45,628 nucleotides of DNA from assembly GCA_024698065.1 (NCBI GenBank), contig JAILRR010000056.1, positions 1-45,628 of the forward strand, written 5' to 3'. The notes under the pieces were generated by a model. The model was given only the letters and a program-made list of their open reading frames with translations. It made no database searches and was not told where the DNA came from. This document shows, piece after piece, positions 1-45,628 of the stretch. The translations under genes were made by a program, and so were the position numbers. Within the stretch, counting starts at the first letter, position 1, and the number at the start of each line of letters is the position of its first letter. The DNA is from Bacilli bacterium (GTDB lineage Bacteria > Bacillota_I > Bacilli_A > RFN20 > CAG-826).

Positions 1-10
1 CGCTTATGAC

Positions 11-85
11 GCTCGCTTAGCTCAATGGCAGAGCACCTGGCTGTTAACCAGGGTGTTGTAGGTTCGAGCCCTATAGCGAGCGCCA
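11..85 (+). tRNA. tRNA-Asn (anticodon GTT), 3' CCA encoded
   Basis: Hand-folded cloverleaf. Acceptor stem GCTCGCT/AGCGAGC; D stem GCTC/GAGC. Anticodon stem CCTGG/CCAGG with loop CTGTTAA. T arm GTAGG-TTCGAGC-CCTAT. Discriminator G followed by CCA. Confidence 0.9.
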
Positions 86-90
86 TTTAT

Positions 91-164
91 GGCCTGTTGG
101 AGAAGCGGCTTAACTCACATGCCTTTCACGCATGCATTCATGGGTTCGAATCCCGTACAGGTCA
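91..164 (+). tRNA. tRNA-Glu (anticodon TTC), CCA not fully encoded (ACCT follows)
   Basis: Hand-folded cloverleaf. Acceptor stem GGCCTGT/ACAGGTC; D stem GAG/CTC. Anticodon stem CATGC/GCATG with loop CTTTCAC. T arm ATGGG-TTCGAAT-CCCGT. Close in sequence to Bacillus-type tRNA-Glu as I remember it. Confidence 0.88.
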
Positions 165-180
165 CCTAATGGATAAAGCA

Positions 181-212
181 GGATTGATGAGAGTCAGTCC
201 TTTTTTATTTTT
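181..212 (+). terminator. Rho-independent terminator after the tRNA pair
   Basis: Hairpin GGATTGA-(tgagag)-TCAGTCC, followed by TTTTTTATTTTT. Confidence 0.7.
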
Positions 213-259
213 GTGCTAGTTCATGACTGAGATGCCACAATATTGAAAAGGGGATTTTT

Positions 260-877
260 ATGAAAGTTCTTATTATCAATGGAAGCCCACGCCTTAACGG
301 CAATTCATCAAAGCTTACAGATGAGCTTATTGGCATCTTTGATAAAGAAGGCGTTGAAGTTGATCTTTATCAAATCGGGGCAAAAGCGATAAGAGGATGC
401 ATGGCGTGCGGATATTGCCACGAGCATGGCGAATGCGTTTTCAAAGATGATGTGAATGATCTCAGCAAGAGATTTGAAAATGAGGATGGCCTTATCGTCA
501 TCTCCCCTGTTTATTATGGCTCAGCGAATGGATCGGTTATCTCTTTGCTAGACAGACTATTCTACAGTTCGCATTTTGATAAGCGCTTCAAAGTCGGTGC
601 GGCCTTTGCCATCGCAAGAAGAGCAGGCACCACCGCAACATTTGATGAATTGAATAAGTATTTCACCATTAGCCAAATGCCAATTGCCTCTGGAAGATAT
701 TGGAACAATGGCTTTGGAAGGGAGCAAGGCCAAATCGAAAAGGATGAAGAAGGTCTTCAAAACGCTAGAGTGGTTGCAAGGAACATGGTCTTCCTCATGA
801 AAGCGGTCAAAGATGCGAAGGAAAAATACGGACTTCCAGAAATGGAAGAAACGAAGTTCACCCATTTCATCAAATAA
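260..877 (+). CDS. Flavodoxin-fold NAD(P)H-dependent FMN reductase / iron-sulfur flavoprotein-like protein
   Basis: 205-aa ORF with RBS-like AAAGGGG upstream. N-terminal MKVLIINGSPR..GNS is typical of the FMN_red/flavodoxin_2 fold. A Cys cluster CMACGYCHEHGEC resembles the iron-sulfur flavoprotein type. Confidence 0.8.
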   Translation: MKVLIINGSPRLNGNSSKLTDELIGIFDKEGVEVDLYQIGAKAIRGCMACGYCHEHGECVFKDDVNDLSKRFENEDGLIVISPVYYGSANGSVISLLDRLFYSSHFDKRFKVGAAFAIARRAGTTATFDELNKYFTISQMPIASGRYWNNGFGREQGQIEKDEEGLQNARVVARNMVFLMKAVKDAKEKYGLPEMEETKFTHFIK

Positions 878-892
878 TCGGAGATTCTGTTT

Positions 893-1405
893 ATGAAAGC
901 ACTAGTGATTTATTTTTCAAGGGCAGACGAGAATTATTTCGGCGGATCGATGAAGTACATCGAAAAAGGAAACACCGAGGTCGTTGCAGAATTTATTCGC
1001 GAAATAACTGGAGCAGAGCTCTTTAAGGTCGAGAGAAAGGTCCCATATTCAAAGGATTACATGACTTGCATCAAGGAAGCCCAGGACGAACAAAAAAGGA
1101 ACGAATTGCCTGAACTTGCCAAAGAACTAACTGATATCAATGACTATGACACCATATTCATTGGAGGCCCAATTTATTGGGGGACTTTGCCTCAGCCGAT
1201 GTTCACTCAGTTATCCAAGTTAGATTTCAAAGAGAAAACAATCATGCCTTTTTCCACCCACGAAGGAAGCGGTCTTGCCTCTATAGTGAGGGATATAAGA
1301 AAATTCGCCCCTACCGCCAATATTAAACCGGGTTTGGCCATTGTCGGTTCGAACGTGAATTCCTCCAAGCCATCATTAAAGAGATGGATTGACGAGCAAT
1401 TATAA
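893..1405 (+). CDS. Flavodoxin family protein
   Basis: 170-aa ORF lying 15 nt after the previous gene, with RBS GGAGA. Motifs ALVIYFSRADENY and YDTIFIGGPIYWGTLP...PFSTHEGSG resemble the flavodoxin-like domain of the 44177..45097 protein. Confidence 0.8.
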   Translation: MKALVIYFSRADENYFGGSMKYIEKGNTEVVAEFIREITGAELFKVERKVPYSKDYMTCIKEAQDEQKRNELPELAKELTDINDYDTIFIGGPIYWGTLPQPMFTQLSKLDFKEKTIMPFSTHEGSGLASIVRDIRKFAPTANIKPGLAIVGSNVNSSKPSLKRWIDEQL

Positions 1406-1422
1406 AACATTCCATTTGACCG

Positions 1423-1452
1423 AAAAGACCGGCTTAAAGTCGGTCTTTTTTT
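1423..1452 (+). terminator. Rho-independent terminator
   Basis: Stem AAAAGACCG/CGGTCTTTT with a 9-nt loop, followed by a T-run. Confidence 0.75.
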
Positions 1453-1499
1453 GGCTGGACATATTGCTTTTTTCTTTTTGCTTAGAGTAACCTTTATTC

Positions 1500-2621
1500 G
1501 TGAGCAATATGTCTAAGCTCTTCCGCACAAGGAAGAAGAAAATCTATTCTTTGGATGACGAACTCTTTTTCGAAGCGATGAAAGAGAATTGCCTTTTCCA
1601 TTACAAAAACAACGCCGAATATAAGAAAATCCTCGACAATTTCCACTTCGATCCAAACTCTTTGAAATCATATGACGACTTGGCAAATATCCCGTTTTTG
1701 CCAACGCTTTATTTCAAACACCATAACCTTTTGTCGCTCCCTAAGCGCAAATACCTCATCAAGGCCACTTCTAGCGGAACAAGCGGCAAAAACGTCTCTC
1801 TAGTCGGCTTCACCTTAGGTGATTTGCTCCGTGGCTGGAACATGGTTAAGAGCGTTTTCGCCTATCACAAGCTCTGGTCGCTTAGGCCTCACCGCTATAT
1901 CGTCTTTGGATATGAGCCACACAAAGGAAACGATAAGGCTATCGCCAAGACCGCTTATGGGTTCACTTTAGTCACCCCTGCCATCAGTAAGGACTATGCA
2001 ATCAGATGGACAAAAGACGGCTATAAGGTTGACCTTGATAATCTCGAGAAGAAATTCATCAAATATTCCAAAGGCAAAACTCCAGTCAGAACACTTGGCT
2101 TCCCTGCCTACACCTACTTCTTGCTCCAACAGATGAAAGACAAAGGCATCAGACTCAAGATGCCTAAAGGTTCAATCATCTCTTTGGGAGGAGGATGGAA
2201 ATCCTTCTATAAAGAAAAGGTCGACAAAGAGTCCTTCTATAAGCTTGTCGAGGAGGTTCTTGGAATCGATGACAAACATGTCTTTGAATTCTTTGGGGCG
2301 GTCGAACACCCAATCCTCTACACCGATTGCCGAAACCACCACTTCCACATACCGAATTACGCTCGCGTAATCATCCGTGACATCGAGACTTTAGAGCCAG
2401 TGAAACCAGGCCAGGTCGGTTTGATTAACCTCTTAACTCCTATGATGGTTGGCACTCCATTATTAAGTGTCATGACCGATGACCTTGGTATCCTTCATGA
2501 GGAGACATGCCCATGTGGCGAGAAATCAATGTATCTTGAAATCCTCGGTCGCAGCGGACTTGACGACATCAAGACCTGCGCTGCCGGGGCCGAAGAGCTT
2601 TTGAAAGGAGAGAAATCATGA
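1500..2621 (+). CDS. LuxE-family acyl-protein synthetase (adenylate-forming)
   Basis: 373-aa ORF with the ANL-type P-loop motif TSSGTSGK. Length and N-terminal region resemble LuxE-family proteins. The track start at 1500 is GTG; an ATG at 1509 is an alternative. The stop overlaps the next start (ATGA). Confidence 0.8.
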   Translation: MSNMSKLFRTRKKKIYSLDDELFFEAMKENCLFHYKNNAEYKKILDNFHFDPNSLKSYDDLANIPFLPTLYFKHHNLLSLPKRKYLIKATSSGTSGKNVSLVGFTLGDLLRGWNMVKSVFAYHKLWSLRPHRYIVFGYEPHKGNDKAIAKTAYGFTLVTPAISKDYAIRWTKDGYKVDLDNLEKKFIKYSKGKTPVRTLGFPAYTYFLLQQMKDKGIRLKMPKGSIISLGGGWKSFYKEKVDKESFYKLVEEVLGIDDKHVFEFFGAVEHPILYTDCRNHHFHIPNYARVIIRDIETLEPVKPGQVGLINLLTPMMVGTPLLSVMTDDLGILHEETCPCGEKSMYLEILGRSGLDDIKTCAAGAEELLKGEKS

Positions 2622-3886
2622 TCCTTTATAAAGGCGAAGTCTACGAAAACAAAGAACAAGAAAGACTAATCTCCTCTTTGAAGGAGGATATGCTTTCGAC
2701 GTTAGAGAAAAACGAAACCCTTTCCTATAAAGCGGTTATCGATGCCTGCGACAAACTCTACCAAAGGGTCATGAACCATGAGTTTGACCATATCGTTTTG
2801 CCTCTTCTTGATATGGTGAACATGCCATATTCCCAATTTGAGAGATACGCCAAATACTTCTCAAAAGAGGGATTGCTCAAGAAGATCGAGTATGAGCTTG
2901 GTGACCTTAAAAACGGGAAACTAGAGCTCGATGAGGATAACGAAAGATATTACGAACCACTAGGCATTTTGTTCCATATTGCAGCCGGAAACGTCGACCT
3001 TTTGCCTGCTTATAGCGTGGTTGAGGGCCTTCTTGTCGGCAACATCAACATCCTCAAACTCCCTACCGGAGACAATGGAATGTCGATCATGCTCCTTCAG
3101 GAACTCATCAAAGAGTCTCCGATTCTCAAAGACTACATTTACGTCTTTGACGTACCTAGCACCGAAATCGAGACCATTAAGGAACTCGCAAATATGGCTG
3201 ACGCCACAATCGTCTGGGGCGGGGATATGGCCCAAAAGGCCGCAAGGACCTTTGTCGACATCCACTCCTCCATCATCTCCTGGGGACATAAGATCTCCTT
3301 CAGCTACGTCGATGAGAATGTAACCGACGAAGAACTCAAGGCTCTTTGCGAATCCGTATGTGCGACCAACCAGCTCTTCTGTTCTTCTTGCCAAGGCATC
3401 TATCTCAATACAGATAATGTCGATGATTTAAAGAAGCTAGCGAACCGCCTTCTCCCAATCTTTGCCAAAGTGAGCAAAGAGATGGGCACATTGCCTCTTA
3501 CGATGAAAGCGAAGAACACCCTCCTCACCTATAACGAAAAGCTTGAAGGGAATATGGATAAGGTTTTCACGAAAGATGGCGTTTCCATTCTCATCAAGGA
3601 AGATAACACTCTAGAGCTCTCTTACCTTTTTCAAAACCTGTGGATCAAACCTCTTAAGAAGAGCGATATCGTCAAAGTCCTTAAGCCAAACAAGAACCTC
3701 TTGCAGACTGTCTCGATCAATAGAGGCCTAAAAGAAAAAGAAGAGATAATTAGTCTCCTCGCCAAATCAGGACTGACAAGGATAACCGCTCTTGGCGACA
3801 ATTCACGAATGCTTCCAGGCGAAAGCCATGATGGGGAATACGCTTTAAGGCGTTATATCAGAATCGTTGAATCAATTAAAGGCTGA
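2618..3886 (+). CDS. LuxC-family acyl-CoA (fatty acyl) reductase
   Basis: 422-aa ORF. HIAAGNVDLLPAYSVVEGLLVGNINILKLP matches the LuxC/aldehyde-dehydrogenase-like core. A candidate catalytic Cys lies in NQLFCSSCQG. There is a 4-nt ATGA overlap with the LuxE-like gene. Confidence 0.8.
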   Translation: MILYKGEVYENKEQERLISSLKEDMLSTLEKNETLSYKAVIDACDKLYQRVMNHEFDHIVLPLLDMVNMPYSQFERYAKYFSKEGLLKKIEYELGDLKNGKLELDEDNERYYEPLGILFHIAAGNVDLLPAYSVVEGLLVGNINILKLPTGDNGMSIMLLQELIKESPILKDYIYVFDVPSTEIETIKELANMADATIVWGGDMAQKAARTFVDIHSSIISWGHKISFSYVDENVTDEELKALCESVCATNQLFCSSCQGIYLNTDNVDDLKKLANRLLPIFAKVSKEMGTLPLTMKAKNTLLTYNEKLEGNMDKVFTKDGVSILIKEDNTLELSYLFQNLWIKPLKKSDIVKVLKPNKNLLQTVSINRGLKEKEEIISLLAKSGLTRITALGDNSRMLPGESHDGEYALRRYIRIVESIKG

Positions 3887-4048
3887 TTTGTCAGTCCTTT
3901 TTTCTTTTTTGCGAACGTTTTTTATGATGAACAAAAAATATATAATTCACTGGGTGTGAATCAGAAAAAGGTCGACGAACCCTGCATCTAATAGTTTTCT
4001 TGAACAGTTTTGGTTCTTTAAATCGTCATATTGGTAGGAGAAAAAGAA

Positions 4049-4936
4049 ATGAAGCACAAATTGATTCCCTTATTCCCATTGGTATTCGTCATGGCTGCTT
4101 GTTCTTTTCCTGTGACTAAAACCGCAAAAGGAGGCGCCAGAACACACACCATCAATGCGAACATCGCCCCACGTTTCGAATGTTTTGATGAAGTTGCCTA
4201 CTTAGCCTACGCAATAGACCATTTGCCAGAAGAACCAGCGGAAGAAACCTCCGAAGAGCCTTCAGAAGTGCCTGCGACACTAGAAGATTCTCTTTCTTCC
4301 TCAAATGAGGAGATGGAGCAGTCAAGCACCGCTGGAACAACATCCATAAAACCAAAGCTCAGCCAAGAATCCTCCTCCCAGAGCGAGGAAGAGGAAGATC
4401 CTTACGCGCCATATTATGACGAAAGCGACCGACTCCACTATCCAATCGAAATTAAGAGCAAATACACTTTCAGCGACTTCACATACTTCGCTCTTTTAGC
4501 CGATGAGTGCCCATTCCTTGAAGAAAGAATCGGATGTGGCAATGTTGAGGGTTTGATTGTCAAAACAGACATCTTTGACGAGATGATGATCGTTTTAAAA
4601 AACGAAGATCGTTACTTCTCTTGCTTCACCAACGGTTACTCTTCCAATTTCCACCAATTCACTTACGATTTTAGTTGCCACAAATATCTTGAAGGCTTCG
4701 ATTTGGTGAAGGACGATAACAAAAAACACATCGAAGTCACTTTTGAGGAAGAACCGGAAAAACGAAGCTGGGACCGAGGAGACTTTTCGGAGTTTAACCT
4801 AACGAAAATCGATTTTGACGGGGTTAGCTTCCAAATCGAAAGAGAGAACACTTCGCGCGACGCTGAAGAAAAAGAAATCTCCGTTAACGAATTAAGAAAA
4901 TTCTTTGGCCTCGAGCCCGACCCGAGGTTCGAGTAA
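4049..4936 (+). CDS. Lipoprotein of unknown function, with an acidic Ser/Glu-rich linker
   Basis: ATG at 4049 is preceded by GGAGAAAAAG; the track start at 4031 is TTG. The signal peptide ends in the lipobox VMAAC. I recognise no domain. Confidence 0.75.
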   Translation: MKHKLIPLFPLVFVMAACSFPVTKTAKGGARTHTINANIAPRFECFDEVAYLAYAIDHLPEEPAEETSEEPSEVPATLEDSLSSSNEEMEQSSTAGTTSIKPKLSQESSSQSEEEEDPYAPYYDESDRLHYPIEIKSKYTFSDFTYFALLADECPFLEERIGCGNVEGLIVKTDIFDEMMIVLKNEDRYFSCFTNGYSSNFHQFTYDFSCHKYLEGFDLVKDDNKKHIEVTFEEEPEKRSWDRGDFSEFNLTKIDFDGVSFQIERENTSRDAEEKEISVNELRKFFGLEPDPRFE

Positions 4937-5050
4937 AAAAGTCGTTTGCCGACTAAAAGTAAAAGAGAGGCTTCAAGATTGCTCTTTTTTCTTTCAAAAG
5001 ATTGCTTTTTCGAGGAAAATCATATTTGTTTCCCTAAAAAGGAGAGAATC

Positions 5051-6001
5051 ATGAAACTCAAAACATTTTCGCTATTCTTTATCGGTATCTTTGCATCCGC
5101 CACGCTTTTAGGGGGATGCGATGGCCTCATTTCCTTCGCTAACGGACCAAAGGCAGCCACAGAAAAAGAAGTGATTTATGAGAAAGAGCTCACCTCTTCA
5201 ACCGGAAAATGGTTCCTTTTGGATGAGAGCAAAAAAGCAACAAATACTTTCTTCGAATTCGATGGCAGCTTAGAGGCGATGACTTTCAAATACACCGAAG
5301 AAGGTGAAGAAAAGTTTTCTGGCAAGTATCAGGTTGCATACCGCGAAAACACCGGCGAAAACGGTTCCACTTTGACTTGGATGCTGTTGAAAGATGGCTC
5401 AGAGAAAGTCGATTGGGTTTATTGCTACGCAGATAATTTCGATTCCAAGGATTTTGCTCAGTTCACTACCATCAAAGAAGAAAGGGATGAAGGTAAGAAC
5501 GACGGAAGGAACTACGCCCACATCTATAGGATCAGTGAGCTCCCATACAAGATGGGGACTTATGTCCTTGAAGGGAAAGAGTTCAGAGAAGAAAAAGACA
5601 ATTATCGGTACAAGAGCCACTACCAAATTCCAGACGGGAAATACTCTTTGGACGAAGAAACCTACTTCACTTTCCTCATGCCAAAGCCATATTCATACGC
5701 ATTGTTCCATTATCAAAACGGTGATGAGTCAGTCGAAGGCGTTTATTGGACGGCGGATGACAAAAAGACAATCTATCTCTTTATTGAGCACGACCCATAT
5801 CAATACGTCAGGACCGAGGACAGAAACAGCTATGACATGACCTTCTCTCATGACTATCCACCGGATTTCTATCTAAGAGGCAGTTTCGATGTCTCTGGGC
5901 AGAGCCAAAAAATAGCTATCAATGACCTATATCACCATGACTATAGCCCTACCTCTATCAAAGACTCGACTTGGAAATTTGGCACCTACAACAAGCAATA
6001 A
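5051..6001 (+). CDS. Lipoprotein of unknown function
   Basis: ATG at 5051 is preceded by AAAAAGGAGAG. The signal MKLKTFSLFFIGIFASATLLGGC has a lipobox. The track ORF extends upstream to 4946, but that extension lacks an RBS and a signal peptide. Confidence 0.75.
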   Translation: MKLKTFSLFFIGIFASATLLGGCDGLISFANGPKAATEKEVIYEKELTSSTGKWFLLDESKKATNTFFEFDGSLEAMTFKYTEEGEEKFSGKYQVAYRENTGENGSTLTWMLLKDGSEKVDWVYCYADNFDSKDFAQFTTIKEERDEGKNDGRNYAHIYRISELPYKMGTYVLEGKEFREEKDNYRYKSHYQIPDGKYSLDEETYFTFLMPKPYSYALFHYQNGDESVEGVYWTADDKKTIYLFIEHDPYQYVRTEDRNSYDMTFSHDYPPDFYLRGSFDVSGQSQKIAINDLYHHDYSPTSIKDSTWKFGTYNKQ

Positions 6002-6005
6002 GATA

Positions 6006-6032
6006 AGCCCGCATAAGCGGGTTTTCTTTTTT
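6006..6032 (+). terminator. Rho-independent terminator
   Basis: Stem CCCGC-(ataa)-GCGGG, followed by TTTTCTTTTTT. Confidence 0.75.
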
Positions 6033-6073
6033 AGTTGAGAAGAGGGCAATAGAAGAATAGAATACTTCGCCGT

Positions 6074-7381
6074 ATGGTAGTTTTGATTGATATTCTATCA
6101 ATAGCGGCGATGATTGGGATGATTCTCCTTATCATCCTCCACCCAACTCTCAAGATCGGGAAGTTCCATTTCAGCACCTTTTGTTTCCCTTTGCTCTTGG
6201 TTGCTTTGGTATTCCTTATCTTCCCTGTCTTTGATAAAAGCGAACTCAAAGAAGCCTTATTCACAAACACCCCTATCAATCCTCTCAAGATACTTGTCCT
6301 TTTCCTTTCGATTTCGGTTCTTTCTATCGGCCTAGACAAATCCGGATTCTTTTCGACTTTGGCTTCTTGGTCGATTAAGAAGTTCCATGATTCGCAGTAC
6401 GCTCTCTTCTTTTCCCTCTACTTGTTTATTTCGATAACGACTATTTTCACTTCAAATGACATCGTTATTTTGACCTTTACCCCATTCATCATCTATCTCT
6501 CAAAGGAAGGCAAATTCAATCCCTTACCATACCTCGTGATGGAGTTTGTGGCCGGGAACACTTTCTCAATGCTTCTTCAGATTGGAAACCCAACGAATAT
6601 CTATCTTTCGACTGCATTCGGAGTGGATTTTGCCAAGTATTTTGAGGTTATGGCTGTGCCAACTCTCATCATCGGAGCCTTCTCAATCGCTATCCTTTTG
6701 CTTATCTTCCACAAGAGTCTAAGCAAGCCAATAGAGCATTTTGATTTGGAGGTCAAGAAAGTCGAAGACCCATTCTTGATGTATGTTTCCCTCATCCATC
6801 TAGGCCTTGCGATCATCTGTTTGGCAATCTCTAACGTCATCAATATTGAGATGTGGCTCATCACTTTAGGATTTGCGGTGTCGATGAGCGTTATCCTCAT
6901 CGTCTATTCCATTGTCAAAAAGAAAAACGAGGTTGGGCTTATCTACAAGAAACTCCCCTACTCACTCGTTCCTTTTATTCTCTCGATGTTCGTCATCATC
7001 ATGGCGGAAGATGGAACCGGCTTATTTGGCTATTTGGCCTCTTTCCTCAATGGGATTGAAAACCCTATCCTTCAGGGTTGGGCATATCTAACAAGCTCCA
7101 CCTTAGCCTGCAACTTCGTCAACAACATTCCAATGTCTCTTATGTATAGTAGGATTCTCGATGGCAATCTCGTGAGCGTCTTCAGCACTATAATCGGGTC
7201 AAATCTTGGCGCTTTGCTTACCCCAATCGGCGCTTTAGCCGGAATCATGTGGATGGGCATCCTTAAGCACAAAGGAGTCCATTTCTCTTTCGGTCAGTTC
7301 ATCAAATACGGCGCAGTCATTACTGGGTTTATGCTCGTAGGCGCTCTTGGAGCCGTCGCCCTTATCCCCTTCTTCATATAA
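6074..7381 (+). CDS. ArsB/NhaD-superfamily (citrate-transporter-like) permease
   Basis: 435-aa polytopic membrane ORF. Motifs TSNDIVILT and GNPTNIYL, plus a second half with GSNLGALLTPIGALAG, are typical of the ArsB/NhaD ion transporter fold. The substrate is unknown and no clear RBS is present. Confidence 0.7.
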   Translation: MVVLIDILSIAAMIGMILLIILHPTLKIGKFHFSTFCFPLLLVALVFLIFPVFDKSELKEALFTNTPINPLKILVLFLSISVLSIGLDKSGFFSTLASWSIKKFHDSQYALFFSLYLFISITTIFTSNDIVILTFTPFIIYLSKEGKFNPLPYLVMEFVAGNTFSMLLQIGNPTNIYLSTAFGVDFAKYFEVMAVPTLIIGAFSIAILLLIFHKSLSKPIEHFDLEVKKVEDPFLMYVSLIHLGLAIICLAISNVINIEMWLITLGFAVSMSVILIVYSIVKKKNEVGLIYKKLPYSLVPFILSMFVIIMAEDGTGLFGYLASFLNGIENPILQGWAYLTSSTLACNFVNNIPMSLMYSRILDGNLVSVFSTIIGSNLGALLTPIGALAGIMWMGILKHKGVHFSFGQFIKYGAVITGFMLVGALGAVALIPFFI

Positions 7382-7382
7382 A

Positions 7383-7414
7383 AACCGCCAGGGATTAGCC
7401 TGACGGTTCTTTTT
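7383..7414. terminator. Bidirectional rho-independent terminator between convergent genes
   Basis: 10-bp stem AACCGCCAGG/CCTGACGGTT with one mismatch. It is flanked by AAAA on one side and CTTTTT on the other. Confidence 0.7.
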
Positions 7415-7431
7415 AAAAACTATGTTGTCGC

Positions 7432-7665
7432 TTATTTGGCAAGCTTCTTTTCGATCGAAGCAAGAAGATCGCCGACGGTCTTGAACTCAGCGAGTTCTTC
7501 TGGGCTGAATTCGATGCCATACTTGTCTTCTAAATCAAGACACATCTCAACAACATCGAGACTATCGAGTCCGAAGTCTTTGAGGGATTTGGCCTCGTCG
7601 ATTTTTTCAACTTTCATTCTTTCGCAAAATAACTTGCGGATTTCAATCATTTGGTCTGCGCTCAT
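7432..7665 (-). CDS. Acyl carrier protein (apparently monocistronic)
   Basis: 77 aa, with the phosphopantetheine attachment motif GLDSLD. The ATG at 7665 lies 6 nt after GAGGTG. The track start at 7674 is GTG and sits inside that RBS. Confidence 0.85.
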   Translation of the reverse strand: MSADQMIEIRKLFCERMKVEKIDEAKSLKDFGLDSLDVVEMCLDLEDKYGIEFSPEELAEFKTVGDLLASIEKKLAK

Positions 7666-7688
7666 AAAATGCACCTCACAATGTGCCT

Positions 7689-7717
7689 ATTATATGTGGG
7701 AAAAAGTGTAGGCGCAA
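7689..7717 (-). promoter_or_regulatory. Candidate sigma-A promoter for the ACP gene
   Basis: On the minus strand: TTGCGC (7712..7717), a 17-nt spacer, then TATAAT (7689..7694). This lies about 20 nt upstream of the RBS. Confidence 0.45.
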
Positions 7718-7724
7718 GCGCTAC
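7701..7724 (-). terminator. Possible terminator at the end of the pilus operon
   Basis: Minus strand GTAGCGC-ttgc-GCCTAC hairpin with one bulge, followed by ACTTTTT. It overlaps the proposed -35 element. Confidence 0.35.
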
Positions 7725-7731
7725 CCCCTCT

Positions 7732-7911
7732 TTAGAGGGACACTACTGCATTCGGATTTGCATACTTGACGCTGCCATTTACTTCGACCGTGATGTTCTT
7801 GTTGACGGCTTCAGCACTGGCGGCGAAGGCTGGAATTAAGATTCCAAGAATCGTCCCAAAAGCGGCCAAAACAAGGATCATTCCGAGAAGCTGTCCTTTG
7901 AGTTCCGACAT
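7732..7911 (-). CDS. Small pilin-like protein (59 aa) with a class III (prepilin-type) signal; absent from the supplied ORF track
   Basis: My own translation of the minus strand gives MSELKGQLLGMILVLAAFGTILGILIPAFAASAEAVNKNITVEVNGSVKYANPNAVVSL. A strong RBS GGAGGTGG lies 5 nt upstream of the ATG. The short charged leader ends in KG and is followed by a hydrophobic stretch of about 25 aa. It is the last gene of the Tad-like operon. Confidence 0.7.
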   Translation of the reverse strand: MSELKGQLLGMILVLAAFGTILGILIPAFAASAEAVNKNITVEVNGSVKYANPNAVVSL

Positions 7912-7927
7912 AAATCCACCTCCTTTC

Positions 7928-8269
7928 TTATTCTAGGTAACCGACCATAACGCCTCTCATAACCTCGAGGCTCATCACCTCTTTTGAGATTATGATTGGC
8001 TCGTATTTGCGGGCGATGACGAATTCAAAGATGTCACCTATGACTGCGTATTCCTTACTGACCGGGTAAATGTAAGCCTGAGCTCTGTCAAAGACGTACC
8101 TTTTGGTTTTTTCGCTGATTCCGCCTTCTAGGGAAATAAGATGCCCCGCTGTCACGGAAACCGTGTCTAAAATGCTATAGATTTGCTGAATGACGGTAAG
8201 ATCCCCAACATAGGCCATGACCTGGACCGAGAAAAATAAAGACAAAAGAAAACCTAAACTAGATCCCAT
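7928..8269 (-). CDS. Membrane-anchored protein of unknown function (possible minor pilin or assembly factor)
   Basis: 113 aa counted from the ATG at 8269; the track start at 8275 is TTG. It has an N-terminal hydrophobic segment LGFLLSLFFSVQVMAYV and overlaps the end of the upstream gene by 11 nt. Confidence 0.6.
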   Translation of the reverse strand: MGSSLGFLLSLFFSVQVMAYVGDLTVIQQIYSILDTVSVTAGHLISLEGGISEKTKRYVFDRAQAYIYPVSKEYAVIGDIFEFVIARKYEPIIISKEVMSLEVMRGVMVGYLE

Positions 8270-8948
8270 ATGCAAGATTCCCCATGATTACGACGATTGC
8301 GACGACGATTAAGCCCATCGTCAAGGCACTGTCAGCTAGCGGCAAGAAATTGTTGTTATTGAGTGTGCTTTCGAATTTGCTGATTTGGTATTTCCTCTTT
8401 TCGGCCGCAACGGAAGAGAAGACGCTTTCGAATTGCTGAATGTATGTTGATGAACCCCCTTCATTCCCCATTTTGTAGATGCTGATCATGACTTGCCTGA
8501 TCTCAAGACTACGGAAATTAGTTGAAAACGTGAGATATGGCTTAACGCTCTTGTCGGCATCGATGTCCTTTAGTAGAGTCGTCAAAAGATCGCTCATCGC
8601 CGGGGATGAATAACGGACACAGTCCTCGAGGGCGTTATAAACCGGCCTTCCATTCGTAACGAAAATCTTGAAATAAGAGAAAACGTGAACAAATTCTTTC
8701 TCAAGTTCTTCGACCCTCATCTTCTTCACCCTAGAAGCTTTTCCTAGGAGGAAGAAATCGGAGACCGCAATCAGGAGGATTATGGATAACGGGGCGATTA
8801 ATGCTTCGCTCATCCTATAGGCGAAAAAAGCCATGACGAGGAGAGAGATATTCGTCATCACTATGAAGGCGATTTCCTTCTTTGGATTCAATCCCGATTC
8901 TTTTAAAGCTACGGACCAGGATTTCTTCACTTTCTTGTTCTTTTTCAT
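8259..8948 (-). CDS. TadC/TadB-like T2SS-F-domain inner membrane platform protein
   Basis: 229 aa. It has N- and C-terminal TM segments flanking a helical cytoplasmic domain, as in GspF/TadB/TadC family proteins. The start lies 1 nt after the upstream stop, with RBS GAAAGGA. Confidence 0.65.
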   Translation of the reverse strand: MKKNKKVKKSWSVALKESGLNPKKEIAFIVMTNISLLVMAFFAYRMSEALIAPLSIILLIAVSDFFLLGKASRVKKMRVEELEKEFVHVFSYFKIFVTNGRPVYNALEDCVRYSSPAMSDLLTTLLKDIDADKSVKPYLTFSTNFRSLEIRQVMISIYKMGNEGGSSTYIQQFESVFSSVAAEKRKYQISKFESTLNNNNFLPLADSALTMGLIVVAIVVIMGNLAYGI

Positions 8949-8949
8949 G

Positions 8950-9648
8950 TCATTTCCTTTCTAGACTTATCTTCTCGCCTGTATATGCCCTTGCGTAAAC
9001 GTAGAAGGACACGATGGCGATCAAGAAATAGGCGATTGAGGTGAGGAGGTATGGGATGTTCTTCGTCAAAGAGTCGTAGAAGTTAGATAGGCCAAAGCGC
9101 AAGAAGACGAGAACAATCGTACTAAGAAACCACAAGGAGCCATACTGCACGAGCGATTTCTTTCTGATGGTTTCAAGGGAGTTATGTTTCTCTTCATTTG
9201 AAGTTACCTCGTTAAGCAATTGCGAGGACATCTCAAGAAGGTCGCCCCCTTCTTCCAAATAGGCTTTAACGATTGATAAGAAGACTGGGTAAATATCATC
9301 CTCGAAATACCTTAACAGGTATTCGATTTTTTCCATGCTCGTCAGCGCGCTTATCGAATCAAGGACCTCTTTTTCTTCTCCTTTTGCGTCGATGGTGGCA
9401 TCTTCAAAGGCTTGATCAATGGACGACGTGATGGAAAGCGAGATGATGAAATGGTTGATGAAGTTAAATACTTCATGACGTTTCCTCCTTTTATCGAGAT
9501 ATCTTTTAACAAGTGGTTTTATGAAGAGGATCGAAATAGCGAAGTAGATAAGGAAAACAGATCCTCCGATCAAAAGGTTGCTTGTCGTCACGTAGGCGAC
9601 GATGGCGAAATACAAAGAAGGCACAAACAAGAATAAAAAGCCTTTCAT
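8950..9648 (-). CDS. TadB/TadC-like T2SS-F-domain inner membrane platform protein
   Basis: 232 aa with the same architecture as the neighbouring paralog. It has an ATGA overlap with the ATPase gene. Confidence 0.65.
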   Translation of the reverse strand: MKGFLFLFVPSLYFAIVAYVTTSNLLIGGSVFLIYFAISILFIKPLVKRYLDKRRKRHEVFNFINHFIISLSITSSIDQAFEDATIDAKGEEKEVLDSISALTSMEKIEYLLRYFEDDIYPVFLSIVKAYLEEGGDLLEMSSQLLNEVTSNEEKHNSLETIRKKSLVQYGSLWFLSTIVLVFLRFGLSNFYDSLTKNIPYLLTSIAYFLIAIVSFYVYARAYTGEKISLERK

Positions 9649-10607
9649 GATTCCTTCCCCCTTTCATAAATGACAGACATCTTTTTGCTCGTTTCGTCTA
9701 GATGCCCGATTGCTTTGACATATCGCTTGATCGAACCGTTTTTTGCTATCTCTTTTTCGACATAAACGTAATAACGGAGATGCCTTGAAATATCTCCCAT
9801 AAGCTCATCTTTGAAGAGCCTTTTGTTGCCAGTCATAGCAAGTCTAGCGACACGGTCAGGCATCGCGTTCAGGTTCTCGGCATGAACGGTCGTGATAATG
9901 GGGTGGCCACTCATGGCACTGACGAGAGCGTCGAGCATCTCTTCGCCTCGAGCTTCCGCAATGACGATGTAATCCGGATCGTTCCTCAAAGCGTTTTTGA
10001 TGAGGTCTGAAAAGGACGCTCCTTTGCCTTGCTCGCTCACGAGCCACGTCGTCAGATCGATGTTTTCGTTTTCGACCATATCAAGCTCTTCGACGTCATC
10101 AATAACGATGACCCTTGTGCACGGAGCCATGTTTTGAAGAAGCCATTTCTGGAGTTCTGTTTTGCCGCTAGAGACCTTTCCTCCGATGATAATCGATTCT
10201 CCTTTTTTGATTAATTGATTGAGGATTTGCAGCGATTTTTTGTCAAAGAAGGAAGATTTGCTGGTGATTTTGCAATCGCTGCTTTCTAAACGCAAAGAGA
10301 AAGTGAAGGCCTTCTCATTCTTTCTTCTCGCTAATGACGAATTGACTGCGTTCATGCGGTATCTCCCAAAGCTGATATTGAGAATCGGGGATTGAACGCT
10401 GAACTGATGCTCAGTGAGATTTGCCAATTGTCTAAGGAAAGACGAGACATCTTCCTTCTTCGCTTCTATGCCCGCTCTTTGCCTTCCTTTCTCATTGGAT
10501 ACATAGAAGAGATCCTTCCCGTTATAGGAGATGTCAGTTACCCCTTCTATGTTGAGTAAAGGCGAAAGGAAAGAACTCTCCAAAAAGGTTACTGGATTGC
10601 CACTCAT
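9645..10607 (-). CDS. TadA/CpaF/VirB11-family secretion ATPase
   Basis: 320 aa. Walker A GGKVSSGKTE; Walker B/Asp box VIVIDDVEELD. The block RNDPDYIVIAEARGEEMLDALVSAMSGHPIITTVHA is typical of T2SS-E/CpaF ATPases. ATGA overlaps occur on both sides. Confidence 0.85.
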   Translation of the reverse strand: MSGNPVTFLESSFLSPLLNIEGVTDISYNGKDLFYVSNEKGRQRAGIEAKKEDVSSFLRQLANLTEHQFSVQSPILNISFGRYRMNAVNSSLARRKNEKAFTFSLRLESSDCKITSKSSFFDKKSLQILNQLIKKGESIIIGGKVSSGKTELQKWLLQNMAPCTRVIVIDDVEELDMVENENIDLTTWLVSEQGKGASFSDLIKNALRNDPDYIVIAEARGEEMLDALVSAMSGHPIITTVHAENLNAMPDRVARLAMTGNKRLFKDELMGDISRHLRYYVYVEKEIAKNGSIKRYVKAIGHLDETSKKMSVIYERGKES

Positions 10608-10987
10608 ATAGCTTTGCCCTCCCTAATCTCAAATGCCTTGCAGTCTTGATATCTGAAGGTTTTGTTGAACCGGCAATCCAAAGTGACCACCGCCTTAGAC
10701 TCGGGACCACTCTTCTTGCCTTTGTAATCAAAGAATTCGAGATTGACTTCCCATTCGTCAACTCGGTATCTCATAAAGCTTTCAGTAAAGTATTTCCTGG
10801 CGATGTAATAAAAGAGTTTCGGTTCAAAATGAGGCGGACCACCATAGATATCCATCACCACCGCATTCTGGGCAAAGGTGAAGTCAAAAGCGGTGAATGT
10901 GTTGATGATTCCATTGCATGTATACGAATACGAATAGACAGATAACGAAAGGACGAACACCGCGGCAAAAAGAAGAAAATTAAGCAT
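10604..10987 (-). CDS. Membrane-anchored protein of unknown function (pilus operon)
   Basis: 127 aa with an N-terminal TM segment FLLFAAVFVLSLSVY. RBS GGAGGT lies 8 nt upstream. It overlaps both neighbouring genes. Confidence 0.6.
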   Translation of the reverse strand: MLNFLLFAAVFVLSLSVYSYSYTCNGIINTFTAFDFTFAQNAVVMDIYGGPPHFEPKLFYYIARKYFTESFMRYRVDEWEVNLEFFDYKGKKSGPESKAVVTLDCRFNKTFRYQDCKAFEIREGKAI

Positions 10988-12116
10988 CCACTTTTACCTC
11001 CGTGACATAGTAACGGCTATTGATCTTTGACCCAATTTCATTCGAATAACGGAGGGCCGTGAATGAATACTTCAGCATATCTGTATTCATGACGCCGATG
11101 CCCTCTAGGATGATTTGGCAGTCGTAAAATCTCGCCTTTGTACCTTTTACGGGCGGCATGATAACGCTCGTACTGTATGTATAGCCTTGGGTTTCAGGAT
11201 GATAATCATTTGTCTGGTAACGCCCATCCAATTTCGTATAGAGGAACTTTTTGGAACGAAGATATGATTCTTTTCCCTTTGGGACAAGCTCCAAAGGAAC
11301 TCCGATGTACGGCCTTTTGAGCTCATCGACTTTCCTTGTTCCAATATGGAAATCATCAAGGTAGTTATAGAAACGGAGCTCGCCCTTCTTCATTGTCAGA
11401 GGGCTCCATGAATGATCGAATTCTTCAAAGAAGAAATGCATGTCCTCAAGAGGCAAAAACCCTTGCGAATCTAGCACATATTCGTCCTCAAGCCCTTTGA
11501 AATTGATGCAGGTGTAACTTGTGGTCCCCAAAAGCAATTTGCCCCAGTAACGCCCCGCGAAAGCCTTTGGGTTCGTAAAAGAATGATGCACATCAGTGAT
11601 GCAATTTGGAGAGAGGTAACCATATTCGACTTTGACCGTATAAGACTCGACCGTTTCCGGCGCGACCAGAACCCTTATGTCTATAGTAAGGTGTTGTTCA
11701 ATATCCCCTACTTCTAACTGTGAATAAGGGACTTCGATATTGAAATCGATCGTCTGGCCTTTCCTATATGATTGGAAGTCAAAACGGCTATCGATCCAAT
11801 CTATCTCCGGTCGGGCGTTGTGGTATAAAAGAGACGTTCGCTTACCGTTTTCATCGGTGTAGGTGTGATCCACTTCGACACAGAATGCGACGTCCGCATC
11901 TTTGAGCATGTGCATGTGAAGCGTCGTTCTGCGGTCTTGTTGGTCGTTAGGCAACCACACGAAATCATCGAGATAGCATGTTTCGGTTATTGTGTCGAAG
12001 CAGTAGTATTTGAAATCCCACGCCGATGTCAATAAAGGTGTTAAAAGACCAAGAGTCAGCAAAAGGGTTTTTATCTTTAACCCATGAGGTAGGCGAATTT
12101 TGTTTTTAGTTTCCAC
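10980..12116 (-). CDS. Secreted or membrane-anchored protein of unknown function (pilus operon)
   Basis: 378 aa with a GTG start preceded by AAAGGAGGAAG. The N-terminal hydrophobic segment is LLLTLGLLTPLLTSA. I recognise no domain. Confidence 0.6.
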   Translation of the reverse strand: METKNKIRLPHGLKIKTLLLTLGLLTPLLTSAWDFKYYCFDTITETCYLDDFVWLPNDQQDRRTTLHMHMLKDADVAFCVEVDHTYTDENGKRTSLLYHNARPEIDWIDSRFDFQSYRKGQTIDFNIEVPYSQLEVGDIEQHLTIDIRVLVAPETVESYTVKVEYGYLSPNCITDVHHSFTNPKAFAGRYWGKLLLGTTSYTCINFKGLEDEYVLDSQGFLPLEDMHFFFEEFDHSWSPLTMKKGELRFYNYLDDFHIGTRKVDELKRPYIGVPLELVPKGKESYLRSKKFLYTKLDGRYQTNDYHPETQGYTYSTSVIMPPVKGTKARFYDCQIILEGIGVMNTDMLKYSFTALRYSNEIGSKINSRYYVTEVKVDA

Positions 12117-12430
12117 TGCAACTTCCTCCTTTCTTGCTCATAGAATTCTTTGTTCCCATAACGCATCCACCAGAAACGGTAGTTCTTCCCTCTCTCAAGA
12201 TAGTCGTTCACGAATATAAGTCCCTGAACGAATGTCAGTTTCTTGAAAAACTCATTCGCCTTAAGGAGAAAAGAGGCCTCTTTACGAGGCATGCGGAACC
12301 TTAGGTAAGAGGTATTGAGATCATACACATGCGTGTTTGATGGAAGTCCGCTTTGGGAGAGCGAGAATGAATATTCCTTGGTGATCATTTCCTCTTCGGT
12401 TTTGCTTAATCGGCATCTGTCTTCTTTCAT
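12077..12430 (-). CDS. Basic cytoplasmic protein of unknown function (first gene of the pilus operon)
   Basis: The ATG at 12430 lies 8 nt after GAGGG; the track start at 12445 is GTG. 117 aa, no TM segment, Lys/Arg-rich C-terminus. Confidence 0.5.
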   Translation of the reverse strand: MKEDRCRLSKTEEEMITKEYSFSLSQSGLPSNTHVYDLNTSYLRFRMPRKEASFLLKANEFFKKLTFVQGLIFVNDYLERGKNYRFWWMRYGNKEFYEQERRKLQWKLKTKFAYLMG

Positions 12431-12564
12431 GTTCTTAGCCCTCACTTATCTAATAGTTGGGAAATGGGACTTTTTTCACAAATTCAGAGAAATCCGTGTT
12501 TTTCATCTTTGATGAACTTTTTCAGGAAATTGCAACCTGCAAACGGCCGAAAGTAGTTTATAAT

Positions 12565-13134
12565 ATGTCCATGATTATCATCGTCGGACCAAGTGCGAGC
12601 GGCAAAACCGAAGTCGCGAAAATCCTCAAAAAGGACTACGACATAAAAAAGGCGGTAACGCACACGACAAGACAGCCACGCCAAGGAGAAAGAAACGGCG
12701 TGGATTATTATTTCGTGAATGAGGAGACATTTGATCTCCTAAAGAAAAGCGATGCCTTCGTTGAGACCACCACTTACGACGATCACCACTATGGCTGTTC
12801 TAAGGCTCAGGTGAGTGAGAATAAATGCGCCATTCTCGATCCTAATGGTTTGAAGACATTCAAGAAGCTTAAGAATGACCTCATCGTCTCTTTCCAGCTT
12901 ATGGCTGCTCCAAAAACAAGAGAGACCAGGATGCGTCTTCGCGGAGACAAAGAGGGCGATATCTATATGCGAATCATGAAAGATCAATATGCCTTCTCCT
13001 CCAAAAAGCTTAGTGGCTATGTCGATTACAAAATAAAGACAGACAAAAAAACTCCCCAGCAGGTAGCAGAGGAGATATATGATCTCTATCTTGAGGCCCT
13101 ACGAAACAGAGGCCTCAAGCCCATCAGCAAATAG
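12565..13134 (+). CDS. Guanylate kinase-like protein
   Basis: 189 aa counted from the ATG at 12565. P-loop GPSASGKT, then THTTRQPRQGERNGVDYYFV (the GMP-binding region of Gmk family proteins). The track N-terminal extension from 12457 has no homology signal. Confidence 0.7.
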   Translation: MSMIIIVGPSASGKTEVAKILKKDYDIKKAVTHTTRQPRQGERNGVDYYFVNEETFDLLKKSDAFVETTTYDDHHYGCSKAQVSENKCAILDPNGLKTFKKLKNDLIVSFQLMAAPKTRETRMRLRGDKEGDIYMRIMKDQYAFSSKKLSGYVDYKIKTDKKTPQQVAEEIYDLYLEALRNRGLKPISK

Positions 13135-13135
13135 A

Positions 13136-14428
13136 TTACTCGTCAGTGATGACGGGTTTCTTTTTATTCCAGCGAACAAGCGCCTCGGTGACGGTGTATT
13201 CTTTGCATTTGGTGACAGTGAGCTTAATAGGTCCGTTGCTCACGACATCCCCTACTTCCGCGAATCTACCAAGTTTGTCGACAACCCAGCCTGAAACGGT
13301 TGAGTAATCGTCTTCGAGAAGCTTATCTGGATCAAGGCCAAAGTAGTTATAGAAATCATCGATGTTGGTATCGCCTTTGACGATGAAAGTGTTTCTTTTT
13401 GGACCTTTGACAATTGAGGTTGAAGGCTTATCGTTTTCATCCCACATCTCACCGACGAGTTCCTCAAGGATATCCTCAAGGGTGATGATGCCTTCGGTGC
13501 CGCCAAACTCATCCCTAACGAGAGCAATGTGATGGCGGTTTTCCTTCATGAGTTCCATGACGCTTGAAACCATCATCGTGCGGGGAACACTGACGATCGG
13601 CATAATAAGACTCTCATATGACGAGAAAGTGCCTTTGACCATCTCTCTAAGAAGGGTCTTTACTGGCAGGTAGCCAAGAATGTGGTCGAGGTCGCCTTTA
13701 TAGACGATGATGCGAGAGAAATCAAAGACGCCTCTCCTCTTCAAGAATTCCTCAAAAGATGAATCAGTGTCATATCCAAAAATCTTGACGCGTGGGGTCA
13801 TGATTTCGTAACAACTCGTCTCTTTGAAATCGAGGGATCTCAAAAGGAGCTCAGATTGGTCTTCGTCAATGAGGCCTTCATCTTCGATGGCGTTGACCAT
13901 CGCCTCGAGCTCTTCATCGCTAGCGACTTTGCTTTCCTCGCCTGCTTTCTCTAAGAACGGCGAAGAAATCCATTCAGCAAATTTGGTGCTCGGCCAAACG
14001 AATGGGAAGAAGATGGTTTTGAGGACGTTGATATATCCCGCAAAAAGCTTAGAAAGGAAGAAAGAGTGGTTTTTTGCGATGGCTTTTGGGGTTATTTCAC
14101 CAAAGAGAAGGAGGACGAAAAGAAGAGCAAGGGCCCCTATTGTCTCCGCCATGTTCTCTAAGGAAGTGCCTCTAAAAACATCCATGAACAAAAGGGCGGT
14201 CAAGGATGAAGCAAGAACATTAACGAAGTCATTGCCAAATAGGATTGTGGCAATCGTGTTGTCGTAATTCTTTGCTAAAAGAAGGGCCTTCTTGGAGACT
14301 TTTGACTTGTCTTTCTCTAGGCGTGATTGGCTGACGCAAGAATAAACCATGTCAGAGGCGCTGAAAGAGGCGCTTAGAAGAAGGCAAAGGATGATTATGG
14401 CTAAATACACGAAATCAATCGGTTTCAT
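13136..14428 (-). CDS. CNNM/HlyC/CorC-family transporter (DUF21 + CBS pair + CorC_HlyC domain)
   Basis: 430 aa. It has an N-terminal 4-TM DUF21-like region (GEITPKAIA), a CBS-pair region, and a C-terminal CorC-type domain (VDEFGGTEGIITLEDILEELVGE followed by a beta-rich tail). ATGA overlap with the upstream paralog. Confidence 0.85.
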   Translation of the reverse strand: MKPIDFVYLAIIILCLLLSASFSASDMVYSCVSQSRLEKDKSKVSKKALLLAKNYDNTIATILFGNDFVNVLASSLTALLFMDVFRGTSLENMAETIGALALLFVLLLFGEITPKAIAKNHSFFLSKLFAGYINVLKTIFFPFVWPSTKFAEWISSPFLEKAGEESKVASDEELEAMVNAIEDEGLIDEDQSELLLRSLDFKETSCYEIMTPRVKIFGYDTDSSFEEFLKRRGVFDFSRIIVYKGDLDHILGYLPVKTLLREMVKGTFSSYESLIMPIVSVPRTMMVSSVMELMKENRHHIALVRDEFGGTEGIITLEDILEELVGEMWDENDKPSTSIVKGPKRNTFIVKGDTNIDDFYNYFGLDPDKLLEDDYSTVSGWVVDKLGRFAEVGDVVSNGPIKLTVTKCKEYTVTEALVRWNKKKPVITDE

Positions 14429-15447
14429 CTCGTGGTGCCTCCTAATGCCGCTTCTTTCTCGCCGATTGGGCCGACAAGTTCTTCAAGGACGTCCTCCATG
14501 GTGACGAGACCAACCAATCTGCCATCTTTGTAGACGAGAGCCGATTGGGTGTGGTTCGTTCTGAAGCCGTCGGTCAAATCGTCTATCTTGACGCTTGGGT
14601 CAACGATATATGGTTTCTCAATGGCTTGATTAATATCGAAGTTCTTCTTTTTGAGGTACATCGAAAGGAACTTCTTGACGATGAGGATGCCTTTGATGTC
14701 ATTTATCTCCCCTTCATATACGGGGATTCTTGAGTACTTGGTCTCACAGACAATCTTAGCGACGTCCTCATTTGTGAGCCCGCTAAGATCGATGGTGAAC
14801 ATCTTTCTTCTTGAAGTGAGGACTTCTTTGACGGCCGTATCGGAAAAATCGATTGAATTGAGGATGACATCGCTCTCATTTTCTTCAATGAGGCCTTCCT
14901 CTTCTTTTAGCTCGATCGCACTTGTGAAATCATCTTCGGTGACTTCCGGTTCCTCTTTAGCTGGGAATAGTTTCTTGGCAAGCCAAGAGATTCCGCTAAA
15001 AATCATGGCGATAGGCCAGATAAGGAAATAGAAAGCCAAAAGCGGATAAACGGTAATCGATGCGACTTTGTTAGGGATTTTCTTCCCAATCTGCTTCGGA
15101 ATCGTTTCGCCAAAGAGATAGAGGATGATTGTCATGACAACCGTAGATATAAGACCAGCGATAGATGGGTCTAAAGTCGGGAAGAGCCTTTGGGTGAAAA
15201 GAATGGTGCTGATGACGGAAATAAGAACACTTGCGGCATTGGTGCCGATTAAGACCACAACTAAAGTTGTGTCAAATCTCTCGGCAATGAAAAGAACAGC
15301 CTTCGCCGTTTTCGATCCGTGGTCTTTCTGGACCTGGAAACGATATTTGTTAAGACAAGAAAAAGCCGTCTCAGCAAGCGCAAAGTAGGCGGCTAATATT
15401 ACGGATATGATTATGAGAGCTAGGTACAGCCAACTTAGAGGGTCCAA
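14425..15447 (-). CDS. CNNM-family protein (DUF21 + CBS pair, no C-terminal CorC_HlyC domain)
   Basis: 340 aa with an apparent TTG start. It has GETIPKQIG, a CBS region and VTMEDVLEELVG, then ends shortly afterwards. Confidence 0.8.
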   Translation of the reverse strand: MDPLSWLYLALIIISVILAAYFALAETAFSCLNKYRFQVQKDHGSKTAKAVLFIAERFDTTLVVVLIGTNAASVLISVISTILFTQRLFPTLDPSIAGLISTVVMTIILYLFGETIPKQIGKKIPNKVASITVYPLLAFYFLIWPIAMIFSGISWLAKKLFPAKEEPEVTEDDFTSAIELKEEEGLIEENESDVILNSIDFSDTAVKEVLTSRRKMFTIDLSGLTNEDVAKIVCETKYSRIPVYEGEINDIKGILIVKKFLSMYLKKKNFDINQAIEKPYIVDPSVKIDDLTDGFRTNHTQSALVYKDGRLVGLVTMEDVLEELVGPIGEKEAALGGTTR

Positions 15448-15523
15448 TATATGTCGAACTCCTTATTCGACCTAGATATTCTAGCACAAAGAGGAAAAGA
15501 CTTCAAAAATGCGGGCATTTTTA

Positions 15524-15554
15524 TAAAAAAGAAAGCGGGGCTTTTAACCCCGCT
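15524..15554 (-). terminator. Rho-independent terminator
   Basis: Minus strand hairpin AGCGGGG-(ttaaaag)-CCCCGCT, followed by TTCTTTTTT. Confidence 0.75.
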
Positions 15555-15571
15555 CCATAGGAGACAATGCT

Positions 15572-17329
15572 TTATTCGTCGTCGTCTTCAGCATCACCGC
15601 TATTATCGTTAACATAGTTAACAAGATCGGCGGCATAGTCGCGAGTGTCGACGGAGGCTCCGTAAGTCAATCCGGCTTTGCCGCAGACATCATCGATGAG
15701 CTGCTTGGCACGTTTGACGGAAAGTCCACTTCTGACCTTGAAGCAAAGAGGAATGTCTTTGTAGAGGTTCTTGTGGCCAACGTCCTGGACTGGGATTGGA
15801 GAATTCTCGTAATCCTTCGGATCGAGGGCGTAATAGAGCTTAAGTCCTTTTCCGACCATGTTGATACGGAAGTAGGTCTTGGTGTGGAGACGGAATGTGT
15901 CACCACCATTGGCAACACGGCTCTTAAGGCCATAGCCGAAGGCATAGGCTTTGAGGTCGTTATAGTTGTCTTTGACTTCTTTTGTGGCACCAGTCATCTT
16001 CTCAGCGAAGGAGAGACGGATAACAGGCTCTTTAGCTTCTTCCGGTTCTGGCTCAGGCTGTGGCTCTGGCTCTGGTTCCGGTTGAGGCTCTGGCTCTGGT
16101 TCCGTTTGAGGCTCTGGCTCAGGCTCTGGCTCAGGTTGAGGTTCCACTTCTTCAACAACAGCGATGTTCTGAAGGTATTTGGCAAGTTCCTCGGCGATGA
16201 TGGTACGGACCTCGTCGGCGGAGAGGCTTTCTTTTTCCTCTTTTGGAGCGCCGAGCTCTTCGCGGATGATTTCACGGATCTCATCTTTTGTGAGAGAAGT
16301 TCCGTCAGAAGGTTTCACAAGGCCTTCGACCTCTTCTTTGATCATCTTTCTGAGGTCATCGGCAGTCATGACATCGGAATCGCCTTCTTCGGTTTCTTCT
16401 TTTCCGTAATAAGCGGCGATTTCTTCCTGGATGACTTCACGGGCTCTCTCATCACTGAGAGGCTCATTCTCTTCTGGGTGTTCACGCTCATCAAGCTCTT
16501 CGCGGATGATTTCGCGGAGCTCCCTAGCAGTGAGAGGCCTTTCTTCTTCGCACTCACATTCGTGTTCGTGGCAATGGCATTGGCAACCGTCGTTGTTTGG
16601 CATCGGGGCGCCATTGTAGAAATTCTGGATGATTGTCGGGGTAGCGTCGTCTTCGTATTCGTCGAATTCGACCTTTTCTTGATTCTTTTCTTCAATCATT
16701 TTTTCTTCCTCCATTTCTTCCTCTTGTTCAGGAAGTTCTTCATAGGTGTAAGAATCTTCAAGAGGCGCGCTCTCACGTCTCCTTAAAAGAAGCGATGTTG
16801 ATTTGACGATGGCAACAAGACCGAGGATGTAGCCAAGAGCGAGGACAACAACGATGGCAATGGCCAAGATAGCGGCAACGATCTCGCCACCAATAAAGGC
16901 AGGCATGACCATTCCGAAGATATCGTGGAAGTTTTGCTCACCGATAATTCCTTCGAAGATTAAGCCTTTTCCGTTAACAGGAATAACGGAAAGAGCAAAT
17001 AAGATGACAGCCAGTCCACCAGCTAAAAGCCAGATGAGATTTGGAACCAACTGACCAAACTTCTTTTTTGCAATAAGAAGCACAAGGTTGATGATCCATA
17101 AAACGGCAACGATCGCTAAGGCAACAACAATCGTTATGTCAAAGATCGGATTGATAAAAGCAAACGTAGCGCCCAAAACGGTGAAAGTTTCGCCAAGGGC
17201 AGCGACCAAATCTTTGCCTGCTAAAGCAGGTACCATTGAAGGGATCATAAAGCAAATCGCAGCGCCAGCAGCAACGAGGATGAGTGAAAGCACTGCAAAG
17301 ATGAAAATTGAAGCTTTTGATTTTCTCAT
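15572..17329 (-). CDS. Membrane protein with an acidic repeat region, a Cys/His cluster and a conserved-looking C-terminal domain; function unknown
   Basis: 585 aa. The first roughly 190 residues hold about 5 TM segments. Then come an acidic region, CQCHCHEHECECEE, and five copies of the motif L[ST]xDE[IV]RxIIxEEL. A (PEPEPQ)n tract follows, then a C-terminal globular domain of about 150 aa. Confidence 0.75.
   Translation of the reverse strand: MRKSKASIFIFAVLSLILVAAGAAICFMIPSMVPALAGKDLVAALGETFTVLGATFAFINPIFDITIVVALAIVAVLWIINLVLLIAKKKFGQLVPNLIWLLAGGLAVILFALSVIPVNGKGLIFEGIIGEQNFHDIFGMVMPAFIGGEIVAAILAIAIVVVLALGYILGLVAIVKSTSLLLRRRESAPLEDSYTYEELPEQEEEMEEEKMIEEKNQEKVEFDEYEDDATPTIIQNFYNGAPMPNNDGCQCHCHEHECECEEERPLTARELREIIREELDEREHPEENEPLSDERAREVIQEEIAAYYGKEETEEGDSDVMTADDLRKMIKEEVEGLVKPSDGTSLTKDEIREIIREELGAPKEEKESLSADEVRTIIAEELAKYLQNIAVVEEVEPQPEPEPEPEPQTEPEPEPQPEPEPEPQPEPEPEEAKEPVIRLSFAEKMTGATKEVKDNYNDLKAYAFGYGLKSRVANGGDTFRLHTKTYFRINMVGKGLKLYYALDPKDYENSPIPVQDVGHKNLYKDIPLCFKVRSGLSVKRAKQLIDDVCGKAGLTYGASVDTRDYAADLVNYVNDNSGDAEDDDE
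16041..16145. repeat. In-frame tandem GGCTC(T/A)GG(C/T)TC-type repeats encoding (PEPEPEPQ)n
   Basis: Visible imperfect tandem repeats. The 24-nt-scale units GGCTCTGGCTCTGGTTCCGGTTGA, GGCTCTGGCTCTGGTTCCGTTTGA and so on translate on the minus strand to PQPEPEPEPEPQTEPEPEPQPEPEPEPQPEPEPE. Confidence 0.85.
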
Positions 17330-17369
17330 GTAGTTTCCCCTTTGTTTTTATATTAGCGCAAAATGTTAA

Positions 17370-17406
17370 GAAAAAAAGAAAAATACCCATTTTGCAGTGG
17401 GTTTTT
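17370..17406 (-). terminator. Rho-independent terminator after the lipid kinase gene
   Basis: Minus strand hairpin ACCCA-(ctgcaaaa)-TGGGT, followed by ATTTTTCTTTTTTT. Confidence 0.6.
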
Positions 17407-17423
17407 GAATAAAAAACATGTTT

Positions 17424-18296
17424 TTAGTGACTATTTGCATAGATTTTTATGGCTTTTGGACACACTTCGACAACAGCTTCTCCAGCAGGTCCTTTCTCGC
17501 CATCTAGGCACCAAAACTCTGTTTTTGGAACCGTTATTTCGCACTTCTTTATCAATAAAGGTTCGATGTTTTTGAAGGGAACGTAATGCAAAAGGCCATT
17601 GAAAGGCCCTTCTTCTGTGAGGTAGAGTTCAAATTCTCCATCATCATATGAACATTCTTTGTTGATTTTGAATCCAGCCATATGCGTTCCATTTAGGAAC
17701 ATGATGAAAGGCGAAGCCCCTGAGACTTCCTTACTCCCATCAACTTTTGCCGTGTATTTTATGAGTTTTTTCTTAAATGCCTCCCCTACTGCTTTCTCAT
17801 AATATGCGAGTTTTCCAACCCTTCTTTTCTTTCTTCTTTCTACGACATATGGGATATCGCTATACGCACCTATGGAACACGTGTATGCGAAATAATAGGT
17901 CTTTTGATCCTGCGTTAATTTGCCTACGTCGATTTCTTTTATATTCTGGTCAACGATTATCTCTACATCTTTTTTGAAATCGTTCTTTAATCCAAAAGCT
18001 TTACCAACATCACCAACCGTGCCAAAGTTGAGATATCCAACCATCGGCTTATTCTCAAGGCCCATCAAAGAGTTGAGTGCGTTGTTGAAAGTGCCATCTC
18101 CCCCGATGACAATAAGGGAATCGTAGTCATTTCCTTTTTGGATAATGAGCCTTCTCGCTTCCTCTTTCGAAAGAGTACATACAGGATCAAGAGTTTCGAA
18201 AACAGTAGCTAACCTATGTAAAACATAGCTGAGTTTGTTCGCGAAACCTTTTTTATTCGCTCCCGTGTTATGGGAATAGATTAGTAAAGCCTTCAT
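17424..18296 (-). CDS. Diacylglycerol kinase-family lipid kinase (DagK/YegS-like)
   Basis: 290 aa. It carries the DAGK catalytic-domain signature SLIVIGGDGTFNNALNSL and has the typical length. Confidence 0.8.
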   Translation of the reverse strand: MKALLIYSHNTGANKKGFANKLSYVLHRLATVFETLDPVCTLSKEEARRLIIQKGNDYDSLIVIGGDGTFNNALNSLMGLENKPMVGYLNFGTVGDVGKAFGLKNDFKKDVEIIVDQNIKEIDVGKLTQDQKTYYFAYTCSIGAYSDIPYVVERRKKRRVGKLAYYEKAVGEAFKKKLIKYTAKVDGSKEVSGASPFIMFLNGTHMAGFKINKECSYDDGEFELYLTEEGPFNGLLHYVPFKNIEPLLIKKCEITVPKTEFWCLDGEKGPAGEAVVEVCPKAIKIYANSH

Positions 18297-18337
18297 TACA
18301 AAAACTATAGCATAACCTGCTTCTTTTTGAATTGAGA

Positions 18338-18366
18338 CAAAAGAAAAGGACCCAATTGGGGTCCTT
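18338..18366 (-). terminator. Rho-independent terminator
   Basis: Minus strand hairpin GGACCC-(caatt)-GGGTCC, followed by TTTTCTTTT. Confidence 0.7.
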
Positions 18367-18380
18367 AACTGTTTGATTCT

Positions 18381-20060
18381 CTATTTGAGAGCGAAGATGA
18401 GAGGATAGATGGTCTGATTGCCCTGAATCTCAATCATCTCAAGACTTGGGAAGTCTTTCTTCACAAGGTTTTGGAGATCCTCTTTCATCTTATCGTTGGC
18501 ATCCTGGCCATAGAAGATGGTGAAGACGGATTTCTCTTCGATCTCTGGAACTTTATTGAGGAGTTCTTTGATGGTTTCCATCATATCAGGCGAAGATGAG
18601 ACGATATTGTGTTTGAGGATGCCCATGTAGTCACCCTTCTTGATCTCAATGCCGTTATTAAGGGAATCACGGACAGCTGGAGAGATTTCAGCAGAGATAA
18701 CACCCTCCATCGATTCGATCATACTGTCGATGCACTCTTGGACATCTTGACCATCGAAGCAAGCCATCGAAAGAGCGCTATAAGCTTCCACCACACTCTT
18801 AGAGTGAAGAACATGGACTCTGCTCTTGTCGTAAAGCTTTCCGGCTTGTTCAGCGGTAAGGATGATATTGCTGTTATTTGGGAAGACGATGATGTCGTCG
18901 GCGTTAGCGGCATCGAAGGCTTTGATGAAGTCGTCGGCGCTTGGGTTCATGGTCTGTCCGCCAGAGACAATCTGGTTGGCACCCATGTTGAGGAAGAGCT
19001 CGGTGATGCTGCTAGATGGGGAAACGGCAACGATTTGGACTGGTTGACGCTTCACGTTTGGCACGATGTGCTCAGTTGGCTTTTCTTCTTCGATTGGCAT
19101 CTCTTTGAGAAGCTTTTCGTTATGCTGAATGGACATGTTCTCCATCTTGAAGGTGACGAATTCGCCAAACTTCTGAGCGTATTGGATGGCTTTCCATGGC
19201 TCTTTGGTGTGAACGTGGACTTTGACGATGCTCTTTTGTTTTAGGGCAACGATGGAATCGCCAATGCCTTCCAAGAAATGGATCATCTCTTTGAGATCGA
19301 AGGCCTTTGGGTCACATTTTGAGACGAGAAGCTGAAGAATGAATTCGGTGCAATAGCCATAATCGAGGACGGAATTCTCATCGAATGGGATTTTCTCATC
19401 GGTAGCTACACCGTTGGTTGGGCCATTGAATTCAGCATCAGCGACTTCTTCGCCGACAACGTATTTGCCCATGCCTTCCATGATGTAGACAAGCCCAGCT
19501 CCACCGCTATCGATGACGCCAGCCTCTTTGAGGACTGGAAGAAGGTCTGGGGTTCTATCAAGAGAAAGTCTCATCTCACGGAGAAGGTTTTCGAATAAGG
19601 TCTCGAAATCTTTGATGTGAGAAAGGTTGTCCATGATATAGACGGTCGATTCACGGGCTACGGTAAGGACAGTGCCTTCGACTGGGTGAACGACGGCTTC
19701 ATAGGCTTTTGAGGTTCCGCTTCTAAGAGCGCTAGCAAACTGTGTGACGTTGGCGGTTTCAAGGCTGCTAAGTGCTTCTGAAATGCCTTGGAAGAACTGG
19801 CTGATGATGACGCCAGAGTTTCCACGGGCACCTAAAAGCATGCCGCCAGCAAGTTTTTCGGCCACATCTCCGATGGAATCAAAGTTGGCGTCTTTCATGG
19901 CGTTGACGCCACCTGTGAGGGTGGCAGCGATGTTGGTTCCGGTGTCACCATCTGGGACGGGGAACACGTTGAGGTCATTGATTTTCTCGTAATGATTCTT
20001 GAGGTCACGATAACCATTAAGAACCATCTCCGAGAAGATTTTTCCGGTAATAGTCTTCAT
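18381..20060 (-). CDS. fakA: DAK2-domain protein, FakA/YloV-like (candidate fatty acid kinase ATP-binding subunit)
   Basis: 559 aa. The N-terminal Dak2 motif is FPVPDGDTGTNIAATL. Length and three-part architecture match YloV/FakA. It lies directly downstream of a DegV (FakB-type) gene. No Shine-Dalgarno sequence is visible upstream. Confidence 0.75.
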   Translation of the reverse strand: MKTITGKIFSEMVLNGYRDLKNHYEKINDLNVFPVPDGDTGTNIAATLTGGVNAMKDANFDSIGDVAEKLAGGMLLGARGNSGVIISQFFQGISEALSSLETANVTQFASALRSGTSKAYEAVVHPVEGTVLTVARESTVYIMDNLSHIKDFETLFENLLREMRLSLDRTPDLLPVLKEAGVIDSGGAGLVYIMEGMGKYVVGEEVADAEFNGPTNGVATDEKIPFDENSVLDYGYCTEFILQLLVSKCDPKAFDLKEMIHFLEGIGDSIVALKQKSIVKVHVHTKEPWKAIQYAQKFGEFVTFKMENMSIQHNEKLLKEMPIEEEKPTEHIVPNVKRQPVQIVAVSPSSSITELFLNMGANQIVSGGQTMNPSADDFIKAFDAANADDIIVFPNNSNIILTAEQAGKLYDKSRVHVLHSKSVVEAYSALSMACFDGQDVQECIDSMIESMEGVISAEISPAVRDSLNNGIEIKKGDYMGILKHNIVSSSPDMMETIKELLNKVPEIEEKSVFTIFYGQDANDKMKEDLQNLVKKDFPSLEMIEIQGNQTIYPLIFALK

Positions 20061-20112
20061 AGGATAAGAGAGAGGTTAGTTTTAGTTTTAGTTAGAGAGT
20101 AATTAATAGATA

Positions 20113-21006
20113 TTAGTCAGCATTGACGGTGACTTCTTTGCCATAGAAATAGGCAGCGATGGTACCAGGACCGGTGGATCCACCAACGATTGGTCCAATC
20201 ATGCCAATGTAGATTTCTTTTGGTTTGGCGAGTTTAAGAATCTCTTGTTTGAGCATCTCAGCGCCATCAGGATCAACGATGTGACCGATGTAGATGGTGC
20301 TGTTCTCAATATCTTCGCAGCTCTCGACGGTCATCTTGGCGACTTCCTTAATGGATGGAAGGCGGCCTTTGACTTTCTTAATGGCGAAGTTATGGCCCTT
20401 AGCATCGCTGATAAGGATAGGTTTGACACCAAAGAGGTTTCCAAAGAAAGCGGCAGCCGCAGTAACACGACCAGCGGCTTTGAGATATCTAAGGGTTTCG
20501 CAAGAGGCAATCTGGTTGAATTTGAGACGTTCTTTTTCAAGCCAGGCAGCAATCTCATCAACGTTTTTTCCAGCGTTAGCAAGTTCTCTGGCTTTGATGG
20601 CCATAAGACCCTGGGCATAACCAGAAACTAAAGAGTCAACGCAAACGACTTTGCAGCCCTCGTATTTTGGGTTAAGTCTATCTGCAACTTGGTGGGCAAC
20701 ATTGATCGAAGCGCTAAGACCGCTGGAGCAGGAAATATATAAGACATCGCGGCCTTGCTCCAAATATTTGGTAAACTGTGTTTCATATTCCTGAACGGTA
20801 ACGGCGGAAGTATAGATTCTTCTGCCTTCTGTTAAGACTTTATAAAGCTCTTCTGGCTGAACGCCGGCATCCCAATCAAGGGAAGCAGGAATCTCTTTTC
20901 CGTCATAGCTGATGTGCATGGCGCAGTAGCCATCGATTCCATGTTTTTCACGAAGCTCGGCATTAAGGTCGCCGGTTGAATCGATGAGGATAGCAATCTT
21001 GTTCAT
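20113..21006 (-). CDS. DegV-family fatty-acid-binding protein (FakB-like)
   Basis: 297 aa. The N-terminal IAILIDSTGDL and the overall length are typical of the DegV family. RBS GGAGG lies upstream. Confidence 0.85.
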   Translation of the reverse strand: MNKIAILIDSTGDLNAELREKHGIDGYCAMHISYDGKEIPASLDWDAGVQPEELYKVLTEGRRIYTSAVTVQEYETQFTKYLEQGRDVLYISCSSGLSASINVAHQVADRLNPKYEGCKVVCVDSLVSGYAQGLMAIKARELANAGKNVDEIAAWLEKERLKFNQIASCETLRYLKAAGRVTAAAAFFGNLFGVKPILISDAKGHNFAIKKVKGRLPSIKEVAKMTVESCEDIENSTIYIGHIVDPDGAEMLKQEILKLAKPKEIYIGMIGPIVGGSTGPGTIAAYFYGKEVTVNAD

Positions 21007-21378
21007 TAATAAACCTCCAATAAGTTCACTAGAATATTATCGTCTAAAGAAAAATAAAACAAACTTCAGAAAAGAATCTTTTCTTCAATAAAAGAGGCAC
21101 TTTCTAACCTTTCCACATAATCTTAAAAAACCATTGATGAAATAATCGTGGTTTTGCGCATACTTTTTTGCAATTTGTCGGTAATTTTCATTTACAAAAA
21201 AATACGGATTATTTATCTTAAATAAGGAGAAAAACATCAAAATTTTCTTTACAAGTTCTAGAGGGATCAAGAATTTGCAAAAAAGGAAAAATTTAACTTT
21301 CTTTAGTTATACTCGTTAAATTTCCACCTTTATTTCTTATACTTGATTATTTTCTAGTGAGAACTGAGGAGGTGTTTA

Positions 21379-22758
21379 ATGTTTAAAGAACGTCAAAATG
21401 AGATAGGCCGTATAAAGGGTTTTTTGAGCCGTGCTGGCTATGGGTCTTTACTCGTGTACGGAGAAAAGAACGTTGGCAAAAGCTCCCTGGTCCACATAGC
21501 GAGCAGAGGGACTTTGTCCGCGAAGATCTTCCTCCATATCGAAAACGAGAATAAAGACTCCGTCATTAACCACATCCGGGCTAAGTGCATCGAAGCATTT
21601 CCCAATGTGGAACTGCCTGCTTCGAACGACATTTCTCAGCTCATTAAATTTATCTACGAAAATTCCGTCAATCAAAAAATAGTTTTGGTTATCGACGACC
21701 TAGCGAAACTCCTGTCAACCAGCCTCGAAATTAAAGCTTTTTTCTTAAGCTTCAAGGACCGCTTTTCCAAATATGGCAACATCAAGTTTATAGGTGTGAC
21801 CTCAACACAGGGTTATAACGCAAACAAAGAGTTCTTTGATGACTTCTTCAGTGAGGCGATTGAACTTCACCCATTCACATATCTAGCCGCTTCTTCTTTC
21901 TACCCCACCGCTTTGCTTGACGATAAGCTTTCCTATTTTGCTGTTTTCGGTGGGCTTCCCCTTTATAACGTTATGCTTCAGCCCCAAAAAGGTTTTGCGA
22001 AGAACTTAAAAGACCTTCTCCTTTATAAAGATTCACCTTTGAGAATGAAGATTGAGGCGGATCTTCGTGGCTCATTCACCAGAAAATACGAAGCAGATAC
22101 CCTTTTGACGATTTTAGCGAGTCACCGCTTCCCTCACTATGGTGAACTCAAGGATAGTTTCAAGATGAAATCCCCTACCGGCGATTTCGATTACATCCTA
22201 AACAAGCTCATCGAAATGGACATCATCAGAAAGAAATCGCCTATTCACTTTGAGTCGGACAAGAAAAAACACTACTACGAATTCAGCGATCCTCTTTATG
22301 ACTTCTTCTATTCCCACGTCTACGAGAACACGATGTCGGATATTTTATCTGAGGAAATCGACCGTACTTACGAGAGTGTTATCAAAAAAGAATTCGAAAG
22401 AAATTTCTTGCCAAGAAGAATCTATGACATGTCGATTCAGTTCTTAGAAAAAGAGGCTTCTAGAGGCAAATTCAGGGAGGAAGTCATGAACATCGCCCCA
22501 TATTTCCCAGACCCAAGAACCTTGGAAAACGATGGAACCATCATAGTAGAAACCCTTTCTGGCAATTTCTATGTCATGATCAATCCAACGAGAACTGTCT
22601 TTGAAAACAAAACAGTAGACGCTTTTGCGCATAGCCTTTATGAAAAGCAAAGACCTTATAAAAATCTGGTACTTATCTCAAGAGGTATGTTCGCACCTAA
22701 CGTAAATCGCATAAAATACATAACATATCGAATGGCATCGCTCTATTCGAAAATCTAA
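21379..22758 (+). CDS. AAA ATPase of the Arch_ATPase type with a C-terminal DUF234-like region
   Basis: 459 aa with RBS GAGGAGG. N-terminal FKERQNEIGRIKGFL; Walker A GEKNVGKSSL; Walker B VLVIDDLAKL. The mid-region HYYEFSDPLYDFFYSHVY resembles the conserved 'Y.l.Dpf..FWfrf' block of this family. Confidence 0.7.
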   Translation: MFKERQNEIGRIKGFLSRAGYGSLLVYGEKNVGKSSLVHIASRGTLSAKIFLHIENENKDSVINHIRAKCIEAFPNVELPASNDISQLIKFIYENSVNQKIVLVIDDLAKLLSTSLEIKAFFLSFKDRFSKYGNIKFIGVTSTQGYNANKEFFDDFFSEAIELHPFTYLAASSFYPTALLDDKLSYFAVFGGLPLYNVMLQPQKGFAKNLKDLLLYKDSPLRMKIEADLRGSFTRKYEADTLLTILASHRFPHYGELKDSFKMKSPTGDFDYILNKLIEMDIIRKKSPIHFESDKKKHYYEFSDPLYDFFYSHVYENTMSDILSEEIDRTYESVIKKEFERNFLPRRIYDMSIQFLEKEASRGKFREEVMNIAPYFPDPRTLENDGTIIVETLSGNFYVMINPTRTVFENKTVDAFAHSLYEKQRPYKNLVLISRGMFAPNVNRIKYITYRMASLYSKI

Positions 22759-22767
22759 GGAGTAAAC

Positions 22768-23289
22768 ATGAACGTAGCAGTATTCTTAGGTGCCCAAACA
22801 CCTGCAAACCAATCATACATCGACCAAGTTGTCGAAGTCGCAAAAGTCATTGGAAAGAAAGGCCACACGCTTGTTTTTGGCGGTTCCGGAAGCGGAACGA
22901 TGGCCGTTCTCGCCAAAGCCGCTAATGAGGCTGGCGTCAGAATCATCGGCGTTGTCCCAGAAATCTTCAGAAACGTCGTCGACAAGAATAACGACGTCAT
23001 TGAATTTGTCCCAAATATGGGCATCAGAAAAGAAAGAATGGCAGCCTTAGGCGATGTTTACGTCATCCTTCCTGGTGGATTTGGCACCCTTGAGGAAATG
23101 GCCGATGTCATCAGCTGGAAGAGAATGGGCATTGTCACGCCTAAGACCATCGTCGTTAATTACAAAGGCTTCTATGAGCCGACAAGAGAACAAATCAACA
23201 GAATGATCCAAGAAGGCTATATCAAGGAAACCGTTTGGGAAGATATCACCTTCATCGATGACGCAAAAGAGCTTGATGATCTTCTCTAA
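22768..23289 (+). CDS. LOG-family (TIGR00730-type) nucleotide phosphoribohydrolase / nucleosidase
   Basis: 173 aa. It has a Rossmann-type N-terminus VFLGA...GHTLVFGGSGSGTM and the LOG signature PGGFGTLEEM. RBS AAGGAG overlaps the upstream stop, with a 9-nt intergenic gap. Confidence 0.85.
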   Translation: MNVAVFLGAQTPANQSYIDQVVEVAKVIGKKGHTLVFGGSGSGTMAVLAKAANEAGVRIIGVVPEIFRNVVDKNNDVIEFVPNMGIRKERMAALGDVYVILPGGFGTLEEMADVISWKRMGIVTPKTIVVNYKGFYEPTREQINRMIQEGYIKETVWEDITFIDDAKELDDLL

Positions 23290-23413
23290 AAAGCATCTTT
23301 CTTCCTGTCCTCTGCCTTTGTAAAGGCATACAATGTTTTAAGTTGCGAAAACTATTCTTGAATTAGAGAGCTCCATGGCTATTATTGCCTTTGAGCATAG
23401 AAGGATCTTCATC

Positions 23414-24982
23414 ATGGATAATAAGAATGTATTAATCATCGGCGCGGGCCCAGCCGGACTCACTGCCGCCTATGAGCTTCTAAAAAGAAGCGATATCAAA
23501 CCGATCATCCTCGAAACCGAGAAATTCGTCGGAGGCATTTCACGCACCGCCGAATACAAAGGCAATCACATCGATATCGGCGGACACCGTTTCTTCACGA
23601 AAGACGAAAGAGTCAATAGCCTTTGGGATGAGCTCATGCCAACCCAGGGCCAGCCAAGTTACGACGACAAAATCCTTGGCACAAACAAGCAATTCGTCGA
23701 AGGCGGACCAGACCCAGAGAAAGAAGACAACGTCATGCTTCTCCGTCACCGCGTCTCCCGTATCTATTTCTTAAGAAAATTCTTCGATTACCCAATCTCC
23801 CTTAAATTCTCGACCATCAAGAACATGGGTTTCTTCCGCACGATGAAATGCGGATTCGGTTATCTCGGTTCATGTCTTCACAAGAAGGAAGAGACCTCCC
23901 TTGAGAATTTCTACATTAACCGTTTCGGCAAACCTCTCTATCAGCTCTTCTTTGAGTCATACACCACGAAGCTTTGGGGTGTTTCTCCAAAGATGCTCAG
24001 CGCTTCTTGGGGTGCTCAGCGTGTCAAAGGCCTTTCTCTTACGAAAGCCGTTTGGTCTGCCTTGACAAAGCCTTTCAAGAAGAAAAACAAAGAAGTCGAG
24101 ACCTCTCTTATCGAACAGTTCAAATATCCAAAGTTCGGTCCAGGTCAGTTCTACACCAAACTCGCTAGCGAAGTTGTCGCCAAGGGTGGAAAGATCCTCT
24201 ACGAAAAGGAAGTCGTGAGAATCAACCTCGATGAAAACAACAACATCACCTCTTTGGTCGCAAAAGATGGGAAAGCCTTCAGATGCGATGCCGTCTTCTC
24301 AACCATGCCAATCAAGGACCTCATCGCCGCTATCGGCGAAGATAAGATGAGCAAGGAGGTATACAAAACCGGAACAAACCTCCCATACCGCGACTTCATC
24401 ACCGTCGGTCTTCTTCTTGACAAACTCAAAATCGAGAACAAAACCAAGATCAAAACCCTCAACAACATCGTCCCAGACAACTGGATTTATGTTCAGGAAA
24501 GGGATGTCAAACTTGGCCGTATCCAAATCTTCAATAACTGGTCCCCATACATGGTCGATGACCCAGAGAAGCATATCTGGATTGGCTTAGAATACTTCTG
24601 CTCCGAAGGCGACGAGATGTGGGAAGCTTCCGACAAGGACTTCATCGACATGGCCGTCAAAGAGCTCATCTCAATGGGCGTTATCGAAAGCGAGAAGAAC
24701 GTTCTCGATGCAACCCGCATCCGCGTCAAGAAAGCCTATCCTGCTTACTTCGGCGCCTACGATCACTTCGACATCGTTGAGAAATACCTCAATAGCATTC
24801 CTAATCTTTACTGCATCGGCAGAAACGGCCAACACCGTTACAACAACATGGACCACTCGATGCTTTGTGGCATCACCGCGGTCGACGTCTTCCTTTCGGG
24901 AAATCCTGACAAATCTTCCATCTGGAGCGTCAACACCGAAAAGTCCTACCACGAGGAAGATAGCAAAAAAGAAGAGAAATAA
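23414..24982 (+). CDS. FAD-dependent oxidoreductase (amine-oxidase / UDP-galactopyranose-mutase-like fold)
   Basis: Dinucleotide-binding motif [17 protein letters not shown]...E....GG at the N-terminus. I prefer the ATG at 23414 because the motif then sits at the N-terminus; the track start at 23375 is also possible. Confidence 0.75.
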
Positions 24983-25003
24983 CTCTCCTGAAAAACAAAA
25001 AAC

Positions 25004-25034
25004 AAAAAGGAGGCGACCCGCCTCCTTTTCTTTT
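25004..25034. terminator. Bidirectional rho-independent terminator
   Basis: Stem GGAGGCG-(acc)-CGCCTCC, flanked by an A-run and TTTTCTTTT, between convergent genes. Confidence 0.8.
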
Positions 25035-25998
25035 ACTTGTAGATCAGCAATTTGCGGCTCAAGTAGTTATAGACCATAACCACAAGGGTTCTGACCACAA
25101 AGACGACAGGGTAAATGAAGATAGCGATTCCTAGACTCAGGAAGAATAAATCATAGAGAAGATATTCGAGTCCGATGCCAATGCCTAAGCCAATCGCAGA
25201 AAGGACAACGAAGAACACAACGCCTTTGGCTGTTTTGGCGAGATTGCTTTTGCTCGCTTTATAGACCATGTAGGTGGACATGAGGTAGTTGATGGTGACA
25301 CCAACGATGAAGCCACAGGTTGTGGCAACCAAGGTGACATACCATTCGGTTCCGCTTCCAAAGACGCCGAATCTGAAGGCAAAGACAGTTAAGAAATCAA
25401 AGACCGCGGCAACCAAGCCAACGATGCCAAAGCGGAAAATTTCCCAAAAAAGGCTATTCGAGTATGTGCGGTTCTCCATGTAGAGCTTGTAGATGAAAAG
25501 ATCATAGACTCCGACGATGATGGCAATGGCCGCTTGGATGAGGAATTGAGGAATGCTTACCACTGGGACAAGGATGCCTAAAACGACATGGGCAAGAACG
25601 CCAAACAAAGAAAGAATAATTAGGAGAATAAGGTTACGACATTTCTCACCTAAAACCGGTTTGATTCCGCTTGGTCTAATGAAATAGAAAGCGGTCAATG
25701 TGGCAAGGTTCACAGCGAAACCGTTTATCAAAGAAACAATGAGTGTTCCTTTTTCTCTGATAAGAGGATCGCCTCCGCCATAGGCAATTTCAAATGTCTC
25801 TTTGTTCGCTGGAACAAGGAGGCCGATGATAATGGCGATAACCATTCCAACAGCAATCGCGGCAGCTGAAAGCAAGCATTCGATTTTTATGTTTCTTGTG
25901 GCAGCAGGAACCTCATTCACAGGGGTTTTGCCGACGTTTTCTTGATTTTTATCTACGTTTTCCATGGGTTTTCCGTTCTTTCTTGTCATATGGAACAT
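25033..25998 (-). CDS. GtrA-family membrane protein with an N-terminal multi-TM extension
   Basis: 321 aa. The C-terminal roughly 130 aa (FRFGIVGLVAAVFDFLTVF...YLLYDLFF...YNYLSRKLLIYK) fits the 4-TM GtrA pattern. The N-terminal half adds about 4 TM segments. Which Met is the true start is uncertain. Confidence 0.7.
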   Translation of the reverse strand: MFHMTRKNGKPMENVDKNQENVGKTPVNEVPAATRNIKIECLLSAAAIAVGMVIAIIIGLLVPANKETFEIAYGGGDPLIREKGTLIVSLINGFAVNLATLTAFYFIRPSGIKPVLGEKCRNLILLIILSLFGVLAHVVLGILVPVVSIPQFLIQAAIAIIVGVYDLFIYKLYMENRTYSNSLFWEIFRFGIVGLVAAVFDFLTVFAFRFGVFGSGTEWYVTLVATTCGFIVGVTINYLMSTYMVYKASKSNLAKTAKGVVFFVVLSAIGLGIGIGLEYLLYDLFFLSLGIAIFIYPVVFVVRTLVVMVYNYLSRKLLIYK

Positions 25999-26110
25999 GA
26001 CTATTCTAAACCAAATGGGGAAGAAACCCTAAGAAATCATTGCTTGCCTTTCAAAGAAAGGAAGGTGCAACATTATTAAGGCTAAACGATTAGTCGTTTA
26101 AGGTTATCTT

Positions 26111-27838
26111 ATGAGCACTGTTATCGAACATTTCACAAAGTTTGACGAAACGCTATGCTCCATTATCAAAAAGAAATGGGCGCGTTTTGTGATATGGCCT
26201 CTCGCCATACTCGCTTTATATGCCCTCTATTTCCTCTTCATCTATCAGCAGAAGATGTATGGAAAAATCGGTTTTAACAGCGACGCCTCACAAGTCATTT
26301 TCATCGTCTTCCTTATCATTTACGAAGTTCTTGTCGCCACCTACTTTACCCTTTCGGCATTGTCAAAAAGACTCACAACTAGGAAAGCATTATTCCTTTT
26401 GTTCCTTTTCTCGGCTGGCCTAGTTCTCCCGTTCTGTATGGCCAGAACTTATGATGATGGTTCTTACACCCACGACTATGGTGTCTTTGGCGAAGGTGGA
26501 CACTGGGCAATCATTTATGACATTTATGATACTGGCAAGTTCCCTGAAGTCGATTTAACGAACCAATATTATCAGCCTAAGCTCTATCATGCCGCGGTCA
26601 CTTTCTTCATGAAGGCTAACTCCGTTTTCTTACCGCATTTTGCAGGGTCTGATCAAATTGTCCCTAATATTGCTAGCAACCCTCACTTTGCTAACTTCAC
26701 CTTATTCGATTACACCGCTTTTGAGACAGCAAGGATCTTCCTCGCTCTTCAAGGCATCGTCACCCTCTATTTCGCTTATAAGGTCATCGTTGAACTTAAC
26801 CTCAGCAAGCGCACCTCAATCATCGGTGGTTTCATTCTCTTCTTCACGCCTGCTTTCTGGTTCATAAGTGCTTATAAGAACAACGACTCTTTGTCCTTGC
26901 TCTTCTCATTTGCCGCTTTGTTTGCAGCACTCCGCTATCACAAAACACATTCTTATGTCCCGCTTGTAGCAACCGCCATCTGCATCGGCTTAGGCATGGA
27001 AACCAAACTCTCCACCGTCGTTGTAGCTTTCCCTATCGCCACTATCTTTGCCTATGACCTAATCATGCTTTTCAGGAAAGATAACAAATGGGGCAAAGCG
27101 GACAACAAAGAGCTCCAAAGATTCATCATCCAGATGGCCATCTTCGCCGTCATCGTCTTCCCGCTTGGTCTCTTTTTTGAAATCTATGCGAAGATCAAAT
27201 ACGACAGACCAATCGCCTATGTTTGGGACCTCGTTGGTGAATATGGCACCAATTACTTCATGTATATCGATCCAGAGATTTACCCGGTTTTTGCAAGGAT
27301 TTTTCTCTTCCCTTCCCCTGATCTCTTCTGGAATATGTCAAATATTCGCGCTGTGTCGCCTTATATTCCATCGGAGTATAAATGGGGCACGATCGACTTC
27401 AACTGCTGGACCGCATTCATTAAGACTGGACTCTTCTCTGAGGTAGGTCTTGGTGCAACCGAAGTATCCTTTGGGGAATATCATTCCTTGTTCTTGATGA
27501 TGGTTGGCCTTGCCTACACTTTGGCCATCTTCATCGGCATCCTCTTCGTCATTGGTGGAATCATCCTTGTCGTCAGAAAGATCATCTCCCTCGTCAAGAG
27601 CGAGAAACAAGAAAACGATTTGGCTTTCTATTTCCTTGCCATCACTTTCATCAGCTCAGCCATCTCCTATATGGCCTTCTGCTTACGTTACCCAGTCGGA
27701 TGCACTATGAATGCCCGTTATGGCATGCTCATCTATCTTCCTGTTGGAATTACCGTCGGTGCCCTATTCGACCTAATTGCCAAGAAGATTGAGGCGAAAA
27801 AGAAAAAAGAAGCCAGGGTTGGCTTCTGGAGTAAATAG
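26111..27838 (+). CDS. Polytopic membrane protein, putative GT-C-fold (ArnT/PMT-like) glycosyltransferase
   Basis: 575 aa with more than 10 TM segments. An acidic motif YDDGSYTHDY sits in the first predicted external loop, as in GT39/GT83-type enzymes. It neighbours the GtrA gene. Confidence 0.55.
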   Translation: MSTVIEHFTKFDETLCSIIKKKWARFVIWPLAILALYALYFLFIYQQKMYGKIGFNSDASQVIFIVFLIIYEVLVATYFTLSALSKRLTTRKALFLLFLFSAGLVLPFCMARTYDDGSYTHDYGVFGEGGHWAIIYDIYDTGKFPEVDLTNQYYQPKLYHAAVTFFMKANSVFLPHFAGSDQIVPNIASNPHFANFTLFDYTAFETARIFLALQGIVTLYFAYKVIVELNLSKRTSIIGGFILFFTPAFWFISAYKNNDSLSLLFSFAALFAALRYHKTHSYVPLVATAICIGLGMETKLSTVVVAFPIATIFAYDLIMLFRKDNKWGKADNKELQRFIIQMAIFAVIVFPLGLFFEIYAKIKYDRPIAYVWDLVGEYGTNYFMYIDPEIYPVFARIFLFPSPDLFWNMSNIRAVSPYIPSEYKWGTIDFNCWTAFIKTGLFSEVGLGATEVSFGEYHSLFLMMVGLAYTLAIFIGILFVIGGIILVVRKIISLVKSEKQENDLAFYFLAITFISSAISYMAFCLRYPVGCTMNARYGMLIYLPVGITVGALFDLIAKKIEAKKKKEARVGFWSK

Positions 27839-27842
27839 AGTG

Positions 27843-29777
27843 TTAGGCTAACTGCCAACCATCAAATGGGTTCTTGCACAAATTGTAGGCAAGATAAGCA
27901 CCTAAGAAAGTAAGCACTAAAGACACTATCATTAGAGGCACTTTGGTGCCTTTTTCTTTTCCCAAAGTCGAATAAGAGGAGTAGAAAATGGAGAGAACCC
28001 AGATTCCGGCAAGAGGCCAGAAATAAAGGATGTAACGCATGCAAACTCCACCAAGGCAGTACATAAGCCATGAGAGGATAAGCAACAAGAACGGAGGAAC
28101 GATTAGATAGGTCCAATCCTCAACCTTTTTGTTAGCGATTAGCCCTACTGGAAGAAGCAAAGCAAGATAGACTATTGGGTTAGCAAGAACGCCGACGGAG
28201 TCTTGAATATAGACGTGGGTCTCATGGGCTAATATAACGCGCTCCGTGGTTAGAGTTGGGAACTTATCACGGATAAAAAACCCAGCAAAACCCGCTTCTT
28301 GTAGGCCTGAAGAGAAAACAGGCTGTTGCCAGAAATAATGATAGAAAGCGTTGAAATAGCTCTCACTATTAAGGGCGTTGGTCCTTGGATCGTTGATGGT
28401 GAGTTGGTAGTTAGAACCGAACTCCACGAAGCTTCCGAAGCGGAGGTAATTGTATCCTGCTAAAGCGATTCCTCCGACAACAAGAGAAACGGCGAAAGAG
28501 ATAAGAGGGAAGAGATTTTTCTTCTCCCCTTTGACGATCTCGGTCCTTCCCTCGAGAAGATATTTGACGATGAAAGGAATGATGACGATGGCCATGATTC
28601 CTAACTCGGGTCTAGAGCCCATGATAAGGACATAGAATATTGAGGACAAAACCCAATATACATGCTGCTTGATTCCGCTTCTCTTAAGCCCTTCGAAGAA
28701 AAAGGCTAGGAAGAAAGTAAGTCCCACTACCGCGTAGGCGAAAGGAACCCTGTATTTCCAGTCTGTCCATCTGAAGCTGATGAAGTTAAATCCTAAAGTG
28801 GATACGAAGACGAAGAAACTGAAGGCATATAGGAACCAGCTTGGCACATTTGCGGCGTATCTTTCTTTGAGTACGATTGAGAGTCTAAAGATTCCGTAAG
28901 CATACAAAATCGTCGCCAAAACTAGGGTAAATAGACCATTTGGCACAAGAGTGAACCCAGAAAGGATAAAGAACGGGAACATCACAAAGAAGATTGGGGC
29001 GACGCCATAATAGGAATAGTAATGACCATCAAAATAGACAGTATCCCAAAGGTAAGGTATATCGAGTCTTTGGAATGGGTCGTATGGATTTTCTAATGAC
29101 GACAAACGGAGATCTGGTTCTTCAAGCAAATGAAGCTGCCCATGCATGAAAGCGTCGAACTGGTTGTAATAGAGGTATGGGTTGTCATGAAGATATTTAA
29201 GATCATCCTTAAATGGATACGCGTCGTAATAGGCATGTGGGTTTGCTGAGACATAGAACAAAAAGATGATGAAGAAAAAGACAAAGGCAATCCTAACGAT
29301 TGAGAGGTCTTTGTTCTCATGAAAGGATTTCGTAACATTGCCTACCAAATAAGCAAGAAGGGCAAAGGCCCCTAGCCTCATTCCAGAGAGAAGGAAGACC
29401 GGCCAGGTTTGGAAGAGAGTAATCTCAAAAACGAAGCCTAGAAGGGCGATGAGAGCCCTGATGATTGGGGTTATGGCTTTTCTATCGAGTTTCTTGTAAT
29501 TGAGTTTGACTAGAGGCGTTATCTCTCTAGCTATTAGCGAAACAAAAACATAGCCAACGAAGATATTTAGAGCGCTGACATTAGATGAAAAAACGCCTAC
29601 AATTCCTGCAGCAATTGATAAAAGAACGGATAAACCGTAGTTCCATACTTCATCTTTGACGATAGGGTTGCTAAAAGAGAATTCCCCTTCTTTGTTCTTT
29701 AGTAACTTAACAACAAGGAAGATGCCGCTTACGAGTAATGGCGCGACAAAAGCGAAGACAAACAAAGCCCACTTCAT
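27843..29777 (-). CDS. Large polytopic membrane protein, possibly a GT-C-like glycosyltransferase
   Basis: 644 aa with about 14 TM segments and an aromatic/acidic loop (YYDAYPFKDDLKYLHDNPYLYYNQFD...LWDTVYFDGHYY). It begins 3 nt after the upstream gene. The product assignment is weak. Confidence 0.45.
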   Translation of the reverse strand: MKWALFVFAFVAPLLVSGIFLVVKLLKNKEGEFSFSNPIVKDEVWNYGLSVLLSIAAGIVGVFSSNVSALNIFVGYVFVSLIAREITPLVKLNYKKLDRKAITPIIRALIALLGFVFEITLFQTWPVFLLSGMRLGAFALLAYLVGNVTKSFHENKDLSIVRIAFVFFFIIFLFYVSANPHAYYDAYPFKDDLKYLHDNPYLYYNQFDAFMHGQLHLLEEPDLRLSSLENPYDPFQRLDIPYLWDTVYFDGHYYSYYGVAPIFFVMFPFFILSGFTLVPNGLFTLVLATILYAYGIFRLSIVLKERYAANVPSWFLYAFSFFVFVSTLGFNFISFRWTDWKYRVPFAYAVVGLTFFLAFFFEGLKRSGIKQHVYWVLSSIFYVLIMGSRPELGIMAIVIIPFIVKYLLEGRTEIVKGEKKNLFPLISFAVSLVVGGIALAGYNYLRFGSFVEFGSNYQLTINDPRTNALNSESYFNAFYHYFWQQPVFSSGLQEAGFAGFFIRDKFPTLTTERVILAHETHVYIQDSVGVLANPIVYLALLLPVGLIANKKVEDWTYLIVPPFLLLILSWLMYCLGGVCMRYILYFWPLAGIWVLSIFYSSYSTLGKEKGTKVPLMIVSLVLTFLGAYLAYNLCKNPFDGWQLA

Positions 29778-29780
29778 ACG

Positions 29781-30557
29781 TTATAGATTTCTCCAAAATG
29801 GAACTGACTTTTTGAGGTCTTGCGAGGACTTCACTTCAAGAAGGACATAAGCGTCATTCTCTTCAGCCATCTTCTTGAATGCTTTTAATCTCTCGCCAAG
29901 GGTTCCTTCGCCAAGGGCAAGGTGATTTCTCTTTCCGTCCGAATCGTGAATATGGAACTCATCAAACTTAAGAGGGAGCTTTTTCGACAGTTCGTGTAGC
30001 CAGCCACCCATCACGGCATCGTGTCCGATGTCGAGGTTAAAGTGGAATCCGGCATTCATCTCGTCGCGGTAAACATCTTTGAGGAACGAAGCACCTGGAC
30101 ATGTATCAGTATTCTCGATGACGATCTTGATGCCCTTCTTTTCGCAGATGTCTTTCGCCCTTTTGAAAGCGGGTATCAGTCTCTTGATATAAGAGTCATA
30201 TTCCTTCTCGTAGATATAGTTCCTTCTGCCAGAGATTGTAACGACTGGACCACCGTTATTATGGAAGTTAATCATCTTCACATAGCCTTCTCCTAAGGAG
30301 GCATATTTCTCTAAGAGAGTGAGGTATCCTTCCACTACTTCAGGATATGATCCTAAATCAGCCTCATCATAGAAATGAAGGGTGATTTGCAGAGGATATT
30401 TCTTTAAAAGCTCTGCAATTCTGCCTTCTTCCATTTCTTTTCGGCAATAGGAAAAGTTAAGGTTCAACTCAACAAAGTCGAGCCCTAATTCCGTAGCTAA
30501 TTTGAGATTCTCCTCGATGGTGTTGAACTCAAAGAGGATTGGCATTCCTAGTTTCAT
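29781..30557 (-). CDS. Sugar phosphate isomerase/epimerase (xylose-isomerase-like TIM barrel)
   Basis: 258 aa. The blocks LDFVELNLN, IVIENTD, FHFNLDIGHD and HIHDSDG are typical of the AP_endonuc_2 / TIM-barrel family. Confidence 0.75.
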   Translation of the reverse strand: MKLGMPILFEFNTIEENLKLATELGLDFVELNLNFSYCRKEMEEGRIAELLKKYPLQITLHFYDEADLGSYPEVVEGYLTLLEKYASLGEGYVKMINFHNNGGPVVTISGRRNYIYEKEYDSYIKRLIPAFKRAKDICEKKGIKIVIENTDTCPGASFLKDVYRDEMNAGFHFNLDIGHDAVMGGWLHELSKKLPLKFDEFHIHDSDGKRNHLALGEGTLGERLKAFKKMAEENDAYVLLEVKSSQDLKKSVPFWRNL

Positions 30558-30562
30558 AAAGC

Positions 30563-31714
30563 TTATTTGATGACCCTCACGCGAAGAACGCCTGAGACCT
30601 TAAGAAGCTCTTTCTCATCGACCTCCTTATCTGCATCGATGATGGTGTAGGCGTATTCGTTTCTTGATTTGTTGACGAGGGAGGCGATGTTGCCACCGTC
30701 TCTAGAGATGATGGTCGTGAAGTTATTTATCATGCCCGGGATGTTTTTGTGGTTGATACAGATTCTAACACCTTGGCCTTTCTTGCCAGCATCCGCGGCA
30801 GGATAGTTAACGGAATTAGAGATGTTGCCATTCTCAAGATAGTCTTTGAGTTCGGCTATCGCCATGAGGGCGCAGTTGTCTTCCGCCTCTTCGGTTGAAG
30901 CCCCTAAATGTGGGAAGCAAATGGTGTTAGGCATTTTGACGACATTTGGGTTAGCGAAGTCAGTGATGTATTTCTTGATCTTCCCTTCCTCAAGGGCTTT
31001 GGCAAGAGCGGTTTCATCAATGATGCCGTCACGGGAAAGATTAAGGATGGTCGCCCCGCCTTTCATCTTCGCGATGAGCTCTTCCCCTATCAAACCTTTT
31101 GTTGAATCGGTAAGAGGAATATGGACGGTAAGGAAGTCGGCATCTTTGACCGCTTCTTCGAGAGAAGAGACATATGTGACTCTCTTATTGAGAAGCATCG
31201 CGTTATGAATCGAAAGATATGGGTCATAGCCAATGACTTGCATGCCAAGGTCGACACAGGCATTCGCAACAAGCACGCCGATGGCACCAAGACCAAGAAC
31301 GGCAATGCTCTTATGGAAGATTTCGTTGCCAGCAAATTTTGACTTAGCTTTCTCGGCGGTTTTTGAAATATTCTCGTCAAAAGCGTTCTCCTTTACCCAA
31401 GCGTTGCCACCGATGATGTCACGGCTAGCAAGCATCAGGGAAGCAATGACAAGCTCTTTGACGGCATTGGCGTTCGCCCCAGGGGTATTGAAAACAACAA
31501 CGCCTTTTTCGGCGTAATCGCCTAGCGGGATGTTATTGACACCGGCGCCGGCTCTTGCCACGGCAAGGATGTTTTCTGGAAGAGCCATCTCGTGCATCTT
31601 CGAACTTCTCACAAGGATCGAATCAGCGCTAGAAAGATCATCAACGGTTTTATCAGTGTCTTTCAAAGTAGCCAAAGCCACTTTCGAAATCTTATCCAAG
31701 CAATAGGCTTTCAT
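30563..31714 (-). CDS. serA: D-3-phosphoglycerate dehydrogenase (short form with a C-terminal ACT-like domain)
   Basis: 383 aa. NAD-binding motif GLGAIGVLVANACVDLGMQVIGYDPY, a D-2-hydroxyacid dehydrogenase core and an ACT-like tail. It is directly adjacent to serC (TAAATG junction). Confidence 0.85.
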   Translation of the reverse strand: MKAYCLDKISKVALATLKDTDKTVDDLSSADSILVRSSKMHEMALPENILAVARAGAGVNNIPLGDYAEKGVVVFNTPGANANAVKELVIASLMLASRDIIGGNAWVKENAFDENISKTAEKAKSKFAGNEIFHKSIAVLGLGAIGVLVANACVDLGMQVIGYDPYLSIHNAMLLNKRVTYVSSLEEAVKDADFLTVHIPLTDSTKGLIGEELIAKMKGGATILNLSRDGIIDETALAKALEEGKIKKYITDFANPNVVKMPNTICFPHLGASTEEAEDNCALMAIAELKDYLENGNISNSVNYPAADAGKKGQGVRICINHKNIPGMINNFTTIISRDGGNIASLVNKSRNEYAYTIIDADKEVDEKELLKVSGVLRVRVIK

Positions 31715-32794
31715 TTATAGATGCTCCTTTTCGAATTCCTTCATGAAGTCGACGAGGGCTTTGACGCCTTCGATCGTCATGGCGTTATAGATGGAGGCTC
31801 TCATGCCTCCCACTGCTCTATGGCCTTTGATGGAGATGATTCCATGTTTCTTGGCCTCCTCGCAGAATAAGGCGTCTAATTCAGGGTCCTTTGTCCTGAA
31901 GGTGACATTCATGATTGAGCGGCTCTCCTTCTCTGCGACGGCGATATATTTCGAGTGGTCAAGATAGTCATAAAGGTAATTGGCTTTCTCTTCGTTCTTT
32001 TTCTTCATCGCTTCTAAGCCACCCAACTTCTTGAGCCATTTGAAGACTTTGCCGCACACATAAATCCCAAAGCAGTTTGGGGTGTTGTATAGGCTATTCG
32101 TATCGACCTGGGTCTTCCACTTGAGCATGGTCGGGGTGACGATATCAAGATCTTCCCTGATGAGGTCTTCGCGGATGATGATGATAGCAAGGCCGGCTGG
32201 GCCAACGTTCTTTTGGACACCGGCATAGATGACGCCATATTTGCTGACGTCACATGGCTCGCTTAAGAAACAAGATGATTGATCGGCAACAAGCGGTATG
32301 CCTTTCGTATCAGGGAGCTCGTGGAACTTCGTGCCATAGACGGTGTTGTTCTCGCAGATATGAACGTAATCCGCGTCTTCTCTGATCGGAAGGTTCTCAA
32401 GGTTTGGGATATGGGTGAAGTTGTCATCTTTTGAGGAAGCAATGACCTTGCAATCGCCATAGAGACAACCTTCTTTATATGCCTTCGTGGAGAACAGGCC
32501 AGAAAGGATATAGTCCGCTTTCTTGTTCTTCATGAGATTCATTGGAACGGCAGCGAACTGTGTCGAAGCGCCGCCCTGGCAGAAAATGACCTTATAGTTT
32601 TCTGGGATCTTCATAAGATCGCGAAGGTCAGAAATAGCTTCTTCCAAGACTTTCTCAAAAGGTTTAGATCGATGGGAGATCTCCATGATTGACATGCCAC
32701 TATTCTCAAAATCGAGAAGTTCCTCTTGGACCTCTTTCAAAACATCCAAGGGGAGGGTGGCTGGGCCAGCTGAGAAATTAAATACTCTCTTCAT
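31715..32794 (-). CDS. serC: Phosphoserine aminotransferase
   Basis: 359 aa. N-terminal FNFSAGPATLPLDVLKEVQEEL...GMSIMEISHRS is characteristic of SerC. Confidence 0.9.
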   Translation of the reverse strand: MKRVFNFSAGPATLPLDVLKEVQEELLDFENSGMSIMEISHRSKPFEKVLEEAISDLRDLMKIPENYKVIFCQGGASTQFAAVPMNLMKNKKADYILSGLFSTKAYKEGCLYGDCKVIASSKDDNFTHIPNLENLPIREDADYVHICENNTVYGTKFHELPDTKGIPLVADQSSCFLSEPCDVSKYGVIYAGVQKNVGPAGLAIIIIREDLIREDLDIVTPTMLKWKTQVDTNSLYNTPNCFGIYVCGKVFKWLKKLGGLEAMKKKNEEKANYLYDYLDHSKYIAVAEKESRSIMNVTFRTKDPELDALFCEEAKKHGIISIKGHRAVGGMRASIYNAMTIEGVKALVDFMKEFEKEHL

Positions 32795-32871
32795 AAATAT
32801 CTCCCTTAAAGTGCTACCTATGATTTTATCATAAGGCTCTCTTCAAAAGTCACTCATCTTTTTATAAAAGA

Positions 32872-32901
32872 TAGCAAAAAGCCGAGGCTAAGGCCCCGGC
32901 T
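32872..32901 (-). terminator. Rho-independent terminator after the lipoprotein gene
   Basis: Minus strand AGCCGGGGCC/AGCCTCGGCT stem with one G-U pair, followed by TTTTTGCTATCTTTT. Confidence 0.6.
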
Positions 32902-32921
32902 TGCATTGACAATGCTATAGA

Positions 32922-33713
32922 TTACTTATAGATAATCCAGATTTCGGTGATGTTAAGGTTGTAAGAACCTAAACGGGTATAGGTGAGTTTGGTTGGGCCA
33001 GCCTCGATTGCGCCAAACGCGCCCATCTCGCAAAGGGTGAATGAACCATTGCCATTTTCACCGGCTTTCATGCCCATTTGCTCGTAAGTCTTCTTGTTGG
33101 TAATCGTAAGGTCTTTGCCGTTGATGTTAACGCCGACGTTTGGATCGGAGCCATTGAAGAAGCCCCTATCCTGATTGTCATTCCGGCCGTCGTGCCAATA
33201 ATCAACCCAACCATAGACGGCAATGTCGGCGCTGGTGGCAGCCTCTGGCATGGTGAATTCATATTCGACATAGCTGCCGTTTGGGCTAGCGAGTTTGATG
33301 GTGGCACCAGTGTCGTCTTTGTTGGTTCCATCCATCTTGGTGTATTCCAATGCGTCGAGGATGATGGCTTTGCTATGGCAAACTGAACATTCAGCAGTCC
33401 AATATCCGGTCTTGCCTTCTTCTTCGTGTTTTTGTCCCTTAGCCCCAAAGGTGTGAGCGATTTTATCAATCTTGGTCTCTCTTTCTCCAGAGCTATTCAA
33501 GCAGACTTCAACGTCCTTGCCTTCATGGTCGCAGCCTGGATCAACGTGTTTAGTTGGATCTTTGGACCATTGAGCGACAAATTTGCTGCTTCTCGGGGTG
33601 GAAGAGGATTTGGCGGTTGAAACACCAGATTCCGCTGGCTGATCACCACCGCCGCAGCTCGCTAACAAACCTGCGGTAAGTGCAAGAGCGGCCAATAATT
33701 TGATTTTCTTCAT
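32922..33713 (-). CDS. Lipoprotein of unknown function
   Basis: 263 aa. The signal is MKKIKLLAALALTAGLLASC (lipobox LLASC). The C-terminal roughly 170 aa resemble the C-terminus of the 40957..41913 lipoprotein. Confidence 0.8.
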   Translation of the reverse strand: MKKIKLLAALALTAGLLASCGGGDQPAESGVSTAKSSSTPRSSKFVAQWSKDPTKHVDPGCDHEGKDVEVCLNSSGERETKIDKIAHTFGAKGQKHEEEGKTGYWTAECSVCHSKAIILDALEYTKMDGTNKDDTGATIKLASPNGSYVEYEFTMPEAATSADIAVYGWVDYWHDGRNDNQDRGFFNGSDPNVGVNINGKDLTITNKKTYEQMGMKAGENGNGSFTLCEMGAFGAIEAGPTKLTYTRLGSYNLNITEIWIIYK

Positions 33714-33966
33714 ATTTGTACCTTTCTTTAATTAGCCTTGAGGCCTTTACAAACAAAAACACATATACGAGTTCCTTACGAATATCGGCTATGCGTTCAA
33801 ATTAATATTAAATGTTTGTGTATGTTTTTCAAGCACTTAAAAATGCTTAAAAAGTGCAATAATATGCCTATTTTGTTCAAAAGAAAGCGTTTACTTGCAA
33901 AAACTGGTTTTTCTTATTCGCCTAGATAAGATAAAATATTTTTACAAAAGAAAGGGCAAAAAAAAT

Positions 33967-34467
33967 ATGCAAGTCAGCATCAGGAACAAATGGATTTCTT
34001 TGCGTGGTGGTTCCACCGTCAAAGACATGAACGAAAAAGACGTTCTCTACGTTAAGGGCAAATTCTGGACATTCACCAGAAAGAAGTTCGTCCAAGACAT
34101 GAAAGGGAACACCCTCTACACCGTCAGGAACAAATTCTGGAGACTCTTCGTCAGAAAGGCGATGGTCTACGACAAAGAGGGCAATCGCGTTGCCTACCTT
34201 AAGAAGAAATTCTTCTCTGTCCATGACCGTTACCTCATCGACAGCAGCAAAGGCCAAATCGAAATTAAGGGCAACATTTTCTGCTTCGACTATCACATCT
34301 CCCTAAAAGGCAAGGAAATCGGACACGTCTCAAGAAAGATTTCCCTTAGAGACTCCTTCATCCTCACGATTGATGACGATCAGGATCTCGCTTTCTGGGT
34401 CGCTCTTGTCATCGCCATCGACAACATCACCGACCAGAGAAGACAAGACAACAGCTCAAACAACTAA
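33967..34467 (+). CDS. LURP-one-related (LOR/DUF567, Tubby C-terminal-like fold) protein
   Basis: 166 aa counted from the ATG at 33967. The pattern of repeated beta-hairpins (KWISLRGG..V.D..G..LY.V.GKFW....K..V.D..G) is typical of the LOR family. The track start at 33895 adds a non-homologous extension. Confidence 0.7.
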   Translation: MQVSIRNKWISLRGGSTVKDMNEKDVLYVKGKFWTFTRKKFVQDMKGNTLYTVRNKFWRLFVRKAMVYDKEGNRVAYLKKKFFSVHDRYLIDSSKGQIEIKGNIFCFDYHISLKGKEIGHVSRKISLRDSFILTIDDDQDLAFWVALVIAIDNITDQRRQDNSSNN

Positions 34468-34473
34468 GCTCAT

Positions 34474-34517
34474 AAAAAATACCTCCTGCGGATTGTCGCA
34501 GGAGGTTTTCTTTTTTT
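34474..34517. terminator. Bidirectional rho-independent terminator
   Basis: Perfect 9-bp stem CCTCCTGCG-(gattgt)-CGCAGGAGG, flanked by AAAAAAT and TTTTCTTTTTTT. Confidence 0.85.
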
Positions 34518-34527
34518 GTGCTTTTCT

Positions 34528-42589: not shown

Positions 42590-43036
42590 CTATTGCTTTT
42601 CTTTCCAGTGTTTGAGGTTTGGGAGCATTCCCTTCATGTATGATCTGGCCTGCTCTTCTTCAAAACCTTGGGCAACCATGTGCGGAAGACATGTGTTGAT
42701 GAGATCATCCATATTGTCATAGGTGAACTTCTCATCGTGATAGCACCACTGACAATAATCTTCATTGAAGGAACCGTCTTTCTCTTTGCTCATCATCGAA
42801 TCCTGAAGTGGCATCCCACAACACTGACACACTAATTGTCTAGGAGAACCGAGCAACGTGTTGATTGAGACGTCGAAGAGTTTGGATAAGAGTTTCAATG
42901 TTTCTGTATTTGGCGTGGTTTCACCAGTTTCCCATCTAGATACGGCTTGTCTAGTGACCATCACTTTCGTAGCAAGCTCTTCTTGGGACAGATTGTTCTT
43001 TGTTCTTAGTTCTACGAGTATATCTTTTGTTTCCAT
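42590..43036 (-). CDS. XRE-family HTH transcriptional regulator with a C-terminal zinc-ribbon domain
   Basis: 148 aa. HTH LSQEELATKVMVTRQAVSRWETGETTP, then CQCCG...YCQWCY (a Cys4 ribbon). Confidence 0.85.
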   Translation of the reverse strand: METKDILVELRTKNNLSQEELATKVMVTRQAVSRWETGETTPNTETLKLLSKLFDVSINTLLGSPRQLVCQCCGMPLQDSMMSKEKDGSFNEDYCQWCYHDEKFTYDNMDDLINTCLPHMVAQGFEEEQARSYMKGMLPNLKHWKEKQ

Positions 43037-43097
43037 TTCGTTTACCTCCCCTACATTTTAGGGTAGCCAGTTTTCTTATCAAGCAACCGGTTGTTGC

Positions 43098-43132
43098 TAA
43101 AAGAAAAAAGGACTGACGATCATATCAGTCCT
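43098..43132 (-). terminator. Rho-independent terminator after the hydrolase gene
   Basis: Minus strand 8-bp stem AGGACTGA/TCAGTCCT, followed by TTTTTTCTTTT. Confidence 0.8.
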
Positions 43133-43199
43133 AAATTTTCGATTGGCATGAATTTCCAATGGAACAAATCAGAAACTCATGGAACATCCTAACTAATCG

Positions 43200-44165
43200 T
43201 TAGTTATTCTTTTTTATAAATTCTTCAATTTGACCAAACGGAATCTTATCGTGATTAGACCCACCATCGTATAAATCACAGTGAGTGGCATCTTTTACTA
43301 ATAAGAATTCTTTATTATCGCCTTTTAATAATTTAAAGGCATCTTGACCAAAATATAATGAATGGGCTTTTTCACCATGGACAACCAAGACTGCGCTTCT
43401 AATTTCAGAAGCATATGTGAGTAGCCTTGTATTTAATAATGATGTACTAGCAGTGACGTTCCACCCACCGTTGCTATTAAGACTACGAGGATGATAGCCA
43501 CGTGGGGTTTTATAGTAATCGTAATATTGTTTCACGAACCATGGAGCGTCAGTTGGATCATCAACGACTCCGCCGCCTAATTTGTAGCTGCCATTCTTAA
43601 AGTCGATTGTTCTTTGATTGTTGATAGCTACCCTAGCTTGGTATCTACTTTCTTCATTATTTCCTTCATCGTAATAGCCATTGCCAGTCACCCTCGACAT
43701 ATCGTACATGGTTATCGCGACTGTGGCTTTGATTCTTGTATCAATGCAGGCGGTTTGGATAGCCATTCCACCCCAGCCACAGATACCGATGATCGAGATT
43801 TTGTTAGGATCCACATTATCCAAATTCGACAAATAATCGACTGCCGCTTGGAAATCCTCGACATTGATGTCGGGGGAATTCATGTATCGAGGTTCGCCAC
43901 CGCTTTCGCCGGTGAAGGATGGGTCGAAAGCGATGGTTAAGAATCCTCTTTTAGCCATCTCTTGAGCGTATAAACCACTTGATTGTTCTTTAACCGCACC
44001 AAAAGGACCAGAAACAGCGATTGCAGGAAAAATGTTTCCTATTTTTGGCCAATACATGTCCGCGGCAAGTTCGATGCCGAAATGGTTTTTGAATGTGACT
44101 TTTTTGTGATTTACTGTTTCGTCACAAGGGAAAACCTTATCCCATTCATTAGTTAGATTTAACAT
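43200..44165 (-). CDS. Alpha/beta hydrolase (dienelactone-hydrolase-like, possible Cys nucleophile)
   Basis: 321 aa. PAIAVSGPFGAVKEQ...AFDPSFTGESGGEPR and IIGICGWGGMA lie in the nucleophile-elbow region; the His-containing C-terminus is DATHCDLYD. Confidence 0.75.
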   Translation of the reverse strand: MLNLTNEWDKVFPCDETVNHKKVTFKNHFGIELAADMYWPKIGNIFPAIAVSGPFGAVKEQSSGLYAQEMAKRGFLTIAFDPSFTGESGGEPRYMNSPDINVEDFQAAVDYLSNLDNVDPNKISIIGICGWGGMAIQTACIDTRIKATVAITMYDMSRVTGNGYYDEGNNEESRYQARVAINNQRTIDFKNGSYKLGGGVVDDPTDAPWFVKQYYDYYKTPRGYHPRSLNSNGGWNVTASTSLLNTRLLTYASEIRSAVLVVHGEKAHSLYFGQDAFKLLKGDNKEFLLVKDATHCDLYDGGSNHDKIPFGQIEEFIKKNN

Positions 44166-44176
44166 TGTTCTTCCTC

Positions 44177-45097
44177 CTATTTGATGATTAAAGAAACGCT
44201 TTCCTTATTTAATAAAGCGTTCAATTCGTTGTCGCTTAAATCGATATGGCCAAGCTTTGTGTATTCCCAGGTATTGCTACCATAGAAAATGACGATTTGG
44301 TTTGATGAATATAAAACGATATCGCCTGGCGAAGTGGTCATGTTTTTGTCGTTGCTTGTGATTGAGCGACCAATTGAACCAACTTGCTCAAAGCCACCAT
44401 ACCGATGCATCTCAATCGACAAAGGGCAAAGGTCTTTTATCGCTTTTGAGGAAGCGTTTTCTTCCCAAGCCACTTCCAGCTCTTTTTCGTCGATCGATAG
44501 TTTCATATCCTTTTTCTCCGCAAAACAGTTGTCCAGCCATTTCCCAACCTCTTCTTTTGAAGTACCGGCAGCGAAACGTTTTCCTTCTAACCAATTGGCT
44601 TTTGGCGCGCTTTTGGCAAGATTAGTCGCGCTAGTTCCGATTGGGGAACTGCCTGAAGTGCAAAATGGAACGATGATTTTATTTGAGAAATCGTATGATT
44701 CCACGAATGTGTACAGGATCTTAGGAGCTTGGCCCCACCAGATAGGATAACCAAGGACGATGGTGTCATATTGCGAGATGTCGCTTATGGTGTTTTTGAT
44801 CGATGGTCTCGCTTTGTCGTCATTCTGTTCGCTATTGGCGCGGCAATCGGAATTGTAATCAATGTCCGCGGAAGTGTATTCCACTTCTGGAACGATTTCA
44901 AAAATGTCGCTTTGCAAATGCTCTTGAGCGTATAAGGCAAGCTTCTCAGTGTTATTCGTAACGGAGAAATAGGCCACCAAAACGTTGCCTTTTTCTAGGG
45001 CTATTGTTTTGTCGACGGAGCTTTGTGAGCCAGCGTTATCGACGGAACAGCCTTCAAGGATGAAGGTTGGCAAAAGAAACGCTAATGACTTCTTCAT
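44177..45097 (-). CDS. Flavodoxin-domain / cyclophilin-like-domain fusion protein with a lipoprotein-type signal
   Basis: 306 aa counted from the ATG at 45097, with RBS GGGAGGTAGG. The signal MKKSLAFLLPTFILEGC has an atypical E at position -2. Flavodoxin block: LVAYFSVTNNTE...YDTIVLGYPIWWGQAP...PFCTSGSS. The C-terminal roughly 110 aa look cyclophilin-like (GDIVLYSSNQIVIFYG). Confidence 0.75.
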   Translation of the reverse strand: MKKSLAFLLPTFILEGCSVDNAGSQSSVDKTIALEKGNVLVAYFSVTNNTEKLALYAQEHLQSDIFEIVPEVEYTSADIDYNSDCRANSEQNDDKARPSIKNTISDISQYDTIVLGYPIWWGQAPKILYTFVESYDFSNKIIVPFCTSGSSPIGTSATNLAKSAPKANWLEGKRFAAGTSKEEVGKWLDNCFAEKKDMKLSIDEKELEVAWEENASSKAIKDLCPLSIEMHRYGGFEQVGSIGRSITSNDKNMTTSPGDIVLYSSNQIVIFYGSNTWEYTKLGHIDLSDNELNALLNKESVSLIIK

Positions 45098-45129
45098 CTT
45101 CCTACCTCCCGATATACTTCTCGTCTTTG

Positions 45130-45570
45130 TCATCTTCTAAATTTATTTGGCAATTCATCAACATCCAAAGTGGCTTCCGGATTAGGCCAATCCTTCACCG
45201 CTTCTTCCGTTCCTGCTTCAAGGGCTTTTTCGTAATATGCTTTCTTGAAATCGATCTGCTTTTTGTAATACTTAAGCTCTTTGATTTGCTTTTCTATGCT
45301 CTCTTCCTGTTCCAAGATGAGGTCATATCTTTCTTTAAGCGTTTCGTCGCCTTTAAGGGCCAAATCAACATATTCTTTGATCTTTTTGATCGGCATGTTG
45401 AGGTTCTTTAGGCAATTGAGCATTCGTAGCCAAGGGAAGTCTTTGTCCTCAAAAACACGGATGCCGTTCACTCTTTTTACCAAGGGAAAGAGCCCTTCTT
45501 TGTCGTAGTATCTAATCGTATATGTGGAGACATTAAGCATCTTGGCCACTTCCGATATGGAATAACTCAT
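45130..45570 (-). CDS. MerR-family transcriptional regulator
   Basis: 146 aa counted from the ATG at 45570, which lies 6 nt after GAGGTG. HTH YSISEVAKMLNVSTYTIRYYDKEGL, then a coiled-coil dimerisation helix. Confidence 0.85.
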   Translation of the reverse strand: MSYSISEVAKMLNVSTYTIRYYDKEGLFPLVKRVNGIRVFEDKDFPWLRMLNCLKNLNMPIKKIKEYVDLALKGDETLKERYDLILEQEESIEKQIKELKYYKKQIDFKKAYYEKALEAGTEEAVKDWPNPEATLDVDELPNKFRR

Positions 45571-45590
45571 ATTCATCACCTCGTATTTAT

Positions 45591-45621
45591 ATTCTAAAAG
45601 TTAGAGTTAACTCTAAGGCAA
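45591..45621 (-). promoter_or_regulatory. MerR-type promoter with a 19-bp spacer and a 16-bp perfect palindromic operator
   Basis: On the minus strand: TTGCCT (45616..45621), a 19-nt spacer, then TAGAAT (45591..45596). The spacer contains the perfect palindrome TTAGAGTTAACTCTAA (45601..45616). Confidence 0.6.
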
Positions 45622-45628
45622 GCACAAA

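Follow-up and report, generated by a model that had tools for sequence, protein, structure and literature searches.

A conserved chromosomal operon of uncultured gut and rumen Bacilli that probably encodes a divergent, minimal Tad-like type IV filament machine

Several described systems resemble the operon considered in the present study. By sequence comparison, its closest relatives are the 'VirB11' modules located inside the T4SS regions of Gram-positive conjugative plasmids; in pAW63, the genes of which match those of Listeria pLIS21, CDS22-18 are arranged in the order ATPase-platform-platform-pilin-like (PMC1196294), and no characterisation of the function of these modules was found in the searchable literature. 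Tad/Flp (type IVc) systems, including the plasmid locus L087 of the monoderm B. paranthracis, likewise possess one ATPase gene followed by two single-domain platform genes, together with a very small pilin (about 50 aa when mature) and pseudopilin-like genes, and monoderm Tad loci also lack a secretin. In the Com systems (ComGA/ComGB/ComGC), which share their monoderm context with the operon, ComGB holds two domains in a single protein, and Glu5, a residue needed for pilin assembly, is present in ComGC; archaeal pilins often lack Glu5 and have leaders of the K-G↓Q type. Glu5 is present in most bacterial type IV pilins (PMC3244431), and archaeal type IV pili, Epd-like pili among them, have a platform split in two and short pilins (PMC6668835).

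The window, which is the whole stretch of 45,628 nucleotides analysed here, carries eight co-oriented, translationally coupled genes (g1 to g8) on the minus strand at 12430..7732, between the guanylate kinase gene gmk and acpP, the latter of which lies downstream and has a TATAAT of its own. The operon is a real, strongly conserved eight-gene unit, and its existence, proposed in the preliminary description, was borne out by the ORFs and by synteny in 80 related MAG loci. Its junctions had been described as overlaps or gaps of 16 nt or less, which holds for the ATGA overlaps at 10607-10604 (g3/g4) and 9648-9645 (g4/g5), the 8-nt overlap at 10987-10980 (g2/g3), and the 16-nt gap between g7 and g8, but not for g1 and g2, which overlap by 40 nt because the start of g2 is placed at GTG 12116; this is most plausibly the g2 start, with AGGAGG 8 nt 5' of it. 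The spacing between g5 and g6 is 1 nt, g6 and g7 overlap by 11 nt, and g8, the last gene of the operon, is preceded by a strong AAGGAGG ribosome-binding site of its own.

When the eight products were searched by tblastn against the 80 loci, matches were obtained in 80 for g4, 79 for g5, 77 for g6, 74 for g7, 64 for g8, 48 for g1 (its position unchanged), 32 for g3, and 25 for g2, and ORF calling by position raised the recovery of g2 to 69 loci and that of g3 to 77. Gene order was identical wherever a match was found, with gmk as a flank in 68 loci and acpP in 71, and synteny was kept in almost all of the loci, down to an ATPase identity of 45%. This constant gmk-acpP placement amounts to vertical inheritance of a chromosomal locus, and the operon is a fixed part of the chromosome in an uncultured lineage of Bacilli from gut and rumen, one that includes the order RFN20.

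Regarding g4 (10607..9645, minus strand, 320 aa), previously recognised as a short CpaF/VirB11-type ATPase, its domain match and motifs indicate that it is an intact secretion ATPase of the VirB11/FlaI/CpaF supergroup, for which the role of a motor is predicted. The protein matched PF00437 (T2SSE domain; E 7.3e-21; 74.7 bits, cut-off 24.9), and the Walker A, Asp-box, Walker B, and His-box columns were invariant in the family alignment. This domain was the sole curated family threshold reached by any component of the operon. The best NCBIfam models were the TadA family (113.6 bits, cut-off 373) and VirB11 (107 bits, cut-off 249.95), other scores being those for ComGA (68 bits, cut-off 300) and GspE (30 bits), and g4 was below every curated NCBIfam cut-off. 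It is of the size of Gram-negative T4SS VirB11, yet no VirB genes are nearby, and in tblastn comparisons with proteobacterial VirB11 and TrbB only the C-terminal half aligned. Profile matches in the PDB were about as good to archaeal GspE (3.8e-22) and FlaI (2e-18) as to VirB11 (1.7e-22), and CpaF was matched at 1e-16. Scores of the g4 family HMM descended from the Gram-positive plasmid modules (159-200 bits) through CpaF/TadA (103-133 bits, with 133 bits to Gram-positive CpaF) and VirB11/TrbB (83-90 bits) to GspE (38 bits). In a rough neighbour-joining tree of bacterial ATPases, the g4 clade was sister to the conjugative-plasmid ATPases annotated as VirB11 in T4SS regions (bootstrap 100/100), and both fell outside CpaF/TadA and VirB11/TrbB.

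The two platform proteins that had been proposed were also recovered, each with a single domain. The g5 product (9648..8950, minus strand, 232 aa) is predicted to be a polytopic membrane protein acting as a TadB/TadC-like platform subunit A, and that of g6 (8948..8259, minus strand, 229 aa) a polytopic TadC/FlaJ-like platform subunit B; the two are paralogues (hhalign 85%, E 6e-6). The layout of g5 is a soluble domain of approximately 120 aa with hydrophobic segments at either end, and its match to Pfam T2SSF spanned model positions 1-122 of 125 at E 0.045. Both g5 and g6 of the window were under the T2SSF cut-off, 8 of 37 members of the g6 family matched this model (best 6.6e-5), and neither profile had a match in the PDB. 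The g5 family HMM matched plasmid platform proteins (8.6e-8 and 1.4e-6) and Rhizobium TadC (0.0019), while that of g6 matched a B. thuringiensis plasmid protein annotated as FlaJ (59.7 bits, 4e-19) and a genuine TadC encoded in a Tad locus of B. paranthracis (22.8 bits, 7e-8).

A new finding of the present study is that g4, g5, g6, and g7 are homologous, with their order kept, to the plasmid 'VirB11' modules. The plasmids compared were pAW63 (CDS23-18), pXO2, B. thuringiensis p133753 (L081), Listeria pLIS21, and an E. faecium plasmid, and the shared order applies where the plasmid genes are adjacent: the Listeria, E. faecium, pXO2, and pAW63 modules have in common an anchored protein of about 120 aa, the ATPase, platform A, platform B, and a g7 homologue of about 118 aa, whereas in p133753 the homologues are present yet dispersed around VirD4. 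In addition, the ATPases encoded on the plasmids, at 372-471 aa, exceed the 320 aa of g4, and the modules are embedded in T4SS regions with VirD4, VirB4, and TrbC/VirB2 pilins, none of which occurs in the window. Considering this kinship, the operon might be a domesticated or leftover conjugation module of the pAW63/pXO2/pLM80 type that still serves cell-to-cell DNA transfer with T4SS genes encoded elsewhere, as the sister position of the ATPases and the collinear g5-g7 homologues near VirD4, VirB4, and TrbC/VirB2 would allow. We regard this as improbable: the locus is vertically inherited, neither the scanned window ORFs nor the sequence beside the operon showed a relaxase, VirB4, VirD4, an integrase, or a repeat boundary, and g1, g2, g3, and g8 had no plasmid counterpart detectable by HMM. 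The preliminary description held that clustering of its genes with a conjugation system would speak against a type IV filament machine; the position of the ATPase touches upon this point but falls short of a refutation, because the plasmid modules also hold TadB/C-like and pilin-like genes. The lack of a T4SS gene in the window also weighs against such a refutation.

The remaining core genes encode proteins that resemble pilins. The small pilin-like gene noted earlier is g8 (7911..7732, minus strand, 59 aa), a candidate major pilin with the leader MSELKG, a putative cleavage site between G6 and Q7, a 22-aa hydrophobic helix, and a short variable tail. Among 60 unique orthologues, lengths were 47-65 aa, within the Flp size range, the leader was a near-invariant MSE-x-K-G/A with invariant K5 and with G (54/60) or A (6/60) at position 6, and position +1 was Q, T, or S and position +5 was M or I, never E or D. 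The signal is class-III-like, with an invariant Lys, a small residue at -1, and then a hydrophobic helix; it has neither Glu5 nor the Flp motif (G/xxxxEY). No Pfam pilin family was matched by g8, archaeal Pilin_N was weakly matched by only 1 of 36 g8 sequences (0.068), and a phmmer search with E. coli GspG against 1.25 Mb of ORFs returned three g8 orthologues as its sole matches (E 0.013-0.07). The near-invariance of the leader across deep divergence implies that something recognises it.

The product of g7 (8269..7928, minus strand; 113 aa from ATG, 115 aa from TTG 8275) had been viewed as an anchored protein and is recast here as a protein of pilin architecture, a candidate minor pilin or pseudopilin. 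According to alignments and position counts, it has a 6-residue leader, M-x-x-K-[LI]-[G/S/A], followed by F/L-I/L-L-S-L, and its confident AF2 model (pLDDT 95.9, pTM 0.82) consists of a 47-residue helix (2-48), a second helix (53-63), and three strands forming a small sheet. Since neither Foldseek with this model nor a PDB sequence search gave a significant match, the pilin fold of g7 is an architectural reading only. Weak matches to Pfam TadF were obtained for 6 of 91 family members (best 0.019), and 3 matched DUF4320. On plasmids of Listeria, Bacillus, and Enterococcus, the genes in the same position were matched by the g7 HMM at 2.8e-6 to 4.6e-5, and the homologue on p133753 starts with MGELKG followed by FILSL.

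In the preliminary description, the operon was considered to lack a prepilin peptidase, TadZ, and a secretin, and profile searches agreed, with no peptidase, ParA/TadZ-type ATPase, or secretin in the operon and no TadZ or secretin gene elsewhere in the window. Pfam gave no A24 peptidase in the 30 further ORFs of the window that were scanned, and phmmer searches with GspO and TadV over 1.25 Mb, which took in the window, the 80 loci, and two plasmid loci, returned no peptidase, so that leader cleavage in g7 and g8 is something we infer entirely. The weight placed on this absence needs to be reduced, since pilus loci without their own peptidase, such as MSH loci, are not unusual in published surveys (PMC6668835). 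The missing peptidase and Glu5, the lack of a significant pilin family match for g7 and g8, and the sub-threshold T2SSF signal of g5 and g6 would also fit a non-filament membrane transport or remodelling complex in which g8 is an ordinary, uncleaved single-pass membrane peptide. We consider such a complex very improbable, because the joint occurrence, in Tad order, of a secretion ATPase, a pair of TadC-related paralogues, and a pair of proteins carrying a short basic leader, a small residue, and a hydrophobic helix is hard to explain otherwise, and the conserved MSE-x-K-G leader implies recognition.

The three upstream genes, g1-g3, are lineage-specific, as had been suggested, which is supported by the lack of a known family and of a detectable homologue on the related plasmids. 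The g1 product (12430..12077, minus strand; 117 aa from ATG, 122 aa from GTG 12445) is a soluble, probably cytoplasmic protein without a hydrophobic segment; the family alignment contains the conserved blocks YRQSL..G.SPD.HVYDL and IFV.D.LE.GRHY.FWW, it had no match in Pfam, NCBIfam, or the PDB, and a role as a regulator or adaptor is a guess. The g2 product (12116..10980, minus strand, 378 aa) is all-beta and exported, bears a signal peptide of the Sec type, and is a candidate for a surface or adhesin-like accessory. Read by eye, the N-termini of its orthologues are basic and then hydrophobic, with A-x-A-like ends and no clear lipobox; together with a GC content of 0.40-0.48 across the window, this does not agree with the earlier view of a low-GC, lipoprotein-rich lineage. 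The mean pLDDT of its AF2 model was only 53.5, with a confident beta-sandwich at residues of about 40-165, Foldseek returned only generic tandem beta-sandwich matches (TM <=0.32), and the protein evolves rapidly, with just 11 close homologues found. The g3 product (10987..10604, minus strand, 127 aa) consists of an N-terminal membrane anchor (hydrophobic residues 1-19) and an outer domain of roughly 100 aa with a conserved PYF, had no family or PDB match, and resembled g7 only weakly over its full length (hhalign E 0.0026, probability 12%). It lies directly upstream of the ATPase gene, a place held on plasmids by anchored proteins of similar size that are positional analogues (L082 7332-7718, L085 6165-6587, and L090 5331-5690).

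The label Tad/Epd-like used previously needs to be qualified. The operon has the ATPase-platform-platform-pilin-like order of Tad; however, it is not a classical member of Tad or Epd, lacking the Flp motif, Glu5, and a Pfam Flp match, with no TadZ/CpaE, CpaB/RcpC, or TadV at the locus and with an ATPase that has no N-terminal extension of the CpaF kind, scores below the TadA-family cut-off, and falls outside CpaF/TadA. In contrast to archaeal systems, neither a FlaH/KaiC-like second ATPase nor an EppA/FlaK peptidase was found. The same component set might instead build a short pseudopilus or piston, Com pseudopilus- or T2SS-like, for DNA uptake or for pushing proteins such as g2, which the operon itself encodes, across the envelope. 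The very short g8 subunit without an obvious adhesin domain, the location of the nearest relatives in DNA-transfer loci, and the frequent retention of DNA uptake systems in genome-reduced lineages (PMC12786226) are consistent with such a device. We nevertheless hold it to be unlikely, because comEA, comEC, dprA, and nuclease genes are absent from the window, g4 falls far under the ComGA and GspE models, and the present data give no sign that sets a short fibre apart from a long one. The 30 other window ORFs scanned contained no T4SS, Com, or mobile-element gene, being otherwise metabolic or without a family match.

Taken together, we favour the view that the operon probably encodes a chromosomally fixed, divergent, minimal Tad-like machine on the Tad/archaeal-like side of the type IV filament superfamily. 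Homology of the parts to known components was tested, and from this point we infer how they act. The hexameric ATPase g4 would dock on a membrane platform of the paralogues g5 and g6, and ATP hydrolysis would pull g8 out of the membrane and power its assembly into a polymer via the hydrophobic N-terminal helix. The conserved M-S-E-x-K-G/A leader would be cut off g8, and the 6-residue leader off g7, by a prepilin peptidase whose gene lies at another site in the genome. The fibre may be primed or capped by g7, possibly also by the anchored g3, with g2 as a surface or adhesive accessory and g1 as a cytoplasmic regulator or adaptor. With its single ATPase, the machine could retract the fibre only if this motor were bifunctional, as CpaF is. 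The product would most likely be a thin type IV-like surface filament, which in these gut and rumen Bacilli probably serves for attachment or for the uptake or exchange of DNA.

The eight minus-strand genes g1-g8, located between gmk (guanylate kinase) and acpP, are best interpreted as encoding a minimal Tad/archaeal-like type IV filament machine. The ORF listing placed g1 at 12430..12077 (117 aa), g2 at 12116..10980 (378 aa), g3 at 10987..10604 (127 aa), g4 at 10607..9645 (320 aa), g5 at 9648..8950 (232 aa), g6 at 8948..8259 (229 aa), g7 at 8269..7928 (113 aa), and g8 at 7911..7732 (59 aa). This listing bore out the junctions given in the preliminary description, namely two ATGA overlaps, an overlap of 8 nt, and a gap of 16 nt ahead of g8; the statement there that no overlap or gap exceeded 16 nt did not hold, because the likeliest start of g2 is a GTG at 12116 with AGGAGG upstream, which gives a g1/g2 overlap of 40 nt. 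The characterization as low-GC also requires revision since the GC content of the window is 0.40-0.48, which is not markedly low. The g8 gene has its own strong AAGGAGG ribosome-binding site, and acpP, 3' of the operon, has its own TATAAT. Rfam and tRNA scans gave no match within the operon, and the promoter and terminator scans returned scattered matches (1 promoter-like site vs 8.4 expected and 7 terminator-like sites vs 5.0 expected, respectively).

Regarding g4, a hexameric-type secretion ATPase was indicated by its Walker A and B motifs, Asp box, and His box; the score against PF00437 (T2SSE) was 74.7 bits, above the cut-off of 24.9, and the catalytic columns G142-E151, D170/E173/E174, P211-E223, and S233-A243 were invariant in 16 sequences. 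The protein fell below every curated NCBIfam cut-off, scoring 113.6 bits with the TadA-family model TIGR03819 (cut-off 373), 107 bits with the VirB11 model TIGR02788 (cut-off 249.95), 68.2 bits with ComGA (cut-off 300), and 73, 69, 41, 30, and 27 bits with TrbB, FlaI, PilT, GspE, and PilB, respectively. The g4 profile matched VirB11, archaeal GspE, FlaI, and CpaF structures in the PDB at 1e-22 to 1e-16, and PilB, PilT, and GspE much more weakly. The highest scores with the ATPase family HMM were obtained for "VirB11 modules" of Gram-positive conjugative plasmids (159-200 bits), an informal grouping defined in this analysis that corresponds to no curated family, followed by Gram-positive CpaF (133), Rhizobium CpaF/TadA (103), VirB11 (90), TrbB (83), and GspE (38). 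In a rough NJ tree (311 columns, GspE outgroup, small sampling without archaeal sequences), the ATPases of the metagenome-assembled genomes (MAGs) were monophyletic in 100/100 bootstraps, the plasmid-module clade was their sister in 100/100, and the two clades were never placed within CpaF/TadA (0/100) or VirB11/TrbB. The preliminary description had named firm clustering with a ComG or VirB11 system as a result that would speak against it; in this rough tree, the ATPase lies outside VirB11/TrbB, and relatives from plasmid conjugation do appear as the sister clade.

The platform genes were less readily recognized by curated models. The g5 protein scored 14.2 bits against Pfam T2SSF, below the cut-off of 25.2, the window g6 did not match this model, and only 8 of 37 g6 orthologues matched it at E<=0.1 (best 6.6e-5). 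PDB profile searches with g5 and g6 gave no meaningful match, and a comparison of the g6 family with the single E. coli GspF sequence by hhalign was not significant. Homology to bona fide TadB/TadC/FlaJ proteins was found at the family-profile level: the g6 HMM matched TadC of the canonical Tad locus of Bacillus paranthracis (22.8 bits, 7e-8) and a plasmid protein annotated as FlaJ (59.7 bits), and the g5 HMM matched Rhizobium TadC (0.0019). Each protein consists of a soluble domain flanked by hydrophobic segments at both ends, and the two are paralogues (hhalign 85%, E 6e-6). The g4-g5-g6 order, the ATGA coupling, the paralogy, and the TadC match together reproduce the Tad arrangement of two adjacent single-domain platform genes after the ATPase.

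The candidate major pilin is g8, the 60 unique orthologues of which are 47-65 aa long and begin with M-S-E-[LIF]-K-[G/A]-[Q/T/S]-L-L-x-[M/I] followed by a hydrophobic helix. K5 was invariant, position 6 was G in 54 sequences and A in 6, and the hydrophobic segment spans residues 8-26. A short charged leader, G or A at -1, and approximately 20 hydrophobic residues correspond, as a sequence pattern, to a class III signal with a putative cut between G6 and Q7. Position +5 was M (47) or I (13) in the 60 sequences and never acidic, such that the Glu/Asp typical of this position was lacking, and only 1/60 sequences had an acidic residue within the first 22 mature residues. The predicted mature N-terminus in the window, QLLGM, lacks both E5 and Y6 of the Flp motif G/xxxxEY; none of 36 g8 sequences matched Flp_Fap (PF04964), g8 matched no Pfam pilin family at a significant level, and a PDB profile search with g8 gave no meaningful match. 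A phmmer search with E. coli GspG against the ORFs of 1.25 Mb matched solely the g8 orthologues of three loci, L009, L019, and L020 (E 0.013-0.07), a faint echo of a type IV pilin N-terminus. The assembly of a complex other than a filament is a rival explanation at this point: the lack of Glu5 and of any pilin family match in g8 leaves room for it, and the class III pattern of g8 and the architecture of g7 are more consistent with a filament.

The g7 protein has a similar six-residue leader, M-x-x-K-[LI]-[G/S/A], with K at -3 in 57/71 sequences and G/S/A at -1 in 69/71, which likewise corresponds to a class III signal as a pattern. An AF2 model based on 91 sequences (pLDDT 95.9, pTM 0.82) consisted of a helix at residues 2-48, a second, short helix, and a sheet of three strands, and type IV pilins and pseudopilins share the modeled layout. 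The fold was not confirmed by a sequence/profile search of the PDB, which gave no meaningful match, and a Foldseek search of the model against the PDB returned nothing better than E 0.9. Pfam TadF was weakly matched by 6 of 91 g7 members (best E only 0.019), and the g7 HMM did not match Rhizobium TadE proteins. Profile comparisons of g7 with g3 and with g8 were too weak to consider these proteins paralogues. The pseudopilin-like layout would also suit a short pseudopilus serving in DNA uptake or in export, another rival of the filament interpretation. The ComG competence pseudopilus differs from the operon in that g4 does not reach the ComGA cut-off, the platform in the window is split over two genes, and g8 is without Glu5.

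The absence of a peptidase, TadZ, and secretin from the operon, as noted in the preliminary description, was corroborated. No A24 peptidase, T4SS, Com, or integrase domain was detected with Pfam in the 30 other window ORFs that were scanned, and phmmer searches of the 1.25 Mb made up by the window, the 80 related loci, and two loci from plasmids revealed no A24 peptidase with either E. coli GspO or Rhizobium TadV as the query. Neither a TadZ/CpaE ParA-like ATPase nor a CpaB/RcpC domain was found in any of the eight products. In comparison with Tad/Flp systems, the window shares the two platform genes after the ATPase and differs in the ATPase clade, the Flp motif, TadZ/CpaE, and CpaB/RcpC. Pilus loci without their own peptidase are on record, as shown for MSH loci (PMC6668835), and the reported Gram-positive tad loci include some whose Flp-like pilins lack Tyr6 and some that have no recognizable pilin (PMC3244431). 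Our default assumption is that a prepilin peptidase is encoded elsewhere in the genome; since the leaders of both g7 and g8 are deeply conserved, something presumably recognizes them.

Among the upstream accessories, g3 has a membrane anchor at residues 1-19 without a leader, and neither a family match nor a meaningful match in a PDB profile search was obtained for it. The g2 protein carries a Sec-type signal, and its predicted structure is all-beta. An AF2 model from 12 close sequences had a mean pLDDT of 53.5 and was confident only at residues ~40-165, and its Foldseek matches were generic beta-sandwiches (TM <=0.32); therefore, nothing beyond an exported all-beta protein may be predicted from the model. 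Only 11 close homologues of g2 were found, and a search with a concatenated g2+g7 alignment added none. Most g2 orthologues (alignment A7) end in N-x-F-G-x-C-x-N-S-x-Y-C-V with two conserved Cys residues, and the sub-clade of the window ends in IGSKINSRYYV (~10980-11040) without them. The g1 protein is soluble and had no match in Pfam (28 members) or in a PDB profile search. A reading of g1 by eye as a sigma-70 region-4-like HTH received no Pfam support in these 28 members and is now a guess. HMMs of g1 and g2 did not match CpaB or TadZ of B. paranthracis.

The ATPase had 748 homologues, the few named ones being CpaF/VirB11 or TadA of uncultured Bacilli, Erysipelotrichaceae, and Mollicutes. 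When each GTDB species was represented by a single genome, 326 relatives were confirmed, and the best 80 loci were without exception from gut, rumen, or faecal MAGs, among them Ca. Enteromonas, which is assigned to the order RFN20 and family CAG-826 (PMC8035907), and Ca. Alloenteromonas. In tblastn searches of the 80 loci with the window proteins, the arrangement gmk(divergent)-g1-g2-g3-g4-g5-g6-g7-g8-acpP was present nearly everywhere and persisted at ATPase identities as low as 45%. Matches were obtained for g5 in 79, g6 in 77, g7 in 74, and g8 in 64 of the 80 loci; acpP was the 3' neighbor in 71, and members of the fast-evolving g1-g3 were recoverable by position (g2 in 69 loci and g3 in 77). 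The locus is chromosomal, vertically inherited, and not an island, and a mobile-element or phage origin was rejected because the operon keeps a fixed place between housekeeping genes. In MAG RGIG6528, the operon occurs on two contigs (L004 and L005), each with an ATPase ~81% identical to that of the window, which could reflect a strain mixture or a duplicated locus. The operon with gmk/acpP synteny was also encountered in MAGs labeled Escherichia coli, Prevotella sp., Bacteroides uniformis, Alistipes, Faecalibacterium prausnitzii, and others (L008, L012, L015, L016, L018, L028, and further loci), the organism labels of which look wrong.

The other genes of the window are metabolic or unannotated (30 ORFs, Pfam), including flavodoxins, LuxC/LuxE, a CitMHS permease, FakA/DegV/DAGK, GH10, an ECF sigma factor, and MerR, and the window starts with tRNA-Asn(GTT) and tRNA-Glu(TTC) at 11-166 (+). 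Two flavodoxin/FMN-reductase genes are followed by homologues of LuxE (acyl-protein synthetase) and LuxC (acyl-CoA reductase) at 260-3886 (+), and a pair of this fatty-aldehyde type is unexpected in anaerobic gut/rumen Bacilli. Lipid-handling genes, namely acpP, a DAGK-like kinase, FakA, and DegV/FakB, lie around the operon (7432-7674 and 17424-21006). Seven ORFs of 263-644 aa had no Pfam family (15572-17329, 27843-29777, 37563-39206, 4031-6001, 32922-33713, and 39833-40780); the 547-aa ORF among them overlaps the end of the gene for the ECF sigma factor (39197-39700) and may encode the anti-sigma partner of this factor. The GH10 xylanase at 34528-36204 (-; E 6.5e-66), together with the rumen MAGs that supplied the closest loci, fits a fibre-degrading rumen/gut origin.

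Outside the MAGs, tblastn with the ATPase gave full-length matches at ~30% identity (E 1e-15 to 1e-29) to "CpaF/VirB11 family" genes on conjugative plasmids of the B. cereus group, Listeria, Enterococcus, and Lactococcus; these outranked Rhizobium TadA/CpaF (E 1e-7 to 1e-5, 72-82% coverage) and true VirB11/TrbB, which were alignable over the C-terminal half only. Family HMMs detected g5, g6, and g7 homologues on the same plasmids, directly 3' of the ATPase and in the window order in Listeria and Enterococcus faecium, and scattered around VirD4 in B. thuringiensis p133753, in which the g7 homologue starts with MGELKG|FILSL. On pAW63, CDS22 ("VirB11") is listed with CDS21 (278 aa), CDS20 (250 aa), CDS19 (121 aa), and CDS18 (84 aa) (PMC1196294), and the gene order of the window agrees with this table. 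The window shares with the plasmid modules the ATPase clade and, in the same order, platform A, platform B, and a ~118-aa g7 homologue. The operon may, as a further rival explanation, be a conjugation accessory, as this kinship suggests; however, the plasmid modules lie among VirD4, VirB4, and TrbC/VirB2 genes, and none of VirB4, VirD4, VirB6, and VirB2 is present among the 30 other window ORFs that were scanned. On B. anthracis pXO2 (L090), the region expected to hold the first platform gene (7038-7899) is missing from the gene table and contains several stop codons in a single-frame translation, and may be a pseudogene. CAAX/CPBP-type intramembrane protease genes lie 5-6 kb or less from the module in Listeria (L082, 13703-14353) and Enterococcus (L085, 551-994), and none was seen in the window; an alternative processing role for these enzymes is speculative.

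The computations of the present study cover the homology of g4-g6, the patterns in the leaders, the architecture of g7, the synteny, and the lack of nearby genes for a peptidase, TadZ, a secretin, or a T4SS; leader cleavage, polymerization, the parts played by g1-g3, and the biological function are inferred. In the minimal filament machine that we favor, g4 would act as the motor, g5 and g6 as a split platform, g8 as the fibre subunit, g7 as a minor pilin, and g3 perhaps likewise, with g2 as an exported accessory and g1 as a cytoplasmic factor. The kind of system is already known, and monoderm Tad-like loci have been documented; new are the divergent, mostly sub-threshold component families, a pilin without Glu5 and the Flp motif, the fixation of the locus across an uncultured Mycoplasmatales-related lineage, and the link to plasmid "VirB11" modules. 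A bolder proposal, which we consider rather unlikely when all its parts are taken jointly, is that the operon and the plasmid modules represent an unclassified branch of type IV filaments, separate from Tad, Com, T4aP/T4bP, and the archaeal pili described to date, in which a ~50-aa subunit assembles without Glu5 and either stays unprocessed or is matured by a factor that is not an A24 peptidase encoded in the locus, and which serves as the main surface fibre in RFN20 and as an unrecognized pilus component of plasmid conjugation.

By homology, the operon is connected to the gene long annotated as "VirB11" on pAW63/pXO2 and Listeria plasmids, and because this ATPase has TadB/C-like and pilin-like partners, a type IV filament module within Gram-positive conjugation systems is suggested by sequence comparisons; the literature searched contained no description of such a module. 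A subunit of 47-65 aa without Glu5 also represents a compact test case for the requirements of pilin assembly. RFN20 and its relatives are abundant, uncultured gut/rumen Bacilli near Mycoplasmatales; the CAG-826 and CAG-288 families are predicted to lack peptidoglycan, and RFN20 is without sortases (PMC10868615). The genome surveys consulted for these orders did not mention pili or competence (PMC7301438, PMC10868615), a literature search for RFN20 and pili found nothing, and Mollicutes were used as pilus-free negative controls in building PilFind (PMC3244431). In these bacteria, a lineage-wide syntenic filament operon would provide a concrete, testable organelle for attachment or DNA exchange.

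Follow-up and report, generated by a model that had tools for sequence, protein, structure and literature searches.

In reviews, the core of every type IV filament consists of an ATPase, a platform, a pilin and a signal peptidase of class III, and processing of the class III leader is a prerequisite for assembly in all the filaments studied (PMC10191384, PMC13705601). Class III leaders are short and hydrophilic, end in Gly or Ala and are followed by 20-25 mainly hydrophobic residues; in classical pilins, the buried Glu5 and the N-terminal amine form a charge pair (PMC10191384). A hallmark common to Tad and archaeal Epd systems is an ATPase gene followed by two half-size platform genes, and an ancient transfer of an archaeal system of the Epd-like kind has been inferred as the origin of Tad (PMC6668835). 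In Methanococcus maripaludis, the EppA substrates, namely the EpdB-E pilins, are cut at KG↓QV, KG↓QL and KG↓QI, Gln+1 being essential (PMC4371748, PMC4390842), and they carry Glu+5 as well (PMC4371748).

The locus described here lies in a 45,628-nt stretch of Bacilli DNA that was analyzed at its full length (the window), and appears to encode a conserved type IV filament system that does without the supposedly universal prepilin peptidase. Our preferred reading, to which we give a probability of roughly 55%, is that the product of the last operon gene (gene 8) is the pilin-like major subunit of a Tad-like type IV filament machine specific to this lineage, and that this subunit most likely undergoes no class III cleavage.

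A small conserved gene at the end of an eight-gene operon

Gene 8 closes an operon of eight closely spaced genes on the minus strand (Table 1), with guanylate kinase lying upstream and acyl carrier protein downstream. Its product is MSELKGQLLGMILVLAAFGTILGILIPAFAASAEAVNKNITVEVNGSVKYANPNAVVSL, exactly the translation given by an earlier reading made from the sequence without database searches (the sequence-only reading). The prepilin-type layout described there is also borne out, MSELKG being a hydrophilic N-terminus ending in Gly, after which come 23 residues, hydrophobic for the most part and reaching to F29, and a short polar tail, in keeping with the general description of class III signal peptides (IPR012902; PMC10191384), and the absence of both Glu+5 and the G-XXXX-EY motif can be read directly off the sequence.

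Table 1. Features of the operon in the window, in order of transcription.
Feature	Position	Strand	Description
Gene 1, ~117 aa, basic, cytoplasmic	12077..12430	-	likely start ATG 12430; no Pfam/NCBIfam match
Gene 2, 378 aa	10980..12116	-	N-terminal signal or anchor and large external domain; no Pfam/NCBIfam match
Gene 3, 127 aa	10604..10987	-	TM helix from the very start, small external domain; no Pfam/NCBIfam match
320-aa CpaF/TadA/VirB11-type secretion ATPase	9645..10607	-	Pfam T2SSE 7e-21
Gene 5, 232 aa, putative TadB-like half-size platform	8950..9648	-	sub-threshold T2SSF; AlphaFold2 pLDDT 86
Gene 6, 229 aa, putative TadC-like half-size platform	8259..8948	-	paralogue of gene 5; sub-threshold T2SSF in homologue
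Gene 7, 113 aa, candidate minor pilin	7928..8269	-	ATG 8269; N-terminus MGSSLG↓FLLSLFF
Shine-Dalgarno sequence AAAGGAGGTGG	7916..7926	-	4 nt 5' of the gene 8 ATG; strongest in operon
Gene 8, 59 aa, pilin-like	7732..7911	-	MSELKG, then QLLG, hydrophobic helix to F29, 30-aa polar tail
Small hairpin, possible weak operon terminator	7720..7740	-	overlaps the gene 8 stop codon, then CUUUUU

Gene 8 is a genuine gene under selection. The predicted pairing of its Shine-Dalgarno sequence with the anti-Shine-Dalgarno sequence amounts to -17.6 kcal/mol, the best value among the eight operon genes (the runner-up, gene 2, reaches -16.3), as the sequence-only reading had asserted, and AAGGAGG stands ahead of the same ATG in 50 of 50 loci. 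In codons 1-10, the pairwise differences per site at these 50 loci are 0.21, 0.06 and 0.49 at codon positions 1, 2 and 3, respectively; serine codons of the gene show switches between TCN and AGY, and the median dN/dS is about 0.18 (over 32 codons). In addition, small contigs from sheep-gut metatranscriptomes cover positions 7699-7849 and, in the case of a relative, 7822-7914; given the low read depth, this is weak evidence of transcription. As for the hairpin beside the stop codon, it gives z = -1.9 for a 71-nt stretch, and its reading as a terminator is tentative since the terminator scan made no call there.

A word-indexed search returned 20 close homologues (46-92% identity) with near-identical N-termini and diverging tails. 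A family profile, searched against 1.84 billion representative proteins at E<=0.001, gathered 286 clusters at 50% identity, all of them 46-135 aa long and all aligned from residue 1. The N-terminus of the family, MSE[IL]KGQ[LI]LG, is nearly invariant: among 147 full-length members M1, E3 and K5 are present in every one, S2 in 139, G6 in 145, Q7 in 143, L9 in 142 and G10 in 139, and further along the helix F18 is found in 147 and F29 in 145. At position 11, which would be +5 after G6 and is reached in the window through QLLG to M11, 146 of the 147 carry I, M, V or L. The tail beyond F29, with a mean of 33 residues, is hypervariable, Ser/Thr-rich and net acidic (D+E 4.8 versus K+R 2.7), and has an aromatic residue within its last three positions in 84 of the 147 members.

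Gene 8 is a single-copy gene, with tandem duplicates in a few genomes. Of the genus's other 36 genomes, 28 have it, as do 107 sampled genomes from one family of organisms (f1) and several further families of the order, while a 301-genome sample of the class yielded none outside this one order of Bacilli; matching records bear the labels of rumen/gut MAGs named Bacilli, Erysipelotrichaceae, Mollicutes or Candidatus Enteromonas. Conservation of the small ORF in syntenic loci, which the sequence-only reading had proposed as a check, is indeed observed: gene 8 is the last operon gene at every locus inspected, and the whole operon is syntenic even where the identity of the gene 8 protein is only ~40-50%.

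Pfam and NCBIfam scans of gene 8 and 150 family members gave zero families above threshold. Scattered sub-threshold Pfam matches among the 150 members were to DUF6112 (13), the archaeal Pilin_N (7), TadE (1) and also LapA_dom; Flp_Fap (PF04964) was not among the 25 most frequent of the 109 families that these members matched at E<=10, and gene 8 has no E-Y. Judged by these comparisons, gene 8 is the founder of an unannotated family of small proteins, and would add a new, predicted surface-protein family to those of abundant rumen and gut bacteria. A literature search combining the lineage name RFN20 with pili found nothing.

When a profile of the close relatives was compared with the PDB, 14 of 19 matches were type IVa pilins, with non-significant E-values of 0.04-2 and with G19, P27 and F29 aligned to G14, P22 and F24 of those pilins. 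This similarity is gone with the family-wide profile, and homology of gene 8 to type IVa pilins is not claimed here.

The predicted assembly genes compared with Tad, Epd and other systems

The T2SSE ATPase gene shares the operon with gene 8 at all loci inspected. Within the genus, genomes that have this ATPase have exactly one such gene, and it co-occurs with gene 8: five genomes are without both, and the higher-quality genomes that lack gene 8 also lack the ATPase. Its best NCBIfam scores, 113.6 bits for the TadA-family TIGR03819 and 107 bits for VirB11, are both far below cut-off; TadA membership is therefore superfamily-level only, the equivalog cut-off being 373 bits. Homologues are labeled CpaF/VirB11 or TadA in their source records, and the best PDB matches are archaeal GspE (2oap), FlaI, VirB11 and CpaF, all at 49-57 bits. 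On these scores, the ATPase is about equally far from archaeal GspE/FlaI, VirB11 and CpaF, and decides nothing on origin.

An hhalign comparison (probability 90%, E 1.6e-6) identifies genes 5 and 6 as paralogues. The T2SSF match of gene 5 spans the full domain and lies below the Pfam cut-off, with an E-value of 0.045 here and 0.0029 in a homologue; a gene 6 homologue gave a sub-threshold 0.027. In a Foldseek search with the AlphaFold2 model of gene 5, the sole targets with a TM-score above 0.5 were two cytoplasmic domains, the PilC N-domain (2whn) and the EpsF domain (3c1q), whose target-normalized scores of 0.54 and 0.57, respectively, came with non-significant E-values, and profile searches of both genes against PDB sequences produced no match. 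Gene 7, conserved in 27 loci, was modeled with a mean pLDDT of 90.6 as a helix (2-48), a second helix (53-63) and three strands, a predicted pilin-style lollipop. Foldseek found no significant match for this model in the PDB, pilins included, and the protein is therefore termed pilin-like from its topology alone. Its homologues have Ser at the would-be -1 position in several lineages, and gene 3 has no leader before its TM helix.

Compared with the Flp/Tad pili (type IVc; Caulobacter, Aggregatibacter), the locus has a predicted headless subunit of similar size (~50-60 aa), a small ATPase of the CpaF/TadA type with two neighbouring genes for putative half-size platform proteins after it, so that the order is A-B-C, and small N-terminally anchored accessory proteins of the TadE/F kind. 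In line with the Tad loci of Gram-positive bacteria, it would represent a monoderm version without secretin (PMC3244431). Unlike Flp/Tad, however, it shows neither G-XXXX-EY nor Glu+5, Pfam gives no match above threshold to Flp_Fap or TadE, the six-residue N-terminus of gene 8 is invariant family-wide, and the ATPase stays far under the curated TadA and VirB11 cut-offs. Moreover, the TadV peptidase is absent genome-wide, RcpC is absent, and so is TadZ, with no ParA/MinD-like gene in the operon according to Pfam and NCBIfam.

The second close parallel is with the EppA-dependent Epd pili of M. maripaludis (archaeal T4F 'system 1'), which share K-G↓Q-[LIV] at the junction of leader and helix (PMC4371748), as well as a major pilin that is short and lacks a head, here as predicted, a pair of platform genes, here putative, and a plausible role in adhesion (PMC6668835, PMC13705601). 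In contrast to these pili, the present system belongs to a bacterial host, lacks EppA or any other A24 enzyme, Glu+5 and a PF04021 match, has a much shorter and invariant leader, and is devoid of a FlaH-like second ATPase. The length of ~60 aa also recalls the short type IVa pilins (Geobacter PilA-N), but gene 8 has Gly at the position of Glu5 and its machine is Tad-like, not PilB/PilC-like.

Prepilin peptidase genes and the class III signal

The Peptidase_A24 HMM had 0 matches in the genome of the window (81% complete) and in 0 of the genus's other 36 genomes, most of them more than 90% complete; many of the relatives searched are 95-99% complete. Among gene 8-positive genomes, Peptidase_A24 is absent in 101 of 107 of family f1 and in about 116 of 127 of the order (~91%). 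Over the order as a whole, 22 of 251 genomes have a match over cut-off, 10 of 127 with gene 8 versus 12 of 124 without it, that is, no association. Of 14 control genomes, 12 were positive with the same HMM, among them E. coli, B. subtilis, Caulobacter, Corynebacterium and the four archaeal ones without exception, and the HMM detects bacterial, TadV-type and archaeal enzymes in these controls. Six of the A24 genes found among 60 relatives lie 2-3 kb from genes for PilB-type ATPases of 556-572 aa, and therefore form part of a separate classical T4P locus. A motif scan of the ORFs of the genome for GxGD-type membrane proteases left zero candidates once matches in antisense frames, in ABC-permease-like paralogues and in OadB-like and YitT-like proteins had been dismissed.

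A type IV filament locus without a peptidase gene of its own is also known from the MSH pili of Proteobacteria; MSH genomes, however, always have a peptidase gene elsewhere, within a T4P, T2SS or Tad locus (PMC6668835), whereas here the genome in its entirety is peptidase-free, and with it almost the entire family of organisms.

The sequence-only reading had taken gene 8 for a pilin with an archaeal class III signal, on the ground that Gln at +1 after Lys-Gly marks the EppA pilins. This background is correct (PMC4371748, PMC4390842) and the KG↓QL tetrapeptide is present, but the remainder of the signal fails to appear: Glu+5 is missing, a search of the genome with the Pfam family Class_IIIsignal (PF04021, QxSxExxxL) at E<=10 left gene 8 unmatched, and the A24 peptidase is missing. 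A predictor of the FlaFind or PilFind type had been suggested as a check; the PilFind rule itself, (A/G)X4(D/E), also goes against the claim, as it places an acidic residue at +5 (PMC3244431), where this family has Met, Ile, Val or Leu.

These data bear on the strongest alternative, in which gene 8 would be a true EppA-style class III prepilin, cut after Gly6 by an unrecognized non-A24 or very divergent peptidase to give a mature Gln1, possibly as pyroglutamate. The 97-100% conservation of K5, G6 and Q7 speaks for it, as the invariant K-G-Q-[LI] is the exact tetrapeptide processed in EpdB-E (PMC4371748, PMC4390842) and hints at cleavage; the two putative half-size platform genes would be an Epd/Tad hallmark (PMC6668835), and the best solved relatives of the ATPase are archaeal, by a small margin. 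Nevertheless, we regard cleavage of this kind as unlikely. The A24 enzyme is missing in the genus and in most of the order although the HMM works in the controls, the genome has no GxGD candidate, and both Glu+5 and a PF04021 match are wanting. Ser at -1 in the putative minor pilin of several lineages also argues against it.

The leader itself points in the same direction. Ordinary prepilin leaders vary except for the Gly at -1, whereas here S2, E3 and K5 are conserved, which would be unexpected in a discarded leader; from the alignment, such invariance is odd for a segment that is to be removed.

A predicted filament subunit, its lineage and its possible roles

The reading of gene 8 as the major subunit is supported by its place at the end of an operon with a T2SSE ATPase, two T2SSF-like paralogues and the lollipop-like gene 7 model, the strength of its ribosome-binding site, its Flp-like size, its linkage with the ATPase and its occasional tandem duplication. 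In this regard, an invariant N-terminal helix joined to a variable acidic tail is what one would expect to see in a major subunit that is exposed. That the protein most likely escapes class III cleavage rests on the absence of A24 together with six leader residues as invariant as the helix, and is further supported by the Ser at -1 in gene 7 homologues and by the leaderless gene 3.

According to the model that we propose, the machine would be made up of a single small ATPase of the CpaF/VirB11 type, a pair of paralogous platform proteins with one domain each, and two or three accessory or minor-pilin proteins anchored by their N-termini. The gene 8 protein would insert with its N-terminus inside and its C-terminus outside, residues 6-29 forming the membrane helix and the acidic tail being exposed, and would undergo at most removal of Met at its N-terminus. 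Platform and ATPase would then pull the subunit out of the membrane, and its stacking would yield either a thin filament resembling Flp or a short pseudopilus, with no globular head in either case. We infer that E3 and K5 could supply the charge neutralization that Glu5 and the new N-terminus give in classical pilins, and G6-xxx-G10 could serve as a helix-packing motif in the filament core instead of a cleavage site.

A wider proposal, which we put forward tentatively and at somewhat less than even odds, is that an apparently wall-less, reduced-genome lineage of rumen and gut Bacilli, with more than 100 genomes, assembles type IV filaments with no prepilin peptidase at all, the subunits being made in what is essentially their 'mature' state and the S-E-[IL]-K-G-Q segment being retained and replacing the pairing of Glu5 with the amine. 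An unprocessed pilin would be unprecedented, given that all the type IV filaments studied require processing.

Gene 8 might instead encode a small part of the ATPase/platform machine that crosses the membrane once (for example an anchor, a stator or an assembly factor) and is not polymerized. An invariant N-terminus is what contact with conserved motor proteins would lead one to expect, and both the want of a pilin family match above threshold, by sequence or profile, and the peptidase-free genome agree with it. Yet the hypervariable acidic, Ser/Thr-rich tail and the tandem duplications better suit an exposed structural subunit, the strongest ribosome-binding site of the operon suggests high stoichiometry, and the operon would be left without a candidate major subunit; we hold such a role to be improbable.

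A Sec-exported precursor is the poorest of the three alternatives, and a very improbable one. Residues 1-33 would be its signal peptide, and cleavage by signal peptidase I at ASA↓E would release a peptide of ~26 aa; in the window, the hydrophobic stretch is followed by A31-S32-A33↓E34, which reads as a textbook AXA site, and a small residue (A, T, S or G) occupies position 33 in 136 of 147 members. Signal peptidase I follows the -3/-1 rule, and position 31 (-3) is Asn or Lys in 65 of the 147, which is poor for this enzyme. In addition, the hydrophobic stretch of ~23 residues has the length of a membrane anchor, the 'signal' is conserved and the 'product' hypervariable, the reverse of what a generic signal peptide leads one to expect, and gene 8 is strictly linked to the type IV filament operon. 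A double-glycine bacteriocin leader was rejected, there being no GG in the protein and no C39 peptidase/ABC exporter gene in or beside the operon.

With regard to origin, the sequence-only reading had seen in the locus an intermediate form between archaeal Epd-like pili and Tad. The distribution does not bear this out, as the family is confined, in the 301-genome class sample, to one order of small-genome Bacilli. PBP transpeptidases are absent in the 19 genus genomes checked, that of the window included, and the genus therefore appears wall-less. A derived, lineage-specific variant fits better than a relic with this one-order distribution and with small genomes devoid of PBP genes. Methanobrevibacter has been reported to carry Epd-like 'system 1' loci (PMC13705601), and a separate, recent transfer from rumen methanogens may also be considered.

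More than 100 peptidase-free genomes keep a conserved, selected type IV filament operon whose subunit has an invariant 'leader', and this makes a long-standing assumption testable: either removal of the leader is dispensable, or a second, as yet unrecognized kind of prepilin peptidase exists. The filament machine would also be placed in a Mollicutes-like, apparently wall-less lineage, and it was the Mollicutes that served as the filament-free negative set of PilFind (PMC3244431).

As to the role of the predicted filament, adhesion within the rumen or gut is the probable one, as this is the default role of filaments of the Tad and Epd kinds. Most genomes of the genus carry ComEC-like genes but not ComG/PilB-type systems; given the presence of ComEC without ComG, DNA uptake is a further possible function.

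C-terminal ends and copy number of the pilin-like family

The pilin-like family, to which the 59-aa protein of the window belongs, frequently has an aromatic residue at or near its C-terminus. Within alignment A3 (P0142-P0289), 84 of 147 members carry an aromatic residue in the last three positions and 64/147 terminate exactly in F or Y, the usual aromatic endings being ..LLTF, ..LHY and ..NLTF. The sub-clade of the window's own protein closes instead with an alternating hydrophobic strand (..VVSL, ..VTL). The C-terminal ending of the family may represent a docking motif. Additionally, the pilin-like gene is tandemly duplicated in a few genomes (see table). One homologue of the 59-aa protein, P0006, is named 'uncharacterized protein YggE' in one source, almost certainly a mis-annotation.

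Locations of features (sampled genome:contig:positions, unless in the window)
Feature	Location	Strand	Remark
Acyl carrier protein (ACP) gene	window 7432-7674	-	downstream of the small ORF
Tandem duplicate of pilin-like gene	G090:C3:114060-114418
Tandem duplicate of pilin-like gene	G192:C20:1853-2208
Tandem duplicate of pilin-like gene	G266:C28:16640-17013
Tandem duplicate of pilin-like gene	G046:C166:5065-5394
ComEC-like gene	G014:C7:45509-46198		example
ComEC-like gene	G033:C3:164402-165091		example
A24 gene near PilB-type ATPase	G049:C12:15913-19271
A24 gene near PilB-type ATPase	G039:C51
A24 gene near PilB-type ATPase	G048:C42
A24 gene near PilB-type ATPase	G054:C23
A24 gene near PilB-type ATPase	G040:C4
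A24 gene near PilB-type ATPase	G038:C35

Possible DNA uptake, prepilin peptidases and the cell wall

Divergent ComEC-like genes of ~700 aa occur in most genomes of the genus, in which neither ComG/PilB-type systems nor ComC were found; DNA uptake could be a role of the Tad-like machine. Among the A24 prepilin peptidase genes found in the order, six lie 2-3 kb from a gene for a 556-572-aa PilB-type ATPase, and so belong to a classical T4P locus that is distinct from the Tad-like operon and has no relation to it. With regard to the envelope, PBP transpeptidase (PF00905) was detected in 0 of the 19 genus genomes checked (the whole genome of the window's organism and G001-G018), against counts of 2-4 in several other families of the order. 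The lineage appears to be wall-less, Mollicutes-like. Mollicutes served PilFind as its negative set, lacking type IV filaments (PMC3244431).

Gene starts, operon flanks and record labels

The longest ORF of gene 7, the candidate minor pilin, spans 7928-8275 (-) of the window from TTG 8275, and the N-terminus conserved in 27 homologues opens at the Met equivalent to ATG 8269 (MGSSLGFLLSLFF). A good RBS was found at neither start, which suggests that gene 7 is translationally coupled to gene 6, encoding the TadC-like platform protein.

In the loci inspected, the small ORF is followed after 60-100 nt by an ACP gene at the equivalent position, and the upstream flank of the operon, where captured, has a divergently placed guanylate kinase gene. 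A GAGGTG RBS precedes ATG 7665 of the window's ACP gene, this ATG being a more likely start than GTG 7674.

The Bacilli-type operon also sits in several 'cleanbin' MAG records (L035, L050, L054, L032 and L033; genome_contigs) titled Bacteroides uniformis, Parasutterella excrementihominis, Roseburia hominis, Bacteroidaceae or Hallerella, organism labels that look wrong.
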